Origin: Deltaproteobacteria bacterium | GTDB taxonomy: Bacteria > Desulfobacterota > Binatia > UBA9968 | NCBI GenBank assembly: GCA_016193465.1 | Contig: JACPSE010000006.1 | Span: forward strand, 13,684 to 77,683 | DNA: 64,000 bases | Direction of reading: 5' to 3' | In this document: positions 1 to 64,000 of the stretch, piece after piece | Position numbering within the stretch: position 1 is the stretch's first letter | Layout: every line of letters begins with the position of its first letter | Translations under genes and position numbers: made by a program | The notes under the pieces: model-generated | Seen by the model: only the letters and a program-made list of their open reading frames with translations | Databases searched by the model: none | Told to the model about the DNA's origin: nothing

Positions 1-358
1 TCACCAGGTTGCGCTTGATCAGCTGGTGCATGTTGAGGAGGCTGACGCCTATCACGTCGACGAGGTGTTGTCCCGCCCGCGCCTCGGTCAGGATCCTGGA
101 CGTGATCCTCTCGCTGCCCCCGGGCCGGACGAGCGCAACGTCGATGAAAGGATATTTCAGCCTGAAGCGATCCACTATCTGGGAATGGTCGGGCACGGCC
201 AGGACGGAATATATGGCCAGCTTACCCTCCTTGCGCGCTCCTTCCAGTATTGGCTTCCGATCAGTGGTTTGCGAAGGGCTGGCAGAAGGATTCAAGAGCG
301 TGACGGCAAGCAAAGCCGCAAAACACCCAACGCCTCTTCTGACATCTCTCATACGCAT
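1..358 (-). CDS. ABC transporter extracellular solute-binding protein (Fe3+/thiamine-like class), N-terminal part; runs off the left edge of the window
   Basis: Absent from the ORF track. Manual reverse translation from ATG 358 gives MRMRDVRRGVGCFAALLAVTLL...ILEGARKEGKLAIYS...FRLKYPFIDV...SERITSRILTEARAGQHLVDV, with a signal peptide and the same motifs as the SBPs at 24837 and 47100. Confidence 0.88.
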   Translation of the reverse strand, partial: MRMRDVRRGVGCFAALLAVTLLNPSASPSQTTDRKPILEGARKEGKLAIYSVLAVPDHSQIVDRFRLKYPFIDVALVRPGGSERITSRILTEARAGQHLVDVIGVSLLNMHQLIKRNLV

Positions 359-546
359 GACACCCCCTAGCGCCGTTGTTCTCGTGGAGCCGAGCTTGGA
401 GAAGGCGGGCCAACCGGCCCCTCGCTTATTGAGCCGGACACTATCCGATAACTAGGGATTACGTCAACTTGCCGTTTAAAGGTCCGGCTTGCTAGCTATT
501 TCCCTTAGGGCTTTTTCTCCAACAGACGCTTTGCTATAGTCCGCTC

Positions 547-723
547 ATGTCTTCGATCCTCGTCAAGAATATAGGCGCCCTGGTCACCGGAGATTTAAAA
601 AACCCGCTGCGCAGTGCCGACTCGATCTATGTCGAAGACGGCATCATCAGGGTCATCGGCAACGGACTTAGCCGCCGGGCACTCAAGATTCTCCCCGATG
701 ACCTTCCGCTGGCCTGCCTTTGA
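547..723 (+). pseudogene. N-terminal fragment of an enamidase-like metal-dependent amidohydrolase
   Basis: MSSILVKNIGALVTGDLKNPLRSADSIYVEDGIIRVIG matches the N-terminal beta-sandwich start of enamidase-type amidohydrolases. The frame then diverges and stops (TGA 721-723) after 58 codons, before the HxH metal motif. Confidence 0.7.
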
Positions 724-1032
724 GATCCCAAAGAGCGCAGCAGAAGGGACCGACTGGCCCTTATCCCCAATTTGGATCGGACAGTATCTAAGAATGACGC
801 GTTATGTGAACTCCAACACGGTCCCTAGGTAGGGATTGCCAAGGAACATAGATAGCGGCTTGGCCTCCTCTTGAAAAAAGGCCGTTAATACGTATTCTTT
901 GACATCAAACACGTGTACCGGAAAGGGGCGCGGAAGAGATGAAGGCTAAATTGACACTGATCAAATCACCGTTGACACCTACGGACATTTAGTCCCCGGC
1001 GGAAACCGAAGGACACTTAACCGTTTAGACGA

Positions 1033-1051
1033 TGGAAACAAAGTGGAAACA
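1033..1051. repeat. Direct repeat TGGAAACA-aag-TGGAAACA downstream of the tRNA 3' end; possible integrase arm-type site
   Basis: Seen directly, about 60 bp beyond the tRNA CCA end. Function is inferred. Confidence 0.4.
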
Positions 1052-1111
1052 TTTGAGGATATTTTGGCCCATGCGGCGCATAGGAGAGAAGTGTAAGTGG
1101 TTGGAAAAGAC

Positions 1112-1187
<76 letters not shown>

Positions 1188-1493
1188 TCAATGAGGACTA
1201 AACATATTGACAAGCATGGCCACGATGAAAGAGCCGATATAGGCGGCCAGCAAATCAAACAAAAGGCGAAACTGGGACACCTCGTCGAGGATCTCCTTCA
1301 AGCCGAAGTAGAGGATGGCGAACTGGCCCAGGAAGACTCCTAACGCCCCGACGATGAAGAAAACCGCCGGGTTGGTTTTTTTCGCCAGGGACACCGATTT
1401 CATCCCTGCAAAACCGGCAAGCGCAGCGATTACAATGCTCAGCAGCAGATTGTCCTGTAAATATTTGAGCGCTTCCTGTGCAACCTCTTTCAT
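1188..1493 (-). CDS. Small hypothetical membrane protein (about 3 TM helices)
   Basis: 101 aa ORF with three hydrophobic segments, starting 4 bp after the thiE stop. Confidence 0.8.
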   Translation of the reverse strand: MKEVAQEALKYLQDNLLLSIVIAALAGFAGMKSVSLAKKTNPAVFFIVGALGVFLGQFAILYFGLKEILDEVSQFRLLFDLLAAYIGSFIVAMLVNMFSPH

Positions 1494-1497
1494 AGCA

Positions 1498-2130
1498 TTA
1501 TCCTTTCAGGACCGCGAGGATATCTCGCGTGGCCGCGAGCGGATCCGCAGCGCTCAAAACCGCTGAGATCAGGGCGACGCCACGGACACCGGTCTCCTTC
1601 ACTTTGGCTATGTTTTCTACCTTAATCCCTCCGATAGCATAAACGGGAAGGGAAATTTTTTCCACCACTTCCTTTAGCAGACCGAGCCCCTGGGGTTTTC
1701 CGTAGAGCGCTTTGGAAGGAGTGTAATACACCGGCCCGAAAAGGATAAAGTCCGCCCCTGCCTGCTCCGCTTCTTTTGCCTCTCCCACGGAATGAGTGGA
1801 AACCCCGATCAGTTTTTTCTCTCCGACAAGTTCCCTCGCAGCCCCGACAGGCATGGAGGCAGTTCCCAGTTGCACGCCATCGGCATCGACTCCGAGAGCG
1901 ACATCGATCCGGTCATTGACAAAGAGGCTTGCCTGGTAGCGTTCGCACAGTCTCCTCACCTTCTCTGCTAAAAGAAACAGCTCCCTTCCGCCTAGATCCT
2001 TCTCTCTTAGCTGAACCGCCCTCACCCCTCCTTCCAACGCCTGCTCGATAACCCAGACGAGATCTCTTCCCCCGGTCTGGCTGCGGTCCGTAACGAGGTA
2101 GAGATCGAACTTGGGGAAGCGCGATGACAA
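1498..2130 (-). CDS. thiE: Thiamine-phosphate synthase
   Basis: LYLVTD, VQLREK, NDRIDVA, DGVQLG, GVSTHS, GPVYYTPSK and AIGGI motifs. Likely TTG start at 2130, just after the thiG stop (ORF track extends it to 2178). Confidence 0.96.
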   Translation of the reverse strand: MSSRFPKFDLYLVTDRSQTGGRDLVWVIEQALEGGVRAVQLREKDLGGRELFLLAEKVRRLCERYQASLFVNDRIDVALGVDADGVQLGTASMPVGAARELVGEKKLIGVSTHSVGEAKEAEQAGADFILFGPVYYTPSKALYGKPQGLGLLKEVVEKISLPVYAIGGIKVENIAKVKETGVRGVALISAVLSAADPLAATRDILAVLKG

Positions 2131-2137
2131 GGGGCCC

Positions 2138-2911
2138 TTAACCCGGAATGCCATCCAGAGGGCTGGAGGCAGCGGCATAGAGTCTTTTCGCGACGCGCCC
2201 GGCCAGGAAGGCCTTTCTCCCCGCCTCTACGGCGAGCTTCATAGCCTCCGCCATCAAGACCGGATCCCTGGCGCCCGCGATAGCCGTGTTCATCAGCACC
2301 CCGTCGCAACCCATCTCCATAGCTATCGAGGCGTCCGAGGCGGTCCCCACGCCGGCATCCACAATCACAGGGACCTTGGCCTGCTCCAAGATGATGCGGA
2401 TGTTGTAGGGATTGCGAATGCCAAGACCTGAGCCGATGGGCGCGGCCAGTGGCATGACGGCAGCGCAGCCCATCCCCTCAAGCTTTTTTGCCGTCACAGG
2501 ATCGTCGTTAACATAGGGCAAAACAACAAATCCCTCCTTAATCAGCAGCCGGGCCGCCTCAAGCGTGGCCGGAATATCCGGGAAGAGAGTTCTCTCGTCG
2601 CCAATCACTTCCAGCTTGACCATCTTGCCCGCACCCGCCTCGCGGGCCAGACGACAGGTCCGGACAGCCTCATCCGCCGTGTAGCAACCCGCAGTGTTCG
2701 GCAGAATGGTATACCTTTTAGGATCCAAATAGTCGAGGAGATTTTCCTTCCTGGGGTCTGTAATGTTGACCCGGCGCACGGCCACGGTGACGATCTCCGC
2801 TCCGGAGGCTTCGATGGCCCTCTGGGTCTCGCGGAAGTCCTTGTATTTTCCGGTTCCCACAATGAGACGCGACTGGTAGCTCTTATCGGCAAGCTTAAAT
2901 AGGTCTTCCAT
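2138..2911 (-). CDS. thiG: Thiazole synthase
   Basis: [37 protein letters not shown] and [10 protein letters not shown] motifs. Confidence 0.98.
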
Positions 2912-2944
2912 TTTTCACCTGAGATCAGGGTTTTAAAACCCTTA

Positions 2945-3145
2945 TTATCCGCCACCGACGAAGTGAACGATCTCGATGGCATCCCCCTCTTTTAAAAAGG
3001 TTGTACCGTGAGCTTCGCGGGAGATAACGCCGCGATTGAGCTCCACGACCACCCTGCCAGGACGAATCCCCAACTCTCTGAGGAGCTGCTCCACGGTGAG
3101 TTCCGGCAGAACCTCTCTATTCTCTCCGTTGATTTGAATGACCAC
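2945..3145 (-). CDS. thiS: Sulfur carrier protein ThiS
   Basis: 66 aa ubiquitin-like protein ending IVHFVGGG, upstream of thiG. Confidence 0.97.
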   Translation of the reverse strand: MVIQINGENREVLPELTVEQLLRELGIRPGRVVVELNRGVISREAHGTTFLKEGDAIEIVHFVGGG

Positions 3146-3151
3146 CTAATG

Positions 3152-3202
3152 AAAAAACCGTATCCGGCATGACCACATGAGAGTGGCCAGGGAATACGGT
3201 TT
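3152..3202 (-). terminator. Intrinsic terminator hairpin (riboswitch expression platform) upstream of thiS
   Basis: Minus strand AAACCGTATTCC...CCGGATACGGTTT followed by a T run, between the TPP aptamer and the thiS start. Confidence 0.7.
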
Positions 3203-3249
3203 AAGTTCGCCCCTTTTCTGATCTAGCTAAGAGAGGGGACAGTGACTCT

Positions 3250-3350
3250 CACGCTTCCCTACGCCGGCACTATCCGGATCAGGTTCAAAGGGTTACCCAA
3301 ACAGTTCTCACGTTGGGCTCTCAGTCCGCCGATGGCGGACACCCCTAGCA
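3250..3350 (-). promoter_or_regulatory. TPP riboswitch
   Basis: Minus strand AGGGGTGTCCGCC...GGCGGACTGAGA...CCCTTTGAACCTGATCCGGATAGTGCCGGCGTAGGGAAG contains the conserved GGGG-G...CTGAGA and CCC-TTGAACCTGATC...GCGTAGGGAA elements, upstream of thiSGE. Confidence 0.95.
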
Positions 3351-3429
3351 TCAAGCAACAACTAGCAGATGGGGAGGGGCAAGTCAAACCGCATCGTGAT
3401 CGTGCTCGCCCACGAACACGAACAACGGC

Positions 3430-4275
3430 TTAAAACTCCACGGCGACGCTGGCGTAACCGACCACTTCTCTCATCGGCACCACGTCGCCGGAATGGCAGT
3501 GCTTCAACAGCCGTGCCTGCTTCGCTCCCAGGGCGTTTGCGGCAAAGAGGAATACGGCCGTAGGGATAACTCCGCACATGCTAATGTCCTCTTCCTCCAC
3601 GGTCTTGAGCAGGCCGACCGGATCGAGAGCGAGGACACGCTCCAATGCCATCCGGTCAAGCCTCTCTGTCTCCTTGGGCGAGAGATAATGGCTCAAGTCG
3701 CTGCTGGCAATTAAGATGATCCTGTTGCCCGCGGGATTCCGCGCTTCGTAGAGGCGCGCTATCGCCTGGCCGAGCTCTCTACACTGCTCCTCAGAGAGAT
3801 AAGAAAGGGATATGGGCAAGAAGGTAAACGCTTCCAGGACGCTCTGGAGAAAAGGAAGCTGGACCTCGATGCTGTGCTCCTGCAAATGGGGCCGGTCGTC
3901 CTTCTCCAGAAAACTGACCTCGGCCGCCAACAGTTCCCTTAGCTCCAGATCCATTGCCACTTTGCCGAGCGGCGTCTCCCAGCAGTCGGCCGGACTCAGC
4001 GCAGCCTTCGCGCCCATTGCCCGATGATTCACTCCAAGAAGAATGACGCGTCCGACATTTTCGGCGAGACTGGAATAAAAATGCGCGGCGCAGGGGCCAG
4101 AGTAGACATAACCGGCATGGGGAACCATTCCGCCCAAAAACGACGGCGAGATGGCCTTCACGCCGCGAGGGCCCAGAGGGCTAGTGACAAAGCAATCCTC
4201 CAACAGCCTTGCCAGCTCTTTGGTCTCTGCGGGGTAGAAGGAGCCCGCTACCGCGGGAGGCCTGACACGCTCCAT
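3430..4275 (-). CDS. amrB: AmmeMemoRadiSam system protein B (MEMO1 family)
   Basis: RPPAVAGSFYP, PHAGYVYSG, EHSIEVQLPFLQ, SSDLSHY and MCG motifs. Confidence 0.95.
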   Translation of the reverse strand: MERVRPPAVAGSFYPAETKELARLLEDCFVTSPLGPRGVKAISPSFLGGMVPHAGYVYSGPCAAHFYSSLAENVGRVILLGVNHRAMGAKAALSPADCWETPLGKVAMDLELRELLAAEVSFLEKDDRPHLQEHSIEVQLPFLQSVLEAFTFLPISLSYLSEEQCRELGQAIARLYEARNPAGNRIILIASSDLSHYLSPKETERLDRMALERVLALDPVGLLKTVEEEDISMCGVIPTAVFLFAANALGAKQARLLKHCHSGDVVPMREVVGYASVAVEF

Positions 4276-4283
4276 AATTTAAA

Positions 4284-4356
4284 AGTTATTAGTTTTAATT
4301 TTTTAATTTTCAGTCGAAATTAACTCAAAACTCAGAACTCAAAACTAAAAACTGAC
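4284..4356. repeat. Intergenic 7-bp-period inverted repeat element (AACTCAA/AACTCAG units)
   Basis: AGTTATTAGTTTTAATTTTTTAATTTTCAGT...AACTCAAAACTCAGAACTCAAAACTAAAAACTGACT. Shares AGTTTTGAGTTCTGAG (reverse complement) with 13781-13805. Confidence 0.75.
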
Positions 4357-4357
4357 T

Positions 4358-5302
4358 TTAAGGGGCGGCGATTTCTACCTGGAGGACACCGATGCCCTCT
4401 ACCTCTCCTTCCACCTTATCTCCCGGTTTCAAGAAAAATGGCGGCACGCGGGCAAAGCCCACGCCCGAGGGGGTCCCGGTGCTGACGATCTCACCCGGCT
4501 CGATGGTCATGCCTTGGGAGAGCGCTTCAATGGTGGTGGGGATGTCGAAGATCATGTCGCCGGTATTGCCGTCTTGCATGACCTCCCCGTTCACCCGGCA
4601 CACGAGCCTCAGTTGGTGGGGGTTCGGCAGGGCGCTCTTATGTACGATCCACGGTCCCAGCGGGCAGAAGGTGTCGAGCGACTTTCCCTTGAACCACTGG
4701 CCGTGCTTGCGTTGGAGGTCGCGGGCGGTCATGTCAAGACAAATCGTGTAGCCAAAGATGTGATTATAAGCCTTTTCTTGGGGGATGTCCCTCCCCCTCT
4801 TGCCGATAATCACCGCCAGCTCAATCTCGAAGTCGAGCTTTTCAGTGGCCTTGTGGTGAACCACTTTTCCCAGGTGGCCGATGACAGACGTTGCCGGCTT
4901 GGTGAAGAAAACCGGCGCCTCGGGATACTTGAACTCGATGGAGCGAGCCCTGGCCCCCTCCTCGATATGTTCCCTGTAGTTGACTCCCAGAAGAGTGACA
5001 TTTTTCCTCGGCCAGGGGATCGGAGCAAGGATTTTGACCTGGCTGAGTTTCCACAGAGCCCCGGCGCGATGGAGCCTCCGTAACCCTTCGGCGTCCTGCC
5101 TGGCCACATACTTGGCTGCTTTTTTGGCCACGCTGAGGGCCTTGCCTCCTCCCTCAACGAAGGCCTGCATACTCCTAAGGTAGGCCGGAGAGCCCCTTTT
5201 AAGATAGCGTTTATTAATCTCGGCGAGATCGATGACCTGATCCTCCCGGCCTATGAGACCTACCCGGGGTTGACCCTTCCGCGCAAAAGTTACGAACCGC
5301 AT
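4358..5302 (-). CDS. Fumarylacetoacetate hydrolase family protein
   Basis: GVNYREH, PVFFTKP, DFEIELAVIIG, DMTARDLQ, WFKGKSLDTFCPLGP and TGTPSGVG motifs. Confidence 0.95.
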   Translation of the reverse strand: MRFVTFARKGQPRVGLIGREDQVIDLAEINKRYLKRGSPAYLRSMQAFVEGGGKALSVAKKAAKYVARQDAEGLRRLHRAGALWKLSQVKILAPIPWPRKNVTLLGVNYREHIEEGARARSIEFKYPEAPVFFTKPATSVIGHLGKVVHHKATEKLDFEIELAVIIGKRGRDIPQEKAYNHIFGYTICLDMTARDLQRKHGQWFKGKSLDTFCPLGPWIVHKSALPNPHQLRLVCRVNGEVMQDGNTGDMIFDIPTTIEALSQGMTIEPGEIVSTGTPSGVGFARVPPFFLKPGDKVEGEVEGIGVLQVEIAAP

Positions 5303-5317
5303 TCTTTCCTCCTTGTT

Positions 5318-5430
5318 TTAAATGCCGATGGACAGAAGCGAGGCAGCGTTCCCGCCGGCGATCTTTTCTTTATCCCTGGCATCGATCCTTAAATTGCTGA
5401 CAGTCGTCCAGGGCTCCGGATCGCCCATAA
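5318..5430 (-). pseudogene. C-terminal remnant of an Amidohydro_2 (ACMSD-like) gene
   Basis: MGDPEPWTTVSNLRIDARDKEKIAGGNAASLL matches the typical C-terminus (MGD...D..KI.GGNA..LL). It lies directly upstream of the FAH RBS and the rest of the gene is absent. Confidence 0.65.
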
Positions 5431-5618
5431 TGCCAATTTTCATCGCTATCTTCGATCCGTTCGGGCGAAGGGGAGATTCATCACCTATAAGAAAGGGGAT
5501 GATGGTTGTCAAGGAGGGCAAGAAAGAAGTTCTTAAAGGCGTTTAAAAAGAATTTGCACGCCGGGCTCGGCGATGTTAACTTTTCCCTATGAAGGAGAAA
5601 AAGGAAGGCCGGGCTGCC

Positions 5619-5816
5619 ATGCAGGTGGGGGACCGCATCTTGGTCAACAAAGGGATCTCCAAGAAGGTATTGATAGTGGCAAGAGTGGACATCCCACATT
5701 CGACGGAAAGGGCGTTCGCCACAAAATCAGGAGGGGATTTCACTATCGGCATAAAGGTCTGGAAATCCGATTATGTTTGGAATGAGAAGAGCCAAATGTG
5801 GGTGCCGAAAAACTAG
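5619..5816 (+). CDS. Small hypothetical protein (SH3/KOW-like beta-barrel start MQVGDRILV)
   Basis: AAGGAAGG RBS upstream of ATG 5619, no overlap with other genes, beta-strand-like pattern. Confidence 0.6.
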   Translation: MQVGDRILVNKGISKKVLIVARVDIPHSTERAFATKSGGDFTIGIKVWKSDYVWNEKSQMWVPKN

Positions 5817-5891
5817 CCATCAGCGATCAGCTGTCGGCTTTCAGCTTGAAGCCTCGATTTCGGGTTTTTCTGGGAGCTGATTGCTGAAAGC
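5814..5891. repeat. Intergenic 7-bp-period inverted repeat element (TCAGC units)
   Basis: TAGCCATCAGCGATCAGCTGTCGGCTTTCAGC...GCTGATTGCTGAAAGC. Similar units occur at 55125-55142. Confidence 0.65.
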
Positions 5892-5908
5892 TTCCGAGCT
5901 AAATAACG

Positions 5909-7261
5909 ATGAAGCGAAATCTGGAAGCCGTCCTTGCCGAGATCCGTAAGGGGAAAGGGCCTTGGTTGCTGCTCCTCCACGGCGACGACTACCAGGTACA
6001 CTCGGCCGGCAAGGTGATCCTCGATCTGCTCGTGCCGCCTGAAAAACGCGACTTTAACCTCGAGCGGTTTGACGGGCGCAACGTCCCCTGGGACGAGATC
6101 GAGTCCGCTTTGATGACCCCGCCCTTTCTTCCCGGCACAAAAGCCGTTTTCGTGGATAACGCACCCTATTTCCTCTCGCGCGAGCACAAAGGAGAGTTGA
6201 GTGCCAGGGTGCTCCAGCTCTGGGGCGAGGGGAAAAAGGAGGAGGGAGCAAGGCTCTTTTTAGATCTTCTCATCTTGGAGGGATGGACGAAAGAACGCTG
6301 GGAGAGGCTCCAGGAGCCATCCTCTGCGACCGGGCTCGCCGAACTATTTGGCGCAGATAAGCGGGAAGTATGGGAGGAGGTAGAGGGGCTTTTGGCCTTT
6401 TGCCGCAGCAGCGGGATGAACCTTAGCCAGCGCAGGGGAAGCGAGGGGCAGAGACTCATGCAGCTTTTAGAGCAGGGGCTGCCTTCCTGGGGTGCCCTCT
6501 TGATGACCGCCTCCCACGTGGATCGCAGGACCCGCCTTTATAAGCTCTTTGAGGAGAGGGGATCGGTGCTGGACCTTGCTCTAGAAAGGGAGCGAAGCGG
6601 CAGGATTAGCCGGGAGATCCTATCAGAGTTCCTCGACCGACGTCTAAAAGAGGCAGGAAAGAAGATCGAGGCTCAAGCGCGAGAGATGATCCTGGCGCGG
6701 GCCGGCGGGGAACTGTGGGCTGTCCACCAGGAGTTGGAAAAGCTGCTCCTCTATGTGGGCGAGGAGCCGTGGATCAAAGCGCAAGATGTGGAGGAGACCC
6801 TTTCGGACCAGGGAGAGGGATGGGTCTTTGATCTCACCAAGGCGCTGGCGGCGCGGGACTCGGTGGCGGCTCTCGGCCATCTGGCGCGCCTGTTGTCCCA
6901 AGGCCATCACCCGTTGGCGCTTGTGGCACCGGTCGCGAGCGAGGTGCGCCGGCTCATGGCAGCGCGTCAACTCATGGAGGGAGAGCTTCGCGAGAGATGG
7001 AAAGCTGGCATGAGCTATCCGCAATTTCAGCAGGGCATGCTCCACGACGGGGCGGCGCCGCTGCCAGGAAATCCCTATTTCGTCTACATGAGCTTCAAGA
7101 GCGCGGAGAACTTCACGCTAAAGGAGCTGGTGCGCTACCTGGACCTCCTCTATCAAACCGACATACGTCTCAAATCGAGCGGCCAGCCACCGCGCCTGGT
7201 GATGGAGCGACTGATCCTGGAGATGTGCCGACCCCTTGGGGCAATGCAAAATGAAAATTGA
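5909..7261 (+). CDS. holA: DNA polymerase III subunit delta
   Basis: LLHGDD...DFNLERFDG...PFL...ELEKLLLY...WVFDL...HPL and C-terminal LERLILEMC architecture. Confidence 0.9.
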   Translation: MKRNLEAVLAEIRKGKGPWLLLLHGDDYQVHSAGKVILDLLVPPEKRDFNLERFDGRNVPWDEIESALMTPPFLPGTKAVFVDNAPYFLSREHKGELSARVLQLWGEGKKEEGARLFLDLLILEGWTKERWERLQEPSSATGLAELFGADKREVWEEVEGLLAFCRSSGMNLSQRRGSEGQRLMQLLEQGLPSWGALLMTASHVDRRTRLYKLFEERGSVLDLALERERSGRISREILSEFLDRRLKEAGKKIEAQAREMILARAGGELWAVHQELEKLLLYVGEEPWIKAQDVEETLSDQGEGWVFDLTKALAARDSVAALGHLARLLSQGHHPLALVAPVASEVRRLMAARQLMEGELRERWKAGMSYPQFQQGMLHDGAAPLPGNPYFVYMSFKSAENFTLKELVRYLDLLYQTDIRLKSSGQPPRLVMERLILEMCRPLGAMQNEN

Positions 7262-7313
7262 AAAATGCAAAATTCCTTTTCTTTTTGCACTTTGCATTTG
7301 GCACTTTGCACTG
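7241..7313. repeat. 7-bp-period inverted repeat (AATGCAA / TTTGCAC units) spanning the holA stop and the PLD gene start
   Basis: GCAATGCAAAATGAAAATTGAAAAATGCAAAATT...TTTGCACTTTGCATTTGGCACTTTGCAC. Confidence 0.75.
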
Positions 7314-7805
7314 TTTTCTCTCGAGGGTTGGGCCGGAATGGCGGTTCAGACATGCTTCAGCCCCTTGGGAAAATGCTCCAACCACATAGCTCGAGAACTA
7401 GCCCAGGCGCAGAAGGAGATTCTGGTGGCGGTCTATGCTTTTACCAGCGACGATCTCGCGTGGGCGTTGTCCAAAGCGCGGCAACGAGGGGTGAAGGTAC
7501 AGGTGGTCTTGGATCAGGAATTCGACGCCGGCAACGGGAGTTCCAAGGGGACGTTCCTGAAACAACAAGGGATTTCAGTCCGGCGCGCCTCCGGCCTCAA
7601 TACCGGGAACCCTGAAAGGGGCCCCGGACTGATGCACCAGAAGTTCGCCGTCATTGACCGCAGGGTGGTCTTAACGGGATCCTACAACTGGACGGCGTCC
7701 GCGGACAACATCAACGACGAAAACCTGCTCATTTTTCGTGACGCCGGACCCCTGGCAGAGGATTACCGCAAGGAATTCTTTCGCCTGTGGGAGAAGAAAA
7801 AATGA
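7251..7805 (+). CDS. Secreted phospholipase D-family nuclease (Nuc-like, single HKD motif)
   Basis: CFSP, ILVAVYAFT, HQKFAVID, GSYNWT and NDENLL motifs, with an N-terminal signal-like segment. Confidence 0.9.
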   Translation: MKIEKCKIPFLFALCIWHFALFSLEGWAGMAVQTCFSPLGKCSNHIARELAQAQKEILVAVYAFTSDDLAWALSKARQRGVKVQVVLDQEFDAGNGSSKGTFLKQQGISVRRASGLNTGNPERGPGLMHQKFAVIDRRVVLTGSYNWTASADNINDENLLIFRDAGPLAEDYRKEFFRLWEKKK

Positions 7806-8278
7806 AACGGTTTTCCGCAGGGACAGTCTTAGTCGCCGCGGCATTCGTGGCCGGCCTTCTCTTCCAACTCCTCTATCAGCGCTGGAGCGCTCCTATTCCC
7901 CCTGGCCAGGGCTACCCGGTTACCTTCTCCCCTCTGCCGCCGCCCGCCGCGAGGTCGGTTGAAGTTCCGCTGGTAGAGGCAAGAGAGGTGGAAAAGATCA
8001 GGGGACTTGCCGGGAATCGAGCCCGGGTAAGGGGAAGGGTTTACCGCGTGGGCCACTCAGCCAAAAGCAATACCTATTTTTTGAATTTCGGTCCTTCCCG
8101 TTCTTCCTTCACGGGCGTTATCTTCGCCTCTGCGTTGGACTCGTTCGAGAAACAAAAGCTCGGTCCTCAGAGCTACGAGGGCAGAGAGGTGGAGCTTACG
8201 GGCGAGATCAGGGACCACCCAAAATACGGCGTGGAGATGATCCTCGAGGAGCCGTCACAGATTAAAGTCCTGGACTGA
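7802..8278 (+). CDS. Membrane-anchored OB-fold nucleic-acid-binding protein
   Basis: N-terminal TM, then VRGRV...YFLNFG...FTGVIF...GREVELTGEI...EMILEEPSQI, resembling the OB domain found after thermonuclease domains. ATGA overlap with the PLD gene. Confidence 0.75.
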   Translation: MKRFSAGTVLVAAAFVAGLLFQLLYQRWSAPIPPGQGYPVTFSPLPPPAARSVEVPLVEAREVEKIRGLAGNRARVRGRVYRVGHSAKSNTYFLNFGPSRSSFTGVIFASALDSFEKQKLGPQSYEGREVELTGEIRDHPKYGVEMILEEPSQIKVLD

Positions 8279-8334
8279 GACTTCCAGGGAAAAAAAGGAT
8301 TGGAAAATTATTTCTTTGGGGTAAAATAGCGTAC

Positions 8335-8523
8335 ATGGAGAAAGCGCCAAAAAAGTGCATGGTATGCGGCCAGCCCACGCCGCTCAAGGGCGGGATCTGC
8401 GAGCCGTGCCAGGAGCGGATACGCAGGGAGGCGATGGGGCAGCAAGCGGATGCGCGCAGCCAGGCGGAAAAAGAGCTAAGAAAGCACGGCGTGGTTCCGG
8501 ACCAGGGGAAGGAGCGTAAATAA
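8335..8523 (+). CDS. Small zinc-finger-like protein (CxxC...CxxC)
   Basis: 62 aa with CMVC and CEPC plus a helical tail; fills an otherwise empty interval. Confidence 0.7.
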   Translation: MEKAPKKCMVCGQPTPLKGGICEPCQERIRREAMGQQADARSQAEKELRKHGVVPDQGKERK

Positions 8524-8595
8524 CGAGCGGGAATTGCGTCCTTTCGACCAACAGACGGGGACAACGAGATGCCCGCCGTCCAGCATGGGAGAGAG

Positions 8596-9081
8596 ATGGA
8601 CGAAAAAGAAAACCTGGAAAGGGCCGTGAAACTCTTCCGCGAGGCCTATCGCCGTCAGATGGAAGGAGAGCTGGAAGAAGCGATGCGCCTCTACCAAGAG
8701 TCGATCCGTTGTTACCCGACCGCAGAGGCCTACACATTTCTCGGCTGGACCTTGAGCTTTCAGGGACGCTACGAAGAGGCGATCGAACAGTGCAAAAAGG
8801 CCATAGCGGTGGATCCAGATTTCGGCAACCCGTATAACGATATCGGCGCCTATCTCCTCAACCTCGGAAGGATAGATGAAGCGATTCCGTGGCTTGAAAA
8901 AGCCACAAAGGCGGGACGCTATGAGGCTTATCACTATCCCCATTGTAATCTCGGCCGCGTCTATTTGGCCAAAGGGATGTTAAAGAAAGCCCTGGAGGAA
9001 TTTGAGAAGGCCCTAGCCATTGAGCCCAACTATGCCTTCGCGCGTCAGGCCGCGGAGGCTATCCAGCAGCAGCTTCACTGA
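8596..9081 (+). CDS. Tetratricopeptide repeat protein
   Basis: Repeated AYTFLG...EEAIEQCKKAI, PYNDIG and HCNLGRVYL TPR units. Confidence 0.93.
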   Translation: MDEKENLERAVKLFREAYRRQMEGELEEAMRLYQESIRCYPTAEAYTFLGWTLSFQGRYEEAIEQCKKAIAVDPDFGNPYNDIGAYLLNLGRIDEAIPWLEKATKAGRYEAYHYPHCNLGRVYLAKGMLKKALEEFEKALAIEPNYAFARQAAEAIQQQLH

Positions 9082-9224
9082 ACGGAAAAGCACTGCAAAA
9101 AACGACTAACCACTACCCGAACGCGTTAAATTGTGATATAAGGAGACATTCTTCGCTGAGGGAAGTAGATGTTAAGGATCTTCCCGGCAGAGTCCCACAT
9201 CAAGCGCAAGGAGGATGGGCGGTC

Positions 9225-10451
9225 CTGAAAGATAAAAGACATCTGGGTTTTTTCCCCATCCTGACCCTTTTTTTCTTATCGTCCTTTCCTTCTCCGCTCT
9301 GGCCCTCTTTCCCCGAGGAGGCGCTCACTGCACGCTCAGCCCTGCTGATGGACGCTACCAACGGGCAGGTCCTTTACCAGCGTGAGCCTGACCTTCCTCT
9401 GCCTCCGGCAAGCACAACCAAAATCGTAACCGCGATTGTCGCGCTAGAGAGCAACCGGCGAGGAACAGACCTTTTGAGCGTGACCAAGACAGCGACGCGT
9501 GTTCCTTCGTCAAAGCTCTTCCTGCGTCCGGGTCAGGCGATGTCCGTTGAGGACCTGCTCTACGGCTTGCTCCTCTCTTCCGCCAACGACGCGAGCCTGG
9601 TGCTGGCTGAAGGTATCGCCGGCTCCGTGGAGCGTTTTGCCGAAATGATGACCAGGAAGGCGCGAGAAATAGGAGCAGCCAACAGCCATTTCGCAAATCC
9701 CCATGGGCTCACGGCCCCGGAACACTACTCGACCGCGAGGGACATGGCCCTGATCTTCAACTACGCGATGAAAAATCCGACTTTCCGGGAAATCGTCCAG
9801 ACAAAAGCAGGCTCCGTCAGTTCCATCGCCACCGGCAAGGTCCAAAGGGTACGCCACATCCAGCTACGCAACCACAACCGGCTCCTTTGGAGCTTCGAGG
9901 GGGCCATTGGAGGCAAGACCGGTTACACCTACGCGGCCCAGAAGTGTTTCGTCGGCGGCGTGTCGCGCAATGGAGTGACTCTGATTGTTGCCATTTTGGG
10001 CTCCAGAGACCTATGGGGGGATGCCGGGAGGCTGCTCGAATATGGACTCAGGAATTACGAGGCTCTGAAGACTGCCCCGACAATCGCCGCTCCCTCCCAA
10101 ACCGACGGCCACGTCGCCCTGGGGCCAGAAAAGCCCTCTTCGCCCCTGTTTTCCTGGGAAGAAGAAAGAAAAGTCCAGTCCCTCAGCGGATACCTCCTGC
10201 AAATAGCCTCTTTCCGCGAGCGGGAGCGTGCAGAGTCACTTCAGAAGTGGATCACTGAGGGAGGCTATCGAGCATTTTTAGAAAAGGTCTCTCTCAATAA
10301 TGGCGACACCACCTACCGGGTCAGAGTCGGTCCCTATGCCGAGCTGGTTCTTGCTCAGGAGGCTGCCCGGGAGATCGAGAACAAAAGCGGTTTCAGGGCT
10401 ATCATCCTGCCGGCGTCTGCTGTAAGCCCATTCCAAGACAAGCCCAGCTAA
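9225..10451 (+). CDS. D-alanyl-D-alanine carboxypeptidase (peptidase S11) with C-terminal SPOR domain
   Basis: ASTTK (SxxK), SAND (SxN) and GKTG motifs; SPOR-like YLLQIASF...YRVRVGPY. The start is probably CTG 9225, behind AAGGAGG, which adds a signal peptide (ORF track starts at 9348). Confidence 0.92.
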   Translation: MKDKRHLGFFPILTLFFLSSFPSPLWPSFPEEALTARSALLMDATNGQVLYQREPDLPLPPASTTKIVTAIVALESNRRGTDLLSVTKTATRVPSSKLFLRPGQAMSVEDLLYGLLLSSANDASLVLAEGIAGSVERFAEMMTRKAREIGAANSHFANPHGLTAPEHYSTARDMALIFNYAMKNPTFREIVQTKAGSVSSIATGKVQRVRHIQLRNHNRLLWSFEGAIGGKTGYTYAAQKCFVGGVSRNGVTLIVAILGSRDLWGDAGRLLEYGLRNYEALKTAPTIAAPSQTDGHVALGPEKPSSPLFSWEEERKVQSLSGYLLQIASFRERERAESLQKWITEGGYRAFLEKVSLNNGDTTYRVRVGPYAELVLAQEAAREIENKSGFRAIILPASAVSPFQDKPS

Positions 10452-10473
10452 TCCCTCATTTTTTTCTTTCCGC

Positions 10474-11214
10474 TCAATCTCGGATCTCAAGCACCATTCC
10501 GTCTTCGGCCAACAGGACATCCACTTCTGCCCTCCGGGCCAGCATCTCCTCGCCCATGTGGGTTAGAATGAGCGTCCTGCACTCCAGGCGGGAGAGGTTT
10601 TGGCGGATTCTCTGATAGTTCATGTGATTGGTTGTCTCGCGATCGAAGAAACTGCACTCGCAGAGAAAGACATCTGTCCCGCGCGCGTGCGTGATAAAAA
10701 GATCGGTCCAGGGGGAATCCCCGGAATAGAGAATCTGTTTTCGTTCGTAATGGACTTTCAGTGCCAAGGAGATGGCGCGGACTTGATGCGGGACGCGAAA
10801 GGGGAAGACTACAATCCCGGCGACCACAGCTTCTCTATCAGGCTCCAAGACATGAAAGAGGGTTGGCGGGAGTTCCTTCGGCTCTGAAACGTCGCCGAAC
10901 ATAGACTGAAAGAGACCACGGACGCGCTCTTCGCTGCCGGCGGGACCCGCAACGTGCAGAGGTTTGGCGCGCGGCTTCTCGTAGAGATATTCCAGAAAAA
11001 AGAACGGCAGTCCGCCACAGTGGTCCCCGTGGAGATGGCTGAGAAAAATGGCATCCAGACGCCGCGTATCAAAGCCCGCCCGCTTCATGGCTGGCAGAGT
11101 AGCGGGACCGCAATCCAACAGAAAAATTCGATCCCCGGCCTCCACCAGGTAACCGCTGTTGTTCCGGCCGCCGCTCCCGAAGGCATCACCGCAGCCAAGG
11201 ATGTGGAGTTTCAT
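10474..11214 (-). CDS. MBL-fold metallo-hydrolase (RNase Z/BN-like)
   Basis: LGCGDAF, LLDCG, SHLHGDHCGG, YSGDS and LTH motifs. Confidence 0.92.
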   Translation of the reverse strand: MKLHILGCGDAFGSGGRNNSGYLVEAGDRIFLLDCGPATLPAMKRAGFDTRRLDAIFLSHLHGDHCGGLPFFFLEYLYEKPRAKPLHVAGPAGSEERVRGLFQSMFGDVSEPKELPPTLFHVLEPDREAVVAGIVVFPFRVPHQVRAISLALKVHYERKQILYSGDSPWTDLFITHARGTDVFLCECSFFDRETTNHMNYQRIRQNLSRLECRTLILTHMGEEMLARRAEVDVLLAEDGMVLEIRD

Positions 11215-11308
11215 GAATCACAGAATATCTGTACCCGCTTCCGATGTAATTTAAGTCCGTTTTCATCTTCCCTCGCTTTCACGAGCACGAGACACGGACC
11301 CCATTCGG

Positions 11309-11935
11309 TTAGAAACGCCGCCAATTTAGTAATGATTTATCGGAGCAGAGTTTCTCGACGTTTAACGGAACGGGTATGCCTCGGCTTTTCAAATAATCGG
11401 CAATCGGCTTTAAAGGCAGACCCACCGCGGCAAGGTAATCACCGTCGATGGATTCGATCAGAGCGCGGCCCCGCCCCTGGATCGAATAGGCGCCCGCTTT
11501 GTCGAGCGATTCGTCGCAAGAAAGATAGTCCTCGATCTCTTTTTCCGAGTAGTCACGCATCTTTACGGAAACTTCTTCGACGATCCTGAGACCCGGCCCG
11601 CCTAAACCATCGAGGATTGCGACACTGGTGAAAATCCGATGCGTTTTGCCTGAAAGAGAGCGGAGAATCTGTTTCGCGTCAGCCATCCCGTTGGGTTTAC
11701 CGATCTTTGTTGCGTTGATCAGAATCATCGTGTCGCTCCCGATGACGATGCTCTTGGGATTGCCCCTGGCGACCGCTTCGGCTTTTCCCAGGGCAAACTC
11801 CAGAACCTCCTCTTCGACGGGGCGATCGGACGATGCGAGTTCGTCAAAACCCGGAGCGATCATTTCAAACGGCAGGCCGAGAAGCGCCAGTATCTCACGA
11901 CGGCGGGTAGAGGTGGAGGCGAGGATGAGTCTCAT
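11309..11935 (-). CDS. maf: Maf family nucleoside triphosphate pyrophosphatase
   Basis: LILASTSTRRREIL, GKAE, IGSDT and DKAGAYSIQG motifs; ATGA overlap with dus. Confidence 0.93.
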   Translation of the reverse strand: MRLILASTSTRRREILALLGLPFEMIAPGFDELASSDRPVEEEVLEFALGKAEAVARGNPKSIVIGSDTMILINATKIGKPNGMADAKQILRSLSGKTHRIFTSVAILDGLGGPGLRIVEEVSVKMRDYSEKEIEDYLSCDESLDKAGAYSIQGRGRALIESIDGDYLAAVGLPLKPIADYLKSRGIPVPLNVEKLCSDKSLLNWRRF

Positions 11936-13149
11936 GAAACTAAACCCGTGTCCGTGATTGGACAAGCTCGCCACCCTGAGCAAAGTCGAAGGGCGATTCG
12001 TGAATCGTGTTCGTGGAGCGGGTGGTCCGTGGGTGCAAACCCTGAACTAACCGACAGCGCGTAGCCCCTGAGGCACTCGACCACCTCGCTCACGTTGTTC
12101 AGTCGAACCATCTGAGATCGCAGTTCCGCCGCTCTGGGGGAACCCTTACAATACCATGCCAGATGTTTTCGCATTCCCAAAAAACCTGGGATCCCCCAGT
12201 GTTTCTCAAAATGGTTGCTGTGCTCCAGGATGACCCTGAACCTCTCCTCCAAGCTGATAGGGGCGTGATGAATGGATACGGCGCCCCTTGAGCGCAGGGC
12301 CTGTTTAACCTGCTCCTTGGTTCTGAAGATCCACGGATTTCCCTGGGCAGAGCGCCCCAGGATCACGCCGTCCACGTTGGTTTCACGCACGCGACGGTAG
12401 ACATCCTGCATATTTTGCAGGTCGCCGTTGCCAATAATCAAGGCTCCGGAATTCTTTGCTATCTGGACGGCTCGAGCTATGGCTTCCCAATCCGCGTTTC
12501 CTGTGTACTTTTGTTTGAGCGTTCGGCCATGGAGGGAGATGACCGACGGCTTTTCCTCGAGTAGAGTTTGAATCCACTCCTCTACGATGATGCGGTCATA
12601 CCCGATCCGAGTCTTGACCGATACCGGGATGAGGCGCCGCCGGCGAGGAGTCTCCAGCCCGGTCCTTAGTCGATTCGAAATCTTGATTTGTTGGATCAGC
12701 TCCGGGTTGATCTTCAGGTCGCGCAGAGTCTGTCCTTCGAACCAGTCTTTGATGCCTTGACCTGCGGTTCGGATAATGGACCGAGCCAACTCCGGGGTGA
12801 GGATCAGAGCGGCTCCGCCGCCCCTGGCTGCAACGTTTTTCGCGGGACAACCCATATTAATATCCAGGCCGTCGAACCCGAGTTCGCAGACGATGTGTGC
12901 GACCTTGTAGAACATCTCCGGCGTATGCCCGTAGATCTGTGCAACCACCGGACGCTCGATCTCAGAATAGGTGAGGTCTTTGATGAGGGTGTGGGGTGCG
13001 TAGAACGCGCTCTCGACATTGACGAACTCAGTAAACGTGACATCAGGGCGGCCGTGCCTGGCCGTGACGAATCGAAAAGAGGCGTCGGTGACTCCATCCA
13101 TGGGTGAAAGACCGATGATGGGCTTATCAATATTTTGCCAGAAGTTCAT
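11932..13149 (-). CDS. tRNA-dihydrouridine synthase family protein
   Basis: SPMDGVTD, DINMGCP, VSVKTRIG, LHGRT, GNGD and GRSAQGNPW motifs. Confidence 0.93.
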   Translation of the reverse strand: MNFWQNIDKPIIGLSPMDGVTDASFRFVTARHGRPDVTFTEFVNVESAFYAPHTLIKDLTYSEIERPVVAQIYGHTPEMFYKVAHIVCELGFDGLDINMGCPAKNVAARGGGAALILTPELARSIIRTAGQGIKDWFEGQTLRDLKINPELIQQIKISNRLRTGLETPRRRRLIPVSVKTRIGYDRIIVEEWIQTLLEEKPSVISLHGRTLKQKYTGNADWEAIARAVQIAKNSGALIIGNGDLQNMQDVYRRVRETNVDGVILGRSAQGNPWIFRTKEQVKQALRSRGAVSIHHAPISLEERFRVILEHSNHFEKHWGIPGFLGMRKHLAWYCKGSPRAAELRSQMVRLNNVSEVVECLRGYALSVSSGFAPTDHPLHEHDSRIALRLCSGWRACPITDTGLVS

Positions 13150-13318
13150 AATCTGCGGATTATGCGTGGGCGAATCGGGGATTGGCGAAGCGAACGGCAT
13201 ACACGTATATAATATTGCATGCGCGAAGCTGAGGAGCAACCGCGATGACCGGCCGTAGCCGATATCCACGCGCTATATCCCAGTTGCTTTTTATCCTCCG
13301 GCAGTCTAAACTTTTGCC

Positions 13319-13771
13319 GTGCTGGTAAACAAGAGACCCTTTTTCACGCGCTATTCCACAAGCCTCTGGATTCGCTTTCTGCGTTTCAATCTCCTTTCCA
13401 ACAAGAAATTGCAGGATGATCTGGAAAAGCTCGATCTTACCCCTCCCCAGTTCTATGTCTTGGCGACCATCGGGTACGCCGGCGAGCTCCCGTTCAGCGA
13501 GATCGGCGAGAAGATGATGGTGACCGTAAGCAACCTGACCGGCATCGTTGATCGGCTAGAGGAAAAAGGATTGGTCACCCGGGAAAGAGACCTGCGTGAT
13601 CGGCGCATAGTCCGCGTCCGGCTAACGGAAAAAGGCTCCAAGCTCTACAAGAACACCATCCCGCTTTTCGAAAAGAGCATTGCGCAATTTTTCGCCCCTC
13701 TCGATAAATCACAACAAAAGGAGCTTTCCTCCCTTTTGCGCAAATTGATCCGCGTATCCTGGGCACACTAA
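13319..13771 (+). CDS. MarR family transcriptional regulator
   Basis: LTPPQFYVL...SNLTGIVDRLEEKGLV.R...DRR...VRLTEKG. Confidence 0.95.
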   Translation: MLVNKRPFFTRYSTSLWIRFLRFNLLSNKKLQDDLEKLDLTPPQFYVLATIGYAGELPFSEIGEKMMVTVSNLTGIVDRLEEKGLVTRERDLRDRRIVRVRLTEKGSKLYKNTIPLFEKSIAQFFAPLDKSQQKELSSLLRKLIRVSWAH

Positions 13772-13780
13772 AAACAGTCT

Positions 13781-13805
13781 TGAGTTGTGAGTTTTGAGTT
13801 CTGAG
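13781..13805. repeat. 7-bp-period tandem repeat (TGAGTT units)
   Basis: TGAGTTGTGAGTTTTGAGTTCTGAG, the reverse complement of the right arm at 4322-4356. Confidence 0.7.
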
Positions 13806-13813
13806 GAGGGGCG

Positions 13814-13842
13814 TTGACAGAGATATTTAACAGATATAAAGT
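13814..13842 (+). promoter_or_regulatory. Putative sigma70 promoter for the 13865-19868 operon
   Basis: TTGACA (13814-13819), 17 bp spacer, TAAAGT (13837-13842), in an AT-rich interval. Confidence 0.55.
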
Positions 13843-13864
13843 TTCAATATTAACGATTTAACCT

Positions 13865-15094
13865 ATGGAAGAAAAAACGAAAAGCCACAGAGCCGCGGGG
13901 CTTGAGCGGGTAAAGAAGTGGCTTTATGCGAAGAGTCTGGAAGAGCGCGGCGCCGGATGCGTTCTCTGTGGCTCCTGCTACGGTCACGGTCCGGCCAACC
14001 CGATGGAGGACCATCCAGGCTTTAAGACCAAATGTCCGCCTTATGAGTTTTACCGCTTCCAGCGTTTCACCCCCAAATCACGCTGGCTCATGGCGCAACG
14101 TGTCTTTCATGGTCTCGACCCCATCACTCCTGAACTAAAAGAGGTTATTTACACTTGCACGACCTGCCTCATGTGCCAGGAGATCTGCGGCGTGCGCAAC
14201 GACGGCTACGGTCCATGGGACATAGCCGTGGCCATGCGCGAGGAAATCACGGCGCAGCAGGGGCCGATCGACGCCCACCGGCCGCTCCTCGAGGGGCTGC
14301 AACACCACAACAACCCATGGGCCCTGCCCAAGAGCAGGCGAGGGCAGTGGGCCAAGGGGCTGGGACTAAAAAAACTCGGCGCTGACAAAAGCCCTACTCT
14401 CCTCTTTGCCGGCTGCTCTGCCGATCTGCCAAGCGGCAGAGCAGGCGCCACAGCCCTCGCCAGGCTCATGAAACAGGCGCGGGAAGACTTCGTCATCTTA
14501 GGAGAAGAAGAGAGCTGCTGCGGCCTCTATGCGAGCGATCTCGGCTTTCGCGGCGAATACTATCGCCTGCAGCAGGAGAATCTTAAAGTGGCAAGACAGG
14601 CCGGGATCAAAAAGATCGTGGTTGCCTGCGGGAGCTGCCGGCGGATCTGGCAGGACTACCCCAAGGAGGAGATGGAAGGGATCGAAGTGCTGCATGGTGT
14701 CGAGTACGTGGATAGGCTCTTGCGCGCAGACCGGCTGAAATTTAACAAGCCCGTGCGGAGAAAAATCACCTACCACGACCCTTGCCATCTCGGAAGGGGC
14801 TCGGGCGTCTATGAAGCGCCGAGAAATATCCTGCGCTCTATTCCTGGAGTTGAGCTGGTGGAGATGGAGCGCAACCGCCGCTGGTCGTGGTGCTGCGGCG
14901 GTGGCGGCGGGGTTCCCGAAGCCTTCCCGGAACTATCTCAGTGGAGCGCTCAGGACCGGCTGAGCGAAGCGGGGCGCACTGGCGCGGACCTCCTCCTGAC
15001 CACGAGCGCGCTTTGTTTGCGCAGCTTCGCCCAACACGGGCAGTCCCGTGTGCCCCCCCAAGAGCTGCTGGAATTCATCTACCAGGCCATTTAA
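13865..15094 (+). CDS. Fe-S-binding oxidoreductase with two CCG domains (GlcF/HdrD-like)
   Basis: CVLCGSC and CTTCLMCQEIC ferredoxin motifs; ESCCG, YHDPCHLGR and WCCGGGGG CCG motifs. Confidence 0.9.
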   Translation: MEEKTKSHRAAGLERVKKWLYAKSLEERGAGCVLCGSCYGHGPANPMEDHPGFKTKCPPYEFYRFQRFTPKSRWLMAQRVFHGLDPITPELKEVIYTCTTCLMCQEICGVRNDGYGPWDIAVAMREEITAQQGPIDAHRPLLEGLQHHNNPWALPKSRRGQWAKGLGLKKLGADKSPTLLFAGCSADLPSGRAGATALARLMKQAREDFVILGEEESCCGLYASDLGFRGEYYRLQQENLKVARQAGIKKIVVACGSCRRIWQDYPKEEMEGIEVLHGVEYVDRLLRADRLKFNKPVRRKITYHDPCHLGRGSGVYEAPRNILRSIPGVELVEMERNRRWSWCCGGGGGVPEAFPELSQWSAQDRLSEAGRTGADLLLTTSALCLRSFAQHGQSRVPPQELLEFIYQAI

Positions 15095-15097
15095 GGA

Positions 15098-15835
15098 ATG
15101 CGAAAAGAGGCTCATTTCACTCCTGAAAAAATGCTTTCTCTCCTGGGAGTCAAGGCCGGATCGCTGGCCCCTTACGCTCTTATCCCCGGGCCCAAGGAGC
15201 GCAGCCAGATGCTCCTGGCGGCGCTAAAAAATACGCGCAAAAATTTTTCCTTCCTGGATTATGAGATGCACACGGGGACGCACGACGGGAGACAAGTAAC
15301 CGTGGGTAACGGGGGGCGGTATGCTCCCGATACCGCGATCACCACGGAGATCCTGTGCGCGGCCGGCGTCGAGTCGCTCATCCGCATCGGGAGCTGCGGC
15401 TCCTTGCAGGAGGATATCAGGATTGGCGACCTGGTCATTGTCACCGGAGCGCTGCGCGGGGAGGGGACGACGAGTTACTATGTGCCAAAAAATTTTTCTA
15501 CCCTCTCCCACCCGGAGATTGTTGGCGCCCTAACCGAGGCGGCAAAGAGTTTGAACGTCCGTTATCACCTCGGTTCGGTTTTTACCACCGACGCCCTGTT
15601 TCAGGAAACCCCGGAACTCATTCAGGAGCTGGAGCAGCAGAAGGTCTCCGGGATCGACATGGTCACGTCAACCTTTCTCACCGTCGCCCAGGTGCGCCAT
15701 AAAAAGGCCTGCGCGATCCTGGCTGTTTCGGACGAGTGTCTCAAGGGAAAGATGGGGTTCCGCGATCCCGTTTTTCTCGAGGCCGAAGAAAAAATGGTCG
15801 AGGTCGCGCTCAAGGCGATCCATCTCCTGGATTAA
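15098..15835 (+). CDS. Nucleoside phosphorylase (hexameric DeoD/Udp type)
   Basis: IPGPKER, LIRIGSCG, GDLVI, RGEGT, TTDALF and AILAVSD motifs. The canonical EME motif reads DMV. Confidence 0.88.
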   Translation: MRKEAHFTPEKMLSLLGVKAGSLAPYALIPGPKERSQMLLAALKNTRKNFSFLDYEMHTGTHDGRQVTVGNGGRYAPDTAITTEILCAAGVESLIRIGSCGSLQEDIRIGDLVIVTGALRGEGTTSYYVPKNFSTLSHPEIVGALTEAAKSLNVRYHLGSVFTTDALFQETPELIQELEQQKVSGIDMVTSTFLTVAQVRHKKACAILAVSDECLKGKMGFRDPVFLEAEEKMVEVALKAIHLLD

Positions 15836-15841
15836 AAAAAG

Positions 15842-17368
15842 ATGAAACCGAAACAGAGTCCGCTTTTTGTCCCGGCGCTCTGGGAAGAGGACCATTTCAA
15901 GATTGTCGATGAAACCCTGCTTCCCTGGAAGGTGGAATACATCACGGTCCGCGCGATCCCCGAGGCGCTGCGGGCAGTCAAGGAGATGAAGACGCGCGCC
16001 TTTGGCCAGGTTCTAACCTTTCTTTACGCTGCGGCCCTGGTGGCGCAAGGCTACAAAGCCAAAGATCTCGAACCGTTAAGATCGCGGCTCGCCCAACTGG
16101 CAGAGGAATTCACTGAGGCGCGCCCGACCTTTGATTTCCAAGGGCTCGCCGGATCTTACACCGAATGGTTTCGTGACTATCCGCCGGGGGAAGAGCCGGG
16201 AAGGTGGTTTTGCACAAAGGCCATTGCCTTCGCGGACACGATTGTGCAAGCGCGAAACAACAGAGCCAGACTGGCCGCCGGGATCCTTCCGGACCCCTGC
16301 CGGCTTCTTACCCATTGCAACATTAGCGGCGAGCTCGTTGCTGTGGCCGAGTGGTGTCGTCAAATGGGCAAGGAGATCCGGATCGTTGCCACGGAAACCC
16401 GTCCCTATCTCCAGGGCTCCCGTCTGACTGCCTGGGAGCTCTCCCGGGCCGGCTTTCGGGTTGCCTTGATTCCTGACTGCGCGATCGCGCAGGTCATGGC
16501 TAAGGGGGAAGTCAATGCCGTGCTGGTTGGCGCGGATCGCTGCGCTCAAAACGGCGATGTGATCAACAAGGTGGGAACCTATCCGTTGGCCTTGATGGCC
16601 AAGGAATACAACGTCCCTTTCCATGCCTTAGTCCAAGAGCCCGGTCTGCTTGCTAAGGGAGAGGACGTCCTGATCGAAGAGCGCCCGGTCTCGGAGCTCT
16701 TCGCCTTTCAAAGCCGCGCGCGCGCGCCCGAAGGCCTGAAAGGCCGCTATCCGGCTTTTGATCTCACGCCTTCCTCTCTGATCACAACGCTGATCGGCTT
16801 CGATAGCGCTCTCACGCCTGAGAGTTTCAGACAAAGATTTCACCAGGACACCCATGCCACCGCAAACAGCAAGAAAGAGGGAGAGCCTTACCTTCTCTTG
16901 TATGGAATTCCCAAGCGCGACAGCTACGCCCATCTCTCCCATGCGCTCAAAGCGGAGCAGGCGTCCGCGGTCCTGGTCCCAGAGATGCGCCCGGCGCTGT
17001 GGGGCGCGCGCGTGATTACTCGTGAGCTCCTTCAGAGGAAAATCCCGGCGACGCTCATCTCCGACAACATGATGGGCGCGTTTTTCGCGCAGGGACAAAT
17101 TAAACGCCTCTATCTCTTCTACTCGGAGCTTAGTGGAGAGAGGCTCGTGGGCATCTGCGGCTCACTGCTGGCGGTGCGTCTGGCGCGGACCCACGCGGTA
17201 CCCATCGAGCTGCTCTCGGCCGAAGAAAGTCAGGACGCTCCGCCCGATCGCGACGTCTCCACTTTCCTGGGCCAGCGGGTCATCTGCGATCGGGTCACCA
17301 TCTATCCCATTGAAAAGGAGGTCATCCCTTGGTCTCTATTAAAAGAGAGCAGGGCTGGCAGCGCATGA
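15842..17368 (+). CDS. mtnA: Methylthioribose-1-phosphate isomerase-like protein with a degenerate duplicated C-terminal domain
   Basis: IVDETLLP, LTHCN, ETRPYLQGSRLTAWEL, GADRCAQNGDVINKVGTY and FDLTP motifs, then a second EMRP..GAR....EL...IPATLISDNM copy. Confidence 0.85.
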   Translation: MKPKQSPLFVPALWEEDHFKIVDETLLPWKVEYITVRAIPEALRAVKEMKTRAFGQVLTFLYAAALVAQGYKAKDLEPLRSRLAQLAEEFTEARPTFDFQGLAGSYTEWFRDYPPGEEPGRWFCTKAIAFADTIVQARNNRARLAAGILPDPCRLLTHCNISGELVAVAEWCRQMGKEIRIVATETRPYLQGSRLTAWELSRAGFRVALIPDCAIAQVMAKGEVNAVLVGADRCAQNGDVINKVGTYPLALMAKEYNVPFHALVQEPGLLAKGEDVLIEERPVSELFAFQSRARAPEGLKGRYPAFDLTPSSLITTLIGFDSALTPESFRQRFHQDTHATANSKKEGEPYLLLYGIPKRDSYAHLSHALKAEQASAVLVPEMRPALWGARVITRELLQRKIPATLISDNMMGAFFAQGQIKRLYLFYSELSGERLVGICGSLLAVRLARTHAVPIELLSAEESQDAPPDRDVSTFLGQRVICDRVTIYPIEKEVIPWSLLKESRAGSA

Positions 17369-18363
17369 AAAAGCTGGAGCGCGAGATGATCTACTTTGGC
17401 AAGCTCCTTTTCGAGCGCCGCCTGATCAGCGGCTGGGGCGGAAACATAAGCTGTCGTCTTGGAAAAGACCGTTTCCTCATTACCGCGCAGCACGCCTCTT
17501 TAGGTTTTCTCAGCCCCGCCGAGCTGCTCCAGATTGACGGGAAAGGGAAACCGGCCAAGAAAAAGCGACAGCCATCGAGTGAAACTCCCCTCCACCTTGC
17601 AGTCTACAGCGGCACCGAGGCCCAGGCTGTGGTCCACGCCCACCCTCCCGGGGTGCTCGCTTTCTCTCTAGGCCACCAAAGCTTTGTTCCTCTGAGCTTT
17701 GAGGAAAAATACACTATCGGGGAGGTTCCCGTTCTGGCGCAGCAGACCCCCACGGTGACCGAAACTGCGAGAGTGGTGGAGCAGCTCAGGCTTTGCCCTA
17801 TCGTTATCCTCCAAGGCCACGGCACCGTTGCCTTGGGGAAAAACTTGCGAGAGGCCTTCCTTTTAACCGACCTCCTGGAAGAGGCTGTCCACTGCCAGTT
17901 TTTCAACAATGAGTCCAAACCCCAGGCCGATCCAAGGCCGACTTCCCTGCCGGGCCGCCATAGCGGCGATCCCGAACTGGGGGAAAAATACGCGCTTTTT
18001 TCTCAGGAGCACATGACGGCCCTTATCAAGAGCGCCAATGGCGATGCCGAATTTCAGAGCCAGGGCGAGGCAACCGGACTGACAACCACCCTCACTCTCT
18101 ACCTGGAAGATGCGGATACCCCCTGGACGGTCCACTTCGAAAAGGGCAAGATCACCCGCCTGGAAGCAGCGGCGGAGGGAGAGTTTATTATTAGCGGAAG
18201 GAGAGAATGGTGGGAGGCGATTTTTCAGAGACGCATGGATCCCTTCCTCGCAACCCAGCAAGGGAAGCTCAGGCTTAAGCGCGGCGAGCTTTGGCAGCTC
18301 TCCCAATGGTTCAAACCTTTTCAGAGAGCTTTCGCGTTATGGCAGACGATTCCCATCAAGTAG
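17365..18363 (+). CDS. Class II aldolase/adducin fused to a C-terminal SCP2 (sterol-carrier-like) domain
   Basis: GNIS, PSSETPLH, VVHAHP and LQGHG motifs; C-terminal IISG..EWWEAI...MDPFLA.QQGKL SCP2 pattern; ATGA overlap with mtnA. Confidence 0.88.
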   Translation: MKKLEREMIYFGKLLFERRLISGWGGNISCRLGKDRFLITAQHASLGFLSPAELLQIDGKGKPAKKKRQPSSETPLHLAVYSGTEAQAVVHAHPPGVLAFSLGHQSFVPLSFEEKYTIGEVPVLAQQTPTVTETARVVEQLRLCPIVILQGHGTVALGKNLREAFLLTDLLEEAVHCQFFNNESKPQADPRPTSLPGRHSGDPELGEKYALFSQEHMTALIKSANGDAEFQSQGEATGLTTTLTLYLEDADTPWTVHFEKGKITRLEAAAEGEFIISGRREWWEAIFQRRMDPFLATQQGKLRLKRGELWQLSQWFKPFQRAFALWQTIPIK

Positions 18364-19868
18364 GATTCTTCGCCGCTGACATCCTGGAGCGGAGCGCGCA
18401 AAAGTTTCCTGAGAAAGTCGCCCTTATCTCGCGGGAAGGAGAGCTCACTTTCAAAGAGGTGAGGGAGAGAGCCGCCAATCTCGCAGGCCACATGCAGAGC
18501 GAGGGGATCCGGCAGGGAGATCGAGTCGGCCTCCTCTTGCCGAATTCCAGCGCCTTTGCCCTCGGCTATTATGCAACCCAAAAAACGGGCGCCGTCACTG
18601 TCGTCCTGGATGCACGGCTTAAGGGGAGAGAGCTCGCCGGGGTCCTCCGTGATGCCGACCTCAGTCTCCTGATGACCCATAAGCGTCTCCTCGCCGATAA
18701 TGACGCGACGCTTGGAGAGTTCGGCCAGCTTGCCCGGTGGGTTGTTGACGGCGAGGGCGAACAGGACTTCGAAAAAAGGCTCTCTCATCCAGCGGAATGT
18801 TTTGTGCCGCCTGAGCCCCAGCCAACGAATGACGCCCTGATCCTCTACACCTCAGGAACAACAGGGGAACCGAAAGGCGTGGTCCTGAATCACATCAATC
18901 TGGCGCAGTTTCCTCGCTGCATGACGGAGGTGTGCAAGACGGGGGCCAATGAGGTCCTAGGCTGCATCCTTCCCATGTCGCATATCTCCGGTCCGATCCA
19001 GTGCAACGAGATTGTGGACAAGGGCGGCACCTTGGTTATATTCGATCAGATGAATCCGGTGACCTTGCTTGAGGGGATCCAGAGACACCGGATCACTGTG
19101 TTTCACGGCGTCCCTGTCATCTTCCAGCTTCTCCTGGGAGCGGCCAACCTGAAGGACTATGACACGACCAGCGTCAGCCTCGCGGCAATGATGGGGACAA
19201 CGGTGCCCTTGCCCTTGATGCGCGCCTTCAAAAAATCCCAGCCCCATATCAAAGTCATCCAGGGATATGGTCTCACGGAGAGCTCCCCTTTGATAACGCT
19301 GACCGATCCCAAAGACGCAGACGCAAAGATGGCGAGCATTGGAAAATCCGCTCCAGGGGTAGAGATAAAGATCGTTGATGAGAGAGGCCGCGAGGCGCCA
19401 GAAGGCGAAGCCGGTGAGATTATCACCCGCGGACCCCATGTGATGAAGGGCTATTTTCGCAGGCCAGAGGTAACCGCGGAGCGGATTCGCAACGGCTGGC
19501 TCTACACCGGGGATATTGGACGGTGCGACAGTGACGGCTACTATTACCACCTGGGGCGAAAAGATGACATGATCATCACCGGTGGGCTCAACGTTTATCC
19601 GGCCGAGGTGGAGAATATGCTCTCTGAGCACCCCCAGGTCCAGGAGGCGGTGGTCTTTCCGATCCCGGACTCCAAGAGAGGAAACATCATCGGCGCCGCC
19701 GTGGTCCTGCGTCCGGGAGAAAAAACAGCAGAAAGGGATCTGCTCACTTTTCTCCGCTCGAACCTGGCAAACTTCAAGGTCCCGCAGAAAATCAAGATCC
19801 GCGATTCCCTTCCCCACACCTCCTCTGGCAAAGCGGTTAGGGATGCCTCAGCCCTGCTCTCGGACTAG
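18339..19868 (+). CDS. AMP-forming acyl-CoA ligase (long-chain fatty acid CoA ligase-like)
   Basis: YTSGTTGEPKG, QGYGLTE, GEIITRGPHVMKGY, YTGD and GRKDDMII motifs. Confidence 0.93.
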   Translation: MADDSHQVGFFAADILERSAQKFPEKVALISREGELTFKEVRERAANLAGHMQSEGIRQGDRVGLLLPNSSAFALGYYATQKTGAVTVVLDARLKGRELAGVLRDADLSLLMTHKRLLADNDATLGEFGQLARWVVDGEGEQDFEKRLSHPAECFVPPEPQPTNDALILYTSGTTGEPKGVVLNHINLAQFPRCMTEVCKTGANEVLGCILPMSHISGPIQCNEIVDKGGTLVIFDQMNPVTLLEGIQRHRITVFHGVPVIFQLLLGAANLKDYDTTSVSLAAMMGTTVPLPLMRAFKKSQPHIKVIQGYGLTESSPLITLTDPKDADAKMASIGKSAPGVEIKIVDERGREAPEGEAGEIITRGPHVMKGYFRRPEVTAERIRNGWLYTGDIGRCDSDGYYYHLGRKDDMIITGGLNVYPAEVENMLSEHPQVQEAVVFPIPDSKRGNIIGAAVVLRPGEKTAERDLLTFLRSNLANFKVPQKIKIRDSLPHTSSGKAVRDASALLSD

Positions 19869-19962
19869 CGACCTCAAGCGAGGAAAAGCCATTGGCAGAC
19901 GTCCGAATTTAAATAATAGGATGCCAGAGGCGTTCCCGCGAAACTCAGATTTAATGCTAGGG

Positions 19963-20030
19963 AATCGCTTTGCAGGCCTGACCCACGCGAATTCAAAAAT
20001 TGTATCAACCCCTGCAAGCCAGCTTACCTC
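19963..20030. repeat. Imperfect direct repeat, copy A (about 70 bp), downstream of the spermidine-synthase-like gene
   Basis: The core 19976-20015 matches 22230-22269 at 36/40 nt, with further similarity on both sides. Confidence 0.85.
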
Positions 20031-20116
20031 TGAGAGCCCAAGTTGGCTTTTAGACAGCATCGACTGGCCGTGGACCATCATTTTATATCCGGGAAGGCGC
20101 TGTTATGTGCCAAATG

Positions 20117-22213
20117 TCATGGTGTGAGTGTCATAGTGCGGGATCCGATCCCCAAGACGCGCGTGTCATTTTTCACCACCAGGTACGACAGCAGATAGAA
20201 AAGAAACGCCAGCAGAAAAAGATAATTGAAGCCGGTTACCAGCGACTGGTATTCAAGCACCCCGCCGACCACCCCTCCCAGGATATTGGAACCCAGTGAA
20301 TAGTCGGGACTCGAAACCTTCTTGAAGGAATCCGCAAAGATGATGCCGGCAAAGAAGAGGGGAGACGCAATGAGTGTGCCGGAGAGAATGACTTTGAGGA
20401 ATACATTCTCGAAGTGGAGCATTTTAAGCGGGATCAAGAAGTTAAGTGTAATGGCGGTACCCAGAAGGGCGTAATAATATTCGACTTTCACCTCCTTGGC
20501 TCTTGATACGTAGAGGTTGGCAAGCAGTATCATGACGAGAATAGAGAAGACAACAATTGAGTTAATTATCCAGGTGGAGCTAAAGAGCAACGCAAGCGAA
20601 GTAATGCTCTTGGTCTCAAGGAGCATGAAGGCGCAACCAAGGTAGAAAAAATGCATATCTATGCCGATTTTTGTCTTGAGATTGCACAGGAATACGACAA
20701 GCGTCGATACGAGGACCACTAGAAGAAGCGTGATCAAATATTCCTGAGGAATAAAGTTGTTTTGGAGATAAAAGAATGGCCAGTCATCGGTGGTCACGCG
20801 GGTATCCTTCCGTACTTCAATGACTGGTTGTTGGGGTAAGTATCTTTCCAACCCCTCACCAACCACCATGCTGTAGCCATAAAAACCGATTGTATCCCAA
20901 AAATAGGGGCTCATAGTAAAAGCCTCTCTCAGCATGAGATACATTCTTTCTGCGTTCCACCGATGATGATTTGACATCAGGAGTACCGCGATGCCATTTT
21001 TCTTCAGGTGTTTTTTTGCGTCGGCAAGAGATTCCACGGTATATACGTAGGAATCGAGCCTTGCGCTCGCCATGGTTGAGAGCACAGTCTGGGAATCGAG
21101 AAGGGCGTATACAATGAGATCGTATTGCTTCTTTGTGTTGCGCAGATAACTCCGCGCATCGTTGATATGCACCGTTACCCGTGGATCGGCGTAAGGTCTG
21201 TCAGGATGCTTTTCTCTTCCTATCCTTACAATGAGCGGTTCTATGTCAACCACATCAATACGTCTGGCTCCATTCCGCATTGCCGCAGCGGCGTCGTTTC
21301 CCGATCCGCCCCCAAGAATCAGCACATCTTCCCGCGGGCCAAATCGGTAGGGGATGTCATACTGCTTGCGCAGGTATTTAAGCGCAGGATACTTCTGTAC
21401 CACCTCGTCGGAGAGCGCGACCGGCGTCTGGTAATAGCTGCCGTTGACAAAGATATTGAAGCCCACGTTCTCAGGCATGCTTTTGTCGCCATCCCAGACA
21501 TCCAGGACATGAGTAGAGGGCTCCTGCTCCCAGGGATATTGTCCATACTTGAGTTCTTTGAGTGTGATTTTATGATAAGGGGACCAGAGGGCATTTTCCG
21601 TGGAGAAAAAAACGACCACCATGGCCAAGATGAGGATCGTTATATTTACCGCACGCCATACTCCTCGGGTTCTGTAAAGCCACAATAAGAAGGGAAGCGA
21701 CAGAGCGAGCCATAGGGTCGGCGGGCTGGAGAATAGGGAAAGGAGTGAGAAGGTGGCAATTCCCAGGATGCTCCCTGAAATATTGATAGAATAGGCGGAA
21801 AGCGAAGTCATTTCTCGCATGAGTGTGCCAATCTCTTGCCCGAAGGGAACGAATGAGAGGGTAATGAGCACGTAGAACAGGGGAATAACATAATAGAGAT
21901 TGATGATCCATTTCTGGCGATCGTAGTTAAGGAAGATCAAATCTGTTGTGGGACCGATGACCCTCACATCCTTAAAAAGTAAAACCACAAGGAGAAGCAC
22001 CAGGAAGAAAATGGGAAAGAAATTGAGCACGCGAATTTTATATCGCGCGAGCAGACATCCCGCCCCTAAGCCCAGGAAACTCGCAATAAGCACGAAATTG
22101 GTATAATACCCGATGATACGCACCTGGGACGGAATATAGCGTATCAGGAGCATTTCAAAGAAGAGCGAGAGAAAGCTTACAATAAATAGATCGAGCGCTA
22201 TTTTCCTGGTCAT
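20117..22213 (-). CDS. Multi-TM protein fused to a spermidine-synthase-like SAM-dependent domain
   Basis: N- and C-terminal TM blocks; WSPYHKI, VLILGGGSGND, DVVDIEP, NDARSYL, YDLI and TTDDWPFFY motifs. Visibly AT-richer than its flanks. Confidence 0.9.
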   Translation of the reverse strand: MTRKIALDLFIVSFLSLFFEMLLIRYIPSQVRIIGYYTNFVLIASFLGLGAGCLLARYKIRVLNFFPIFFLVLLLVVLLFKDVRVIGPTTDLIFLNYDRQKWIINLYYVIPLFYVLITLSFVPFGQEIGTLMREMTSLSAYSINISGSILGIATFSLLSLFSSPPTLWLALSLPFLLWLYRTRGVWRAVNITILILAMVVVFFSTENALWSPYHKITLKELKYGQYPWEQEPSTHVLDVWDGDKSMPENVGFNIFVNGSYYQTPVALSDEVVQKYPALKYLRKQYDIPYRFGPREDVLILGGGSGNDAAAAMRNGARRIDVVDIEPLIVRIGREKHPDRPYADPRVTVHINDARSYLRNTKKQYDLIVYALLDSQTVLSTMASARLDSYVYTVESLADAKKHLKKNGIAVLLMSNHHRWNAERMYLMLREAFTMSPYFWDTIGFYGYSMVVGEGLERYLPQQPVIEVRKDTRVTTDDWPFFYLQNNFIPQEYLITLLLVVLVSTLVVFLCNLKTKIGIDMHFFYLGCAFMLLETKSITSLALLFSSTWIINSIVVFSILVMILLANLYVSRAKEVKVEYYYALLGTAITLNFLIPLKMLHFENVFLKVILSGTLIASPLFFAGIIFADSFKKVSSPDYSLGSNILGGVVGGVLEYQSLVTGFNYLFLLAFLFYLLSYLVVKNDTRVLGIGSRTMTLTP

Positions 22214-22218
22214 AAAAA

Positions 22219-22284
22219 ATCGCTTTTGAGCCGGACCCGCGCGAACTCAAAAATTGTATCAGCCCCTGCGCCCCGGCTTATCTT
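22219..22284. repeat. Imperfect direct repeat, copy B; contains an extended -10 (TG-A-TACAAT) on the minus strand just upstream of the ATG at 22213
   Basis: Minus strand ...GGCTGATACAATTTTTGAGTTCGCGCGGGTCCGGCTCAAAAGCGATTTTTTATG. Confidence 0.8.
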
Positions 22285-22703
22285 GCCGGCGAAGTTTCTC
22301 ATAGGCCCTCCAGCCGCTACCTACACAAAACCCTGCATATGGATGGGGCAATTTCCGACCCGGTCGCTTTCTGAGCGTTTTGTAGAAGATCTTCGGGAAT
22401 CTAACTGCGATTTTTTTAGCTGGCTCCATGGAAAAAATATGCCGCTGAGAACACCATAACTCAATGCGGTGGTTTCTCACTCTTGCCCACCTCAGTCAAA
22501 CGGGAAAAAGCAGGGAAAAAATCGAAGGTTTTCAGGGATCTGAATAGTGATCTTCTTCGCTGTCTGTATAGCAAACATTTACCGGTGACAAGACCATAAG
22601 TCAATAGGGTGCGCCTCGGCCCGGCTTCCGGTCAGTGTTGGACATTTCCTCGCCCTTGGGGTAATAAAGATTTAAACGACTTGAGAGAAAAAAGGATTCA
22701 ACA

Positions 22704-23765
22704 GTGATTTCCAATCCACCAGAAATGCCAACCGGCAAATTGCGCATGGCCCCTGCATGCTATCATGTGCTCCATTTGGTGCCGGTCATGGTTGCCCATG
22801 AGATGAACTTCTTCTACGACGAGGGTCTCAAAGACGCGGAGGGAAATCTCGCCTACGAAATTGCCCCTGGGGGTTTGGTACCCTTTGGCTTCGAGAAGGC
22901 CGGACTGGTCAAAGCCATGGAGGAGAAAGGGATCGATATCGCCCTGGACATTCTGACTCCTACGGTCTTCTTTCAGCGCTCCCGAGGCGCCGACCTTTAC
23001 ATCATAGCAGGGTGGAGAAACCAATCGGCCCATGTCTGGGTGGGAGGCCCGGAAGTAAAGTCGCTTCGAGATCTAAAGGGACGACGCATCGGTGTCATAG
23101 AAATAGGCGGGGTTACCTATCGGGGAATCAAGACCTGGGTGCGGAAGGCCGGGCTTGATCCCGACCGAGACGTGGAATGGATCGCGCCTGTTTATCCGCC
23201 TTCGAACATCGACGCTCTAAGAAAGGGCGCCATTCATGCGGTCTTTGTCCACAGTTGGCAGGCAGAGGAGCTGAAGCGGGAAGGATTTAATATTCTGATC
23301 AGTCTAAAAGAGCAGTATCCCAATGGCCGTCCCGACCGGATCATCGCCGCTAGCGGGAAGACTATTGAGAGCAGGCCCGATCTGGTGAAGGGCTTTCTCA
23401 AGGGGATGATCCGGGCCTACTGGTATATGCGGGATCAACCTAAAAACTTCGAGTACGTCTACAATTTGGAAAGGAGACTGCGCCGTCAAAGCCCCAACGC
23501 GGATGAGAGGAGAAGCAAACAGATCGGCGGATCGCCCCGTCAGATGGAGGCGATGCCCTTTCCCATTGACGGGCTTCCCACCGGGTTCGAAGAGCTCTTG
23601 GAGGAGGAGAAGGAAGCGGGAGAGCTTGACTTTAATGTGCCGGACGTCAAGGATGTGTGTGATCTGAATTTGGTAAAGGAGGCCTTTAAGGAACTCAAGG
23701 AGCGGGAGGAGCTAAAGGCCGAGTTCGAGCGGGTGAGCGCTGTGGTGAGGAGACTTGGCTATTGA
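22704..23765 (+). CDS. NMT1/SsuA/THI5-like periplasmic-binding-fold protein lacking a signal peptide
   Basis: IIAGW...WVGGPEVKSLRDLKGRRIGV...GLDPDRDV...ALRKGAIHAV...PDLVKGFLKG pattern; no hydrophobic N-terminus. Confidence 0.8.
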   Translation: MISNPPEMPTGKLRMAPACYHVLHLVPVMVAHEMNFFYDEGLKDAEGNLAYEIAPGGLVPFGFEKAGLVKAMEEKGIDIALDILTPTVFFQRSRGADLYIIAGWRNQSAHVWVGGPEVKSLRDLKGRRIGVIEIGGVTYRGIKTWVRKAGLDPDRDVEWIAPVYPPSNIDALRKGAIHAVFVHSWQAEELKREGFNILISLKEQYPNGRPDRIIAASGKTIESRPDLVKGFLKGMIRAYWYMRDQPKNFEYVYNLERRLRRQSPNADERRSKQIGGSPRQMEAMPFPIDGLPTGFEELLEEEKEAGELDFNVPDVKDVCDLNLVKEAFKELKEREELKAEFERVSAVVRRLGY

Positions 23766-23826
23766 AATCATTTTGCAGTGAGCGGCCTGGCTCCCCCAAC
23801 GCCATGAAATCAAAGGAGGTAGCGGA

Positions 23827-24780
23827 ATGGAACGGCGGTTTTTAGATTTTTTGGAGATTGCTCCCAGAAGCAGCAAGCCCCGGAGCCGGGGTCTCACCGG
23901 CGTCAACGATCAGGGTTATCCGACCCCATGGCTGCGAGAGATGCTCGCCGCCTACAGCGATCACATCGACGGGGTTAAATTCACTCCTACCACTTTGCCA
24001 ATGCCTTGGGATGTCATCGAGGGACGAGTCAAGGCGTACCGTGATTACAAAGTGGACGTGAAGATCGACGACCCCATTTTTGCCATCGCTTATTACCAAG
24101 GCAAGGCGGATCAGTTGCTGCGCACGCTGGCGCAAATAGGCTTCACCCATGTGCAGATTGACACCGAACATGTCGCCGCGGGCAAAAAGGGCGGGCCGGC
24201 GCGCGCCGGCGAGGACGAGTCGCGCTATATGTCGCTGGCACGGGAATTAGGTCTGCGAGTGGAGGGCGAGGTCGGAAAAAAGTGGAAAGAGGGGGACCTG
24301 GCGAGGGCTGAGGGTGGATTGCTCAACGTCGAAGCGATTGTCTCGGAAACCCGCCGTTTGCTTTCTGCCGGATGTGAAAAGGTCTACTTCGAGAGCCGGG
24401 TGCTTCGGGAGGCGATAGGAGATTACGGCGAGAAGGAGCGGGGCGGCCAGCAGGTGCGCCAGGTCGTAGAGGGTGTCGGGCTGGACAACATCGTCTTTGA
24501 AGTCACCTGGCAAATGCCCTGGGATACCCGCCAGTGCCATCGCTTCTGGCTGGTGAGGAACTTCGGGCCCGACGTCAACATCGCCGGCGCCGGCACGATC
24601 GATGAGGTCCGGTTTATCGAGGCGATCCGTCGCGGCCTGACCTTTGTCAGCGGCCCGAGCAAAGCCTCGAGCAAGCTATGGATCAAGTCGCTAGCCAAGG
24701 GCGGAGGAAAGGCAGCCGAGGATTGGTGGAAGGAGGACTACCCGATTGATCCGAGTTTCGCGCAGCCGCTTCGCTCATGA
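23827..24780 (+). CDS. Phosphosulfolactate synthase (ComA) family protein
   Basis: KPRSRGLT.V.D.G, IDGVKF, EVGKK, L.AG...V..ESR, IVFE and FGPDVNIA pattern of the ComA TIM barrel. Confidence 0.82.
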   Translation: MERRFLDFLEIAPRSSKPRSRGLTGVNDQGYPTPWLREMLAAYSDHIDGVKFTPTTLPMPWDVIEGRVKAYRDYKVDVKIDDPIFAIAYYQGKADQLLRTLAQIGFTHVQIDTEHVAAGKKGGPARAGEDESRYMSLARELGLRVEGEVGKKWKEGDLARAEGGLLNVEAIVSETRRLLSAGCEKVYFESRVLREAIGDYGEKERGGQQVRQVVEGVGLDNIVFEVTWQMPWDTRQCHRFWLVRNFGPDVNIAGAGTIDEVRFIEAIRRGLTFVSGPSKASSKLWIKSLAKGGGKAAEDWWKEDYPIDPSFAQPLRS

Positions 24781-24836
24781 AAGGAAAAGATTTCGCCAAG
24801 ATGACAGAACGCTAAGAAAGCGAGAGGGGGTAATCT

Positions 24837-25862
24837 ATGAAATACCGAGTTTTTTTTGTGATCGTTGGAGCGCTCCTGTTGATCTCGTTACCTCGGGAAA
24901 GCCGGGGACAGGGTTGGGAGCAAACCCTCCAGAGGCTCTACCCGGCAGCCAAGGAGGAGGGCGAAGTTATCTTCAATACGGCGCGCGTCGAGGAAGTCGG
25001 GGGCAAAGAGGGGATTGAGAAGTTTTATAAGAGGTTCCCTGGAATCAAGATTACGTTTACCGCGGTTTCCGCGAGCACGCTCCCCTCGAGGCTCATCACC
25101 GAGGCGAGAACCGGGCGCGTCACTATTGACGCGTTGAGGGGCGGGCCGGAAAACGCCAAACCTCTCGTCGATAGAGACCTGCTGATAACTGTCAATCCTA
25201 AGGAGTTGACGGGTCATCCGGTACGCACGGAGTTCAACAACCGATACATCGACATCAGCCATCATCTCAGCCACTTCGGTTACAACACGAAGCTTGTCTC
25301 TAAGGAGGAGATGCCCAAGCGCTACGAGGACTTGCTGGACAGTAAATGGAAGGGAAAGATCACCCTGGACGCGCGCGGGGGTCAGATTGTCCATCTCCAA
25401 TCTCTGTGGGGAGAGGAGAAGTTCTGGCAATTTGTTAAGGCCTTGGCGGCGCAAAAACCGATATGGGCCCGCCGGGTCACCGACGCTATGTCCAAGCTGG
25501 TTAGCGGGGAAGCCTATATCGGCAACGCCTCCTATGTGGCAGTCCAGCAATTCAAAAGCAAAGGCGCCCCCATTGAATTTCTCTTTCTCAATCCAGTGCG
25601 GGTACAGACAAGAGGAGTCAGTATTTTGAAAGCTTCTCCCCATCCCAATGCTGCCAAGCTTTTCTTGGCGTGGCTGCTCTCGCCGGAAGGTGTGGAGGCG
25701 ACAGACAAGCATGGAGTCGGGCCGGCAGTCCCGGGAACGTCTCTTTACGAGGCCCTGCAGAAGGCCGGGACAAAGCTCTCTTTTGATGAGGGCTTTGATG
25801 AATTGATGGCCCGCGACAAGATCTCAGACAAGATCACCGATCTTTGGGGCGCCTTGAAATAA
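24837..25862 (+). CDS. ABC transporter extracellular solute-binding protein
   Basis: Signal peptide; AAKEEGEV, RLITEARTG, YNTKLV...PKRYEDLLD.KWKGKI and PHPNAAKLF motifs. Confidence 0.93.
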   Translation: MKYRVFFVIVGALLLISLPRESRGQGWEQTLQRLYPAAKEEGEVIFNTARVEEVGGKEGIEKFYKRFPGIKITFTAVSASTLPSRLITEARTGRVTIDALRGGPENAKPLVDRDLLITVNPKELTGHPVRTEFNNRYIDISHHLSHFGYNTKLVSKEEMPKRYEDLLDSKWKGKITLDARGGQIVHLQSLWGEEKFWQFVKALAAQKPIWARRVTDAMSKLVSGEAYIGNASYVAVQQFKSKGAPIEFLFLNPVRVQTRGVSILKASPHPNAAKLFLAWLLSPEGVEATDKHGVGPAVPGTSLYEALQKAGTKLSFDEGFDELMARDKISDKITDLWGALK

Positions 25863-25910
25863 CCAAGAGCTTGCTAAGCGGCGTTTGCCCCTCGTTCGTA
25901 TCGTGATAGG

Positions 25911-27683
25911 GTGCAGATGGCCTTTTTCAACGGTCTGGTGATGTCTGAATCAGCGGCTCAAAGAAGATGGCGCCCTTCGCTTCCCCTCGACAAGCTGATC
26001 TTCGTCCTTCCCGCCGCCGCAGTGACCTACCTGGTAGTGCCGCCTCTGGCGCTCCTCCTGATATCGACTTTCAGGAGCACAGCCGATAGACTGCCCTTCG
26101 AGCCAGGACCGTGGATATTGTCCAATTACGCAACGGTCTTTACCAGCAGTGAAACCTATTTTCTGTTTCAAAATAGCCTGCTCTATGCCCTCTGCACGGT
26201 GCTTTCCGCCTTAACCATTGCCGTCGTATTGGTGTGGTTAATCGAGCGGACGGACCTGCCGGGACGGAACCTGCTTTTTACTCTCGTCTTGATACCTCTG
26301 GCCATACCTGGTCTGATCAAGGCGATTGGCTGGTCTCTCCTTGCAAGCCCTAGAATTGGCGCCGTTAACGTAGCGCTGAGAAATCTTTTGGGCACCAGCG
26401 GCGATTTGGGCCCGCTGAATATTTACTCTCTCCCGGGCATTATCTTTGTGAGCACGCTTTCCAACGTCCCGCCCATGGCGCTCATGATCTCCGGCTCCTT
26501 TCGCAGTTTCGATCCAGCCCTTGAGGAGGCCAGTGAGGCCTCTGGCGCCTCCCGGTCCCAGACTCAGCGCCTGGTTACCCTGCCTCTGCTGCGACCGGCC
26601 CTGTATGCCGCCTTCATTTATTATTTGGCCGATCTCTTGGACGACTTTCAGATTCCTGCCGTGCTGGGGCTCAACGCTGGAGTCCGCGTCCTTAGCACAA
26701 AGATTTTTCTGGCGACCCGTCCGGTGAGCGGGCTGCCAGACTACGGACTGGCGAGCGGTTATGCCATGGTGCTTTTCTCCGTCGCTATGGTCCTCATCCT
26801 GCTCTATCGCCGGATGGAACGCACACACCACAGGTTTGCGGTCATTACGGGCAAAGGATACCGTCCGCGCCGCATCCACCTGGGCGCGGGGAAGCATGTC
26901 GCCCTGGCGGGGATAGGGCTATACCTTCTCCTGGCTGCGATCTTGCCGGTGCTTATTCTTCTCTGGACAAGCCTCCAACCTTTTTTTACGGTTCCTTCAG
27001 CGGAGGGAGTCGGGCGGCTGACGTTGGCAAATTACCGCGGCCTGTGGGGGATGAGCCAGTTCAAGCAGGCTGCGCTGAATACCGGCTTGGTTGCGCTGAT
27101 CGTTGCCAGCGCGACTATGCTCCTCAGCACGCTGACGGCCTGGATGGCGCAGCGCGGCCGATTTTGGGGAAGCTCCGTTCCTGACACTCTCACCTTTGTC
27201 AACACGGCAGTTCCTAGCGTGGTTTTTGGACTCGCCGTGATGTTTGTCTATCTGAGCTTTCCGGTCCTTCCCATCTACGGAACCGTATGGATTTTGGTTA
27301 TTGCCTTTACCACCCGTTACCTGACCTATTCCACCCGTCTGATGGGAGGAGCGGTGGTGCAGATTCACCAGGAGCTTGAGGAGGCTTCGCATACTAGCGG
27401 CGCCTCTTCGTGGACGACTTTTAGGCGGATTACTTTGCCTCTTCTTTTCCCCTCGTTCCTCAACGGGTGGCTGTGGGTCGCCGTGCACGCGCTGCGGGAG
27501 GCAACCATTGCCGTCATGCTGATGACCCCGGCCAATGTGGTCCTCGGCGCCCTGATCTGGGAGAGATTCCAGGAAGGCGGCGAGCACGGACCCGTCGCCG
27601 CCATGAGTATTCTAGTGATGGCAGCCTCTTTCTTGCTCACTTTCATCGGCCGAAAGACCCTTCTGCGAGAGCCAACTTATTAA
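25911..27683 (+). CDS. ABC transporter permease (FbpB-like, double TM domain)
   Basis: Two EAA loops (LEEASEASGA, LEEASHTSGA) and about 12 TM segments. Confidence 0.94.
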   Translation: MQMAFFNGLVMSESAAQRRWRPSLPLDKLIFVLPAAAVTYLVVPPLALLLISTFRSTADRLPFEPGPWILSNYATVFTSSETYFLFQNSLLYALCTVLSALTIAVVLVWLIERTDLPGRNLLFTLVLIPLAIPGLIKAIGWSLLASPRIGAVNVALRNLLGTSGDLGPLNIYSLPGIIFVSTLSNVPPMALMISGSFRSFDPALEEASEASGASRSQTQRLVTLPLLRPALYAAFIYYLADLLDDFQIPAVLGLNAGVRVLSTKIFLATRPVSGLPDYGLASGYAMVLFSVAMVLILLYRRMERTHHRFAVITGKGYRPRRIHLGAGKHVALAGIGLYLLLAAILPVLILLWTSLQPFFTVPSAEGVGRLTLANYRGLWGMSQFKQAALNTGLVALIVASATMLLSTLTAWMAQRGRFWGSSVPDTLTFVNTAVPSVVFGLAVMFVYLSFPVLPIYGTVWILVIAFTTRYLTYSTRLMGGAVVQIHQELEEASHTSGASSWTTFRRITLPLLFPSFLNGWLWVAVHALREATIAVMLMTPANVVLGALIWERFQEGGEHGPVAAMSILVMAASFLLTFIGRKTLLREPTY

Positions 27684-27749
27684 GATCGCGGGGAACCGTC
27701 GAAAGGTGGAAGAGGCATTTCGTTGAAGCCGCCGAGATTTACAATCAGC

Positions 27750-28892
27750 TCAATGCGTAAGGATCTGAATCACGCAGGCATTAGTTTGGATATCAAAGAC
27801 CCCACCGCCAGAGTTGTGCTGCAGCGCAACCTTACACTGGTCGACCTGACGGCCTGCCGCCTCACCGCGCAACTGCCAGACAAGCTCAGCGAGCTGAGCG
27901 ATGCCTGTAGCTCCCAGCGGATGTCCCCGCGACAGCAATCCTCCACTGGTATTCACCGCTACCTTTTCTCCATTGATATCGAAATGGCCGGCCTGGGTAT
28001 ATCGACCCCCCTCCCCCTTCGGGCAAAGGCCCAAGCTCTCGCAGTAGAGCACCTGAGCCACACTAAAAGCGTCATGAAGCTCGCACACGTCGATATCTTC
28101 AGGCCCGATCCCGGCGGCTTCATAGGCCTCGTGCGCGATTCGCGCTGCGGTATCCTCCAAAGCGCAGATCCTGTCCCGCAGCTTGCCCGATCCCATGGCC
28201 GAGGCAACGATGCTTACCGGACGAGCCGTATACTGACGAGCCGCTTTCTCGCTGCCCAGGATAGCAGCCGCCGCGCCGTCTGCGTTAACCGTGCATTGGT
28301 ATTTGGTGATAGGGTCAGCGATCATGCGCGAAGCCAGCACTTCATTCAAGCTTAATTCCTGATGAAAATAGGCATAAGGATTGTGACAAGCATTAGACCT
28401 GCTCTTAACCGTCACCAGGGCGAACTGCTCCGGCGTAGTTCCGTACTCTTCCATGTGCCGACGCGCGGCAAGCGCATAAGCCGCCGGCATGACCAAGCCC
28501 ATAGCGGCAGCGAGGTCGTCAAGATCAAGAGGGATCATTCCACTGGAAAGCGAGCGGCTCAGGCTTTCAACCCCCAACGCCAGCGCTACGTCACACAGCT
28601 CCGCCTTGATCCAAGCATAAGCCTCGCGCATTGCGGTTCCCCCGCTGGCGCAGGAATTCTCAACATTAATGACAGGGATGCCTGTAAGTCCCAGATCCTT
28701 CAGAATCCTCTGCCCTATACCAAAAGGAAGGTAAACCGACCCGACAAACGCCGCCTGAATTTTTCGCCGATCGATCCCGGCATCCCGAATTGCGGCCCGT
28801 ATCGCTTCGTGGCCGAGATCCTCGGGTGTTCGCTCCGGCATCTTGCCGAAGCGCGTCATGCCTACGCCTAAGACAGCAACACCGTGACTCAT
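27750..28892 (-). CDS. Thiolase family protein (SCP-x type)
   Basis: VGMTRFGK, NVENSCASG, ELHDAF and GHPLGATG motifs; lacks the C-terminal CxG. Confidence 0.93.
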   Translation of the reverse strand: MSHGVAVLGVGMTRFGKMPERTPEDLGHEAIRAAIRDAGIDRRKIQAAFVGSVYLPFGIGQRILKDLGLTGIPVINVENSCASGGTAMREAYAWIKAELCDVALALGVESLSRSLSSGMIPLDLDDLAAAMGLVMPAAYALAARRHMEEYGTTPEQFALVTVKSRSNACHNPYAYFHQELSLNEVLASRMIADPITKYQCTVNADGAAAAILGSEKAARQYTARPVSIVASAMGSGKLRDRICALEDTAARIAHEAYEAAGIGPEDIDVCELHDAFSVAQVLYCESLGLCPKGEGGRYTQAGHFDINGEKVAVNTSGGLLSRGHPLGATGIAQLAELVWQLRGEAAGRQVDQCKVALQHNSGGGVFDIQTNACVIQILTH

Positions 28893-28905
28893 CGCCTTTC
28901 TCCCA

Positions 28906-29313
28906 TTATAAAGGGCGGAATTTAAAGCCAATAATCTCGGTATCATCACCATCATGGCGCACAGGCTCCAGGACGAGTTCCACGTCCATGCCGATGCTCA
29001 GCTTGTTTTCGCTCACACCGGTTAACTGAGTGAGCAGCCGAATCCCCTCAGGAAGATCCACATAAGCCAGAATATAAGGGGCTTGAAAGCCCGGCTGTGT
29101 CTGACGAACAATAGCATAAGAGTAAACGGTTCCGCGCCGCGACAAAGCGACGCGCTCGGTCTCCATAGCAAAGCAACTAGGGCATGAGTTCTTAGGAGGG
29201 AAATGCACGCTCTTGCAGGCTTGGCAACTACTTCCCAGAAGATATGGGGAATCAGCGGACTCCGGGAAAAAGAAGATGTCCGGGCGCACCAACTGCCTTT
29301 TCTTCACTTCCAT
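28906..29313 (-). CDS. DUF35-type Zn-ribbon/OB-fold protein (thiolase partner)
   Basis: CQAC...FPP...CPSC, GTVYSY and PY..AYVDL.EG motifs. Confidence 0.92.
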   Translation of the reverse strand: MEVKKRQLVRPDIFFFPESADSPYLLGSSCQACKSVHFPPKNSCPSCFAMETERVALSRRGTVYSYAIVRQTQPGFQAPYILAYVDLPEGIRLLTQLTGVSENKLSIGMDVELVLEPVRHDGDDTEIIGFKFRPL

Positions 29314-29732
29314 AGCAGAACCACCACCCTTCCAGCAGCTACAAGCTGGTCCCGCTGGTTTTCCACGGTCAATTCGCACTCGGCCAAGCCCTGTCCCTCC
29401 TCTTCCCACTTCTTTACCACCCTTCCCTTACAGGCGAGCGTGTCACCGGGAAAAATGATCGCCGTGAGCCTCGCTGAAAACTTCTTAATGTTTTCGATAC
29501 CCGCCCAGTTAGTGAACATCGCAGCTAACAGCCCGACGGGAAAAGCCCCCGACAGTGCTACCGTTGGAAATCCCACAGAGCGGGCAAATTCCTCATCCAC
29601 GTGTAGGGGGTGAGGATCTTTGAGAGCGACCGACATCCAAGCCTGCTGCATACGCTTAAGGGGTCCTCGAGTCAAAGAAGGAATCTCGTCCCCTATATTT
29701 ACATCGTGAAAAGAAACCTTGCGGCTTGACAT
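29304..29732 (-). CDS. MaoC family dehydratase/hydratase
   Basis: DPHPLHVDEEFARSVG and FPGDTL hot-dog motifs. Confidence 0.9.
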   Translation of the reverse strand: MSSRKVSFHDVNIGDEIPSLTRGPLKRMQQAWMSVALKDPHPLHVDEEFARSVGFPTVALSGAFPVGLLAAMFTNWAGIENIKKFSARLTAIIFPGDTLACKGRVVKKWEEEGQGLAECELTVENQRDQLVAAGRVVVLLWK

Positions 29733-29763
29733 GGTGTGCTCGAAACTCTCTTGTGCCTACGAG

Positions 29764-29798
29764 GGGGACAGTCCCTTTTCTTCAGGGGGACTGTCCCC
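29764..29798. repeat. REP-like palindrome GGGGACAGTCCC-N11-GGGACTGTCCCC
   Basis: Perfect 12-bp inverted repeat between the two MaoC genes. Confidence 0.75.
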
Positions 29799-29804
29799 TT
29801 CCTC

Positions 29805-30275
29805 CTAGGTTGAGGCCGGCTTTTCTCCTCCAACAACGTCATCACGCCTGATTAAGGTCACCTTGTCTCTCATGACCTTCTCACCCCTCTGGTTGGTATA
29901 AACCGTCTCCATGATAAAGAACGTCATCTTGCCTTGTCTTCCCTGCTTCTCGTAAACATCGACAACACGAGTCTGCCCAGTGATCGGCTCCCCAGCTTGG
30001 ATGAGGCGATAGAACTCCCATTCGAGGTCGCCCGCCAGAACTTGCTCGAAGGCGATATTGAGCTTCGAGAGCAAACCGGCTGTATCATAGGCGGTAATAG
30101 TCTGAATAAGGCCTAGCGGGACCAATGTCCCCTCATACCCTTCAGCTTTGGCTGCCTGCTCATCTCGGAAAACAGGATTATCATCTTGTAAGGCATGGAC
30201 GTATTCCTGTACCTTTACCTTATCGATAGTTATAGTGAATGGCGGGCGCTCCCACCCAATCAACTCTTTGCTCAT
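29805..30275 (-). CDS. MaoC-like dehydratase, N-terminal type (FAS1/HadA-like)
   Basis: IG......IDK.KV.EY..AL.DDNPVF.D...A...GY pattern, plus a GE.ITG...VVDVYEK motif. Confidence 0.88.
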   Translation of the reverse strand: MSKELIGWERPPFTITIDKVKVQEYVHALQDDNPVFRDEQAAKAEGYEGTLVPLGLIQTITAYDTAGLLSKLNIAFEQVLAGDLEWEFYRLIQAGEPITGQTRVVDVYEKQGRQGKMTFFIMETVYTNQRGEKVMRDKVTLIRRDDVVGGEKPAST

Positions 30276-30286
30276 GGGGTCTTTCC

Positions 30287-31033
30287 CTACAACACCTTTC
30301 GGTTCTTAAGGGGATCAGGTACCCTTAGACCTATCGACTCGATGATAGGACTGACTTCCTGAATATAAGCCTGGCGCCTCTCCTCGTTAGTCCTTTTTTT
30401 CAGTCGCCACTCGATGAACTTCCGACTCCTATCCGAATTGGAGTAACCGAGAGTGTCTAAGGCCCTTGGATACCAGCGATCAACGGCCTCCTGAGCCTCC
30501 TGTCTGCCTTTAGGGTCGCTGGATATCCGCTTTAGCCATTCATATCCGCGGCTCGTATGAGCTGTCTCCTCAGGGAGAATAGTATGCTTGATGAGGCGCG
30601 CAAACGGGGCAAAGCTACAATCGATCTGCTCCCGCTGTTGATGCATGCCGCAACGATCCAGCAGGAATGTAAACGCGGCAAAGTCGCTCCAGGTAGCACA
30701 GGGGTGGCGAAAGGAGTCGAATCCCCGTTTCGTTTTGCTATAAGGCGTAATCTGAGTTATATCGACGTAATTTCTGATCTGATTGAGCAGCTCATAGACT
30801 TTCAGCCCATGACCGATCTCTTCGTGGATCGTCAGCGCCACCCTAAAGCGATCGTCCACGGTGGGGGCGTGCTCGACCCACCGCCCATAAATCTCCTCAT
30901 CCAGGACGACCATCTCATTGGTGGCATGATTAAATACCATCTTAACGACCAGATCCTGATACTCTTGCGGGGTGTTAGGGAAATCCCCGGCTTCTATATC
31001 TCTTCCCGCTTGTATCTCCTGCTTTGTTATCAT
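30287..31033 (-). CDS. PaaA/BoxB-like ferritin-fold di-iron protein (ring-epoxidase-like)
   Basis: NE...EEIGH...LLD...EETAH ligand pattern and a DRWYPRALDTLG...S...EW.LK.RTNEERRQ tail typical of PaaA. Confidence 0.85.
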   Translation of the reverse strand: MITKQEIQAGRDIEAGDFPNTPQEYQDLVVKMVFNHATNEMVVLDEEIYGRWVEHAPTVDDRFRVALTIHEEIGHGLKVYELLNQIRNYVDITQITPYSKTKRGFDSFRHPCATWSDFAAFTFLLDRCGMHQQREQIDCSFAPFARLIKHTILPEETAHTSRGYEWLKRISSDPKGRQEAQEAVDRWYPRALDTLGYSNSDRSRKFIEWRLKKRTNEERRQAYIQEVSPIIESIGLRVPDPLKNRKVL

Positions 31034-31078
31034 GCTGGCACGCCTCCTTAGCGTGTAGGGGCGCAGCGCGCTGCGCCC

Positions 31079-32545
31079 TTACTCCCCCAAATTAACCCAG
31101 ACGCTCTTAACCTGTGTGTAATGCTCCAGCGCATGCATTCCCAGCTCTCTGCCGAATCCACTCATCTTGTAGCCGCCAAAGGGAGAAGAAACATCCAAAG
31201 CGTTATAGGTATTGATCCATACCGTTCCTGCTTTAAGCATCTTCGCCGCCAGATGAGCCTTTTTGATGTCATGGGTCCAGACAGCCGCAGCTAAACCATA
31301 AGGGGTATCGTTACTCTTGCCGATGACTTCGTTTAAATCCTTAAAGCGAATGGTTGCCAGCACAGGTCCGAATATCTCTTCCTGAGCGATCTTCATGCGG
31401 TTGTCGACTTCATCAAAGATAGTGGGATGGAAGAAATATCCTTTCCCATTGCCTGTGCGGTATCGCTGGCCTCCCGCTACCAGCTTTCCGCCCTCAGCTA
31501 TGCCCAACTCTACATAGCGAGATACTTTTTTCAACTGTGATTCAGAAGACAAAGGTCCCAGGCGAGTTTTAGGATCGAGCGGATCCCCCGGCACCAGCCG
31601 CTTTGTTCGCTCGACAAGCTTATCCATCAAACGATCATGAACGGAATCCTCTACGAACAACCTTGATCCTGCACAACAGACCTCGCCTTTGCTATAAAAG
31701 ATTGCCCAGAACGCATGCCTAGCCGCAGCCTCGAGGTCAGCGTCAGCAAAAACAATATTCGGCGACTTGCCGCCGAGCTCCAGGGTGACCGGCTTGAGTG
31801 TAGCGGCGGCATCGCGCATGATCTGCTGGCCGGTTTTGGTCCCGCCTGTGAAAGAGATCTTGTCGACGCCGGGATGCAACACCAGGGCACGCCCGGTCGT
31901 GCTCCCTGGTCCAGTAACAACATTAAACACGCCATCCGGGAGTCCTACCTCTTGGGCAATCTCCGCTATCCGAAGAGCAGTCAGCGGAGTCTGCTCAGAT
32001 GGCTTCAGCACTACGGTATTTCCTGCGGCAAGAGCCGGAGCCACCTTCCCCGCGGCCAGGGATAGAGGGAAATTCCAGGGGCTGATGGCCCCAACCACTC
32101 CTAAAGGCTCACGCAGAGTGTAGTTAAGAAAGTTTCCCCGAACCGGAATCGTTTCTCCCTGAATCTTATCGCACCAGCCGGCGTAGTATTCGAACAGATC
32201 GGCGACGCGAGAAGCATCATGATGGCGAGTCTCCGAGATCGGCTTGCCCGTATCTATGGTTTCCAAGTAGGCTATCTCGTCGCCATATTTGACAACCGCA
32301 TCGGCAATCTTTCGAAGCAGCTTACCGCGATCAGCGCCGCTCATCGCGCTCCACGGCCCCTCCTCAAAAGCCTTTCGCGCCGCGCGCACGGCCAGATCCA
32401 CATCCCTCTCGTCGGCCTCAGCCACTTCGGTGATGACCTCCTCAGTGGCAGGATTGATCGTTGGAAAGACCTTCCCGGAAGCTGCATCCTGCCACTTGCC
32501 TCCAATAAAAAGCTTTTTAGGTCCTATCTTTGTTTCCGCAACCAT
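31079..32545 (-). CDS. Aldehyde dehydrogenase family protein
   Basis: PWNFP, KPSE, FTG, LELGGKSP, GEVC, EEIFGP and PFGGYK motifs. Confidence 0.97.
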   Translation of the reverse strand: MVAETKIGPKKLFIGGKWQDAASGKVFPTINPATEEVITEVAEADERDVDLAVRAARKAFEEGPWSAMSGADRGKLLRKIADAVVKYGDEIAYLETIDTGKPISETRHHDASRVADLFEYYAGWCDKIQGETIPVRGNFLNYTLREPLGVVGAISPWNFPLSLAAGKVAPALAAGNTVVLKPSEQTPLTALRIAEIAQEVGLPDGVFNVVTGPGSTTGRALVLHPGVDKISFTGGTKTGQQIMRDAAATLKPVTLELGGKSPNIVFADADLEAAARHAFWAIFYSKGEVCCAGSRLFVEDSVHDRLMDKLVERTKRLVPGDPLDPKTRLGPLSSESQLKKVSRYVELGIAEGGKLVAGGQRYRTGNGKGYFFHPTIFDEVDNRMKIAQEEIFGPVLATIRFKDLNEVIGKSNDTPYGLAAAVWTHDIKKAHLAAKMLKAGTVWINTYNALDVSSPFGGYKMSGFGRELGMHALEHYTQVKSVWVNLGE

Positions 32546-32611
32546 ACTTAGATTCCTTGTACGGCAGATCGCCTTTTTACCGGCCTGACGACAGAAGCTG
32601 AATACATTCTG

Positions 32612-33535
32612 CTAAGGGCTAGAACCAGCATCTGCCTCGGTAAACCTCGAAAAGGCGGGCATGAAATCAAAGGGCAGCTTTCTTCTCTCGCCTCCCCTGT
32701 TTTTTACCACGTGAAGATCGACGGCCCGGTTGGGCTCGGTCAACTTTTTTGTCCGCTCTGGATTCTCCTCCATCACCAAGATGACGTCCGCGCCGGCGAC
32801 TCTTTCGGCCCACGCTTGAGGCACCGCGCCAGGAAAAGTCCCTTCCTTCCTTAAATCCGGCCAGGTAGCAACAATCGGTACCTTAAGATTGCCGGCCATG
32901 CCGTGCAGCTTTTCTGCAACCAGAGGAAGCCGGGAATCAATAGCAAGCTCTCTCGGCCCCAGACGCTGGCTGTCATCAATGACCGCCATGATCCGCGCAG
33001 ACTTTCCGGCCCCTTGAACACTACGGATCTGTCTCTCGATCTCGCCGAAATCCGTTTTTTCATTGCCCTCGCAAAGATAAACAAGGCCGAGCCAGCTTTT
33101 TGCCTCTTCTGCCGCGCTTTTTACCCTCTCCCAACTGGGAGAGCTGGGGTTGCGCTTTCTCGGGACGCCGTACCAGTGGAGCAGGAAGCCGCTGCCTCTC
33201 AGGATCTCCCCGGCCTCGACACCGCTCAGGCGCGCCAGGGTTCTAACCCTCAGATCCTTTTTGCTTTCGGCAAAGCTAAAGAAGATCGCCGGGACTGAAT
33301 TGTGCGCTGCGATCTGATCGCAAAGCTGTCTGGCGAAGGCGGTCTTACCACAAGACGGCTGGCCGATCAGCAAATAGAGGCCGGGAAGGATGCCGTTCAG
33401 GGCGCGGCTCAAGCTCGAAAAACCGGACTCCAAGCCGGCAATCTCTCTCGCCTCGCCTTCGCTTTCGAGCTCCGCAAGGAAAGATTCTGACTCCTCTCCT
33501 TCGGACAAGAGGGGTGGTTTTTCTGTCATAAGCAC
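32612..33535 (-). CDS. DnaB-like helicase C-terminal (RecA-fold) domain protein
   Basis: SGFSSLSRALNG, Walker A GQPSCGKT, Walker B-like AVIDDSQ, ADVIL and VVKNRGG motifs; no DnaB N-terminal domain. Confidence 0.8.
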   Translation of the reverse strand: MLMTEKPPLLSEGEESESFLAELESEGEAREIAGLESGFSSLSRALNGILPGLYLLIGQPSCGKTAFARQLCDQIAAHNSVPAIFFSFAESKKDLRVRTLARLSGVEAGEILRGSGFLLHWYGVPRKRNPSSPSWERVKSAAEEAKSWLGLVYLCEGNEKTDFGEIERQIRSVQGAGKSARIMAVIDDSQRLGPRELAIDSRLPLVAEKLHGMAGNLKVPIVATWPDLRKEGTFPGAVPQAWAERVAGADVILVMEENPERTKKLTEPNRAVDLHVVKNRGGERRKLPFDFMPAFSRFTEADAGSSP

Positions 33536-33650
33536 TGATAGAGATTACCCACTTTATCTGACCGGGGCAAGGCAAAATTTCTGTTGACAGGGGGCTTGAT
33601 TTTTACTAACCCTTTAACCGCTCCTAAGGCTGTAAGGAGAGGAGGCGACC

Positions 33651-34271
33651 ATGGACAACGAAGTAAAAGGAAAAGGCGTTTCCCGACGCGACTTTTTAAA
33701 GGGGCTCGGAGGCGGCGCTATCGGCAGCGCAGTCATCTCTACCGGGCTCCTGGACCCGAACAAGGCGGAAGCCTACCCCACGGAATCTACAGGAACTAGC
33801 CGCGGCAAATCAACCATCAATCTCAAGGTCAACGGCAAGAGCTACCGCCTGGAGGTGGAACACCGCGACACCCTTGCCGAGGTGCTGCGCGATCAACTCG
33901 GCTTTACGGGCACGAAGGTCGGTTGCAACCGGGGCGAGTGCGGCGCCTGCACGGTGATCATCAACGGCCGCAGCTTCTACTCCTGCAGCCAGCTTGCCGT
34001 CTGGATGGAGGGAAAAGAGATCTTGACGATTGAGGGTCTGGAAAAAGGGGACAAACTCGATCCTATTCAAGAGGCCTTTATCGAAAACGACGGCCCGCAA
34101 TGCGGCTTTTGCACCTCCGGGCAGATCATGTCGGCAAAGGCCTTGCTGCTGCGGAACCCTGGACCTAACGAGGCTGAGGTCAGAAACGCGCTTTCAGGCA
34201 ACCTCTGCCGCTGCGGCAATTACAACCGCGAGGTAGCCGCGGTACTAGCGGTCGCCGGAAAAGGCCGGTAA
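33651..34271 (+). CDS. Tat-exported 2x[2Fe-2S] subunit of a xanthine dehydrogenase-family oxidoreductase (PaoA-like)
   Basis: SRRDFLK Tat motif; GCNRGECGAC, QCGFC and NLCRC motifs. Confidence 0.94.
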   Translation: MDNEVKGKGVSRRDFLKGLGGGAIGSAVISTGLLDPNKAEAYPTESTGTSRGKSTINLKVNGKSYRLEVEHRDTLAEVLRDQLGFTGTKVGCNRGECGACTVIINGRSFYSCSQLAVWMEGKEILTIEGLEKGDKLDPIQEAFIENDGPQCGFCTSGQIMSAKALLLRNPGPNEAEVRNALSGNLCRCGNYNREVAAVLAVAGKGR

Positions 34272-34281
34272 GGAGGTCTCC

Positions 34282-36489
34282 ATGGCACAGCAACAATTTT
34301 CCACTGTTGGAAAGAAAATCCCTCGGATCGACGCTTACGAACGGGTCACAGGACAGGCGCAATACGCCGGCGATGTCCAGCATCCCGGCATGCTCTACGC
34401 CTGTGTGCTAAGAAGCCCGCATCCGCACGCGCGGATCGCAAGCATCGATACCTCGAAGGCTGAAAAGGTCCCGGGCGTAAAGGCGATTATCCACCATAGG
34501 AATGCCGAGGTGCGCTGGTCGAGCGGCGGAGCGACCGCGCCGCGCTATATCTTCAATAACCCCGTTCGCTATGTGGGCGATTCCGTAGCGGCGGTCGCCG
34601 CTACGGACCGCCATATCGCCGAGGACGCACTCGGGCTCATCGAGGTGAAGTACGAAAATCTCCCCTATGTGCTGGATGCCAAAGAGGCGCTCAAACCCGA
34701 CGCTCCCAAGATCTATCCCAAAGGAAACCTCTCAGTCGGGGACGGCAGCACTAGCGCCCCCATTACAGAGCAGTGGGGCGACCTGGAGAAAGGGTTCAAA
34801 GAGGCCGACAGGATCTTCGAAGACACCTACATCACCAAGCACGTCAACAACGCGCAGCTCGAGCGCAGGGCAAGCGTGGCCAAGTGGGAGGGAGGCAAGC
34901 TCACGGTCTGGGCTTCCACTCAAGGCGCTTCCAACGCTCGTAGGGATATTGCCAAGGACTTGGGCCTGCCCCTCAGCAAAGTGCGGGTGATCTGCAAATA
35001 TATGGGCGGGGGCTTCGGCAACAAGAATCAGGCCCAGGACTACGATCTCATGGCTGCGGTTTTAGCCAAAGCTACCGGCCAGCCGGTGAAGCTCGAATTC
35101 ACCCGTGAAGACGATTTTATCGGCATGCATGGCCGCTGGGCGTCGGAGCAACACTACAAGGCTGGAGTCAAGAAAGACGGCACGATCACTGCAGTCGAGC
35201 TAAATGCCGTCACCAACGTGGGCGCCTACCGAAAATCAAGCGGAAACTTAAGCGGCACCGACTTCTACCAGATACCTAACTTCAAAAAGGTGGTAAACCC
35301 GGTCCATACCAATACCGTGGTTGCCGCCAACTACCGCGCGCCGGCATATCCGCAGTCGGTCTTCGGCTTTGCCTCTTTTCTCGATCAGATTGCCCACGAT
35401 ATGGGGATCAACCCGCTGGAGATGTTCCTGAAGAACCGGATTCGCATGTATAAGAGCAAGAGCCCTTTTACGTCGAACGCCTTGGAGGAGTGCATCGTCG
35501 AGGGGGCGAAGAGGATCGGCTGGAATGAAAAATGGCACAAGCCCGGGGCCTCTTCCGGAGCCAAAAAGCACGGCATAGGAATGGCCCTGGGCGGCTATCC
35601 TTTCCGGCCTGGTCTTGGCGCAGCTACCATCAGGGTTAATGCGGACGGGACCGCCCATCTGCTTGTCGGCGTCGTCGACATCGGCACCGGGGCTAAGAGC
35701 ACTATGGCGATCATCGCCTCGGAAGCCCTGGGGATCCCCCTGAATCAGATCCAGGTCACCAACGGCGACACGGATGTCACGCCGTATTGTGTAGGCGAGT
35801 CTGGAAGCCGCTGCACCTCCTTCACCGGACCGGCTGTGATCGCCGCAGCAGAGGATGTTAGGAGGCTGATCTTTAACGCCGCCGCGCCGCAGCTAAAAGC
35901 CAAACCGGAAGATTTGGATTTGAAGGATGGCAAGGTCTTCATAAAAGCCAATCCCTCCCAAAGCCTCCCTTTGAGCCGGGCTGTTGCAAGATCCGGCGAG
36001 CTTATTGGCCGCGCGACAACCAATCCTGCTTTTAAGGGCGTCCAGGGGAAGAGCTTTGCCGCCCACTTCGCTGAAGTAGAAGTGGACACCTGGACCGGCC
36101 ACGTCAAGGTTACGAGATACGTCGCCGCCCACGACAGTGGGACGATTCTCAATCGGCTCCCCGCTGAAAGCCAGATCAAGGGTGGCGTGGTGCAGGGGAT
36201 CGGCATGGCCCTGACCGAGGAACTCCTCATCGACAGGCCAACTGCGATACCGCTGAATCCGAGTTACCGTGATGCCAAGGTCCCCACTCACCTAGAGGCG
36301 CCGGAGGTTGAGGTGATCTTCATCGAGCCTTATGATCCCTACGGTCCTTTCGGGGGCAAGTCACTCGGAGAACCTCCGATCACGGCAGCCGTGGCCACAG
36401 TTGGCAATGCCATCTTTAACGCGACGGGCAAGAGATTCAAGGAGCTACCCATTACGCCGGACAAGATCCTGCATGCGGTCCAAGTCTGA
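34282..36489 (+). CDS. Xanthine dehydrogenase-family molybdopterin-binding subunit
   Basis: RSPHPHARI, MGGGFG, YRAP, DIGTG and GGKSLGE motifs. Confidence 0.95.
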   Translation: MAQQQFSTVGKKIPRIDAYERVTGQAQYAGDVQHPGMLYACVLRSPHPHARIASIDTSKAEKVPGVKAIIHHRNAEVRWSSGGATAPRYIFNNPVRYVGDSVAAVAATDRHIAEDALGLIEVKYENLPYVLDAKEALKPDAPKIYPKGNLSVGDGSTSAPITEQWGDLEKGFKEADRIFEDTYITKHVNNAQLERRASVAKWEGGKLTVWASTQGASNARRDIAKDLGLPLSKVRVICKYMGGGFGNKNQAQDYDLMAAVLAKATGQPVKLEFTREDDFIGMHGRWASEQHYKAGVKKDGTITAVELNAVTNVGAYRKSSGNLSGTDFYQIPNFKKVVNPVHTNTVVAANYRAPAYPQSVFGFASFLDQIAHDMGINPLEMFLKNRIRMYKSKSPFTSNALEECIVEGAKRIGWNEKWHKPGASSGAKKHGIGMALGGYPFRPGLGAATIRVNADGTAHLLVGVVDIGTGAKSTMAIIASEALGIPLNQIQVTNGDTDVTPYCVGESGSRCTSFTGPAVIAAAEDVRRLIFNAAAPQLKAKPEDLDLKDGKVFIKANPSQSLPLSRAVARSGELIGRATTNPAFKGVQGKSFAAHFAEVEVDTWTGHVKVTRYVAAHDSGTILNRLPAESQIKGGVVQGIGMALTEELLIDRPTAIPLNPSYRDAKVPTHLEAPEVEVIFIEPYDPYGPFGGKSLGEPPITAAVATVGNAIFNATGKRFKELPITPDKILHAVQV

Positions 36490-36506
36490 TCTAGGAGGGA
36501 GAGGCC

Positions 36507-37490
36507 ATGAAAAGCTTCGCAAATATCGATGTTAAGAGCGTGAGGGAGGCGGTCACCCTTTTGCAAAAGTTACATCAGGAGAAAAAGAGCGCCGAGATCG
36601 TCTCTGGCGGGACCGAGCTCTTGCAGCTCATGAAGGATCGCGTTGCCACGCCTCAATACCTGATCAACCTAAAGACCATTCCCGGTCTCAACTACATCAA
36701 AGAAGAGAGAAGCGGCTTTCGCATCGGCGCTCTGACAACCTTGACGGAGATCGAAGAGCACAAAGGCGTTCGAGAAAAACTCCTCTTTCTCTCCCAGGCC
36801 GCCGGCGAGGCCGCCTCCCCTCAGCTACGGAACGCCGGCACCATCGGGGGAAATATCTGCCAGCGACCTTTCTGCTGGTATTTCCGCTCCGCTAATTTTC
36901 CCTGCCTGCGCAAAGGCGGCGGGATCTGTTACGCTGTTGCCGGAGATAACCGCTACCATGCCATTTTAGGGGGCGGGCCGAGCTATATCGTTCACCCCTC
37001 TGATACCGCTCCAGCCCTCATCGCCCTGGGGGCAAGAATAAAGATCACCGGACCGGCGGGAGAAAAGACGATCCCATTAGAAAAGTTCTTCGTCCTCCCG
37101 CAGGTGGATTACAAACGAGAAAACATCCTCCAGCCGGGGGAGATTCTAACTGAGGTTCAGATTCCCCATCCCAAGCCCGGGAGCAAGGGCTTCTACCACA
37201 AAGTGCGCGAGCGGCAGGCTTGGGACCACGCCATCGTGAGCGTGTCGACCGTGGTTCAGAGCAAAGGCGGGATTTGTCAGGATGCCCATGTAGTCTTAGG
37301 TGGCGTGGCGCCGATTCCCTGGCGCGCTGCCAAGGCGGAAGCATTCCTGCGCGGGAAAAAGGTTGACGAGGGCACAGCCCGGCAGGTGGGTGAAATCGCC
37401 TTGGACGGCGCAAGACCCATGAAAGACAACGTCTACAAAATAGGCATGGCAAAGTCCTTGATCCAAAGGGCGCTGCTGGCGTCTGTGTAG
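36507..37490 (+). CDS. Xanthine dehydrogenase-family FAD-binding subunit
   Basis: SGGTEL, RNAGTIGGN, CWYFR, HPSD and GGVAPIPWR motifs. Confidence 0.95.
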   Translation: MKSFANIDVKSVREAVTLLQKLHQEKKSAEIVSGGTELLQLMKDRVATPQYLINLKTIPGLNYIKEERSGFRIGALTTLTEIEEHKGVREKLLFLSQAAGEAASPQLRNAGTIGGNICQRPFCWYFRSANFPCLRKGGGICYAVAGDNRYHAILGGGPSYIVHPSDTAPALIALGARIKITGPAGEKTIPLEKFFVLPQVDYKRENILQPGEILTEVQIPHPKPGSKGFYHKVRERQAWDHAIVSVSTVVQSKGGICQDAHVVLGGVAPIPWRAAKAEAFLRGKKVDEGTARQVGEIALDGARPMKDNVYKIGMAKSLIQRALLASV

Positions 37491-37538
37491 CTTTGGGGTT
37501 GTCCTGTGCCTTCTACCTTTAAGTAAGTCACGTCCCCG

Positions 37539-38708
37539 ATGAGCAAGCCGTCCCACGATCCCGATGCATTTGCCGAACTGCGCGACGCGGTGGCCGCGCT
37601 CTGCAGCCGGTTTACCGGCGAATACTGGCGCAAGATTGACGAGGAGCGCAGCTATCCGGAACTATTCGTCAAGGCACTGACCGATGCAGGCTACCTCGCC
37701 GCGTTGATTCCGGAGGAATACGGCGGCTCCGGGCTCGGGGTAACTGAGGCCTCGATTATCCTCGAAGCGATCAATCGGTCGGGCGGTAATTCCGCCGTGT
37801 GCCACGGCCAGATGTACACCATGGGCACGATCCTGCGCCACGGCTCGAAGGAACAGAAGGCGAAATACCTGCCTAAAGTGGCCAGCGGGGAGCTCAGACT
37901 GCAGGCCTTTGCCGTGACCGAGCCTACTACCGGCACCGATACCACCCGGCTCAAGACCGCGGCGGTGCGCAAAGGCGACCATTATGTGGTCAATGGGCAG
38001 AAGGTGTGGATCTCACGCGTGCTGTATTCCGATATGATGCTGCTGCTCGCGCGCACCACGCCCTTCGACCAGGTGAAGAAGAAATCCGACGGTCTGTCGG
38101 TGTTTCTGGTCGACCTGCGCGAGGCGGTCGGCAAGGGCCTTACCGTAAAGCCGATCCGCAACATGATGAACGCGCAGACCAACGAGCTGTTTTTCGACGA
38201 TCTCAAGGTGCCGGCAGAAAACCTGATCGGCGAGGAGGGCAAGGGCTTCAAGTGCATCCTCGACGGCATGAACGCCGAGCGCGTCCTGATCGCCGCCGAG
38301 TGCATCGGCGACGGCTACTGGTTCGTCGAAAAGGCGACCAACTACGCCAAGCAGCGCGTGGTGTTCGGCCGGCCGATCGGCCAGAACCAGGGCATCCAGT
38401 TCCCGATCGCGCGCGCCTACGTCAACGTGCAGGCGGCGGATCTGATGCGTTACAAGGCGGCGCGGCTGTTCGACGAGGGCAAGCCGTGCGGCGCGGAGGC
38501 GAATATGGCGAAATTGCTCGCGGCCGATGCTTCGTGGGAAGCAGCCGACGTCGCCATGCAGACGCACGGTGGTTTTGGCTTTGCCGCCGAATACGACATC
38601 GAGCGCAAGTTCCGCGAAACCAAGCTGTTCCAGATCGCGCCGATCTCAACCAACTTGATTCTGTCCTACATCGGCGAGCACGTGCTTGGCCTTCCGCGGT
38701 CATTCTAA
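37539..38708 (+). CDS. Acyl-CoA dehydrogenase (methylsuccinyl-CoA dehydrogenase-like by context)
   Basis: FAVTEPTTGTDT, NGQKVWIS, VFGRPIGQNQGIQF and HGGFG motifs. Confidence 0.93.
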   Translation: MSKPSHDPDAFAELRDAVAALCSRFTGEYWRKIDEERSYPELFVKALTDAGYLAALIPEEYGGSGLGVTEASIILEAINRSGGNSAVCHGQMYTMGTILRHGSKEQKAKYLPKVASGELRLQAFAVTEPTTGTDTTRLKTAAVRKGDHYVVNGQKVWISRVLYSDMMLLLARTTPFDQVKKKSDGLSVFLVDLREAVGKGLTVKPIRNMMNAQTNELFFDDLKVPAENLIGEEGKGFKCILDGMNAERVLIAAECIGDGYWFVEKATNYAKQRVVFGRPIGQNQGIQFPIARAYVNVQAADLMRYKAARLFDEGKPCGAEANMAKLLAADASWEAADVAMQTHGGFGFAAEYDIERKFRETKLFQIAPISTNLILSYIGEHVLGLPRSF

Positions 38709-38712
38709 AGCG

Positions 38713-38815
38713 TTCACCGCAGAGAACCTGGAGGACGCAGAGTCTATGAATCATTCTGAAAAAGTCTTGGCGTCCCTGGCGGCTCGCCGTTTGCCGTTTA
38801 CCGTTCACAGTAGCT
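38713..38815. repeat. Intergenic short-period repeat element (9-bp CGCAGAG-type and 7-bp CCGTT-type units)
   Basis: TTCACCGCAGAGAACCTGGAGGACGCAGAG...GGCGTCCCTGGCGG...CGCCGTTTGCCGTTTACCGTTCAC. Confidence 0.6.
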
Positions 38816-38818
38816 GAC

Positions 38819-39997
38819 ATGCGCCCCCTAGACGGCATCAGGGTAATTGCCTTCGAGCATGCGGTGGCGGCGCCGTTCGCCACGCGCCAGCTTGCGGACC
38901 TGGGCGCGCGCGTCATCAAGATCGAGCGCCCCAAAGTCGGCGATTTCGCGCGCGACTACGACAACACCGTTAAGGGCATGTCCTCGCATTTCGTGTGGCT
39001 TAACCGCTCCAAGGAAAGCCTTACGCTCGATCTCAAGCACCCGCGTGCCACGCAAATCCTCGAACGGCTGCTTGAGCGTGCGGACGTGGTGATCCAGAAC
39101 CTCGCGCCCGGGGCGGCGCGACGGCTCGGGCTCAGCGCCGAATCGCTGCTGCCGAAGTATCCCCGGCTCATCGTGTGCGACCTGTCGGGCTACGGGGATG
39201 CCGGGCCGTACGCGACAAAAAAGGCATACGATCTGCTGGTGCAAAGCGAAAGTGGCGCGCTGTCGGTAACCGGCACCGCCGACACCCCGAGCAAAGTCGG
39301 CATTTCCATCGCCGACATCGCGACCGGCATGTACGCCTATTGCGGCATTCTCACGGCGCTGTACCAGCGCGAGAAATCTGGCAAAGGCATACGCATCGAG
39401 GTCACCATGTTCGAGGCGCTGACCGAGTGGATGGGTTACCCGCTTTATTACACGCATTTCGGCGGCAAGGCACCGGCCCGCACTGGTCCCGACCACGCGA
39501 CGATCGTGCCGTATGGCCGTTATCAAACTGGCGACGGCAAGAGCGTGATGCTCGGGTTGCAGAACGAGCGCGAGTGGGCGGTGTTCTGCGAGCAAGTGCT
39601 GCTGCAGCCCGAAGTCGCGCAAGACCCGCGCTACGACTCTAACTCGAAGCGCGCTGCCAGGCGGGCCGAGATTAACGCGCTGATCGGCAAGGTCTTCGCG
39701 ATGCTTACTGCCGAACAGTTGAGCGAGCGTCTTGATGCGTCAGGTATCGCCAATGCGCGCATGAACACGCCGGACGAAGTGTGGGAGCATCCGCAATTAA
39801 AAGCCCGCAATCGCTGGCGCGAGATGGACTCGCCGGCCGGGCCGTTGGCGACGCTGCTGCCGCCGGTGACGATGCCGGATTTCGAGGCGCGCATGGATGC
39901 GGTGCCCGCGCTGGGCGAACACACCGAGCGCATCCTGGACGAGTTGGGTTACAGTAGCGGGGATATCGCCGCGCTGCGGGAAGCAGGCGCGGTGTAG
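38819..39997 (+). CDS. Class III CoA-transferase (CaiB/BaiF family)
   Basis: PLDGIRVI, LADLGARVIKIE, NRSKESL, IADIATG and PALGEHT motifs. Confidence 0.95.
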   Translation: MRPLDGIRVIAFEHAVAAPFATRQLADLGARVIKIERPKVGDFARDYDNTVKGMSSHFVWLNRSKESLTLDLKHPRATQILERLLERADVVIQNLAPGAARRLGLSAESLLPKYPRLIVCDLSGYGDAGPYATKKAYDLLVQSESGALSVTGTADTPSKVGISIADIATGMYAYCGILTALYQREKSGKGIRIEVTMFEALTEWMGYPLYYTHFGGKAPARTGPDHATIVPYGRYQTGDGKSVMLGLQNEREWAVFCEQVLLQPEVAQDPRYDSNSKRAARRAEINALIGKVFAMLTAEQLSERLDASGIANARMNTPDEVWEHPQLKARNRWREMDSPAGPLATLLPPVTMPDFEARMDAVPALGEHTERILDELGYSSGDIAALREAGAV

Positions 39998-40032
39998 GTT
40001 GCATCAGCGCCAGGACAGTCTGGAGGATCAAC

Positions 40033-41436
40033 ATGGACTGGCCGGTCGGAGCAAAGAAGCAGCAGGCCGCCGTGCCACCGACCCAAGTGCTGTCGGAATT
40101 CCTTGCGGCGATCCGCTATGAGGATCTGCCGCAGGACGTTGTAGCGCGCACTGAGGAACTCTTTCTCGACTGGTTTGCTTCGGCGCTTGCCGGGAAAGGC
40201 GCGCGGCCGGTGCGGGTGCTGGAAAAATTTGCCGCACAGATGGGACCGGCGAGCGGGCCAGCCGAGGTCCTGACATCGCGTAAACGCACGTCGTCGCTAT
40301 TCGCTGCGCTCGTGAACGGCGCAGCGTCGCATGTGGTGGAGCAGGACGACATCCACAACGGGGCGGTGCTGCATCCCGGTGCAGTTGTTTTTCCTGCGGT
40401 GCTGGCTGCAGCGCAGGAAACCGGCGCCTCAGGCAAGGAATTCATCGCAGCAGCCGTCGCCGGATATGAAGCGGGCATTCGCATTGGCGAGTTTCTGGGC
40501 CGCTCACACTACAAGGTGTTTCATACCACCGGCACGGCGGGCACCCTTGCCGCCGCCGCGGGTGCGGCACGGCTGCTCCATCTCGATGCCAGGCGATTGC
40601 AGCACGCATTGGGTTCGGCGGGCACACAGGCAGCCGGACTGTGGGAATTCCTGCGCGACGCCGCCGACTCGAAGCAATTGCACACCGGAAAAGCCGCCGC
40701 CGACGGGTTGCTCGCGGCCTACGTCGCGCGCGACGGCTTCACCGGCGCGCGGCGCATCCTCGAAGGCGAGCAGGGCGTGGCGGCGGGCATGTCCTCCGAC
40801 GCCGAGCCGGGCAAGCTGACCGACGGGCTCGGGTCGCGCTGGGCTTTGCCGGAAACTTCATTCAAGTATCACGCCTCGTGCCGCCACACGCATCCGGCGG
40901 CGGATTCGCTGCTGGAGCTGATGCGCGAGCACAAGCTCAAGGCCGAAGATGTTGCGGCCGTAACTGCACATGTGCATCAGGGCGCGATCGATGTGCTCGG
41001 TCCCATTACCGATCCGCAGACCATCCACCAGTCGAAGTTTTCGATGGGCTTCGTGCTGGCACTGATCGGAAATTACGGTCGGGCGGGACTTGCCGATTTC
41101 ACTGACGAGGCGCTGCGCAACCCGAATCTGCGCGCGTTCCAAGACAAGGTGAAGATGGTGCTCGACCCGGAAATCGACAGCGCCTATCCCGGGCGCTGGA
41201 TGGGGTGGGTGACGGTCCAGACCTACGACGGCCGGCAGCTCGAAAAACACGTGACTTCACCCAAGGGTGATCCCGACAACGCGCTGACGCGGGAAGAGCT
41301 GCAGGAAAAGGCGCTGCGGCTCGCCGCCTACGCCGACGGCGCAACCGACGCTGAAATGGAAAAAGTGATAGTTAGGATCTGGCGGCTGCGTGATGAAGCC
41401 AACGTGCGCGATTTTTTCAGTGCCAATGGATCGTAG
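40033..41436 (+). CDS. MmgE/PrpD family protein
   Basis: AALVNG...DDIH...HPG, FHTTG, K.LHTG and FKYHASCRHTH motifs. Confidence 0.94.
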   Translation: MDWPVGAKKQQAAVPPTQVLSEFLAAIRYEDLPQDVVARTEELFLDWFASALAGKGARPVRVLEKFAAQMGPASGPAEVLTSRKRTSSLFAALVNGAASHVVEQDDIHNGAVLHPGAVVFPAVLAAAQETGASGKEFIAAAVAGYEAGIRIGEFLGRSHYKVFHTTGTAGTLAAAAGAARLLHLDARRLQHALGSAGTQAAGLWEFLRDAADSKQLHTGKAAADGLLAAYVARDGFTGARRILEGEQGVAAGMSSDAEPGKLTDGLGSRWALPETSFKYHASCRHTHPAADSLLELMREHKLKAEDVAAVTAHVHQGAIDVLGPITDPQTIHQSKFSMGFVLALIGNYGRAGLADFTDEALRNPNLRAFQDKVKMVLDPEIDSAYPGRWMGWVTVQTYDGRQLEKHVTSPKGDPDNALTREELQEKALRLAAYADGATDAEMEKVIVRIWRLRDEANVRDFFSANGS

Positions 41437-41498
41437 CCTTGTTGACGGCTGTCAGTGACCTATGTTAGGCAGGATTTCACTCATGAGAGGAGAAACTA

Positions 41499-42647
41499 AT
41501 GTTAGTGTTAACGAATGAGGACGTCGAGCAAGTCCTTACCATGGACGTTTGCCTGCAGGCGGTAGAGGATTGTACGCGCGAGATAGCCCTCGGCAACGTC
41601 ATTCCATGTCTTAGCCGCACGGTGAATCAACCGCTCCCAGGCGCATCTCCAGGTCCAACCGGCCCGGAAAGTACCTCTGCATCCTACATGTTACGCCTGA
41701 TGCCGGTGATTGACCTCCCGGACAATGCTGTGGTCCTCCGTGTGAACTCTACCACGATGCACGTGGTCGAGATGTATGGCGCCAAGCGGCATGTTATTGG
41801 CCGGCCTGGCTCTAAGATGGCAGGTCACCATCGCAGCGAGAAACCTGGCTGGTTATTGCTATTTGATCTTTCTACTGGCTACCTCTTAGCTATGGTGCAG
41901 GACCGTCACGTCCAGACCATGCGCGTCGGCGCTGTGGGAGGTCTAGGTGCCAAGTACATGGCGCGCTCAGACGCCCACACCATTGGGCTTTTAGGCGTCG
42001 GTTGGATGGCAGGGCCACAGCTGCTGGCACACTGTGCTGTACGGAGAATCTCTTCAGTGAGAGTGTTTAGTCCTAATCCCCAGCATCGGCAGATTTTTTC
42101 TAAGCAGATGAGCGAACGGCTTGGAATCGAGGTTCGCCCGGCTCCATCGGCTGAAGAGGCGGTTCGTAGGGCAGACATCGTTATTTCAGCGACAAATAGC
42201 ATTGATCCTACCTTTGATCCTGACTGGGTGGGACCAGGCAGTCACGTCTACTGCGTCACGCCGGGAGAATATGACGAGCGGATGATCAGAAAGGCAGACG
42301 TGATTGCTTGGGCGTATCCTGGTCAGTCAGAACACTCCCATGGAGCTCCTACCAACGTGGCGGACCCGGCCAAGGTCCCCGGTGACCAACGGTACCGCAC
42401 CCACATATGGGGTTTATTGGAGAAGCATACAGGCAAACGCGTGTATTTGACAGATCTCGTGACCGGACGAGCGAAGGGGCGCACCGATGACGGCCAGATT
42501 ACTTTCAATCCCTCTCCTGCTGGAGGCACCGCCGGAATTGCCCGGTTCGCAGTCCTAGTACCGAGGCTATATGAGCTTGCAAAAACGAAGTGTGTTGGAC
42601 ATGACCTGCCGGACGATTGGTTTCGACAGGAGGCGGAACTTTATTGA
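41499..42647 (+). CDS. Ornithine cyclodeaminase/mu-crystallin family protein (copy 1)
   Basis: MLVLTNEDVEQVL, LLFDLSTG..LA...D..VQTMRVGAVGG and ADIVISAT motifs. Confidence 0.85.
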   Translation: MLVLTNEDVEQVLTMDVCLQAVEDCTREIALGNVIPCLSRTVNQPLPGASPGPTGPESTSASYMLRLMPVIDLPDNAVVLRVNSTTMHVVEMYGAKRHVIGRPGSKMAGHHRSEKPGWLLLFDLSTGYLLAMVQDRHVQTMRVGAVGGLGAKYMARSDAHTIGLLGVGWMAGPQLLAHCAVRRISSVRVFSPNPQHRQIFSKQMSERLGIEVRPAPSAEEAVRRADIVISATNSIDPTFDPDWVGPGSHVYCVTPGEYDERMIRKADVIAWAYPGQSEHSHGAPTNVADPAKVPGDQRYRTHIWGLLEKHTGKRVYLTDLVTGRAKGRTDDGQITFNPSPAGGTAGIARFAVLVPRLYELAKTKCVGHDLPDDWFRQEAELY

Positions 42648-42675
42648 ATGAGGAGAAATCGGGCTTTAACGTGGA

Positions 42676-43737
42676 ATGGATAGAAAGGAGACTTCGATGA
42701 GAGGCGCGCGCATGGTCTCAGCTCTGGCAATGGCTCTCTTCTTAGAGGCGATCTTGTACAGTTTCTCTCAAGGGGCCGAAAAACCATTCTATCAAGGGAA
42801 AACGGTCACCATTTTCACTACAGGTTCACCGGGAGGGGGCTTCGACCAATATGCGCGGCTCTTAGCTAAGCATATGCCTAGGTATATCTCTGGACAGCCA
42901 CAGATCATTGTTTCCCCTCTTGGCGGATCCTCAGCCATTATAGAGGGCAACCTAATACAGAGTGCCAAACCGGACGGGCTCACTCTTTTGATGATGCACA
43001 ACCAGCTTTATTTGGAACAGCTTAAAAGAACAGAGGGGGTAAGATTCGACCTCAGTCGACTGACCTGGATAGGAAATGCCGGAACTGACTCGCTAGGCCT
43101 TGTGATGAGGGATCCGTTTGAAACTCTCGAAGAGGTAAGACGCGCCAAAAACCCTCTCAATTTTGGGGCCTCCGTCGGCGGTGCCAGCTATATGTTGCCT
43201 GCTCTTCTTAAAGAGGCTCTCGGGCTGAATTTCAAAATCATCACAGGCTATTCCGGTGGCGAGCGACGGCTAGCGTTGGCGCGGGGCGAGCTGGACGGCA
43301 TCGCTACTTCAGTTGGCTCGGCTTACAGGGAGCTGCGCGACGAGCTTTCTACGGGCCGTGTTCAGTTTGTCATTCAGACAGGCCTGCCAACGAAAGGGGG
43401 TGGCCACGAGCCAGATCCCCATATTTCGAAGGTGCCGCTTGTGCGGGATATGAAGATGTCCCCTGAGGCTGTGGCTTTGACAGAGCTCGTTTTGGGAGCA
43501 CACCTTTATACTAGGCCTTTAGTCGGGCCGCCTGGGATGCCGGAGGACCGAACACGAATCCTTCGAGAGGCCTTCATGAAGGCTCTCGGTGACCCAAATC
43601 TCCTGGCGGATGCCGAAAAGCAGAGGATGAATGCTCTGCCAGTGGATAGCGCAACCATCCAAACCTTCTACCAGAAGCTTATTAATCAACCTCCATCTGT
43701 GGTTAAACAAATAGAGAAAATTTTCGGACCCGGATGA
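42676..43737 (+). CDS. Tripartite tricarboxylate transporter substrate-binding protein (TctC/Bug)
   Basis: FYQGKTV...PGGGFD.YAR, KPDG.TL, GY.GG and PPGMP.DR..ILREAF motifs. Confidence 0.92.
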   Translation: MDRKETSMRGARMVSALAMALFLEAILYSFSQGAEKPFYQGKTVTIFTTGSPGGGFDQYARLLAKHMPRYISGQPQIIVSPLGGSSAIIEGNLIQSAKPDGLTLLMMHNQLYLEQLKRTEGVRFDLSRLTWIGNAGTDSLGLVMRDPFETLEEVRRAKNPLNFGASVGGASYMLPALLKEALGLNFKIITGYSGGERRLALARGELDGIATSVGSAYRELRDELSTGRVQFVIQTGLPTKGGGHEPDPHISKVPLVRDMKMSPEAVALTELVLGAHLYTRPLVGPPGMPEDRTRILREAFMKALGDPNLLADAEKQRMNALPVDSATIQTFYQKLINQPPSVVKQIEKIFGPG

Positions 43738-43800
43738 CGCCCTTGCCCGTCAACTGTAGAGACATGGACTTCTGTCCTCTTAGGGGGGGCGAGTAGCTAT

Positions 43801-45276
43801 ATGATCGAGGCAATGTTCTCCGGGCTGGTCCAAGTTTTCGAGTGGCCAACGTTCGGATTTATGTTAATGGGGATCGCAATTGGGTACGTAGTTGGGCTCT
43901 TGCCCGGTCTCGGTGGTTTGCCCAGTCTGGCGCTGATGCTACCCTTCACCTATACAATGGAGCCTATTGCTGCCATTGCATTGCTGCTTGGTGCGCAGGC
44001 AGTCTTTTCCACTACGGGGGACGTGACCTCGGTCCTGTTTGGTGTGCCCGGCGAGGCTGCCTCTGCTGCGGTCATCCTGGATGGCCACGCCATGGCTAAA
44101 AAGGGGGAGGCTGGGCGTGCTCTGGGAGCGGCCCTTTTCAGTTCCCTGGTCGGCGCAGTGTTTGGCGCACTGGTACTTGCCGCTTCCATTCCCATCGTGC
44201 AGCCCCTTGTCCTTTCATTGGGGACACCCGAGCTCTTTATGCTGGCTGTCCTTGGGATCACATTCATCGCTTCGGTCAGCGGCCGGTCCGTCATTAAAGG
44301 GATCGTTATGGGAGGATTGGGCCTTTTGCTCTCTACCGTCGGAATGGACCCCCAGCAAGGTGTACTTCGCTACACCTTCGGCCAACCTTACCTGCATAGC
44401 GGGTTGTCTCTAGCAGTGATCGCGGTGGGGCTCTTTGCCATCCCGGAGCTTCTTGAACTCGGCGTTAGGCGTTCAAGTATTGCCAAGCCGGGTTTCGGGA
44501 AGACGAGCGGTGCCCTAGAGGGCATCAAGGACACGCTCCGGCATTGGGGACTCGTTCTTCGTTGTAGTGCCATAGGGGCACTGATTGGGATTTTACCCGG
44601 CTTGGGATCCGGCGTCGGGCAATGGCTTGCATACGGTCACGCCGTGCAGAGTTCCCCCAACAAAGAGAGATTCGGCACCGGTGCTGTTGAGGGGATACTG
44701 GGGCCCGGTGCTGCCAACAATTCAACCACAGGCGGCTCACTGCTTCTTACGATCTCCTTTGGAGTTCCAGGTGGCTCGCATATGGCTCTGCTCCTTGGAG
44801 CGTTTCTTATACTCGGACTGGTCCCTGGCCGCGATATGCTCTCCACGCACCTGGATCTTACCTTTTCCATGGTTTGGGTGATAGTGATCGCCAACATTAT
44901 CACTGTTGGCCTGAGCCTTCTCTTTATTGATCAACTCGCCAGGATCACGTTTGTCAAGAGCACTCTTCTGATTCCGTTCATTCTTCTTCTGATCTACCTG
45001 GGTGGCTTCGCCACGCATAACATGATTGCTGATCTGGTTGCCGTTGTCGTGTTTGGCATTTTAGGAACGCTGATGGTCTGGCTGGACTGGCCGAGACCTC
45101 CCCTGATCTTGGGGCTGGTACTCGGAGACCTGGCGGAAAGGTATTTTCATATCTGCATCGCCCGATACGGGTGGACATGGCTACTACGTCCAGGCGTCAT
45201 CATTATTATTATTCTAATTATTGTAGCGCTTCTCTATCCCTTATGGCACCGGCGATGGGGTCCGGCTAGCACCTGA
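43801..45276 (+). CDS. Tripartite tricarboxylate transporter large permease (TctA)
   Basis: GLLPGLGG, GVPG, DGHAMAK.G.AGRAL, AANN and RPPLILGLVLG motifs. Confidence 0.94.
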   Translation: MIEAMFSGLVQVFEWPTFGFMLMGIAIGYVVGLLPGLGGLPSLALMLPFTYTMEPIAAIALLLGAQAVFSTTGDVTSVLFGVPGEAASAAVILDGHAMAKKGEAGRALGAALFSSLVGAVFGALVLAASIPIVQPLVLSLGTPELFMLAVLGITFIASVSGRSVIKGIVMGGLGLLLSTVGMDPQQGVLRYTFGQPYLHSGLSLAVIAVGLFAIPELLELGVRRSSIAKPGFGKTSGALEGIKDTLRHWGLVLRCSAIGALIGILPGLGSGVGQWLAYGHAVQSSPNKERFGTGAVEGILGPGAANNSTTGGSLLLTISFGVPGGSHMALLLGAFLILGLVPGRDMLSTHLDLTFSMVWVIVIANIITVGLSLLFIDQLARITFVKSTLLIPFILLLIYLGGFATHNMIADLVAVVVFGILGTLMVWLDWPRPPLILGLVLGDLAERYFHICIARYGWTWLLRPGVIIIIILIIVALLYPLWHRRWGPAST

Positions 45277-45327
45277 GGTGCTTCCTGTGAAAGACTGAAT
45301 AAATAGTCTCAGCGAGATTTTTTTGTT

Positions 45328-45807
45328 ATGAAGCGCAAGCTGGAGCTGGGGTTTAGCGCGTTCCTGATCGCAACGTTTGGGTTTGCCGTACTGAATGCTC
45401 GAGAGTGGCCATTCTGGACACGGCTGTTCCCTTTAGTCATCGCCATTCCCTCATTTGCTCTGGCCCTGCTCCATTTGGTTCTGGATGTACGCGTGACTAG
45501 AAAGAATAGTAGCGCCCTGAGCGGCATCGAAGAAGCAGCCGCTGAACTGCCCATAGCAGAGGCGCGGCGGCGGGTTTTCTCTATGGTCACCTGGATCCTT
45601 TGCTTCTTTCTGGCCATCTGGCTTTTAGGATTCGCTATTGGCGTTTCGCTGTGCACGTTCCTCTATTTGAAGTTAGAGGCAAAAGAGAGTTGGTGGCTTG
45701 CTCTTTTCCTCGGTGCGGCGGCATGGGGCTTCGTCTTCGGTTTATTCGATTGGGCCCTACATGTGCCTTTCCCGGAAGGGCAGCTCTTTCAGTGGGTCGC
45801 TTTTTGA
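45328..45807 (+). CDS. Tripartite tricarboxylate transporter small subunit (TctB)
   Basis: Four TM segments, FP.VI motif and C-terminal LHVPFPEG. Confidence 0.88.
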   Translation: MKRKLELGFSAFLIATFGFAVLNAREWPFWTRLFPLVIAIPSFALALLHLVLDVRVTRKNSSALSGIEEAAAELPIAEARRRVFSMVTWILCFFLAIWLLGFAIGVSLCTFLYLKLEAKESWWLALFLGAAAWGFVFGLFDWALHVPFPEGQLFQWVAF

Positions 45808-45842
45808 TCGTATGAGGTTTATAAGAGAAAGGAGGGCTTAAA

Positions 45843-47009
45843 ATGCTTCTGCTCACGAATCAGGATGTTTTGCAAGTTTTGACGATGGAGAAATGCCTGG
45901 AGGCAGTGGAGGAGAGCACTAGGAGAATAGGCCGGGGTCAACTCGTCAAGTGGAACGCCGGGCGCGTTCTAGAGGAAAAAGGTGGCTTTGGAGGAGGCGC
46001 CTTGTTATATACCCTTCGCTTGCGCCCCATGTTCGACTTGGTGGACAGTGTTGCAATACTTCGCTTAAACTCTTGGGCGAATGTAGCGGTTGATATGTAC
46101 GGAAAGACACGTCACGTGATAGCCCCAATTGCTGGCGAGAGGAATCCTCATAACAGCGAAAAGTCCGGTTGGCTGCATTTATACGACATGGGAACGGGCA
46201 GGCTCCTAGCCATCGTACAGGACCGCGATATCCAGGTCATGCGTGTGGGCTCAGTGGGCGGTCTGTGTGCCAAGTATATGGCAAGGTCTAATGCTCGGAC
46301 TATCGGACTTATTGGAGCGGGCTGGATGGCAAGAACGCTGCTTCTGGCACACTGCTTGGTGAGGGATATTAAATCGGTGAAAGTTTTTAGTCCGAACCCG
46401 AATAACCGCTCCAAATTTTGTGAGCAGATGAAGATGCAGCTTAAGATGGAAGTGGCACCGGTTTCTTCAGCCCAAGAGGCGGTTCGAGGGGCGGACATTG
46501 TAATCTCTGGGACGAACTCTGCCGAGCCGACGTTCGATCCTGAGTGGATAGAGCAGGGGATGCATGTATACTGCGTCACAGGGGCGGAGTACGACGAACG
46601 GATGGTTAAAAAAGCGGATCTGATCGCTTGGACTTACCCGGAGTCATCTCAGTATGATTATGGCGGAGATGAAACGGAGATCACAGGGGATCCTCAAGAA
46701 GAAAAGCTAGCTGCTCGAAAGCGCGGCTATTCTGGCTATCGCACCGCCGGGTGGAAATTACTCGAGAAGTATGCCAGCGCGCGGGTTTACCTGACGGATA
46801 TAATAGAAGGGCGGGCTAAAGGGCGCAACGACGAGAAGCAGATCACTTTCAGTCCCTCACCTGCGGGGGCTAGCTCGTTGGTCATACGGTTCGCGGTCTT
46901 ACTCCCGAGGTTATATGAGGAAGCGAAGCGGAGGGGGATTGGCCATGACCTGCCGGACGAGTGGTTTCACCAAGAGGAGGAAACGTATCCAACGTATCAG
47001 TTTAGATAA
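45843..47009 (+). CDS. Ornithine cyclodeaminase/mu-crystallin family protein (copy 2)
   Basis: Clear paralog of 41499-42647; shares RVG.VGG..AKYMARS and the C-terminal GHDLPD.WF. Confidence 0.85.
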   Translation: MLLLTNQDVLQVLTMEKCLEAVEESTRRIGRGQLVKWNAGRVLEEKGGFGGGALLYTLRLRPMFDLVDSVAILRLNSWANVAVDMYGKTRHVIAPIAGERNPHNSEKSGWLHLYDMGTGRLLAIVQDRDIQVMRVGSVGGLCAKYMARSNARTIGLIGAGWMARTLLLAHCLVRDIKSVKVFSPNPNNRSKFCEQMKMQLKMEVAPVSSAQEAVRGADIVISGTNSAEPTFDPEWIEQGMHVYCVTGAEYDERMVKKADLIAWTYPESSQYDYGGDETEITGDPQEEKLAARKRGYSGYRTAGWKLLEKYASARVYLTDIIEGRAKGRNDEKQITFSPSPAGASSLVIRFAVLLPRLYEEAKRRGIGHDLPDEWFHQEEETYPTYQFR

Positions 47010-47099
47010 CCGCCTTTGATCTCCTTAGACCCAGCAGAGGTCATAGGGGCTGAGAGCTATTGTGTTGGGATAAGCCAAGCTGTCCAGAGGAGAAAAAAA

Positions 47100-48182
47100 A
47101 TGAAGACACGACCACCCCGCTCTTTGTTAAGTCTCGCTGCTATCTGCTGCATGGAATTATTTTTTTGGGCCCAATCCTCATCTGCGCAATCTGCTCAGGA
47201 GATACTGGCGCAGATCAGCCGGCTAGCCCCTCAGGAGCGAACCCAGAAGCTCATCGAAGGGGCTCGGAAAGAAGGGCAGATGGTGTGGTATACCACTACC
47301 AACATCGACCAGGGCGCCAAGATTCTCAAGACATATCAAGCAAAATATCCTTTTATTCAAGATAAACAGTACCGCGCCAGTAACGAGAAGCTAGGTCAAA
47401 GAATAATCCAGGAGGCTCGGGCGGGAAAGTTAGAGGCGGATGTGATTGCCATCGGGATTCCAGAAGGCCCGATACTAAAGAACAGGAACATTTTTTTAAA
47501 GTATTCCTCGCCTGAGGCGAACGCATATGCGGACTTTGCCAAGGACCCTGACGGGTACTGGATGATGTGGCAGATGATTCCTATTGTGTTGGGCTATAAT
47601 ACCAAGCTAGTTCACCAGGGTGAGGTCCCCCGTACTTATGAAGACCTTTTGAAGCCAAGGTGGAAGAAAAATATAGCTATTGATTCACAACCTTACGGCT
47701 GGTTTGTGGGCGCCCTGAAGGTTCTTGAAAAAAAGCTCGGTAGTCAAGAAAAGGCGATCGCCTATTTCGAAAAGTTAGCCCAACAGGAGCCTCAATATCG
47801 GTCAGGGCACACGCTGCTCAATCAGCTCCTCGCAGCGGGAGAATTTGAACTAGGGCCCGAATTGCGAGCCCATACCTTAGAGCGTCTAAAGCAAACCGGA
47901 GCCCCTGTGGATTGGGCTGTTTTAGATAACATGATTATAATCCAACCCCATTATTTGGCGATCAGCACCCAAACCGCCAGGCCATACTCTGCGGCGCTAT
48001 TTTTCGACTTCATCCTCTCCAGGGAAGGTACCAACGTCCTTCGAGAGGTCCGGATGGTTCCTACCAGATCTGATATGTCGACAGAATATCTAAGGGGATA
48101 CAATGTTACGCCTGTGGATTCCTATGGGGAGAGAGAGGTTAAGCTATTTAGGGATTTGATGCTTAAGGGTCAGAGTAGATAA
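47100..48182 (+). CDS. ABC transporter extracellular solute-binding protein
   Basis: Signal peptide; LIEGARKEG, QRIIQEARAG and YNTKLV...PRTYEDLL motifs. Confidence 0.92.
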   Translation: MKTRPPRSLLSLAAICCMELFFWAQSSSAQSAQEILAQISRLAPQERTQKLIEGARKEGQMVWYTTTNIDQGAKILKTYQAKYPFIQDKQYRASNEKLGQRIIQEARAGKLEADVIAIGIPEGPILKNRNIFLKYSSPEANAYADFAKDPDGYWMMWQMIPIVLGYNTKLVHQGEVPRTYEDLLKPRWKKNIAIDSQPYGWFVGALKVLEKKLGSQEKAIAYFEKLAQQEPQYRSGHTLLNQLLAAGEFELGPELRAHTLERLKQTGAPVDWAVLDNMIIIQPHYLAISTQTARPYSAALFFDFILSREGTNVLREVRMVPTRSDMSTEYLRGYNVTPVDSYGEREVKLFRDLMLKGQSR

Positions 48183-48300
48183 GCGTGAAGCTCTGGTTAA
48201 AGGAGTAACAAATTTCCGGCTTCTTCTGGAGTCAGAGAAACTCCATTGCGACGTAAGCCGGCCGGTCTACTTCTCTCGCAGGGTGACACCTGAAAAGAGA
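48181..48300 (+). pseudogene. Internal fragment of a NUDIX hydrolase paralogous to 51063-51794
   Basis: KREALVKGVTNFRLLLESEKLHCDVSRPVYFSRRVTPEKR vs KRESLVEGNIDFRSLLESEGLYCDLRRPVYFSHRVTPEQR (28/40 aa identical). Confidence 0.85.
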
Positions 48301-48354
48301 GGGAAAAGGGGGACATTGTACTTTTCGGATGTTGGGTCGAATTTCAAAGAGGGG

Positions 48355-48497
48355 TCTTTCCACGTGACCCACAGCATGAGCTCGGGGCGCTGTCTATCTC
48401 CCCGCGGCCATAAAGGCTGATGCCACTGATTGATCACCAGACAATATTCGGCAACGCGGATGCCAGGCTCGCCCAGCCGATCCCGGCAGCTTGACAA
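48355..48497 (-). mobile_element. Degenerate fragment of a REP-associated/IS200-like HUH (Y1) transposase
   Basis: GIRVAEYCLVINQWHQPLWPR...ELMLWVT resembles the IRxLAYCLMPNHWHLVLWP...FMxWLT consensus, with the HxH motif eroded. Confidence 0.55.
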
Positions 48498-48613
48498 TCT
48501 TCAATTTAGTCCCGTAAAGTTTGTGATTGCGAATTCAGTGTCAGACTTGACAGACAGGAAAGTTATTCTACGTGGTGCGGTTCCGTGCCAGGAATCATTC
48601 CATTTCACAGTCT

Positions 48614-48850
48614 CTACCTTACCATCTCCGTCATCTTTTCGGCAAGGCCAATAGCCTCCACAGCATCTTTTTCGGTGTAGGTTTTGCACGGCGGGGCTTG
48701 CCAGGGCATCAGGATAGCGCGTGGGAATATAATAGCGATCCAGAAATTTTGCGCCCTCGTTGAGCCAGTCACGAAAACGTTTCTCCGTCTGTTTGATAAC
48801 AACTACATCTACATTGCTCTGCTCGAGGTGGCTTCGTGTACTGAACTATC
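48614..48850 (-). pseudogene. Chimeric MNT/HEPN toxin-antitoxin remnant
   Basis: EQSNVDVVVIKQTEKRFRDWLNEGAKFLD (MNT-like) continues in frame into RYYIPTRYPDAL (HEPN Rx motif), then a frameshift precedes KTYTEKDAVEAIGLAEKMTEMVR*. Confidence 0.8.
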
Positions 48851-48859
48851 AGCAGCGAG

Positions 48860-49303
48860 TCAAGAAGTCTGCAAATGATGGCTAGGCCGGCTTAGAATCT
48901 GAGCCACAGACCCGTAGGCAGTACCTTCTAGCCCTTCGAGACTGTGCTCGATGTCTTCTGACCTTCCAAGCTTACTTGTCCATCTTCCGTTTGCCAGTTG
49001 TCTCGCAGCGTGAGTTGGCCTACCTTGTGCGTTGACGTAGATCGCGATCTTTTCGAATCCCGCCTCCAAGGCAGCGGTGTCAGAGGGAGTGTAGCCAAGG
49101 CTTAGGAATGCTTGGAGATATGCCTCCAGTGTGAACTCACGGGGTGAAGTTTCTGGCCAATAATAGAGTCCTTGTGGATCGGGCTCCCACCACCGGCTGT
49201 CTTCCGTTGCAGCCCAACCAATACAGTTATAATCAGGACTAGCAGGGCTAGTAACTTGGTATCCAGTGGTTTTCAGGTGTGGAAACCATTCCTCGAGCGG
49301 CAT
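48860..49303 (-). CDS. Hypothetical protein with a putative Cys-His catalytic pair (DUF7689-like)
   Basis: TSPASPDYNCIGWA...WWEP...YYWP...KIAIY...THAARQ...WTSKLG..EDIEH. Family assignment from memory of the motif; needs an HMM check. Confidence 0.75.
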   Translation of the reverse strand: MPLEEWFPHLKTTGYQVTSPASPDYNCIGWAATEDSRWWEPDPQGLYYWPETSPREFTLEAYLQAFLSLGYTPSDTAALEAGFEKIAIYVNAQGRPTHAARQLANGRWTSKLGRSEDIEHSLEGLEGTAYGSVAQILSRPSHHLQTS

Positions 49304-49312
49304 GTTCAGGAT

Positions 49313-49765
49313 TTACAAGTGGCCTTCTTCTTTTCCCCAACGCAGCCACGCCTCTACCATTTTTCTAATCTTGCCCCGCTCCGATGGCTTTACTGGGTCT
49401 ATCCCAGTAATGGCTTTCAACGCCCAGAACCAGTGATCTGGTTTGTTTTCAAGCTCACGGAGTATGAGCGGGATAGCAGCAGGCCCCATTCCAATAATCT
49501 GCTGGTACGCGGGATGCATAGCCATTTCGGTAACAGAAGATGATGCTTGCGTTTCATTCCTCCACGTATCTACAAGGCCCCGGAATTTTTGTGCGGGCGT
49601 TTCCCTGCTAACAGGGAAAAGAGAGTGATTGGTTGTTTCAAACCATCGAAATACGATAACGTTGGACTCTTCACTTAGGCCTTCGGTATTCACGTCTAGC
49701 AAATATGCCCGTGGGGTATACTGCCTCCTCAGGGGCGACGCAAGGTCGGTATGAGCTAAGTTCAT
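49313..49765 (-). CDS. Hypothetical helical (HEAT-like) protein
   Basis: KF..L...WRNET...SS..EM.MHPAYQQIIGMGP.AIPLILREL...PDHWFWALKAITG.DPV; ATGA overlap with the upstream gene. Confidence 0.8.
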   Translation of the reverse strand: MNLAHTDLASPLRRQYTPRAYLLDVNTEGLSEESNVIVFRWFETTNHSLFPVSRETPAQKFRGLVDTWRNETQASSSVTEMAMHPAYQQIIGMGPAAIPLILRELENKPDHWFWALKAITGIDPVKPSERGKIRKMVEAWLRWGKEEGHL

Positions 49766-50553
49766 CGGAGGAAAAGCTCCTTCGTTTTATCTGTTATGCT
49801 TTTAAAAAAGATATTGTTCTTCAAATCTCGGAGATTTTCAAATACTTGCCACAACGCTCTATCTTTCACTTCGAACACCTTTAAGCAGAACACGTCAATG
49901 TCAAGTATCAAAGGAACTTTCGTAGAGTCTGCGCTAGGCTCCATGGCCTCCGTGATTATCGCCGTAGCAGGTATCTCCGGCTCCGGAATAACCAACTGCA
50001 TAAAGTACTTTACTGGCCCTTGAGGTAACGCGGCAGCTATTTCTGGCACAGTAAGGATATAGTCCTTGAAATCCCGCATCGGTAATGGAATCTCCATACG
50101 GTTGATATATCGCAGCGCTGTGCGCGTGATTTGTCTAGGCTGTGCCACCTCGACGTAGAGCTGCCAAAGGTCCCGTGCCTGGTCTCGAAAGGTTTCCCAT
50201 CTATCATAAGGCTTTAGTCTGTTGAATGTAAACCCATCCAGACGCGCCTGAACAATTTGCTTCCCGTCCGAGGAAGTAAATAGGTAGCCATCTGGCCCGC
50301 TGTGTGACTGAAGGACTTCAAGCTCACCTCCTCCAGCCAGCTTCAAGCCACCCCGCCATGACTGTCTCTCCCGTTTATTCGGATAGCGCGCTTTCACAGA
50401 ATTGTAGAAGGTTGCTAACTGAGCCAAATTTACGTCTTCAGGTAGTTGGACCCTAATGTCCAAAAGCGCTTCTGTGATTGGCGCATTTGGAAATGTTGTC
50501 CAGTCGGCCACGCTTACCTTTATAGTCGATTCTGAGTAGTCTAACAAGCTCAC
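49762..50553 (-). CDS. TIGR04255-like sporadically distributed protein
   Basis: FPNAPITEALLDIR...GYLFTSSDG..IVQ...DGFTFN.L.PY..WE.F...RTALRYINR...ILDIDVF pattern. Confidence 0.8.
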   Translation of the reverse strand: MSLLDYSESTIKVSVADWTTFPNAPITEALLDIRVQLPEDVNLAQLATFYNSVKARYPNKRERQSWRGGLKLAGGGELEVLQSHSGPDGYLFTSSDGKQIVQARLDGFTFNRLKPYDRWETFRDQARDLWQLYVEVAQPRQITRTALRYINRMEIPLPMRDFKDYILTVPEIAAALPQGPVKYFMQLVIPEPEIPATAIITEAMEPSADSTKVPLILDIDVFCLKVFEVKDRALWQVFENLRDLKNNIFFKSITDKTKELFLR

Positions 50554-50629
50554 TACCCAGGGTTCAGATCTTGAACTTTATGCTCCATTCCAGGGCAGTC
50601 TGCTCATACGCTGCAGGGCATCTTCTCTA

Positions 50630-50959
50630 TTAGCCTGGATAGATAACCCTCCCCTCAGTTACTACTTTTTCAATAAACGGATTTTCCCGCCGCCGCATCT
50701 CTTCAAACTCCTCTCTGGTATAGACAAACACGTCCACCTTTCCCAGGTCATTATCCAAAAATTTCGCGACCTCAAGGAGCCGATCAAGAAAGCGCGCCTG
50801 CGTCTGCTTGATGACTACTACATCCACATCGCTCTGCTCGTCAGCCTCCCCTCGGGCACACGAGCCAAAGATGATGATCTGTTCTGGATCGTAGCGCTTC
50901 AGGCAATCCACCACTTTTTGTACCTTATCCATCAAGCCGAAATATACCACCACATCCAA
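50630..50959 (-). CDS. Minimal nucleotidyltransferase (MNT) antitoxin-family protein
   Basis: IIIFGSCARGEADEQSDVDVVVI (GSx10DxD) and VDVFVYT.EE motifs. Confidence 0.93.
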   Translation of the reverse strand: MDVVVYFGLMDKVQKVVDCLKRYDPEQIIIFGSCARGEADEQSDVDVVVIKQTQARFLDRLLEVAKFLDNDLGKVDVFVYTREEFEEMRRRENPFIEKVVTEGRVIYPG

Positions 50960-51062
50960 TGATCTGCCAACGCCGCCGACTCTATTTCTATTGCACGTGC
51001 CGCCCTTGCTGTGCTCTCATAAAGGACCGTAGAGCGCTGGAGCGTATCTTTCAGTCCCCTAT

Positions 51063-51794
51063 ATGGAAGCTTCACTGCCCAAAAACGCCTCCACCATCAT
51101 CCTGGTTCGCCCTGAGGCGGGCGGCAAGTTCGAAGTTTTTCTGACCCGTCGCCCTCCTGACATGGATGTCCTCGCGGGCTTTTACGTTTTCCCAGGGGGC
51201 ACCGTGGAAGAAGAGGACTACTCGGAGGAGATGCTCAAGCGCTGCCGGGGGCTTTCGCGAACCGAGGCTCAGCAGATGCTCGGAGGGAAACTCAGTCCCG
51301 AACTTTCCGTGGGCCACTCGGTGGCGGCAGTTAGGGAGCTATTCGAAGAGACGGGGATCCTCTTGTCGGTCAGCGAAAATGGCGAACCCGTGGATACGAG
51401 AGAGGGGAAAATTAAGCACAGCCTAGCTGGCAAGCGTGAGTCTTTGGTTGAAGGAAACATCGACTTTCGGTCGCTTCTTGAGTCGGAAGGACTCTACTGC
51501 GACTTGCGTCGCCCAGTCTATTTCTCCCATCGCGTCACCCCTGAGCAGCGCGCCTTCCGATTCGACACCCGATTCTACCTCGCCCGTCTGCCGGAGCATC
51601 AAAGCCCGCTCGCATACTCGCAGGAGGTAACGGAAAGCCTTTGGTTGACGCCGGAGCAGGCGCTGCGACATGCCGAGGCGGACGGGTTTCCTATGATGCC
51701 GCCTACGCTCGTCGCCCTTCGGACCCTGGCGGCATTGGGTTCTTGGCAAAAGCTCCGCGAGCAATATCAACTGGAAACGCGCCAGGTTTTATAA
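51063..51794 (+). CDS. NUDIX hydrolase (NUDT19-like)
   Basis: ASTIILVR, VFPGG, AVRELFEETG, RFDTRFY and MMPPT motifs. Confidence 0.93.
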   Translation: MEASLPKNASTIILVRPEAGGKFEVFLTRRPPDMDVLAGFYVFPGGTVEEEDYSEEMLKRCRGLSRTEAQQMLGGKLSPELSVGHSVAAVRELFEETGILLSVSENGEPVDTREGKIKHSLAGKRESLVEGNIDFRSLLESEGLYCDLRRPVYFSHRVTPEQRAFRFDTRFYLARLPEHQSPLAYSQEVTESLWLTPEQALRHAEADGFPMMPPTLVALRTLAALGSWQKLREQYQLETRQVL

Positions 51795-52784
51795 GGAAAA
51801 GGGGTCTTGCTCGGAGGTGTCCGCTGTTTTAGCCTTTACCATTTCGGATCTCGGCCTTCTGCCGTCGCGGTGAAACCCGAGCCAATTCCACTGATCCGGG
51901 TAGCGCCGCACCATAGCTTCCAGATGGCGGGTGAAAAGGGAGGCATTAGCAGCTATATCCTGCTGGAGATCGCCGCTTTTGATGAGATCAATCTCCGCCC
52001 CGATGTGAAGCGTCAGACGATCCTCATGGTCGCGCGTAAGAAAGGCGGGGAGGACCGACGCGCCGGTTCGTAGCGCCAGGGTCACAGGGCCGCGAGGGGC
52101 AGGAGCGGTGCGGCCCAAAAACTCCACCGCTACTCCCCCGGATTTGAACTCGTCCGCGATGACAAGAATCACCTCATTTCGCCTTAAGGCTTTCAGGATC
52201 TGCCGCGCTGCTTCGCGCCGGGGCTTGGCCGAGATGGTTTTGACGCCGACCATAGCCCGGTAGTGGTCGACCAAACTCGCAAATCCCCGATCCTTGGGCT
52301 GTTTTACGACAGCACTGAAAGGGTAGCCCGCCGCTGCCAAGCGGGCGCCGATCATGGTGAAATTCCCCAAATGGGCGCTGAGCGCGATAACCCCTTTCTC
52401 CCTTTGCAGCGCCCGTCGCAAGCGCTCCTCGCCTTCCATAGCGACCCACGAGCATATCTCCTGCTTGGAGCTATACAGGGTGCAACTAGTCTCATAAACG
52501 CCCTGGGCGAAATTCCTCCACGCCCTCCAGACCACGGACTTTTGCTGCTCTGGCGTGCCGAACTCCCTGCCCATAGCCGTGGAGAGATTTTCTTCCATAC
52601 GTTTGCGATATTTCCACAGAAGGAGAAAAGTTAGTCTTGCGGCTGCCAGGGTAAAGAGCATAATCAAGCGGCGGGGAATCCACGGCAGGATCGCGACAAA
52701 TCCCCTCAGGCAATACTCGCCGATGCGGTATCGCAGCCAATAGAAAAACGCTTTTACCGGAAACCTCTTTTTCTTTTTAGCCAC
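51789..52784 (-). CDS. Lysophospholipid/lipid A acyltransferase (LpxL-like)
   Basis: KGVIALSAHLGNF, IAD, VEFLG, GP..LALRTGA and YPDQW.W motifs. Confidence 0.9.
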   Translation of the reverse strand: MAKKKKRFPVKAFFYWLRYRIGEYCLRGFVAILPWIPRRLIMLFTLAAARLTFLLLWKYRKRMEENLSTAMGREFGTPEQQKSVVWRAWRNFAQGVYETSCTLYSSKQEICSWVAMEGEERLRRALQREKGVIALSAHLGNFTMIGARLAAAGYPFSAVVKQPKDRGFASLVDHYRAMVGVKTISAKPRREAARQILKALRRNEVILVIADEFKSGGVAVEFLGRTAPAPRGPVTLALRTGASVLPAFLTRDHEDRLTLHIGAEIDLIKSGDLQQDIAANASLFTRHLEAMVRRYPDQWNWLGFHRDGRRPRSEMVKAKTADTSEQDPFSL

Positions 52785-52846
52785 GGCGCTCCATTTAGAA
52801 ACTTTTTATACACTCTTTCCGTCGAAATCGGCAAGGGGGCAGGGGC

Positions 52847-52885
52847 AAATAAAAGGGCGGTGGAAAAACATGCCCACCGCCCTTC
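52847..52885 (-). terminator. Rho-independent terminator ending the Fe-S operon
   Basis: Minus strand AAGGGCGGTGG-gcatgttttt-CCACCGCCCTT followed by TTATTT. Confidence 0.8.
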
Positions 52886-52909
52886 ACGCCGTACAAAATA
52901 GCAGCGAGA

Positions 52910-53368
52910 CTAGCGACCAACTGCCTTGAGCAATTTCTGTCCTGTCCGGGCCGTAACCGCCGCGCCGGCTTTGTGTTTGTCGCCTCTAGGAGTTAAGCGA
53001 TAGATCTTCGCCTTGGGCCGCTGTGCCAGTTGCTTCTCTTTCCAACGCACGAGTCCCTGCCGCACATAACGAGGATCCAACCCCAAGAGCTCGCAGATGT
53101 TCTCAAAAGAAAACAGCCAGTCGCTGCCCTCCTCTAAGATCCATTCCTCAGCCTCTCGAAACAGCGTTCTGCCCTTGCTGTCCCGAGCAAACAGATACTT
53201 CTGAAAACAGGCTATCGCATCTTCCAGCACCGCCAACAGCAGCCTCTTCTCTGGCTCTAAATGTGCTTTGCGCCGGAAGGTCTCCAGATACTGAGCAGGC
53301 AGAAGCGTGTCCGGCTGAAACAAACACGCCACCCTCTCTTCTATACTGAGTCCTGTTTCATAAGTCAT
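52910..53368 (-). CDS. Conserved-looking hypothetical protein
   Basis: 152 aa; LFQPD.LLP.QY...PEKRL.LAVLEDAI.CFQ...AEEW...FSFENIC..LGLDP.Y.R; plausible composition. Confidence 0.8.
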   Translation of the reverse strand: MTYETGLSIEERVACLFQPDTLLPAQYLETFRRKAHLEPEKRLLLAVLEDAIACFQKYLFARDSKGRTLFREAEEWILEEGSDWLFSFENICELLGLDPRYVRQGLVRWKEKQLAQRPKAKIYRLTPRGDKHKAGAAVTARTGQKLLKAVGR

Positions 53369-53430
53369 AAAATCACCTCCCTATCGGGTGCGGCCTGCAC
53401 GAGGTTGGACGTTCCAAGGGACGATTCCAT

Positions 53431-53886
53431 TCATGCCGCACTCGAAAGAGAAGAGGAAGCCGCCAGCGCCGGGCGAGGGAACCGCCGCAAATCCGCTAAA
53501 GTAGTGCGCGTAAAAACCTCGACTATCTTATACTGGATCTCGCTCCATACCCCTGACATGGCGCATTGAGAAAAATGACCGCAGCTCAAGTGCTGATCCA
53601 TACAGACATTGATAGCGATAGGACCCTCGATCGCCTCAATGACGTCCTGAAACGAAATTTCGTCAGGCGCCCTCGTTAGCGTGTAGCCCCCGTCCGGGCC
53701 TCGTTTGGATTTGACCAGTCCGCTATGGATCAAATGCTGGATGATCTTCTCCAAAAACTTCCGCGGAATCCCCTGATGCCGCGCGATCTCCGCAAGGGAG
53801 CAGCTTCTGTCCGGATCCTGAGCGGAAAGATAGATCGCGGCGCGCAGGCCATAATCGACCCTCCGAGGGATCTGCATAACACCCAT
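53431..53886 (-). CDS. Rrf2 family Fe-S transcriptional regulator (IscR-like)
   Basis: DYGLRA, FLEKI, S.RGPDGGY and C-x6-C-x5-C Fe-S ligands. Confidence 0.92.
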   Translation of the reverse strand: MGVMQIPRRVDYGLRAAIYLSAQDPDRSCSLAEIARHQGIPRKFLEKIIQHLIHSGLVKSKRGPDGGYTLTRAPDEISFQDVIEAIEGPIAINVCMDQHLSCGHFSQCAMSGVWSEIQYKIVEVFTRTTLADLRRFPRPALAASSSLSSAA

Positions 53887-53891
53887 AGTTT

Positions 53892-55118
53892 TTACCTCCT
53901 CGCCCCGATCCGGTCTCCTGCGTCGTAAGTGCCACGCCGATCCTTCTGCCGATCAGCGAGCTTACCCAGAGCGGAAAGCCCCTGGAGACGCTCAACGATC
54001 AAGGGCACCTTTTCACTGACAAAGCCAATTTCTTCCTCGGTATTATAACGGCTCAAGCTGAAACGCACGGCGCCTTGGATCCAGTCGGGGGGCACCCCCA
54101 TGGCCCGAAGCACATGGGAAGGCTCCACCGACCCTGCGCTACAGGCGGACCCGGTCGAGGCGCAAATGCCGTATTGGTCAAGCAAAACCAGTATCGCCTC
54201 CCCTTCTAGAAACTTAAAACTCACATTCAACGTATTAGGAATACGTTTTTCTCGATGACCGTTGATCCGCGCACCAGGACAGGCATCGAGCAGAAACTTT
54301 TCCAGTCGATCACGCAATGCCCGCACTCGAGCCCCTTCCTCTCCCAGGCGCTTGCCGGCAACCTCTGCGGCCTTGCCCATCCCGACAATACCCGCGACGT
54401 TTTCGGTCCCGCCTCTGCGGTTGCGCTCCTGGTGTCCGCCAATCATGAAGGGACGAAACGTTATCCCCCTCCTGACGTAAAGAGCCCCCACTCCCTTAGG
54501 CCCATGAAATTTATGGCCCGATATCGTTAGCAGATCGACCGGGCTCCCCTTGAGATCTAGAGGAATCTTTCCTGCTACTTGCACCGCATCCACGTGGAGC
54601 GGGATCCCTTTGGCCTTGACTATTTCGCCGATGGCTTCAATCGGAAAAATCACCCCGGTCTCGTTATTGGCATACATGATCGAGACGAGTGCCGTATCCT
54701 CCGTCAGCGCCTCCCTCAACTGGTCCAGATCCAGCATCCCCTCGCCGTCGACTCCGAGCCAAGTCACCCGGTAGCCCTTCTTCCCCAAATGCTGGCAAAG
54801 GGCCGTGACAGCAGGGTGCTCGACTTGAGTGGTCACGATATGGCGTTTGTCGGGGCTGGTTTCCAAAATCCCCCGAATCGCCGCGTTGTCCCCCTCGGTG
54901 CCGCAGCTTGTAAATACAATCTCAACCGGATCCGACGCGCCCAGAAGAGCCGCCACCTGTTCTCTCGCTTCCTGAATCTTGCGGGCCACCTGGCTCCCGA
55001 AACGATGGATGCTGGAAGGATTGCCATAGAATTCCGCCAAATAAGGTTGCATGGCCTCTCGCGCCTCGGGCGCGAGACGCGTAGTGGCGTTGTTATCGAA
55101 GTAGATCACGGAATCCAT
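53892..55118 (-). CDS. nifS: Cysteine desulfurase, NifS-type
   Basis: YFDNNATT, GNPSS, SGHKFHGPKG and STGSACSAGS motifs. Confidence 0.92.
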   Translation of the reverse strand: MDSVIYFDNNATTRLAPEAREAMQPYLAEFYGNPSSIHRFGSQVARKIQEAREQVAALLGASDPVEIVFTSCGTEGDNAAIRGILETSPDKRHIVTTQVEHPAVTALCQHLGKKGYRVTWLGVDGEGMLDLDQLREALTEDTALVSIMYANNETGVIFPIEAIGEIVKAKGIPLHVDAVQVAGKIPLDLKGSPVDLLTISGHKFHGPKGVGALYVRRGITFRPFMIGGHQERNRRGGTENVAGIVGMGKAAEVAGKRLGEEGARVRALRDRLEKFLLDACPGARINGHREKRIPNTLNVSFKFLEGEAILVLLDQYGICASTGSACSAGSVEPSHVLRAMGVPPDWIQGAVRFSLSRYNTEEEIGFVSEKVPLIVERLQGLSALGKLADRQKDRRGTYDAGDRIGARR

Positions 55119-55124
55119 AGAAAT

Positions 55125-55229
55125 TAGCTTTCAGCTATCAGCCATTTATAAACGTCTCAAGCGTCTTGAACGCCTTGAACGGCTTAAACTTGTTAAACGG
55201 TTCAAATCGTTCAAAATGTTCAAACCGTT
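55125..55229. repeat. 9-bp-period inverted repeat (TTGAACG / CGTTCAA units) with adjacent TCAGC units
   Basis: CGTCTTGAACGCCTTGAACGGCTTAAAC...CGGTTCAAATCGTTCAAAATGTTCAAACCGTT, between sufB and nifS. Confidence 0.75.
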
Positions 55230-56688
55230 ACCCTACGCTGCCCTCCAGACTCACGCCCAGGAGCTTTTGCGCTTCGACGGCAAACTCCATCGGCAACTCG
55301 CGAAACACCTGCTTGCAAAAGCCGCTCACGATCATGGTAACCGCATCCTCAGCCGATATCCCGCGCTGCCGGCAGTAAAAAAGCTGATCCTCGCCGATCT
55401 TGGAGGTCGAGGCCTCGTGCTCCACCTGCGATGAGTTGTTCATCACCTCGAGGTAGGGAAAGGTATGCGCGCCGCACTGATCGCCCAGCAGCAACGAGTC
55501 GCACTGCGAGTAGTTGCGCGCGTCGGTCGCGCCCTTCATGATCTTCACCAGCCCGCGATAGGTATTCTGTCCGTGGCCTGCGGAGATCCCCTTCGAGATG
55601 ATGGTGCTCTTGGTATTCTTCCCGATGTGGATCATCTTGGTGCCGGTGTCTGCCTGCTGATAATTGTTCGTGAGAGCTACCGAATAAAACTCCCCCACCG
55701 AGTTTTCTCCCAGCAGGATGCAGCTCGGATATTTCCAGGTGATTGCCGAGCCGGTCTCGACCTGCGTCCAGGAGATCTTCGAGTTCTTTCCAAGACACTT
55801 GCCCCGCTTGGTGACAAAGTTATAGATGCCGCCTTTGCCCTCCTTGTCGCCGGGATACCAGTTTTGGACGGTGGAGTACTTGATCTGGGCATGGTCTTGG
55901 GCAACCAACTCTACCACCGCCGCGTGCAACTGATTGGTGTCGCGCATCGGCGCCGTACACCCCTCCAGGTAGCCCACGTAACTGCCTTCATCGGCGACGA
56001 TCAACGTGCGCTCAAACTGGCCGGTCTCAGCGGCATTGATGCGGAAGTACGTCGACAGCTCCATCGGACAGCGCACCCCTTTGGGAATGTAACAGAAGGA
56101 GCCATCGCTGAAGACCGCGGAGTTCAGCGTCGCGAAGAAGTTGTCGGTGTACGGCACGACCGAACCCAGATACTTCCGGACCAGCTCCGGGTGATTATGC
56201 ACCGCCTCGGAAAAGGAACAAAAGATGATTCCCAGTTCGGCAAGCTTTTCCTTAAAGGTCGTCGCCACCGAGACGCTATCGAAAACCGCGTCCACCGCCA
56301 CCCCGGCGAGCAGCTCCTGCTCCTTAAGAGGAATCCCCAGCCTGTCGTAGGTCGCGAGCAGCTCCGGATCCACTTCCGCTAAGCTCTCGGGCCGCTGAGA
56401 CTTCGTCTTCGGCGCGGCATAGTAGATGATCTTCTGGTAATCAATCGGCGGAAAATGGACATTGGCCCATTTGGGCTCTGCGTCCGACTGCTGCAATTTC
56501 TCCCAGTGTCGGTAGGCCTTCAGGCGCCAGTCCAGCATCCATTCAGGCTCCTTCTTCTTAGCCGAGATCATGCGGATGACCTCTTCGCTCAGTCCGGGAG
56601 GAATGGACTCCTCCTCGACCGCAGTGACGAAGCCATACTTGTATTCGCGGTTTGCCAGCTCTTCTACTGGATTCGCTGCCGAGCTCAT
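55228..56688 (-). CDS. sufB: Fe-S cluster assembly scaffold SufB
   Basis: [46 protein letters not shown] and [10 protein letters not shown] motifs. Confidence 0.97.
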
Positions 56689-56744
56689 TACCTTGCCTTT
56701 CCTATGCTGCTTTTACCTCGCATCAAAACCAAATCTGCTCCTAG

Positions 56745-57074
56745 CTAGACCGTAAAGGAGGTGCCACAGCCACAGGAGCGCTTCACATTGGGGTTCTGAA
56801 AGACAAACCCCGATTCCATCAGCCCCTCTTTATAGTCAAGCTCGGTGCCGTTTACATAAAGCAGGCTCTTCATATCCACCAACACTTTGGCCCCCTCTTT
56901 CTCGAAGACCCGATCGCCGGCCCGTTCCGCATCAAGGTCGAACTTGTACTGCAGGCCCGAACAGCCGCCTCCCACAACTTTAAGACGCAATCCCTGCCCC
57001 TCCCGACTCTCAGCCGCAAGGATCTCCCTGATTTTTTTAGCAGCGCGATCGGTAAGGATTACTCCTGTTGTCAT
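56745..57074 (-). CDS. iscA: A-type Fe-S carrier (IscA/HesB family)
   Basis: GGGCSG and SCGCGTSF motifs. Confidence 0.93.
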   Translation of the reverse strand: MTTGVILTDRAAKKIREILAAESREGQGLRLKVVGGGCSGLQYKFDLDAERAGDRVFEKEGAKVLVDMKSLLYVNGTELDYKEGLMESGFVFQNPNVKRSCGCGTSFTV

Positions 57075-57102
57075 AGTTCATACCTCCCAAAACTACGCAG
57101 GA

Positions 57103-58335
57103 CTAGGAAACCCGGTCCTGAGCCTTAAGTTCGCCTTGCTGTCTTCCACGCAAATCCGCCTTGGCCAGCCCGTAGAGCGGAGAGAGCTGGCGCAACCGCG
57201 TTACCTCCTCTTTAACCCGTTGGATGGCGTAGTCCACCTCCTCATCGGTATTGAAGCGTCCCACGCCGAAGCGGATCGCGGTGTGGGCTAAATCCTCTCG
57301 AACCCCCAGAGCGCGAAGCACATACGAAGGCTCCAGCGAAGTCGAAGTACAGGCTGAGCCCGAGGAGAGCGCAATCTCTTTTAGGCCCATCATCAACGAT
57401 TCTCCCTCCACATAGGCGAAACTAACGTTCAAATTTCCCGGAAGGCGCTCGGTGGGGTGGCCGTTGATATAGACTTCATCGAGTTGGCGCAGAATTCCGT
57501 CCTTGAGTCGCTCTCTTAGCTCGGTCAGGCGCGCTGCCTCTTCAGGCAGCTCTTGCTGGGCGATCTGGCAGGCCTTTCCCAGCCCGACGATACCCGGCAC
57601 ATTGAGCGTGCCAGAGCGCATACCCCTTTCATGACCACCCCCATCAATAATCGGGTGCAGTCGGACCTTCGGCCTCTTCGAGCGGACATAAAGAGCCCCA
57701 ACTCCTTTGGGGCCATAAATCTTGTGCGCCGACATCGAGAGCAGATCGATGCCCATCTCCTCCACGTCCATAGGGATTTTCCCGACTCCTTGAGTCGCAT
57801 CACAGTGAAAGATAACCCCTTTCTCCTTAGCCACCCGGCCGATCTCTTGCACCGGCTGTATGGTTCCAATCTCGTTATTGGCTGCCATGATGGAGATGAG
57901 AATCGTCTTGTCCGTAAGTGCCTGGCGGAGCTGCCCGACATCAACCAACCCAAAGGGGTTCACCCGGAGATAAGTAACCTGGCACCCTTTCCGTTCCAAA
58001 GCCTTACAGCTATCCAGCACCGCTCTGTGCTCGGTAACGCACGTAATAATATGATTCCCTTTTTCCTTATAAGCTTCAGCTACCCCTTTAATCGCCAGGT
58101 TATCCGACTCCGTAGCTCCGCCAGTAAAAATGACCTCTCTTGCAGATGCGGCATGAATGAGCTGCGCGATCTGCTCCCGTGCCTCATCCACCGCCGCTTC
58201 AGCCTCCCAGCCAAAAGCATGATTACGGCTGGCTGCATTGCCAAACTTTTCACTAAAGTAGGGCAGCATCGCCTCCAGCACCCTCGGATCGACGGGCGTG
58301 GTAGCGAGGTTATCCATATAAACAGGAATTTTCAT
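57103..58335 (-). CDS. iscS: Cysteine desulfurase IscS
   Basis: [36 protein letters not shown] and C-terminal LRQLSPL motifs. Confidence 0.96.
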
Positions 58336-58401
58336 TCTCTGGGCTCCCTACAGCTTGGCGCCTCCCTCCCTACCCGGGCATGGGATATCCTTAACTAAGC
58401 C

Positions 58402-58426
58402 AATCCAGACTGAAACAGTCTGGATT
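58402..58426. promoter_or_regulatory. IscR type-1-like operator (perfect 11-3-11 palindrome)
   Basis: AATCCAGACTG-AAA-CAGTCTGGATT; the core matches the IscR type-1 GACTRwwwYAGTC consensus. Confidence 0.85.
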
Positions 58427-58427
58427 A

Positions 58428-58456
58428 AAGTTACCCAAAATATTTGCCCCTGTCAA
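58428..58456 (-). promoter_or_regulatory. sigma70 promoter of the iscS operon
   Basis: Minus strand TTGACA (58456-58451), 17 bp spacer, TAACTT (58433-58428), immediately followed by the operator. Confidence 0.8.
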
Positions 58457-58539
58457 GGGCAATTTCGCTCTTCGTCAAAAAGTGCGGTTCCTCGGGAGTC
58501 AACCTACCGGCTCAAGTCAGTAGGTCGGCGCTTCGGGAC

Positions 58540-58592
58540 TTAAACGATTTCAATGGCTTGGACCGTTCCAATCGTTCAAAACGTTCAAAAGC
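58540..58592. repeat. 9-bp-period repeat (CGTTCAA units)
   Basis: TAAACGATTTCAATGGCTTGGACCGTTCCAATCGTTCAAAACGTTCAAAAG; same family as 55125-55229. Confidence 0.65.
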
Positions 58593-58599
58593 AGCGTTT

Positions 58600-61143
58600 C
58601 TAAGCCGCCTTAGATTTTAATACCCCTTTAAGAAATTGACCAGTATAAGAACCCCTTACCAAAGAGACCTCTTCTGGAGTGCCACAGGCGACAATCTCTC
58701 CACCCAATTCACCCCCTTCCGGCCCCAAGTCCACAACATAGTCAGCCGATTTGATGACATCCAGGTTATGCTCGATCATTACGACAGTATTGCCTGCATC
58801 TATGAGACGACCGAGAACCTCCAAAAGTTTCCTGATGTCATCAAAGTGGAGCCCGGTGGTTGGCTCGTCAAGGATGTACAGCGCGCGTCCGCTCGATCTT
58901 TTGCTCAACTCGCGAGCCAGCTTTATCCGCTGGGCCTCGCCGCCGGACAGAGTCGGCGCGGCCTGACCGAGATGGAGATAGCCGAGACCGACATCCCTCA
59001 GGGTCTCGAGCTTGTCACGGATGGCGGGAAAGTTTCCCATGAGTTCGAGTCCTTGAATTACGGTCAGATCCAGAATAGCGGCGACGCTTCGCCCCTTGTA
59101 GAGGACCTCTAAGGTCTCGCGGTTATAGCGCAGGCCGGCGCAAACCTCGCAGGTCACGAAGAGATCCGGGAGAAAATGCATCTCGATTTTGATGACGCCG
59201 TCTCCTTCACACGCCTCACAGCGCCCCCCTTTGAGGTTGAACGAGAACCTTGCCGGTTTGTATCCTCTCACGCGTGCCTCCGGAAGCTGGGCAAAAATCT
59301 CCCGAACATGGCTAAATAATCCGGTGTAAGTGGCCGGGTTGGAGCGTGGGGTGCGGCCAATGGGGCTCTGATCGATAATGATCACCCTGGCGAAATTCTC
59401 CCACCCCAGGATCTTTTCGAACAACCCGACTCTCCCGTCACTCGAGCCATTCAGACGTTCAGCCATCGCCCGCCACATGGTATCTACCACAAGGCTGCTC
59501 TTGCCCGAACCAGAAACGCCGGTGACACAAGTCATGGCGCCGATGGGAAATTCTACGGTAATGCCCTTAAGGTTGTTCTGCCTCGCTCCTTTTAAAACCA
59601 GCGCCTTTCCGCTTCCGCTGCGACGCTGGACAGGCAGAGGAATCTCCGCCCGCCCGGCCAGGTACTGTCCGGTGAGGGAGCGTCCTTCGCTCATCACATC
59701 ATGCGGTGTTCCCTGTGCCACCACAGCGCCGCCACTGACTCCCGCCCCCGGTCCCATATCGATGACGTGGTCCGCCGCCAAAATCGTGTCACGATCGTGT
59801 TCTACAACCAGCACGGTATTTCCCAGATCTCTCAGTTGTTGCAGGATGGCCAGGAGCCGGGCGTTATCTCTTTGATGGAGGCCGATGCTCGGCTCGTCCA
59901 GAATGTAAAGGACGCCGACCAGACTTGAGCCGATCTGCGTCGCCAGACGAATCCTCTGCGCCTCCCCTCCGGAAAGGGTTGCCGAGGGCCGATCCAGGGT
60001 TAAGTAGTCGAGACCAACCTCTACCATGAAGTCCAAGCGGCTCTTGATCTCTTTGAGGATCCTTTGCGCGATAGCGCCCTCCTGCGGACTAAACTGGAGC
60101 CCGGCAATAAACCCGGTGCTCTCCCTGATTGCCATCGAGGTTACTTCCGCGATGCTCTTTCCAGCAATCTTCACGTGAAGGCTCTCTCTTCTCAGGCGCG
60201 CGCCATGGCACCGCTTACAGGGACAAAGCCTCGAAAGCTGTCCAGGATCCTCGGCTCGCGAGCTACCATGCTCCTCGCTGCCCAGTCCTCCGCACGCGGG
60301 ACAGGCCCCGTGGGGGCTGTTGAAAGAGAAGAGCCGGGGAGTCAACTCAGGCAAGGAGACGCCGCAGTAGACGCAGGCATATTTTTGGCTGAAGATCATT
60401 CCTTCGCTTTTGCCATCCTCTCCCTCGGGAAAAACCTCTACCTTGATCACTTCGTTGCCATAACGGGAGGCTATCTCGAGCGAGTCCGCCAGCCGTTTTT
60501 CTATGCCTTCCCGGAGCACGACACGATCCACGATCAGATCGATGTCATGAGACTGGCTCTTGCTGAGCGCGATTTCCTTTCCCAGCTCGTATTGCCTGCC
60601 ATCGATCCGAACCCGAGAAAAACCAGCCTGGGCAAGCTCTCGGAGTTCGCGTCGGAACTCGCCTTTCCGCCCGGATGCAATCGGGGCCAGGATATAGAGC
60701 TGCGTTTGTCGGGGGAGAGCGAGCAGTCGGTCCACGATCTGCTGAACGGTCTGGGCGGAGATCTCTCTGCCGCACTGATAGCACTCGGCTCTACCGACCC
60801 GGGCAAACAGGAGCCTCAGATAGTCGTAGATCTCCGTGACCGTGCCCACTGTGGAGCGAGGGTTGTGACCGGCGCTCTTCTGCTCGATGGAAATGGCCGG
60901 TGATAGCCCTTCGATGGAGTCCACATCAGGCCGCTCCATCTGCTCCAAAAACTGCCGCGCATAGGCGGAAAGTGACTCGACATAGCGCCGCTGGCCCTCG
61001 GCGTAGAGGGTATCAAAGGCGAGCGACGATTTTCCCGAACCGGAAACGCCGGTGATGACAACGAGTTGATCGCGCGGGATCTCGAGGTCTACATTCTTGA
61101 GGTTATGCTCCCGCGCCCCTTTAATGACGATCTTGCCCGGCAT
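58600..61143 (-). CDS. uvrA: Excinuclease ABC subunit A lacking the insertion domain
   Basis: GAREHNLKN, two Walker A motifs (GVSGSGKSS), two LSGGEAQR signatures and Zn fingers; only about 20 aa between CPACGGLG and CKRC; 847 aa. Confidence 0.95.
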
Positions 61144-61150
61144 TTCTGCC

Positions 61151-62506
61151 TTACACGTTTTGCAGTTCCTTCAGTTTGCCCTCGACGATATTGCGATACT
61201 CTTTCAGCTTCTCGGCGCTTTCGGCCTCGAAGCGCAGAACCAGGGCGGGCTGTGTGTTCGAGGCGCGAATGAGTCCCCAACCTTTGGGGAATTGGATGCG
61301 CACCCCATCCACATCGATAATCGGGTAGTGTTTGCGGAAGAACTCCTTGGCCTTTTCTGCCACATGGAATTTCCTCTCGTCAGGACACTCCACGCGGATC
61401 TCCGGGGTCGAGAAGCTCTTGGGAACATCCGCGAGAAGCGTTGAGAGCGGGCGGTCCGTGCCGGCCAAAAGCTCCAAAAGACGGACCGATGCGTAGATGG
61501 CATCGTCGTAGCCAAAATAGCGGTCGGCAAAAAACATATGTCCACTCATCTCTCCGGCCAAAAGGGCATGGGTCTCTTTCATCTTCGCCTTGAGCAGCGA
61601 ATGGCCCGCCTTCCACATGATGGGCACGCCTCCATGGAGCGATATATCGTCAAACAATCTCTGGGAACACTTCACTTCCGAGATAACGACAGCTCCGGGG
61701 TGGCGCTTGAGAACATCGCGCGCAAAAAGGATCAAGAGCTCATCTCCCCAAAGGATATTACCCTGCTCGTCCACAACCCCAATGCGGTCGCCATCGCCGT
61801 CATAGGCAATCCCCACATCCGCCTTTTCTTTTTCGACCTCGCGAATGAGATCTGCGAGGTTCTCCGGAACCGTAGGATCCGGATGATGTATTGGAAAGGC
61901 CGCATCCGGGATACAGGCGAGCTCCCGAACCGTGCATGCTATCCGACGGAGGATCGGCGGGGCCACGGGACCTGCCACCCCGCTGCCGGCATCGACAACG
62001 ACTTTGAGAGACTTGGCGAGCGCCGGGACATCCCGCAGCAAACACTCCTCGTAAGGCGGGATGATGGAATAATTTTCTCGTTTTCCTCCCGTCCTCTCCC
62101 TAAAATCCCCTTTCTCCATCCTGATCCTGAGGTCTTGAATCTGCGAACCGTAGAGCGTCTCCTTGCCGACGCAGACCTTGAAGCCGTTGTACTCCGACGG
62201 ATTGTGACTGGCGGTAATTTGTACCCCTCCGTCTAAATCGAGATGAAAAAGGGCAAAATAAAGAAGAGGAGTAGGACAAACCCCGATATCGTAGACCTTA
62301 AGCCCGGCAGAGAGAAGTCCCTCCATCACCGCCTCCGCATAGCCATCGGATGTGAAGCGGCAATCCCGTCCCACAGCGACTCGTCTCCCTCCGTTCTCAG
62401 CGACGATGGTTCCGTGAACCTCGCCGAGACGCCGCGCAAAATCCTCATCAAAGTCCTTTTCCGCCAAGCCACGAATGTCATACTCGCGAAAAATCGTTGG
62501 ATTCAT
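61151..62506 (-). CDS. Phosphomannomutase/phosphoglucomutase
   Basis: [27 protein letters not shown] and RASNTQP motifs; ATGA overlap with pdxA. Confidence 0.96.
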
Positions 62507-63525
62507 GCCCTCCTCCACCCCCTTTTCCGCCGTGCCAACTCTGCCGCCAGGAGGATCGCCTCTCTCATGCTGGAGCTGTCGGCTTGATGCTTTCCCGCAA
62601 TGTCGTACGCCGTTCCATGATCCACGGATGTTCGAATAATCGGCAGGCCGAGCGTCAGCGCACACGCTCCGAAAAAATGGAGCAGCTTGAGAGGGATCAG
62701 CCCCTGATCATGATACATGCAGACAACCGCGTCGTAGTCTCCGCGCGCAGCTTGATAAAAAAGGCTGTCTGCCGGCAAAGGGCCTTGGACACGCATCCCC
62801 TCTGCTTTGGCCTCCCGAACCGCCGGAAGAATAACTTTCTCTTCCTCCGGCCCGAAGATGCCCCCTTCCCCGGCATGGGGATTGAGGGCCGCTACCGCCA
62901 GCCTCGGGCGATAGATGCCAAAATAGTTCTGTAGCGCTTGATACGTCAGCTCCAGAGTAATTTGAATCCGCTTGCGCGTGAGCACGCGGCTAACCTGAAC
63001 CAAAGGGAGATGGACGGTAACCAGAACAACCCTCAAGCCCTTTCCCAAAAGCATCATCCGCACCTCGCGCGTGTGCGTCAGCTCAGCGAGCAGTTCCGTG
63101 TGGCCCGGATAACGATAGCCAGCAAGCTGGAGGATCCTCTTACTAATAGGAGCTGTGGTCATTGCATCGGCCACCTGTGCCACGGCCAGTTCCGTGGCTG
63201 CTTTAATATAGCGGTAAGCAGCCCCGCCACAGGCCCTCGTGGGATGTCCTGGCCTGGACTGCGTAGGCGAGAGAGAAGAGAGGCAGTAGAGTGGCACCGT
63301 ACCGGCGTTTTGAGCCACCGGTTGCCCCCCCTCCCACGGCACGATTTTCGGATAGCCGGGCCTCCGGTCCCGAGTTCGATGAAGAACCCCCCAGTCACCT
63401 AAAACCAGAGGATGGCACACTTTCCTAATCGCAGGGTGGGCCAGGGCTTTGAGGACCACCTCCGGTCCCACTCCCGCAGGATCGCCCATGGTCACAGCCA
63501 CAATGGGTTTGGCCATTTTTACCAC
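62503..63525 (-). CDS. pdxA: 4-hydroxythreonine-4-phosphate dehydrogenase
   Basis: TMGDPAGVGPE, GHTE, NPHAGE, MYHDQG and RTSVDHGTA motifs. Confidence 0.97.
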   Translation of the reverse strand: MVKMAKPIVAVTMGDPAGVGPEVVLKALAHPAIRKVCHPLVLGDWGVLHRTRDRRPGYPKIVPWEGGQPVAQNAGTVPLYCLSSLSPTQSRPGHPTRACGGAAYRYIKAATELAVAQVADAMTTAPISKRILQLAGYRYPGHTELLAELTHTREVRMMLLGKGLRVVLVTVHLPLVQVSRVLTRKRIQITLELTYQALQNYFGIYRPRLAVAALNPHAGEGGIFGPEEEKVILPAVREAKAEGMRVQGPLPADSLFYQAARGDYDAVVCMYHDQGLIPLKLLHFFGACALTLGLPIIRTSVDHGTAYDIAGKHQADSSSMREAILLAAELARRKRGWRRA

Positions 63526-63598
63526 TAAAATTCTCTAAGAAGCCTTTTTGGGCAATTATCCCAGATGAGTGCCGGGAGACAAGAGATTAAGAACTGGC

Positions 63599-64000
63599 TT
63601 AAAAAGGATTGAGTTTTTTCCAGATCGAAGAAAAGAACCCCCCCGACTCCTCGGATTTCTCGGACTTCGGCGTCGGGCTGTTGATCTCATCCAGCGTTGG
63701 GAGATTGTCGGGCGCATCATCGGAATCCGTCTTGAACAGAGGGACACCGAAGACGCTGACAATATTCTGACCGCTCAATGGCCCTTGGGCATCCTCTCCT
63801 TCTATGGGAGTCTCGCTAACGATATAAGAAAGAGGATTCAGATAACTTAAAAAACTAGGCTCCCTTTTACTCCTCCTGGAGCTGGAGGCCATCAAAGAAT
63901 CTACGGTCCCCTCTTTCGTCTCTTCGGGACGGAAAACTACTCCGGGGAGTTTGACATCTACCCGATGTCTCTTTCTCAAATCGCTCTTGAGCCATTTCTG
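63599..64000 (-). CDS. C-terminal part of a probable SurA-like peptidyl-prolyl isomerase with a long extension; runs off the right edge
   Basis: The frame is open to 64000. QKWLKSDLRKRHRVDVKL resembles SurA C-termini, and surA-pdxA adjacency is a common arrangement. Confidence 0.5.
   Translation of the reverse strand, partial: QKWLKSDLRKRHRVDVKLPGVVFRPEETKEGTVDSLMASSSRRSKREPSFLSYLNPLSYIVSETPIEGEDAQGPLSGQNIVSVFGVPLFKTDSDDAPDNLPTLDEINSPTPKSEKSEESGGFFSSIWKKLNPF

What the first reader, a model, noticed from the sequence alone, without database searches (positions are those of the whole stretch)
13319..19868. Candidate new nucleoside-catabolism pathway: DHAP-shunt core extended with lipid-handling and redox enzymes
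A tightly coupled operon behind MarR encodes Fe-S/CCG oxidoreductase, nucleoside phosphorylase, MtnA-like isomerase, class II aldolase-SCP2 and acyl-CoA ligase. Phosphorylase + isomerase + class II aldolase is the established DHAP-shunt logic for MTA and 5'-deoxyadenosine (giving DHAP plus an aldehyde). All three core enzymes are modified here, and an SCP2 domain and a CoA ligase point to a hydrophobic substituent. Inference: a lipophilic 5'-substituted nucleoside is cleaved, and its aldehyde/acid is oxidised and CoA-activated. Alternatively, ribose-1-P is converted to DHAP plus glycolaldehyde/glycolate via the GlcF-like protein.
Basis: partly seen in the sequence, partly recalled or inferred. 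Interest (0 to 1): 0.8.

Follow-up and report, generated by a model that had tools for sequence, protein, structure and literature searches.

The report
SCP2-fused variant of the DHAP shunt
This Candidatus Binatia operon is an undescribed variant of the pathway that splits 5'-modified adenosine-type nucleosides into a sugar phosphate and an aldehyde, and its lipid-binding domain and gene neighbours suggest, without proving, that the unidentified substrate is greasy.

Summary
Six + strand genes lie at 13319-19868: MarR, an Fe-S/CCG protein, a purine-type nucleoside phosphorylase, an MtnA-like isomerase with an extra IF-2B-like domain, a class II aldolase fused to SCP2, and an acyl-CoA ligase. 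The five genes after MarR are 3-6 nt apart or overlap.

The organism is Candidatus Binatia. In Binatia loci with enough flank, the aldolase-SCP2 gene sits next to the isomerase in 102/102, the phosphorylase in 93/93, the ligase in 90/90 and the CCG gene in 68/72.

The core (phosphorylase, isomerase, small IF-2B-like protein, aldolase-SCP2) recurs in Fibrobacterales, Latescibacterota-like and other lineages. There an aldehyde dehydrogenase usually follows the aldolase. One subclade has the ligase plus an LpxL-like acyltransferase instead. B12-radical-SAM genes and hydrophobe-transport genes are frequent neighbours.

The "aldehyde, then acid, then CoA" logic and the hydrophobic link therefore have independent comparative support. 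The substrate is still unknown. The CCG protein is a Binatia-only accessory, and the GlcF/glycolate alternative fails its tests. A specific adenosylhopane idea was tested and not supported.

Verdict: a real, conserved and apparently undescribed variant of a known pathway type.

The parts
13319..13771 (+). MarR-family regulator, the probable repressor of the downstream operon
   Evidence: PF01047 at 69 bits. Found next to the operon in 67/72 assessable Binatia loci.
13814..13842 (+). Sigma-70-like promoter (TTGACA-17-TAAAGT) for the five structural genes
   Evidence: TTGACA and a TATAAA-like -10 element are conserved in the MarR-CCG spacer of 56 Binatia loci.
13841..13854 (.). Imperfect palindrome GTTTCAATATTAAC (Binatia consensus GTTAA-N4-5-TTAAC) at or just after the -10 element; candidate MarR operator
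   Evidence: Conserved columns in the alignment of intergenic regions. Function is inferred.
13865..15094 (+). Stand-alone Fe-S protein (4Fe-4S dicluster domain plus two CCG domains; HdrD/TfrB-like). A Binatia-specific accessory gene.
   Evidence: best hit TfrB at 142 bits against a cut-off of 385; GlcF at 34 against 333. Present in 68/72 Binatia loci and absent from all non-Binatia clusters.
15098..15835 (+). Hexameric-type (DeoD/UP/SsMTAP-like) nucleoside phosphorylase of a distinct subfamily
   Evidence: His6, Arg35, Arg96/Ser99 and the purine-type Ser-Asp212 are kept. The E. coli Arg43 position is Leu, and the ribose-binding 'EME' motif is replaced by an invariant 'DMV'.
15842..16861 (+). 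MtnA-like aldose-ketose isomerase domain
   Evidence: PRK05720 at 255 bits (cut-off 271); TIGR00524 at 202 bits (cut-off 186). The catalytic THCN Cys159 and GADR Asp232 are invariant. Seven residues are deleted after THCN compared with T. maritima MtnA.
16862..17368 (+). C-terminal truncated IF-2B-like domain fused to the isomerase; a separate ~150-aa protein in other phyla
   Evidence: 24-26% identity to the small proteins of L075, L083 and L089, with E values of 1e-8 to 3e-11. Those small proteins have weak Pfam IF-2B hits.
17365..17913 (+). Class II (Zn) aldolase domain
   Evidence: PF00596 at 129 bits. The three zinc-binding His, the catalytic Glu and the GNxS phosphate site are invariant across 58 sequences. 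The AF2 model matches T. thermophilus FucA 2fk5, TM 0.85 normalised to the target.
17980..18363 (+). SCP2 (sterol-carrier-protein-2) domain fused to the aldolase through a ~20-aa disordered linker
   Evidence: PF02036 at 25.2 bits against a cut-off of 21.3. A profile of this domain hits T. thermophilus SCP2 (2cx7/1wfr) at E 2.7e-7. It is as strongly conserved as the aldolase domain.
18339..19868 (+). AMP-forming acyl-CoA ligase (medium/long-chain or aromatic-acid type)
   Evidence: PRK06187 at 428 bits (cut-off 476). Best PDB relatives are a feruloyl-CoA synthetase and FadD5. Found next to the aldolase in 90/90 Binatia loci. A 39%-identical ligase occupies the same position in L087, and a ligase gene also follows the aldolase in L172.

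Best explanation
The operon encodes a distinct, conserved variant of the DHAP shunt.

Proposed steps:
1. A purine-type phosphorylase removes the base from a 5'-substituted 5'-deoxynucleoside, giving a 5-substituted ribose-1-phosphate.
2. The MtnA-like isomerase, working with its extra IF-2B-like domain, converts this to the ribulose-1-phosphate form.
3. The Zn-dependent class II aldolase cleaves it into DHAP and an aldehyde, X-CH2-CHO.
4. The aldehyde is oxidised to the acid. In other phyla the ALDH encoded immediately downstream would do this. In Binatia the enzyme is not in the operon.
5. The ligase activates the acid as a CoA thioester.

The SCP2 domain fused to the aldolase and the hydrophobe-handling neighbours in other phyla indicate that X is hydrophobic. 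MarR represses the operon from a conserved operator until a ligand appears. The Fe-S/CCG protein is a lineage-specific redox accessory.

What is shown: gene content, conservation, catalytic residues, and the ALDH/ligase associations.
What is inferred: every chemical step, the hydrophobic nature of X, and the direction of flux.
For: - Domain assignments.
- Catalytic residues are retained in all three core enzymes.
- Invariant synteny in Binatia: MtnA 102/102, PNP 93/93, ligase 90/90.
- The same core occurs in at least five non-Binatia subclades.
- An ALDH directly follows the aldolase-SCP2 in about 18 of 22 assessable non-Binatia loci. L133 and L075/L078 have an ALDH together with related ligases. 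L087 has a 39%-identical ligase in place of the ALDH, and L172 also has a ligase gene there.
- The SCP2 domain is real and strongly constrained.
- Hydrophobe-linked genes sit inside these operons: an HAE3/MMPL pump, DUF1329/DUF1302 (AmeAB-like; PMC6394551 and bioRxiv 10.1101/2020.07.04.188060), an LCAT-like protein and an LpxL-like acyltransferase.
- A conserved promoter and palindrome lie downstream of MarR.
- The chemistry parallels the characterised DHAP shunt and 5-deoxyribose salvage (PMC10986504, PMC6079011).
Against: - No enzyme here has been assayed.
- All characterised phosphorylase-isomerase-aldolase triads act on small substrates (MTA, 5'-dAdo, 5'-FDA).
- SCP2-fold domains are not always lipid binders.
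- Three Binatia loci (L074, L077, L079) carry the phosphorylase plus an aldolase without SCP2.
- The Binatia operon has no aldehyde-oxidising enzyme, and none lies within 10 kb in 78 Binatia genome loci.
- The class II aldolase fold also houses dehydratases, decarboxylases, epimerases and dioxygenases.
- The phosphorylase lacks one phosphate-binding Arg and the usual ribose-binding Glu, so it could be a hydrolase or bind an unusual sugar.
- The Binatia neighbourhood is broadly syntenic, so adjacency within Binatia alone is weak evidence.
Confidence: 0.5

Rival explanations
1. This is housekeeping salvage of the universal SAM by-products 5'-deoxyadenosine and/or MTA, that is, an ordinary DHAP shunt. 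It would give DHAP plus acetaldehyde or 2-(methylthio)acetaldehyde, which are then oxidised and CoA-activated. The SCP2 and IF-2B-like domains would have structural or regulatory roles rather than lipid-binding ones.
For: - The known substrates of this enzyme triad are these by-products (PMC10986504, PMC12632272, PMC6079011).
- The operon is near-universal in Binatia and sits in a housekeeping neighbourhood with holA, a D-Ala-D-Ala carboxypeptidase, Maf and Dus.
- A B12-radical-SAM enzyme, which produces 5'-dAdo, is embedded in the operon in several phyla. It is lost together with the phosphorylase in L083 compared with its sister locus L088.
- The phosphorylase resembles the hexameric S. solfataricus MTAP (1jds).
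- Some Binatia have the phosphorylase and aldolase without SCP2.
Against: - It does not explain the strictly conserved SCP2 fusion.
- It does not explain the RND/OM hydrophobe-transport genes, the LCAT-like gene or the LpxL-like acyltransferase inside the operons.
- It does not explain a medium/long-chain or aromatic-type ligase in place of an acetyl-CoA synthetase.
- It does not explain ligand-responsive MarR control.
- The phosphorylase is not an MtnP orthologue (TIGR01694 at 17.5 bits against a cut-off of 275).
Confidence: 0.25
2. The module is biosynthetic. A radical-SAM enzyme attaches the 5'-deoxyadenosyl group to a lipid or olefin, as HpnH and MqnE do. The module then trims the adduct to a two-carbon-extended aldehyde or acid. 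The ligase activates that acid, and it is transferred onto a membrane lipid or exported.
For: - A B12-rSAM gene lies between the isomerase and the small IF-2B-like gene in Fibrobacterales, L081/L171, L087/L172 and L088.
- In L087 and L172, which have different flanking genes, the order aldolase-SCP2, ligase, LpxL-like acyltransferase is conserved.
- An efflux-type HAE3 pump and OM proteins flank the operon in L088.
- An Sfp-type PPTase lies shortly after the ligase in 28 Binatia genome loci.
Against: - The rSAM is BchE/HpnJ-like and scores below every family cut-off. It is not HpnH- or MqnE-like.
- There is no rSAM in or within 10 kb of the Binatia operon.
- MarR control fits catabolism or detoxification better.
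- The MMPL protein is not HpnN (37.5 bits against a cut-off of 752).
Confidence: 0.12
3. This is general nucleoside catabolism. Ribose-1-phosphate is isomerised to ribulose-1-phosphate and cleaved to DHAP plus glycolaldehyde. Glycolaldehyde and glycolate are then handled by the ALDH and the GlcF-like Fe-S protein.
For: - A ribulose-1-phosphate aldolase of the class II family exists in haloarchaea (NCBIfam NF053831 hit).
- The phosphorylase keeps the His that contacts the 5'-OH in PNP/UP.
- An ALDH follows the aldolase in other phyla.
Against: - NF053831 scores 53 bits against a cut-off of 300, and GlcF 34 against 333.
- No GlcD/E partner is present.
- The CCG gene is absent from all non-Binatia clusters and from some Binatia loci.
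- The isomerase is MtnA-like (255 bits) rather than ribose-1,5-bisphosphate-isomerase-like (130 bits against a cut-off of 314).
- The SCP2 domain, the ligase and the hydrophobe transporters are left unexplained.
Confidence: 0.06
4. The class II aldolase-family protein is an MtnB-type dehydratase or another non-aldolase member of the fold, and the operon is a methionine-salvage-like route.
For: MtnB belongs to the same fold, and MtnB models do hit the protein (TIGR03328 at 62 bits). The fold hosts many different chemistries.
Against: - The MtnB score is below its cut-off of 137.
- No MtnC/D/W/X homologues were seen in any of the clusters examined.
- An ALDH immediately downstream in most non-Binatia clusters argues for an aldehyde product.
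Confidence: 0.04

Closest known systems
DHAP shunt (MtnP, or MtnN plus MtnK; MtnA; Ald2) of Rhodospirillum rubrum and extraintestinal E. coli (PMC10986504, PMC12632272)
   Same: The same three-step logic and the same three protein superfamilies. A nucleoside is cleaved to a 1-phosphosugar, an MtnA-type isomerase acts on it, and a class II aldolase yields DHAP plus an aldehyde. The genes are clustered.
   Different: - The phosphorylase is a divergent hexameric DeoD/UP-type enzyme, not MtnP.
- The isomerase has a 7-residue deletion after THCN and needs or carries an extra IF-2B-like domain.
- The aldolase is fused to SCP2.
- A dedicated ALDH and/or acyl-CoA ligase follows.
- It is under MarR control rather than MtnR/CRP control.
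- Hydrophobe-transport and lipid genes are associated with it in other phyla.
5-Deoxyribose salvage DrdK-DrdI-DrdA of Bacillus thuringiensis (PMC6079011; PDB 6btd/6btg)
   Same: An MtnA-family isomerase plus a class II aldolase give DHAP and acetaldehyde. The AF2 model of the aldolase domain matches DrdA (TM 0.78-0.81 normalised to the target).
   Different: Entry there is by a kinase on the free sugar, not by a phosphorylase. There is no SCP2 domain, no IF-2B-like extra domain, and no ALDH or ligase. Sequence identity to DrdA is only about 22%.
Fluoroacetate pathway of Streptomyces cattleya (fluorinase, FlB phosphorylase, isomerase, aldolase, fluoroacetaldehyde dehydrogenase). Stated from my own knowledge.
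   Same: The full logic 5'-X-5'-deoxyadenosine, then X-ribose-1-P, then X-ribulose-1-P, then DHAP plus X-acetaldehyde, then X-acetate. This includes the ALDH step found in the non-Binatia clusters.
   Different: No fluorinase/chlorinase (SAM_HAT) gene appears among the Pfam-annotated neighbours. The phosphorylase is of a different type. SCP2 is fused to the aldolase here.
Processing of C-adenosylated lipophilic nucleosides: hopanoid side chain (HpnH/HpnG) and the futalosine pathway (MqnE/MqnB). Stated from my own knowledge.
   Same: A PNP_UDP_1-family enzyme removes the base from a 5'-carbon-linked hydrophobic adenosine derivative made by a radical-SAM enzyme. These are precedents for the type of substrate proposed here.
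   Different: The HpnG model scores 26.7 bits against a cut-off of 187, and the futalosine hydrolase model 22 against 125. The rSAM is not HpnH- or MqnE-like. The MMPL protein is not HpnN. Neither known pathway has an isomerase/aldolase trimming step.
Haloarchaeal non-carboxylating pentose bisphosphate pathway (ribulose-1-phosphate aldolase; NCBIfam NF053831)
   Same: A class II aldolase cleaves a ribulose-1-phosphate that derives from nucleosides.
   Different: That route runs through ribose-1,5-bisphosphate and RuBP and produces glycolaldehyde. The model score here is 53 bits against a cut-off of 300.

Membership tests
DHAP shunt | A clustered gene for nucleoside cleavage to a pentose-1-phosphate (MtnP, or MtnN plus MtnK) | tested here: inconclusive
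   A PNP_UDP_1 phosphorylase is adjacent in 93/93 Binatia loci. It is not MtnP (TIGR01694 at 17.5 bits against a cut-off of 275) and not MtnN (23 against 74). It also lacks one phosphate-binding Arg.
DHAP shunt | An MtnA-type isomerase with the catalytic Cys and Asp | tested here: met
   Cys159 (THCN) and Asp232 (GADR) are invariant. TIGR00524 scores 202 bits, above its cut-off of 186. The equivalog models fall just below theirs (224 against 279; 255 against 271).
DHAP shunt | A class II Zn aldolase that releases DHAP plus an aldehyde | tested here: inconclusive
   The three zinc-binding His, the Glu and the phosphate-binding motif are invariant, and the fold matches FucA and DrdA. An ALDH immediately downstream in other phyla supports an aldehyde product. 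The activity itself cannot be tested here.
DHAP shunt | The substrates are MTA and/or 5'-deoxyadenosine | not testable with these tools
   Enzyme assays are required.
SCP2 sterol-carrier domain (PF02036) | Sequence and fold membership | tested here: met
   PF02036 scores 25.2 bits against a cut-off of 21.3. A profile of the domain hits T. thermophilus SCP2 (2cx7) at E 2.7e-7 and also hits mammalian SCP2. The predicted alpha/beta secondary structure is consistent.
SCP2 sterol-carrier domain (PF02036) | Binds a lipid or other hydrophobic ligand | not testable with these tools
   Inferred only from what is known of the family and from the neighbouring genes.
Glycolate oxidase Fe-S subunit GlcF | Orthology to GlcF and presence of GlcD/GlcE partners | tested here: not met
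   NF008434 scores 34.4 bits against a cut-off of 333. No FAD-oxidase partner is found in the operon or in the conserved Binatia flanks.
Hopanoid side-chain machinery (HpnG, HpnN, HpnH) | Orthology of the phosphorylase, transporter and rSAM to the Hpn proteins | tested here: not met
   HpnG scores 26.7 bits against a cut-off of 187, HpnN 37.5 against 752, and HpnJ/HpnR 78-129 against 578-650.
Haloarchaeal ribulose-1-phosphate aldolase | Equivalog-level match to NF053831 | tested here: not met
   53 bits against a cut-off of 300.
MtnB methylthioribulose-1-P dehydratase | Equivalog-level match and downstream MtnC/D or MtnW/X genes | tested here: not met
   TIGR03328 scores 61.7 bits against a cut-off of 137. 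No such genes appear in any cluster examined.
MarR-family repressor | A winged-helix MarR domain and a palindromic operator overlapping the target promoter | tested here: met
   PF01047 at 69 bits. A conserved promoter and the GTTAA-N4-5-TTAAC palindrome lie in the MarR-CCG spacer. Binding itself was not tested.

The most novel reading that the evidence does not exclude
The module trims radical-SAM-made 5'-C-adenosylated lipids, the class of molecule to which adenosylhopane belongs. The steps would be base removal, isomerisation and aldol cleavage, leaving the lipid extended by exactly two carbons as an aldehyde, acid or acyl-CoA. That would be a new way for bacteria to make or degrade unusual lipid acids. 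Applied to adenosylhopane it would yield C32 hopanoic acid, an abundant geolipid of unclear biological origin.
Probability: 0.1. Interest if true: 0.9.

Novelty: new variant of a known kind. Interest (0 to 1): 0.65.

Why it matters
The DHAP shunt is the most recently recognised route for disposing of SAM-derived nucleosides. All known versions handle small substrates.

This study defines a coherent and rare enzyme family: only about 27 full-length clusters at 50% identity among 1.84 billion representatives. In it the aldolase is always fused to a lipid-carrier domain, and the isomerase always has an extra IF-2B-like partner. The family is nearly universal in the uncultured soil and sediment phylum Binatia and is scattered through several anaerobe lineages.

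Identifying its substrate would do one of two things. It could reveal a new class of hydrophobic 5'-modified nucleosides or adenosylated lipids in nature. Or it could show how an SCP2 domain is re-used in sugar-phosphate chemistry. It would also give a functional handle on a phylum that has no cultured member.

Tried and rejected
1. Adenosylhopane/hopanoid hypothesis. I tested the phosphorylase, the MMPL protein and the rSAM against the HpnG, HpnN, HpnJ and HpnR models. All scored far below their cut-offs. The Binatota genome paper does not mention hopanoids. I kept the idea only as a low-probability illustration.

2. Search for CCG-protein relatives outside Binatia. All 120 listed hits were Binatia orthologues at 70% identity or more, so nothing was learned about its function. 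The PDB search gave only an uncharacterised 'iron-sulfur-binding reductase' and HdrB.

3. Foldseek with the full-length AF2 model. It returned only class II aldolase-fold proteins. The SCP2 half had to be confirmed with a sequence profile instead.

4. Riboswitch search in the window and seven non-Binatia loci. None lies near the operons.

5. Cluster-member look-up for taxonomy of the non-Binatia clades. No organism names were gained beyond Latescibacterota.

6. Literature searches for the fusion and for DHAP-shunt variants. No description of an aldolase-SCP2 protein was found.

7. The metallo-beta-lactamase gene that lies divergently upstream in most Binatia loci was considered as a possible component. 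In the window it is separated from the operon by Maf and Dus, so I treat it as synteny only.

8. The Mo-hydroxylase downstream was considered as the missing aldehyde oxidase. Its small subunit carries a Tat-type signal in homologues, and its distance from the operon varies, so it is not assigned.

Full report
**What is there.**
- MarR, 13319-13771.
- A stand-alone Fe-S protein with a 4Fe-4S dicluster domain and two CCG domains, 13865-15094.
- A PNP_UDP_1 nucleoside phosphorylase, 15098-15835.
- A 508-aa IF-2B/MtnA-family protein, 15842-17368.
- A class II aldolase fused to an SCP2 domain, ORF from 17329, probable ATG at 17365, ending at 18363.
- An AMP-forming acyl-CoA ligase, probable ATG at 18339, ending at 19868.

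The five structural genes are 3 and 6 nt apart or overlap (ATGA at 17365; a 25-nt overlap at the ligase start). MarR is separated from them by 93 nt. That spacer holds a near-consensus promoter, TTGACA-17-TAAAGT, at 13814-13842. In an alignment of the same spacer from 56 related loci, the -35 element, a TATAAA-like -10 element and a palindrome just downstream (GTTAA-N4-5-TTAAC; GTTTCAATATTAAC in the window) are conserved while the rest is not. I read this as a MarR operator on the operon's own promoter.

**Organism and conservation.** The closest relatives of the aldolase-SCP2 protein come from Candidatus Binatia MAGs, many of them labelled 'Deltaproteobacteria'. A scan of one genome per species returned 80 loci. 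A metagenome scan returned 80 more. I mapped the window's proteins onto these loci. Counting only loci with a full-length Binatia-type fusion and enough flanking DNA gives the following.
- Isomerase adjacent: 102/102.
- Phosphorylase adjacent: 93/93.
- Ligase adjacent: 90/90.
- CCG gene present: 68/72.
- MarR present: 67/72.

One caveat applies. The wider Binatia neighbourhood (holA, a PLD-like gene, a D-Ala-D-Ala carboxypeptidase, a metallo-beta-lactamase) is also syntenic. Adjacency inside this one phylum is therefore weaker evidence than the numbers suggest.

**Independent evidence from other phyla.** Two Fibrobacterales genomes carry a 38%-identical aldolase-SCP2. A search seeded with that protein found further clades, including Latescibacterota. 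At 55% identity the non-Binatia proteins fall into at least five groups. Their contexts share a core: phosphorylase, MtnA-like isomerase of about 330 aa, a small protein of about 150 aa with a weak IF-2B match, then aldolase-SCP2.

The small protein is homologous to the C-terminal 170 residues of the Binatia isomerase (24-26% identity, E 1e-8 to 3e-11). The Binatia protein is therefore a fusion of two partners that are separate elsewhere.

Immediately after the aldolase-SCP2, about 18 of 22 assessable non-Binatia loci encode an NAD(P)-type aldehyde dehydrogenase. L133 has a related ligase upstream and the ALDH downstream. The Fibrobacterales loci have two related ligases upstream and the ALDH downstream. 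In L087 and L172, which have different flanking genes, the ALDH position is taken by a ligase followed by an LpxL-family acyltransferase. The L087 ligase is 39% identical to the window's (E 1e-101).

Other recurrent neighbours:
- A BchE/HpnJ-like B12-binding radical-SAM protein between the isomerase and the small IF-2B-like gene, in four clades.
- An HAE3-type MMPL/RND pump upstream, and DUF1329 and DUF1302 outer-membrane/periplasmic proteins downstream, in the same orientation with gaps of about 150-350 nt to the enzyme genes.
- An LCAT-like protein.
- Amidohydrolase_2 proteins.

DUF1302/DUF1329 together with an HAE3 pump are the AmeABCD monoterpene-efflux components of Castellaniella (PMC6394551). 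In Pseudomonas putida they show fitness phenotypes on fatty esters (bioRxiv 10.1101/2020.07.04.188060).

**The enzymes are real but modified.**

*Aldolase domain.* It keeps the three Zn-binding histidines, the catalytic Glu and the GxGGNxS phosphate site in all 58 sequences aligned. Its AlphaFold model (pLDDT 82) superposes on T. thermophilus and E. coli fuculose-1-phosphate aldolases and on B. thuringiensis DrdA.

*SCP2 domain.* It is joined through a disordered linker of about 20 residues and is as conserved as the catalytic domain. A profile of it finds T. thermophilus SCP2 at E 2.7e-7.

*Isomerase.* It keeps the catalytic Cys (THCN) and Asp (GADR) of MtnA. In every cluster member it lacks seven residues that follow THCN in T. 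maritima MtnA.

*Phosphorylase.* It belongs to the hexameric DeoD/UP/S. solfataricus-MTAP group and retains the purine-type Ser-Asp. Using the E. coli residue numbering from my own knowledge, the family has Leu where E. coli PNP has the phosphate ligand Arg43. It also has an invariant Asp-Met-Val where PNP, UP and MTAP have the ribose-binding Glu-Met-Glu.

An exhaustive HMM search found only about 27 full-length fusion clusters at 50% identity among 1.84 billion representatives. Below them come plain aldolases of about 190 aa. The family is therefore rare and coherent.

**Most likely mechanism.** The chemistry that best fits is that of the DHAP shunt and of the fluoroacetate pathway.
1. Phosphorolysis of a 5'-X-5'-deoxypurine nucleoside.
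2. Isomerisation to the ribulose-1-phosphate form.
3. Aldol cleavage to DHAP plus X-CH2-CHO.
4. Oxidation to X-CH2-COOH.
5. CoA activation.

The ALDH and ligase associations support steps 4 and 5 for the family. In the Binatia operon itself the oxidising enzyme is missing. No ALDH lies within 10 kb in 78 Binatia genome loci.

That X is hydrophobic is inferred from two things: the obligatory SCP2 fusion, and the hydrophobe-transport and lipid-acyl genes inside the operons of other phyla. Nothing identifies X. Whether the pathway degrades an external compound or builds an unusual acyl group also stays open. MarR control and the ligase fit degradation. The rSAM, the LpxL-like acyltransferase, the efflux-type pump and the PPTase found after the ligase in 28 Binatia loci fit biosynthesis.

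**What the evidence does not support.** The CCG protein is a Binatia-only addition and is absent in L002, L003, L129 and L131. It scores best against TfrB/HdrD-type models and far below the GlcF cut-off (34 against 333). It has no flavoprotein partner. The ribose-1-P to glycolaldehyde/glycolate alternative is correspondingly weak: the Ru1P aldolase model scores 53 against 300, and the isomerase is MtnA-like rather than R15P-isomerase-like. My own more specific idea, adenosylhopane as the substrate, failed its tests: HpnG 26.7 against 187, HpnN 37.5 against 752, and the rSAM is not HpnH-like.

The main rival is ordinary 5'-dAdo/MTA salvage. It is favoured by precedent, by the operon's near-universality in Binatia, by the embedded rSAM (a 5'-dAdo producer, lost together with the phosphorylase in L083 compared with L088), and by three Binatia loci that carry the phosphorylase with an SCP2-less aldolase. 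It leaves the SCP2 fusion, the transporters and the type of ligase unexplained.

**Novelty.** Full-text searches for the DHAP shunt, for Binatota and for SCP2/class II aldolase/MtnA combinations found no description of this fusion or operon. I classify it as a new variant of a known kind of pathway. Interest is moderately high, because it defines a tractable set of enzymes whose substrate may be a new class of metabolite.

Noticed in passing
window 27750-32545 (- strand): A minus-strand gene run: ALDH (31079-32545), a PaaA/PaaC-like protein, a MaoC/FAS1-type hydratase, a DUF35/ChsH2-like OB-fold protein, and an SCPx/Ltp-type thiolase. This set is typical of bulky or branched acyl-CoA side-chain cleavage. 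The ALDH is 48-50% identical to the ALDHs that directly follow the aldolase-SCP2 gene in the L088 and L089 clusters (42-45% to those of L075 and L085). It could supply the oxidation step missing from the Binatia operon, but no such ALDH lies within 10 kb in other Binatia loci.
   Followed up: partly
window 20000-32600: This stretch looks like an insertion relative to other Binatia. There, the KaiC/DnaB_C-like gene (window 32612-33535) and the Mo-hydroxylase genes lie 1-5 kb after the ligase. G+C drops to 0.48-0.52 at 20-24 kb. The insert begins with a 698-aa protein carrying a spermidine-synthase domain (20117-22213, - strand), which would produce MTA. It also carries NMT1-like, ComA-like (phosphosulfolactate synthase) and ABC-transporter genes.
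   Followed up: partly
window 33651-37490: A three-subunit molybdenum hydroxylase (2Fe-2S, MoCo and FAD subunits; PaoABC/CoxSLM-like). Homologues of the small subunit start with a Tat-type signal. It is conserved downstream of the operon in at least 17 Binatia loci. I considered it as a possible aldehyde oxidase but did not assign it.
   Followed up: partly
L001, L005, L014 and about 35 other Binatia loci, directly after the ligase: A conserved ORF of about 100 aa with no recognisable family is found in 37 loci, and an Sfp-type 4'-phosphopantetheinyl transferase in 28 loci. Both follow the ligase in many Binatia and both are absent from this window.
   Followed up: no
L074, L077, L079 (two of them complete Binatia chromosomes): A reduced version of the cluster. 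A phosphorylase (64% identical) is followed by a class II aldolase (60% identical) without SCP2. There is no adjacent isomerase or ligase. In L079 the neighbours are AddAB-like helicase-nuclease genes and TctC, Amidohydro_2, SDR and glycine-reductase-B genes.
   Followed up: partly
window 37539-48182: A long + strand operon: acyl-CoA dehydrogenase, family III CoA-transferase, MmgE/PrpD, two ornithine-cyclodeaminase/mu-crystallin proteins, TctC-TctA-TctB and a solute-binding protein. It is probably a catabolic unit for an organic acid or amino acid.
   Followed up: no
window 3239-3356 (-) and 1115-1187 (-): A TPP riboswitch (78 bits) and a tRNA gene.
   Followed up: no
one search hit list (P0430, P0437 and others): The next-nearest relatives of the aldolase domain include many proteins of about 425 aa with two tandem class II aldolase domains. 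One 694-aa protein (P0415) matches profile positions 51-310, which span part of the aldolase domain and most of the SCP2 domain. None of these were examined.
   Followed up: no
L089/L098 upstream of the phosphorylase: In one non-Binatia clade the core is preceded by tungsten-type aldehyde:ferredoxin oxidoreductase, Amidohydro_2 and a CrtI/HemY-like flavin oxidase. In L089 it is also preceded by ketosynthase, ACP, cyclase and SRPBCC genes. This hints at polyketide or aromatic lipid chemistry.
   Followed up: no

What the first reader, a model, noticed from the sequence alone, without database searches (positions are those of the whole stretch)
17365..18363. Class II aldolase fused to an SCP2 lipid-carrier domain
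A Zn-aldolase with intact His ligands carries a linker and an SCP2-like domain. SCP2 binds acyl chains or acyl-CoA, suggesting channelling of a hydrophobic aldehyde or acyl product to the neighbouring CoA ligase, whose gene overlaps this one.
Basis: partly seen in the sequence, partly recalled or inferred. Interest (0 to 1): 0.55.

Follow-up and report, generated by a model that had tools for sequence, protein, structure and literature searches.

The report
Aldolase with tethered lipid-carrier domain
A zinc sugar-phosphate aldolase joined to a lipid-carrier (SCP2) domain is real and conserved in about 60 uncultured Binatia species, always coupled to an acyl-CoA ligase inside a second, specialised copy of the nucleoside "DHAP shunt"; this points to an unstudied route that may trim a greasy nucleoside down to a CoA-activated acid.

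Summary
ORF 17365-18363 (+) encodes 332 aa:
- a class II aldolase domain (residues 1-182) with E73/H91/H93/H152 intact;
- a disordered, unconserved linker (183-210);
- an SCP2 domain (211-332). It passes Pfam's cut-off and matches Thermus SCP2 (2cx7) at Z 16.8, rmsd 2.0 Å.

The ligase gene overlaps the aldolase gene by 25 nt. The same overlap occurs in 58 of 59 related loci.

The fixed Binatia operon is MarR, CCG Fe-S protein, nucleoside phosphorylase, MtnA-like isomerase, aldolase::SCP2, FadD-like ligase. The genome also has a canonical MtnA and MTA phosphorylase elsewhere, so this operon is a specialised paralogous DHAP-shunt-like set.

Distant fused homologues (33-40% identical) lie beside a B12 radical SAM enzyme, an aldehyde dehydrogenase, and MMPL/LolA-type lipid exporters.

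The genetic coupling is very strong. However, a ligase cannot accept an aldehyde, and the Binatia operon encodes no aldehyde dehydrogenase.

SCP2 was lost at least three times within Binatia, so it is accessory rather than essential. The ligand is unknown.

This scan has found the same fusion before on other DNA (Omnitrophota and others). No paper in the held library mentions it.

Novelty: new variant of a known kind.

The parts
13319..13771 (+). MarR-family regulator, first gene of the conserved gene row
   Evidence: Pfam MarR E 2.8e-19. Present upstream in 44/44 Binatia-type loci that have enough flank.
13865..15094 (+). Fe-S protein with a 4Fe-4S dicluster and two CCG domains (HdrD/GlpC/TfrB-like); role unknown
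   Evidence: Pfam CCG E 2.8e-28 and Fer4_8. No NCBIfam equivalog cut-off reached. Present in 42/44 loci.
15098..15835 (+). Hexameric-type (DeoD/Udp/SsMTAP-like) nucleoside phosphorylase in which the EME ribose motif reads DMV
   Evidence: Pfam PNP_UDP_1 E 3.9e-34. Second-best solved relative is Sulfolobus MTA phosphorylase 1jds. The DMV/DMI motif is conserved in all module phosphorylases.
15842..17368 (+). MtnA-like ribose-1-P isomerase (residues 1-330) fused to a second, partial IF-2B-like domain (about 345-500)
   Evidence: TIGR00512 scores 224 bits, below its 279-bit cut-off. The extra domain is a separate 152-156 aa ORF in distant operons. A canonical MtnA lies elsewhere in the genome.
17365..17910 (+). 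Class II (FucA/Ald2-like) metal aldolase domain, residues 1-182
   Evidence: Pfam 129 bits. Fold Z 26.0 to 2fk5. Metal and phosphate ligands aligned and invariant.
17911..17994 (+). Flexible linker, residues 183-210
   Evidence: Residues 183-205 have pLDDT below 50. Mean pairwise identity is 0.17, against 0.74 and 0.69 for the two domains. Length varies between homologues.
17995..18363 (+). SCP2-fold domain, residues 211-332, plus the stop codon
   Evidence: Pfam SCP2 25.3 bits (cut-off 21.3). Homologues score 24-36 bits. VIA-align Z 16.8, rmsd 2.0 Å over 120 residues to 2cx7_B; other SCP2 structures score Z 7-9.5.
18339..19868 (+). FadD-like AMP-forming acyl-CoA ligase, translationally coupled to the aldolase (25-nt overlap)
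   Evidence: Pfam AMP-binding E 1.1e-85. Nearest solved relatives are feruloyl/fatty-acyl-CoA synthetases, not acetyl-CoA synthetase. Adjacent with an identical 25-nt overlap in 58/59 loci.

Best explanation
The gene encodes one polypeptide with two working parts. The first is a metal-dependent class II aldolase. The second is an SCP2 lipid-carrier domain tethered by a floppy linker of about 28 residues.

The protein is the C-C cleavage step of a MarR-controlled operon that parallels the DHAP shunt. The phosphorylase removes the base from a 5'-substituted nucleoside. The MtnA-like isomerase converts the ribose-1-phosphate to a ribulose-1-phosphate. The aldolase then releases DHAP and an aldehyde that carries the 5'-substituent.

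I infer that this substituent is lipophilic. On that reading the SCP2 domain holds the greasy tail of the substrate or product at the open aldehyde side of the active site. After oxidation, the resulting acid is activated by the translationally coupled FadD-like ligase. The oxidation enzyme is encoded in distant operons but not in the Binatia operon.

Shown: the domain identities, the catalytic residues, the operon structure, its paralogous status and the coupling to the ligase. Inferred: the direction of flux, the lipophilic nature of the substrate and the role of SCP2.
For: - Domains and residues.
- Fixed gene row: phosphorylase, isomerase and MarR are present in 44/44 Binatia loci and the ligase in 58/59, always with a 25-nt overlap.
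- SCP2 is nearly as constrained as the catalytic domain (identity 0.69 against 0.74), whereas the linker is not (0.17).
- The genome has a canonical MtnA (429 bits, cut-off 279) and a canonical MTA phosphorylase (312.6 bits, cut-off 274.85) elsewhere. Four other module-bearing genomes also have a better-scoring second MtnA. The module is therefore not the housekeeping salvage set.
- All module phosphorylases share DMV in place of EME.
- The ligase belongs to the fatty/aromatic-acid type, not the acetate type.
- Fused homologues at 33-40% identity sit in operons with a B12 radical SAM enzyme, an aldehyde dehydrogenase directly after the aldolase, and MMPL, LolA-like and DUF1302 lipid-export proteins. 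A third operon type carries a lipid A-type acyltransferase.
- The C-terminal domain subfamily occurs almost only on aldolases: 20 full-length fused clusters among 71 hits in 1.84 billion representatives.
- A lipid-tailed nucleoside cut by a PNP homologue has a precedent in HpnH/HpnG and adenosylhopane (PMC13459092).
Against: - No ligand is known and no binding has been shown.
- SCP2 was lost at least three times inside the Binatia clade. In G219/G223 the rest of the operon, including the ligase, stayed intact, so SCP2 is not essential to the pathway.
- The Binatia operon has no aldehyde dehydrogenase, radical SAM enzyme or lipid exporter.
- The radical SAM enzyme of the distant operons is a B12-binding, BchE/HpnR/HpnJ-like type. 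Such enzymes normally abstract hydrogen and release plain 5'-deoxyadenosine.
- Two Binatia genomes (G213, G218) have the full module but no homologue of that radical SAM enzyme at E<=1e-60.
- The genome has no squalene-hopene cyclase and no HpnH above cut-off, so adenosylhopane is not made in this cell.
- An earlier check in this scan priced the lipid-adduct reading at 10/100.
Confidence: 0.45

Rival explanations
1. This is an ordinary DHAP shunt for the small SAM by-products 5'-deoxyadenosine and/or MTA, yielding DHAP plus acetaldehyde or 2-(methylthio)acetaldehyde. On this reading the SCP2 domain is accessory. It might act as a lid replacing the missing FucA-type C-terminal tail, an oligomerisation or docking module, or a trap for a volatile, reactive aldehyde. 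The ligase would activate the small acid, for example (methylthio)acetate.
For: - The enzyme trio and its order match the published DHAP shunt (abstracts).
- Distant operons place the module beside a B12 radical SAM enzyme, which should release 5'-deoxyadenosine.
- SCP2 was lost repeatedly, in one lineage with the rest of the operon intact.
- The aldolase domain ends at about residue 182 and lacks the last ~30 residues of FucA. Something may need to cap the active site.
- SCP2-fold domains serve structural roles in Eis-type acetyltransferases, which appear in the fold list at Z 4.5-6.
Against: - The genome already has a canonical MtnA and MTA phosphorylase, as do other module-bearing genomes for MtnA.
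- The module carries three conserved peculiarities a small-substrate shunt does not need: SCP2, an extra IF-2B-like domain and the DMV phosphorylase motif.
- The ligase is of the FadD/feruloyl type, not the acetyl-CoA synthetase type.
- MarR control and patchy distribution fit a specialised function.
Confidence: 0.3
2. The module runs in the biosynthetic direction. The ligase, with a reductase, supplies a fatty aldehyde held by SCP2. The aldolase condenses it with DHAP into a long-chain ketose-1-phosphate. The isomerase and phosphorylase then convert that into a lipid-tailed sugar phosphate or nucleoside destined for the envelope.
For: - Aldolase, isomerase and phosphorylase reactions are all reversible (established enzymology).
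- One fused homologue (L039) has no phosphorylase or MtnA nearby. It sits with a Zn alcohol dehydrogenase, a DeoC-type aldolase, a phosphohexomutase, a lipid A-type acyltransferase, and MMPL/LolA/DUF1302 exporters.
- The exporters recur in the radical SAM type of operon.
Against: - The Binatia operon has no acyl-CoA or acid reductase, no exporter and no acyltransferase.
- MarR-controlled operons ending in a CoA ligase are typically catabolic (inference).
- The aldehyde dehydrogenase in distant operons belongs to the non-acylating ALDH family by its best matches.
Confidence: 0.15
3. The N-terminal domain is not an aldolase. It would be another member of the class II aldolase superfamily, such as an MtnB-like dehydratase, an epimerase or a decarboxylase, acting on the isomerase product.
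For: - The superfamily includes dehydratases, epimerases and decarboxylases that share the same metal site. NCBIfam lists weak matches to MtnB (61.8 bits) and to 3-oxo-tetronate-4-P decarboxylase (86.4 bits).
- The residue aligned with the FucA proton donor Y113 is Phe112.
Against: - No non-aldolase model reaches its cut-off; MtnB needs 137 bits.
- The best-scoring models and structures are short archaeal or Thermus-type aldolases.
- An invariant Tyr116 lies four residues after the aligned position, as in the closest structure 2fk5.
- An aldehyde dehydrogenase follows the gene directly in distant operons.
- No MtnC/MtnD-type genes are in the operon.
Confidence: 0.05

Closest known systems
DHAP-shunt / 5-deoxyribose disposal aldolases (Ald2 of Rhodospirillum rubrum and ExPEC E. 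coli; DrdA of Bacillus thuringiensis, PDB 6btd/6btg)
   Same: Both have the class II aldolase fold and metal site (6btd matched by sequence, and by fold). Both sit directly after an MtnA-type isomerase and a base-removing enzyme. The expected products are DHAP plus an aldehyde (pathway as described in the abstracts).
   Different: - This protein carries a tethered SCP2 domain.
- Its phosphorylase is a DeoD/Udp-type with DMV instead of EME.
- Its isomerase carries an extra IF-2B-like domain.
- A FadD-like ligase is translationally coupled.
- The operon coexists with a canonical MtnA and MTA phosphorylase.
Fluoroacetate route of Streptomyces cattleya (5'-fluoro-5'-deoxyadenosine phosphorylase, isomerase, aldolase, aldehyde dehydrogenase). 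From my own knowledge; also named in an earlier scan note.
   Same: The enzyme order is the same (nucleoside phosphorylase, MtnA-like isomerase, class II aldolase, aldehyde dehydrogenase), trimming a 5'-substituted adenosine to a two-carbon acid that keeps the substituent.
   Different: There is no halogenase here and no SCP2 there. That route has no CoA ligase. The Binatia operon lacks the aldehyde dehydrogenase.
HpnH/HpnG steps of hopanoid side-chain synthesis (adenosylhopane to phosphoribosylhopane)
   Same: This is a precedent for a nucleoside with a large lipid at C5' being processed by a PNP-family enzyme (PMC13459092). HAE3/HpnN-like MMPL transporters accompany the distant operons.
   Different: The genome has no squalene-hopene cyclase and no HpnH above cut-off. 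The phosphorylase matches the HpnG model only weakly (26.7 bits against a cut-off of 187). No isomerase or aldolase step is known in hopanoid synthesis.
SCP2 domains fused to lipid enzymes (SCPx thiolase-SCP2, MFE-2, alkyl sulfatase YjcS/SdsA1, UbiJ) and stand-alone Thermus thermophilus SCP2 (2cx7)
   Same: The fold is the same: Z 16.8 to 2cx7, 9.1 to human SCP2, 8.2 to the YjcS C-terminal domain and 7.8 to UbiJ-SCP2. The arrangement is also the same, with the SCP2 domain at the C-terminus of an enzyme.
   Different: The partner here is a sugar-phosphate aldolase. I found no paper describing that combination. This SCP2 subfamily is unusually well conserved and has several invariant polar residues (S213, H216, N225, D227, D292, Q299).

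Membership tests
Class II aldolase/adducin superfamily (PF00596) | Profile match above the curated cut-off | tested here: met
   129.1 bits against a cut-off of 22.2, residues 7-178
Class II aldolase/adducin superfamily (PF00596) | Three His metal ligands plus the catalytic Glu (FucA H92, H94, H155, E73) | tested here: met
   H91, H93, H152 and E73 align to FucA and are invariant in 42 homologues
Class II aldolase/adducin superfamily (PF00596) | Fold | tested here: met
   VIA-align Z 26.0, rmsd 2.1 Å, 185 residues to 2fk5_A; Foldseek E 6e-16
Class II aldolase/adducin superfamily (PF00596) | Proton-donor Tyr equivalent to FucA Y113 | tested here: inconclusive
   The aligned residue is F112. An invariant Y116 lies four residues later, in a loop with pLDDT below 50, as in 2fk5
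DHAP-shunt aldolase (Ald2/DrdA) | Gene clustered with a base-removing enzyme and an MtnA/DrdI isomerase | tested here: met
   Phosphorylase and MtnA-like genes lie directly upstream in 44/44 loci
DHAP-shunt aldolase (Ald2/DrdA) | Cleaves 5-deoxyribulose-1-P or methylthioribulose-1-P to DHAP plus an aldehyde | not testable with these tools
   Needs an enzyme assay
DHAP-shunt aldolase (Ald2/DrdA) | Single-domain protein of about 200-220 aa | tested here: not met
   332 aa with an added linker and SCP2 domain
L-fuculose-phosphate aldolase (the name some sources give to homologues) | NCBIfam equivalog cut-off | tested here: not met
   TIGR01086 fucA scores 40.4 bits against 400.25; FucA_Meth scores 79.3 against 250
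MtnB methylthioribulose-1-P dehydratase | NCBIfam equivalog cut-off | tested here: not met
   TIGR03328 scores 61.8 bits against 137.05; PRK09220 scores 58.5 against 226
SCP2 sterol-transfer family (PF02036) | Profile match above the curated cut-off | tested here: met
   25.3 bits against 21.3. Distant fused and stand-alone homologues score 24.2-36.3 bits; one of ten tested had no match
SCP2 sterol-transfer family (PF02036) | Alpha/beta SCP2 fold | tested here: met
   Z 16.8, rmsd 2.0 Å, 120 of 130 residues to 2cx7_B; seven further SCP2 structures at Z 7.2-9.5. Domain pLDDT is about 86-95 over most of its length, lower (68-77) at 291-320
SCP2 sterol-transfer family (PF02036) | Binds a lipid or acyl-CoA in a hydrophobic tunnel | not testable with these tools
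   The only hint is the set of invariant aromatic residues on the helices and strands (W254, F258, F274, W283, F287, F294, W315, F319, F323, W326)

The most novel reading that the evidence does not exclude
The operon handles a nucleoside whose 5' carbon carries a lipid, for example the adduct made when a radical SAM enzyme adds the 5'-deoxyadenosyl radical to an unsaturated lipid. It trims the ribose away as adenine plus DHAP, leaving the lipid extended by two carbons as an aldehyde, then an acid, then an acyl-CoA. The SCP2 domain would be the handle for the lipid tail. This would be a new way of activating or remodelling hydrocarbons and lipids with SAM as a C2 donor.
Probability: 0.25. Interest if true: 0.85.

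Novelty: new variant of a known kind. Interest (0 to 1): 0.6.

Why it matters
The DHAP shunt is currently understood as a disposal route for small SAM by-products. Here its three enzymes recur as a second, divergent set alongside canonical MtnA. Each carries a conserved peculiarity, and the set is coupled to a fatty-acid-type CoA ligase and, in other lineages, to lipid exporters and a B12 radical SAM enzyme.

If the SCP2 domain does hold a lipid, it would expose an unknown class of lipid-linked sugar phosphates or nucleosides in widespread soil and groundwater bacteria and in anaerobes. It would also give a defined enzyme (with and without SCP2) with which to find them.

If SCP2 binds no lipid, the protein is still a clean natural example of an SCP2 fold recruited to a non-lipid enzyme. 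The source annotation of homologues as L-fuculose-phosphate aldolase is not supported here, because the fucA equivalog cut-off is not met.

Tried and rejected
- **Single-sequence AlphaFold2** gave an unusable model (pLDDT 35). The alignment-based model was used instead.
- **Foldseek against PDB** listed only aldolases. The SCP2 match came from the VIA-align wide search.
Context was taken from the genome search, the fetch from genomes and the search for related loci instead. The stand-alone SCP2-like proteins therefore have no context.
- **The first alignment handed to the search for related loci** was too diverse. A narrower one worked.
- **Hopanoid idea** (adenosylhopane as substrate made in the cell): rejected for this genome, which has no squalene-hopene cyclase and no HpnH above cut-off.
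- **Thermus idea** (the two nearest solved structures are both from T. thermophilus, so it might hold a split version): the plasmid-borne Thermus aldolase sits among creatininase, Tm-1-like and TTT transporter genes, with no SCP2, MtnA or phosphorylase.
- **Co-occurrence with the B12 radical SAM homologue** among 30 relatives (both 15, module only 4, rSAM only 4, neither 7) is confounded by relatedness and incompleteness. I treat it as inconclusive.
- **Dedicated aldehyde dehydrogenase:** none is in the operon. The genome has at least 10 ALDH paralogues, and the best (38% identical) lies 12.7 kb away in another operon.
- **Expression:** no RNA holder is listed for this stretch.
- **Literature:** no paper in the held library contains both 'class II aldolase' and 'SCP2'. 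Two reviews, on methionine salvage paralogues and on lipid radical SAM enzymes, do not mention SCP2.
- **Tree:** the first 90-row tree finished only as a quick tree. A reduced 48-row careful tree was used for the loss count, but its bootstrap had not fully settled.
Full report
**Observation**

Window 17365-18363 (+) is an open frame of 332 codons. Its ATG overlaps the stop of the upstream gene in an ATGA.
- Pfam places Aldolase_II on residues 7-178 (E 2.4e-37) and SCP2 on 231-305 (25.3 bits, cut-off 21.3).
- No NCBIfam equivalog cut-off is reached. The names 'L-fuculose-phosphate aldolase' (40-79 bits against 250-400) and MtnB (62 against 137) are therefore unsupported.
- Alignment with E. coli FucA shows the phosphate and metal site intact: N27, T40, S71, S72, E73, H91, H93 and H152. 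All are invariant in 42 homologues.
- The residue aligned with FucA Y113 is Phe. An invariant Tyr116 follows four residues later, as in the closest solved structure 2fk5.

**Structure**

A single-sequence fold was useless. With a 42-row alignment the model reaches pLDDT 81.7. Both domains are confident and residues 183-205 are disordered.
- A search of 48,161 PDB representatives matches residues 1-189 to class II aldolases (Z 26.0 to 2fk5).
- It matches residues 209-330 to Thermus thermophilus SCP2 (2cx7_B: Z 16.8, rmsd 2.0 Å, 120 of 130 residues).
- Archaeal, yeast, human and insect SCP2, the YjcS alkyl-sulfatase C-domain and UbiJ-SCP2 follow at Z 7-9.5.
- Sequence search also touches 2cx7 weakly (E 1e-3). 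Distant fused and stand-alone homologues pass the SCP2 cut-off on their own at 24-36 bits.

**How widespread the fusion is**

- More than 120 full-length homologues at 63-98% identity exist, named Binatia or 'Deltaproteobacteria' MAGs.
- The C-terminal domain alone finds only 71 clusters among 1.84 billion representatives. Twenty are full-length fusions of 318-342 aa, a few are 130-151 aa stand-alone proteins, and the rest are fragments or repeat noise.
- A scan of species-representative genomes returned 71 loci. Most are Binatia. Others are labelled Desulfofervidaceae, Deferribacterales UBA4806 and other 'Deltaproteobacteria'.
- Within Binatia, mean pairwise identity is 0.74 for the aldolase domain, 0.69 for SCP2 and 0.17 for the linker. 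SCP2 is thus under selection nearly as strong as the catalytic domain.

**Context in Binatia**

The gene row is MarR, CCG/Fe-S protein, nucleoside phosphorylase, MtnA-like isomerase, aldolase::SCP2, FadD-like ligase.
- Among 63 Binatia-type loci, the ligase follows in 58 of the 59 with enough downstream sequence, always with exactly 25 nt of overlap.
- Of the 44 loci with enough upstream sequence, phosphorylase, isomerase and MarR are present in all 44 and the CCG protein in 42.
- The upstream D-Ala-D-Ala carboxypeptidase and MBL hydrolase genes are syntenic but look unrelated in function.
- The spermidine-synthase-like gene downstream is not syntenic.

**Not the housekeeping salvage set**

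- The same genome encodes a canonical MtnA (TIGR00512 429 bits against a cut-off of 279; the operon copy scores 224) and a canonical MTA phosphorylase (312.6 against 274.85) on other contigs.
- Three genomes with the distant operon type, and one Binatia genome with the SCP2-less operon, likewise each have a second, better-scoring MtnA.
- The module's enzymes share conserved peculiarities. The phosphorylase reads DMV (or DMI) where DeoD, Udp and Sulfolobus MTA phosphorylase read EME, in every module copy examined.
- The isomerase carries an extra partial IF-2B-like domain. In distant operons this domain is a separate 152-156 aa gene.

**Other operon types**

- *Radical SAM type.* Fused homologues at 33-40% identity (Desulfofervidaceae and others) lie in this row: MMPL (HAE3/HpnN-like), B12-binding radical SAM (BchE/HpnR/HpnJ-like, no equivalog), phosphorylase, MtnA, small IF-2B-like protein, aldolase::SCP2, aldehyde dehydrogenase, LolA-like, DUF1302, one to three FadD-like ligases.
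- *A third type.* Locus L039 has no phosphorylase or isomerase. It has MarR, MMPL, LolA-like, DUF1302, a Zn alcohol dehydrogenase, a DeoC-type aldolase, aldolase::SCP2, a ligase, a phosphohexomutase and a lipid A-type acyltransferase.
- The common denominator of all three types is aldolase::SCP2 plus a FadD-like ligase. Two of the three also carry lipid-export genes.

**Losses of SCP2**

A careful tree of the aldolase domain was rooted on the distant fused clade. Its bootstrap had not fully settled. It places three SCP2-less lineages inside the 100/100 Binatia clade, and starred branches force three changes.
- In G219/G223 the whole operon remains, but the overlap with the ligase is replaced by a 63-nt gap.
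- In G214 and G226 only the phosphorylase and aldolase remain adjacent.
- No separate SCP2-like gene was found in these four genomes.
- SCP2 is therefore dispensable in some settings.

**Interpretation**

What is shown is a real two-domain enzyme that acts as the cleavage step of a specialised, paralogous DHAP-shunt-like module, tightly coupled to a fatty-acid-type ligase.

What is inferred is that the 5-substituent of its ketose-1-phosphate substrate is lipophilic and that SCP2 holds it. The grounds for that inference are:
- the strong constraint on SCP2;
- the ligase type (nearest solved relatives are feruloyl/fatty-acyl-CoA synthetases, FadD5 and FadD13, not acetyl-CoA synthetase);
- the lipid genes in the other operon types;
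- the absence of the FucA C-terminal tail, which leaves the aldehyde side of the active site open (the role of that tail is from my own knowledge of FucA);
- the HpnH/HpnG precedent for a lipid-tailed nucleoside (PMC13459092).

Several points weigh against it:
- SCP2 was lost repeatedly.
- The Binatia operon has no aldehyde dehydrogenase, radical SAM enzyme or exporter.
- The radical SAM enzyme in the distant operons is of the B12 type.
- Two Binatia genomes have the module but not that radical SAM homologue.
- The genome has no hopanoid genes.

The Binatia operon does not encode one, unless the CCG protein or one of at least 10 unlinked ALDHs supplies it.

**Relation to earlier work**

The scan has met this fusion before on other DNA: notes e1-1182673, e1-5219803, e1-768321, e1-4986186 and others. 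A later check there priced the lipid-adduct reading at 10/100.

My own tests add four things:
- the Binatia operon type, which lacks the radical SAM enzyme and ALDH;
- the invariant 25-nt coupling to the ligase;
- the coexisting canonical MtnA;
- the repeated SCP2 losses.

No paper in the held library mentions a class II aldolase together with SCP2.

**Caveats**

- Genomes G208 and G213 are unpublished. G208 contributes one row to alignments A2 and A3, to the synteny table and to the trees.
- G213 is one of the two genomes (with G218) behind 'module without the radical SAM homologue', and one of the relatives counted.
- No conclusion rests on either genome alone.
- No expression data were available.

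Noticed in passing
window 15842-17368 (residues ~345-500); L036:9604-10062: The MtnA-like isomerase carries a second, partial IF-2B-like domain. In the distant operons the same piece is a separate 152-156 aa gene between the isomerase and the aldolase. It is therefore a conserved, probably non-catalytic partner that has fused in Binatia.
   Followed up: partly
window 15653-15664: The nucleoside phosphorylase reads I-D-M-V where DeoD, Udp and Sulfolobus MTA phosphorylase have the ribose-binding E-M-E. DMV (or DMI) is conserved in every module phosphorylase examined, in the Binatia and the distant operons and in the SCP2-less variants.
   Followed up: yes
L039:2294-14937 (G035): A third operon type holds aldolase::SCP2 plus a ligase without any phosphorylase or MtnA. 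Its genes are MarR, MMPL, LolA-like, DUF1302, Zn alcohol dehydrogenase, DeoC-type aldolase, aldolase::SCP2, ligase, phosphohexomutase and a lipid A-type acyltransferase. It looks like envelope-lipid biosynthesis.
   Followed up: partly
protein P0177 (694 aa, metagenome representative): A B12-binding radical SAM protein appears joined in one ORF to an N-terminally truncated aldolase::SCP2. The radical SAM domain stops at profile position 130/166 and the aldolase starts at 43/183. This is probably a frameshift or assembly join, but it shows the two genes are adjacent in yet another lineage.
   Followed up: no
G000 contig C48 (L049:10074-11681), C147 end and C80 start: The window's genome has two homologues (39-45% identical) of the distant operons' B12 radical SAM enzyme. 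One sits with an SDR, an FAD oxidase, a TenA/haem-oxygenase-like protein and an O-methyltransferase. The other is split across two contig ends.
   Followed up: partly
window 13865-15094: A stand-alone Fe-S/CCG protein (HdrD/GlpC/TfrB-like) with no flavoprotein partner is a fixed member of the Binatia operon (42/44 loci). It is absent from the other operon types, which have an aldehyde dehydrogenase instead. Its role is unexplained.
   Followed up: no
L060, L086, L091, L097, L102, L111 (record titles): Several MAGs labelled Udaeobacter, Verrucomicrobiia, Limnocylindrales, Chloroflexota or Actinomycetes carry the Binatia-type operon at about 60% identity with full synteny. This suggests mis-binned contigs or wrong labels rather than gene transfer.
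   Followed up: no
L059, L075, L110, L111, L119 (long-read MAGs): In these records the CCG, phosphorylase, isomerase or aldolase genes appear broken into two or three pieces. This is most simply explained by indel errors of long-read assemblies rather than real pseudogenes.
   Followed up: no

What the first reader, a model, noticed from the sequence alone, without database searches (positions are those of the whole stretch)
27750..32545. Minimal epoxide-type ring-cleavage operon built on a stand-alone PaaA-like di-iron protein
The operon is ALDH, PaaA-like (full E/ExxH/D/ExxH ligand set), two MaoC, DUF35 and thiolase, with no PaaB/C/E reductase and no CoA ligase. In the Paa pathway PaaZ is an ALDH-MaoC fusion and PaaJ a thiolase, so split equivalents are all present. 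However, the MaoC pair with DUF35/thiolase resembles steroid side-chain or Bbs-type modules. This may be an uncharacterised O2-dependent pathway for a non-phenylacetate acyl-CoA.
Basis: partly seen in the sequence, partly recalled or inferred. Interest (0 to 1): 0.65.

Follow-up and report, generated by a model that had tools for sequence, protein, structure and literature searches.

The report
Orphan PaaA-like oxygenase in thiolase operon
A six-gene operon in an uncultured Binatia bacterium links a short iron-dependent oxygenase, related to but distinct from the phenylacetate ring-opening enzyme PaaA, to enzymes that hydrate and cleave CoA-bound acids, which points to an undescribed oxygen-dependent breakdown route, probably for aromatic acids.

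Summary
On the minus strand, 32545-27750 encodes ALDH, a 248-aa PaaA-like protein, a HadA/HadB-type hot-dog pair, a DUF35 zinc-ribbon protein and a BbsB/SCP2-type thiolase, tightly packed. The PaaA-like protein has a confident PaaA fold and all six di-iron ligands. It is not a PaaA: it scores 125.7 bits against the 280-bit cut-off, falls outside the canonical PaaA clade, and lacks the Lys68/Glu49 'lysine bridge' and the C-terminal ~60 residues. The protein belongs to a small clade (Binatia plus Actinomycetota MAGs). In that clade the gene sits beside thiolase and hot-dog genes in 10 of 13 loci, against 0 of 63 in sister clades. Flanking genes are aromatic-acid genes: UbiD, Amidohydro_2, PaaK-like ligases and a bicupin. 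Sister clades carry a candidate reductase (thioredoxin-like [2Fe-2S] ferredoxin plus NuoF-like), and this genome encodes one elsewhere. My best reading (about 0.4) is a PaaBCE-independent epoxidation and hydrolytic ring cleavage of an aryl-CoA. The main rival is O2-driven side-chain beta-oxidation. Substrate, reductant and chemistry are all untested. The 'split PaaZ/PaaJ' equivalence holds only at superfamily level.

The parts
31079..32545 (-). NAD(P)-dependent aldehyde dehydrogenase (488 aa), first gene of the operon
   Evidence: PF00171 630.7 bits. Best NCBIfam matches are betaine-aldehyde DH (NF009725, 597.3 vs cut-off 593), HpaE and StyD. No PaaN/PaaZ/BoxD model is among the 25 best of 44 families. 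The catalytic motifs ELGGKSP and EVCCAGS are visible in the sequence. 91% identical in L012.
30287..31033 (-). Short stand-alone PaaA-like ferritin-fold di-iron protein (248 aa), the proposed O2-activating acyl-CoA oxygenase
   Evidence: PF05138 101.7 bits. TIGR02156 (PaaA) 125.7 vs cut-off 280; BoxB 17.8 vs 499. AF2 pLDDT 91.3. Foldseek: PaaA 4iit_A TMq 0.85, SSO1313 4mud 0.80, PaaC 0.74, BoxB 0.70. Ligands E40/E72/H75/D126/E156/H159 and F108 are conserved; K68/E49 are replaced by T68/Y49; the C-terminal ~60 aa of PaaA are absent. Outside the canonical PaaA clade.
29805..30275 (-). HadA-like hot-dog subunit (156 aa), probably the non-catalytic partner of the hydratase
   Evidence: PF13452 97.6 bits; HadA NF040624 60.5 (<180). 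PDB best hits are HadA 7svt/4rlj, then ChsH1/ChsH2. The motif DDNPVF lacks the catalytic His. It starts 11 bp after the PaaA-like stop.
29304..29732 (-). MaoC/HadB-like hot-dog subunit (142 aa), the catalytic (R)-hydratase-type partner
   Evidence: PF01575 48.1 bits; HadB NF010246 36.1 (<203). PDB best hits are the 5i7n double hot-dog and HadB 4rlj_B/5zy8_B; PaaZ is not among hits at E<0.01. The hydratase-2 motif KDPHPLH keeps Asp and His.
28906..29313 (-). DUF35 protein (135 aa): rubredoxin-like Zn ribbon plus OB fold, BbsA-like thiolase partner
   Evidence: PF12172 37.2 and PF01796 67.7 bits; BbsA NF053627 114.5 (<250). CxxC...CxxC (CQAC...CPSC) is in the sequence. The 135-aa gene call comes from the metagenome copy L005. 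It overlaps the MaoC stop by 10 bp.
27750..28892 (-). SCP2/BbsB-type thiolase (380 aa), last gene of the operon
   Evidence: PF22691 138 bits, PF00108 66 bits; BbsB NF053628 294 (<750). PDB: SCP2-thiolase 6hsj 2.4e-79, BbsB 7pxp_C 1.2e-76, Ltp2 aldolase 6ok1 only 1e-30. The nucleophile Cys (NSCASG), HDAF and GHP motifs are present and align with BbsB.
32612..33535 (-). DnaB C-terminal-domain-like P-loop protein (307 aa), co-oriented 66 bp upstream; membership of the unit is doubtful
   Evidence: PF03796 65.8 bits. Present upstream in same-species metagenome contigs L005/L006. In the other Binatia species L012, the gene upstream of the ALDH is a UbiD-family gene instead.

Best explanation
The operon encodes a PaaBCE-independent, O2-dependent catabolic module for a CoA-activated acid, most likely an aryl-acetyl- or aroyl-type thioester. 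The 248-aa PaaA-like protein is the catalytic di-iron oxygenase. By analogy with PaaA and BoxB, the only characterised relatives, it delivers an oxygen atom to the beta/gamma position relative to the thioester carbonyl, that is, it epoxidises the ring. The gene that follows immediately, together with its partner, forms a HadAB-type heterodimeric hot-dog enzyme that hydrates or hydrolyses the oxygenated thioester and opens the ring. The ALDH oxidises the resulting semialdehyde. The BbsAB-type thiolase/DUF35 pair cleaves the resulting 3-oxoacyl-CoA. This logic needs neither an acyl-CoA dehydrogenase nor a hydroxyacyl-CoA dehydrogenase, and the operon has neither. Electrons are supplied in trans. 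The best candidate is the thioredoxin-like [2Fe-2S] ferredoxin plus NuoF-like flavoprotein on another contig (C149). Shown: gene content, fold, ligand conservation, non-membership in PaaA, absence of PaaBCE, and the conserved gene linkage. Inferred: CoA-ester substrate, aromatic substrate class, epoxidation chemistry, order of steps and electron donor.
For: The fold and metal site are those of PaaA. Phe108, which orients the phenylacetyl group in PaaA (PMC4498308), is invariant in the clade. The C-terminal motif RLKKRTNEERRQ is shared with PaaA WKIKRFTNDELRQ. Every conserved context of the family is CoA-thioester metabolism. In clade I that means thiolase/DUF35 plus hot-dog genes in 10 of 13 loci, and PaaK-like ligases in 7 of 11 Actinomycetota/Alphaproteobacteria loci; in Chloroflexota it means AMP-dependent ligases. 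A hot-dog gene always follows the oxygenase directly: HadA-like in the window, and a double hot-dog protein in Actinomycetota (AF2 pLDDT 82.9, Foldseek hydratase-2 1s9c E 1.5e-10). This mirrors the PaaA to PaaZ-MaoC relationship. The context is aromatic: UbiD x2 and Amidohydro_2 flank the orthologous operon in L012; Rieske dioxygenase, bicupin, FAA hydrolase, RPE65-ECH and Amidohydro_2 occur in Actinomycetota loci. The window contig gave no tblastn hit to E. coli PaaH (HADH) or PaaF/G (crotonase). Candidate reductase: ferredoxin plus NuoF-like genes lie directly upstream of the short PaaA-like gene in L029, L031, L060 and L080, and a 55-57% identical pair is on own-genome C149.
Against: No biochemical data exist for any member of the short PaaA-like radiation; only the structural-genomics entry 4MUD exists. 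No reductase is encoded in cis in any clade-I locus. There is no PaaG/BoxC-like crotonase isomerase in the operon. The ALDH is a generic type, not a CoA-semialdehyde type, and it accompanies the oxygenase in only about 4 of 14 clade-I loci (window, L012, L013, L101), whereas hydrolytic ring cleavage should always need one. The hot-dog pair and thiolase are of the types used for bulky side-chain beta-oxidation (HadAB/ChsH, BbsAB) rather than PaaZ/PaaJ types. The substrate cannot be named.
Confidence: 0.4

Rival explanations
1. This is side-chain beta-oxidation of a bulky aryl-alkanoyl- or branched acyl-CoA. The PaaA-like di-iron enzyme performs the oxidative step(s), either beta-hydroxylation or desaturation at C-beta, that acyl-CoA dehydrogenase and hydroxyacyl-CoA dehydrogenase normally perform. 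The HadAB-type hydratase and BbsAB-type thiolase then do their usual jobs and release acetyl-CoA plus an aroyl-CoA. The ALDH only feeds an aldehyde precursor into the pathway.
For: The hot-dog pair is HadAB/ChsH-like and the thiolase BbsB/SCP2-like with DUF35; both types are typical of bulky side-chain beta-oxidation. The conserved core of clade I is oxygenase + hot-dogs + thiolase/DUF35 (+ SCP2, ligase) without ALDH, ACAD, HADH or reductase. UbiD and CouO-like Amidohydro_2 neighbours in L012 fit phenylpropanoid catabolism. PaaA and BoxB both place oxygen at the beta/gamma carbons, so beta-hydroxylation is geometrically plausible (an inference from the known substrates).
Against: The only characterised relatives are ring epoxidases. 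PaaK-like ligases, which typically act on aryl-acetates that cannot be beta-oxidised, accompany most Actinomycetota members. An ACAD and a CoA-transferase exist in the divergent operon of the window, and ACADs and SDRs occur near L100, so a replacement is not obviously needed. Stepwise hydroxylation would need even more external reductant.
Confidence: 0.22
2. The short PaaA-like protein is one subunit of a hetero-oligomeric oxygenase. Its partner would be one of the genome's two BoxB-like 366/373-aa di-iron proteins (contigs C149, C39), with the C149 ferredoxin/NuoF-like pair as reductase. It would then be 'stand-alone' only in gene order. Whatever the chemistry, the active enzyme would be a BoxB-like/PaaA-like complex, as PaaA needs PaaC.
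For: L060 and L080 encode BoxB-like (365 aa), ferredoxin, NuoF-like and short PaaA-like proteins in one co-directional cassette. At least 14 Chloroflexota loci have a BoxB-like gene within about 7 kb of the short PaaA-like gene, and in several it is the next gene upstream. L101 has two PaaA-like genes in one cluster. Canonical PaaA is inactive without PaaC and PaaB (PMC4498308, PMC9493321).
Against: No clade-I locus, including the window and L012, has a BoxB-like gene nearby. Both protein types keep full ligand sets, so they may equally be two separate oxygenases that share a reductase. SSO1313 crystallised on its own (4MUD).
Confidence: 0.15
3. It is a bona fide PaaA acting on phenylacetyl-CoA, and its PaaB/C/E partners are encoded elsewhere.
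For: PaaA is the best-scoring named family and the best structural match. PaaK-like, PaaF/G/H/J-like genes exist on other contigs.
Against: The score is 125.7 vs 280 bits. The protein falls outside the SH-aLRT-100 PaaA clade. Lys68/Glu49, present in 26 of 29 canonical PaaA representatives, are absent here and in the whole short radiation. There is no PaaB by HMM and no PaaB/PaaC/PaaE by tblastn in a genome estimated 100% complete. None lies within 8 kb in about 80 related loci.
Confidence: 0.02
4. The protein is a non-catalytic ferritin-like protein: a structural, iron-storage or regulatory role, as PaaC is structural.
For: PaaC shows that members of PF05138 can be non-catalytic. No reductase is encoded in cis.
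Against: All six metal ligands are invariant across phyla, whereas the family profile barely matches PaaC (E 0.05). There is tight operon linkage to enzymes.
Confidence: 0.04

Closest known systems
PaaABC(D)E phenylacetyl-CoA 1,2-epoxidase (E. coli, Pseudomonas; PDB 3PW1, 4IIT)
   Same: Same Pfam family (PF05138) and ferritin-like fold (TMq 0.85). The six di-iron ligand positions are identical, Phe108 is conserved, and the C-terminal basic motif is shared. Genomic association with CoA-thioester enzymes, including a hot-dog enzyme, an ALDH and a thiolase.
   Different: 26-29% identity and below the equivalog cut-off, in a separate clade. No Lys68/Glu49 lysine bridge and no C-terminal ~60 residues. 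No PaaB, PaaC, PaaD-in-cluster or PaaE. The downstream enzymes are HadAB-, BbsAB- and BADH-like rather than PaaZ, PaaG and PaaJ.
BoxAB benzoyl-CoA 2,3-epoxidase with BoxC/BoxD
   Same: The same superfamily and the same overall logic: a di-iron epoxidase on a CoA ester, then hydrolytic ring opening, then an ALDH.
   Different: BoxB is 473 aa (TMq 0.70, 17.8 bits on TIGR03225). There is no BoxA and no crotonase-type BoxC. The genome instead carries two truncated BoxB-like proteins elsewhere, with a different reductase type (NuoF-like).
SSO1313 of Saccharolobus (Sulfolobus) solfataricus, PDB 4MUD (structural genomics, function unknown)
   Same: A short (235 aa) stand-alone PaaA-like protein: profile E 6.6e-29, TMt 0.88. 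It belongs to the same kind of short form.
   Different: 25% identity and archaeal. No function or context is described, so it offers no functional transfer.
BbsAB benzoylsuccinyl-CoA thiolase (Geobacter metallireducens, PDB 7PXP)
   Same: The thiolase and its DUF35 Zn-ribbon/OB partner are encoded side by side. The HDAF, GHP and nucleophile-Cys motifs are shared (E 1.2e-76).
   Different: Below the BbsA/BbsB equivalog cut-offs. There are no BbsCD, BbsEF, BbsG or BbsH in the operon, and the setting is an aerobic oxygenase context rather than anaerobic toluene catabolism.
HadAB / ChsH1-ChsH2 heteromeric (R)-specific hot-dog hydratases, and Ltp2-ChsH2(DUF35) steroid side-chain aldolase
   Same: Two adjacent hot-dog genes, one catalytic and one not. 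There is a DUF35 partner for a thiolase-fold enzyme, and the genes lie next to an ALDH, as in the Pseudomonas Shy/Sal/Sad route.
   Different: The thiolase here keeps the nucleophilic Cys and is far closer to BbsB/SCP2-thiolase than to Ltp2 (1e-30), so a retro-aldolase role is unlikely. The scores lie well below the HadA/HadB cut-offs.

Membership tests
PaaA, catalytic subunit of phenylacetyl-CoA 1,2-epoxidase (TIGR02156) | Score at or above the curated equivalog cut-off (280 bits) | tested here: not met
   125.7 bits
PaaA, catalytic subunit of phenylacetyl-CoA 1,2-epoxidase (TIGR02156) | Di-iron ligands Glu42, Glu72, His75, Asp126, Glu155, His158 | tested here: met
   E40, E72, H75, D126, E156 and H159 align with them and are invariant in the family (ligand list from PMC4498308)
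PaaA, catalytic subunit of phenylacetyl-CoA 1,2-epoxidase (TIGR02156) | Lysine bridge Lys68 with Glu49 next to the metal site | tested here: not met
   T68 and Y49 occupy these positions. K68/E49 are present in 26 of 29 canonical representatives with a residue there, and neither is among the commonest residues in the 98 short forms
PaaA, catalytic subunit of phenylacetyl-CoA 1,2-epoxidase (TIGR02156) | Partner subunits PaaB, PaaC and PaaE encoded in the genome | tested here: not met
   PF06243 gave no hit at E<=0.1. tblastn with E. coli PaaB, PaaC and PaaE gave no hit at E<=1e-3. None in about 80 related loci
PaaA, catalytic subunit of phenylacetyl-CoA 1,2-epoxidase (TIGR02156) | Phylogenetic placement inside the clade that holds E. 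coli PaaA | tested here: not met
   The canonical clade (32 representatives, SH-aLRT 100) excludes it. It lies in a 98-member radiation of 235-285-aa proteins (quick tree, SH-aLRT only)
PaaA, catalytic subunit of phenylacetyl-CoA 1,2-epoxidase (TIGR02156) | Epoxidation of phenylacetyl-CoA | not testable with these tools
   Needs an enzyme assay
Pfam PF05138 PaaA_PaaC (ferritin-like superfamily) | Score above the gathering threshold, and the fold | tested here: met
   101.7 vs 28.5 bits. AF2 model pLDDT 91.3 matches PaaA at TMq 0.85
BoxB benzoyl-CoA 2,3-epoxidase (TIGR03225) | Equivalog score (499 bits) and ~470-aa architecture | tested here: not met
   17.8 bits over 65 residues; 248 aa
BbsAB-type thiolase (thiolase + DUF35 subunit) | Adjacent genes for an SCP2/BbsB-type thiolase and a Zn-ribbon/OB DUF35 protein; catalytic Cys, HDAF and GHP motifs | tested here: met
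   CxxC...CxxC in the DUF35 protein
BbsAB-type thiolase (thiolase + DUF35 subunit) | Equivalog scores for BbsA (250) and BbsB (750), i.e. benzoylsuccinyl-CoA specificity | tested here: not met
   114.5 and 294.2 bits
HadAB/ChsH-type heteromeric (R)-hydratase | Two single hot-dog subunits, only one with the hydratase-2 Asp/His motif | tested here: met
   MaoC has KDPHPLH; the HadA-like protein has DDNPVF. Best PDB matches are HadB and HadA. Heterodimer formation itself was not tested
PaaZ (fused ALDH-MaoC oxepin-CoA hydrolase / semialdehyde dehydrogenase) | PaaN-type ALDH domain and PaaZ-type MaoC domain | tested here: not met
   The ALDH's best models are BADH/HpaE/StyD, with no PaaN/PaaZ model in the top 25. 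PaaZ is absent from the MaoC PDB hits at E<0.01. The genes are neither fused nor adjacent

The most novel reading that the evidence does not exclude
The short PaaA-like enzyme is a reductase-independent di-iron acyl-CoA oxidase. It would take two electrons from the acyl-CoA (desaturation) and two from the 3-hydroxyacyl-CoA made by the hot-dog hydratase, and so reduce one O2 to water. Oxygenase + hydratase + thiolase would then form a self-contained, O2-driven beta-oxidation cycle that needs no acyl-CoA dehydrogenase, no hydroxyacyl-CoA dehydrogenase, no NAD and no ETF. This would explain why no clade-I locus encodes a reductase, an ACAD or an HADH in the core.
Probability: 0.07. Interest if true: 0.85.

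Novelty: new variant of a known kind. Interest (0 to 1): 0.6.

Why it matters
Only two CoA-dependent aerobic 'epoxide' routes for aromatic rings are known, Paa and Box. Each rests on one characterised member of this di-iron family. Here the family contains a large uncharacterised radiation of short forms: 98 of 136 representatives in the tree, all from uncultured Binatia, Actinomycetota, Chloroflexota, Acidobacteriota and archaea. These forms have kept the metal site but lost every PaaA-specific accessory feature. They have acquired different partners: BbsAB-type thiolase plus hot-dog hydratases, CoA ligase plus molybdenum hydroxylase, ferredoxin/NuoF-like, or ETF. If the window's clade is a ring- or side-chain-attacking acyl-CoA oxygenase, it adds a third pathway type for aromatic and lignin-derived acids in abundant soil lineages. 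It would also give a minimal single-subunit scaffold for CoA-ester oxygenation and a new reductase class for such enzymes. Annotation pipelines currently name these proteins 'PaaA', which wrongly predicts phenylacetate catabolism in these genomes.

Tried and rejected
1. Retro-aldolase reading (Ltp2/Sal-like thiolase-fold aldolase feeding the ALDH). Rejected because the thiolase keeps the nucleophilic Cys and is far closer to BbsB/SCP2-thiolase than to Ltp2.

2. The neighbouring molybdenum hydroxylase (33651-37490) as electron donor or CoA-ester hydroxylase partner. Rejected for the window. Its FeS subunit has a Tat signal (SRRDFLK) and its FAD subunit has a 4-Cys insert, so it is PaoABC-like and periplasmic. 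It is only about 32% identical to the cytoplasmic CoxMSL-like enzymes linked to the Chloroflexota homologues.

3. The 246-260-aa protein after the oxygenase in Actinomycetota as a hidden PaaC. Rejected: there is no profile match, and the AF2 model is a double hot-dog.

4. The divergent operon (ACAD, family III CoA-transferase, MmgE/PrpD, OCD, TctCA) as part of the unit. Not supported, because it is not conserved next to the orthologous operon in L012.

5. The AMP-ligase at 18291-19868 as the missing ligase.

6. Literature searches for PaaA-like, SSO1313 or BoxB-like proteins found no functional study. The 2011 PaaAC structure paper is not held, so CoA-contact residues could not be compared.

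7. The promoter/terminator scan gave chance-level counts.

9. A search of 151 genomes of the class found only the paralogous (C2) type, at 41% identity or less.

Full report
**Observation.** The minus strand between 32545 and 27750 carries six tightly spaced ORFs.
- ALDH (488 aa, PF00171).
- A 248-aa PF05138 protein.
- A FAS1_DH_region/HadA-like hot-dog protein (156 aa).
- A MaoC hot-dog protein (142 aa).
- A DUF35 protein (135 aa, Zn ribbon plus OB fold).
- A thiolase (380 aa).

The intergenic distances are 45, 11, 72, -10 and 13 bp. The promoter/terminator scan was uninformative.

**The di-iron protein.**
- It scores 101.7 bits on PF05138. It reaches only 125.7 bits on the PaaA equivalog model (cut-off 280) and 17.8 on BoxB.
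- A profile of 16 homologues matches PaaA structures at about 1e-31, the uncharacterised Saccharolobus protein SSO1313 (4MUD, 235 aa) at 7e-29, BoxB at 5e-13 and PaaC at only 0.05.
- The AlphaFold model is confident (pLDDT 91.3). It superposes on PaaA with TMq 0.85, on 4MUD with 0.80, on PaaC with 0.74 and on BoxB with 0.70.
- All six PaaA metal ligands (listed in PMC4498308) align with E40, E72, H75, D126, E156 and H159, and these are invariant.
- Phe108, which positions the phenylacetyl group in PaaA, is also invariant.
- Lys68 and Glu49, the 'lysine bridge' proposed for electron transfer from PaaE, are replaced by Thr and Tyr. The last ~60 residues of PaaA are missing.
- Across 130 representatives, Lys68/Glu49 mark the canonical clade (26 of 29) and are essentially absent from the short forms. 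The ligands are kept in at least 94 of 98 short forms, counting Asp or Glu at position 126.

**Phylogeny and distribution.**
- An exhaustive search of 1.84 billion cluster representatives found only 583 clusters at E<1e-3 and 15 at E<1e-30.
- In a quick ML tree, the canonical PaaA clade (32 representatives, 300-380 aa, SH-aLRT 100, including E. coli PaaA) is separate from a radiation of 98 short proteins. The window protein sits in a 10-member clade (SH-aLRT 99).
- All 69 genomic relatives are from MAGs. One Binatia genome is 81% identical. Actinomycetota/Acidimicrobiia and one Alphaproteobacteria MAG are at 40-47%. Chloroflexota (Limnocylindria), Acidobacteriota and other Binatia are at 34-44%.
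- In 151 sampled genomes of the class, the best non-self hit is 41% and belongs to a paralogous type. The operon is therefore rare in Binatia, and its closest relatives lie in another phylum, which suggests lateral transfer.

**The refutation test.** The genome (4.5 Mb, 238 contigs, completeness estimate 100%) has four PF05138 genes but no PaaB by HMM. tblastn with the E. coli proteins found no PaaB, PaaC or PaaE. None of about 80 related loci has PaaB, C, D or E within 8 kb. The protein is therefore not a bona fide PaaA with distant partners.

**Context.**
- I extracted the homologue from 74 loci, built a tree and labelled each locus with its neighbours.
- Clade I comprises the window, L012 and 11 Actinomycetota/Alphaproteobacteria MAG loci. 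It has a thiolase within 5 kb in 10 of 13 loci and hot-dog genes in 10 of 13. Clade II (63 loci) has neither.
- Gene calls with Pfam confirm the Actinomycetota order. It runs PaaA-like, a 246-260-aa protein, DUF35, thiolase, HadA-like, MaoC, PaaK-like ligase, SCP2.
- The 246-260-aa protein has no Pfam match and no similarity to the PaaA-like profile. Its model (pLDDT 82.9) is a double hot-dog hydratase-2 fold. A hot-dog gene therefore directly follows the oxygenase gene throughout the clade.
- One locus has two PaaA-like genes flanking the thiolase/hot-dog genes (L101).
- The only block shared between the window and the other Binatia species is the six-gene operon, at 81-91% identity. There it is flanked by two UbiD-family decarboxylases and an Amidohydro_2 enzyme.
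- Actinomycetota loci add a Rieske dioxygenase, a bicupin, an FAA hydrolase, an RPE65-ECH fusion, Amidohydro_2 and Mce transporters. These are aromatic-acid contexts.

**The accessory enzymes.**
- The thiolase is closest to SCP2-thiolase (2e-79) and BbsB (1e-76). It shares the HDAF motif with BbsB and keeps the nucleophilic Cys. The steroid aldolase Ltp2 is distant (1e-30). It is therefore a true thiolase of the BbsAB type, not a retro-aldolase.
- The hot-dog proteins match HadA and HadB best. Only the MaoC protein keeps the catalytic Asp/His, and PaaZ is not among the matches.
- The ALDH is of the BADH/HpaE/StyD kind and just passes one betaine-aldehyde DH cut-off. No PaaN/PaaZ/BoxD model appears among its top hits.
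- PaaJ-like classical thiolases lie on other contigs.
- The 'split PaaZ plus PaaJ' idea therefore holds only at the level of superfamily and reaction logic.

**Electron supply.**
- No reductase is encoded in the operon or in any clade-I locus.
- The adjacent molybdenum hydroxylase (33651-37490) is PaoABC-like. Its FeS subunit has a Tat signal and its FAD subunit a four-Cys insert, so it is periplasmic and not a partner.
- In four clade-II loci, a thioredoxin-like [2Fe-2S] ferredoxin (107 aa) and a NuoF-like flavoprotein lie immediately upstream of the short PaaA-like gene. In L060 and L080 the cassette also contains a 365-aa BoxB-like di-iron protein and an ALDH upstream.
- The window's genome carries a 55-57% identical ferredoxin/NuoF-like pair next to a BoxB-like gene on contig C149, and a second BoxB-like gene on C39.
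- This is the best candidate reductase acting in trans. It also raises the possibility of a BoxB-like/PaaA-like hetero-complex.

**Mechanism.**
- Both characterised relatives oxygenate the beta-gamma bond relative to the thioester carbonyl: ring C1-C2 of phenylacetyl-CoA and ring C2-C3 of benzoyl-CoA.
- The reading I favour (about 0.4) runs as follows. The protein epoxidises the ring of an aryl-acetyl- or aroyl-CoA. The hot-dog enzyme hydrolyses the oxygenated ring. The ALDH oxidises the semialdehyde. The thiolase cleaves the 3-oxoacyl-CoA.
- This reading accounts for every gene, for the absence of ACAD and HADH, and for the PaaK-like ligases in relatives.
- The main rival (about 0.2) is beta-oxidative side-chain shortening with the di-iron enzyme doing the oxidation at C-beta. 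It fits the HadAB/BbsAB enzyme types and the sporadic presence of the ALDH.
- Both readings are inferences; no member of the short radiation has been assayed.

**Novelty.** The family, fold and general logic are known. The clade, its lack of all Paa accessory subunits, its signature differences and its conserved partnership with BbsAB-type thiolase and hot-dog hydratases are undescribed in the searched literature. I rate it a new variant of a known kind, with interest 0.6.

**Limits.**
- The trees are quick searches with SH-aLRT support only.
- ORF calling in high-GC loci was crude, and the neighbourhood labels rest on tblastn.
- The genome is a 238-contig MAG.

Noticed in passing
own genome contig C149:3843-6583 (minus strand); also C39:408-1529; loci L060:2317-5709 and L080:5324-8711: There is a cassette of a truncated BoxB-like di-iron protein (366 aa; TIGR03225 247 bits vs cut-off 499; full E/ExxH/D/ExxH), a thioredoxin-like [2Fe-2S] ferredoxin (107 aa) and a NuoF-like flavoprotein (420 aa). 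In two Acidobacteriota MAGs the same cassette ends with a short PaaA-like gene and has an ALDH upstream. This looks like an undescribed multicomponent acyl-CoA oxygenase with a new reductase type.
   Followed up: partly
loci L021-L059 (Chloroflexota/Limnocylindria), e.g. L021:6820-8699 and downstream: A conserved order occurs in about 30 loci: GNAT-like, BoxB-like (~340 aa), short PaaA-like, AMP-dependent CoA ligase, then the FAD, [2Fe-2S] and Mo subunits of a CoxMSL-like hydroxylase. In some loci (L081) TctABC transporters stand next to the ligase and no Mo-enzyme genes are seen. It may be a heteroaromatic or aromatic acid-CoA pathway that combines a molybdenum hydroxylase with di-iron oxygenases.
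   Followed up: partly
own genome contig C2:12481-15316; loci L093, L096-L099: A second short PaaA-like paralogue (238 aa) is followed by EtfB and EtfA. This adjacency is kept in 5 of 11 related Binatia genomes, which hints that electron-transfer flavoprotein is functionally linked to this di-iron family.
   Followed up: partly
window 33651-37490 (+): A PaoABC-like periplasmic molybdenum aldehyde oxidoreductase has the unusual gene order FeS, Mo, FAD. The FeS subunit has a Tat signal (SRRDFLK). The FAD subunit has a four-Cys insert (C118, C122, C132, C141), like the [4Fe-4S] loop of PaoB/HcrB.
   Followed up: partly
window 37539-45200 (+): Downstream of the Mo enzyme lie an acyl-CoA dehydrogenase, a family III CoA-transferase, MmgE/PrpD, an OCD/mu-crystallin enzyme, TctC and TctA. 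This looks like an uptake-and-activation operon for a di- or tricarboxylic acid. It is not conserved next to the orthologous oxygenase operon in L012.
   Followed up: no
locus L101:49-4973: An Actinomycetota metagenome contig has two 261-aa PaaA-like genes bracketing thiolase, a 439-aa protein without Pfam match, HadA-like and MaoC genes. It may be a heterodimeric version of the oxygenase.
   Followed up: no
window 32612-33535 (-): A stand-alone DnaB C-terminal-domain P-loop protein lies 66 bp upstream of the ALDH and is co-oriented with it. It is present in same-species metagenome contigs but is replaced by a UbiD gene in the sister species, so it is probably not part of the catabolic unit.
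   Followed up: partly
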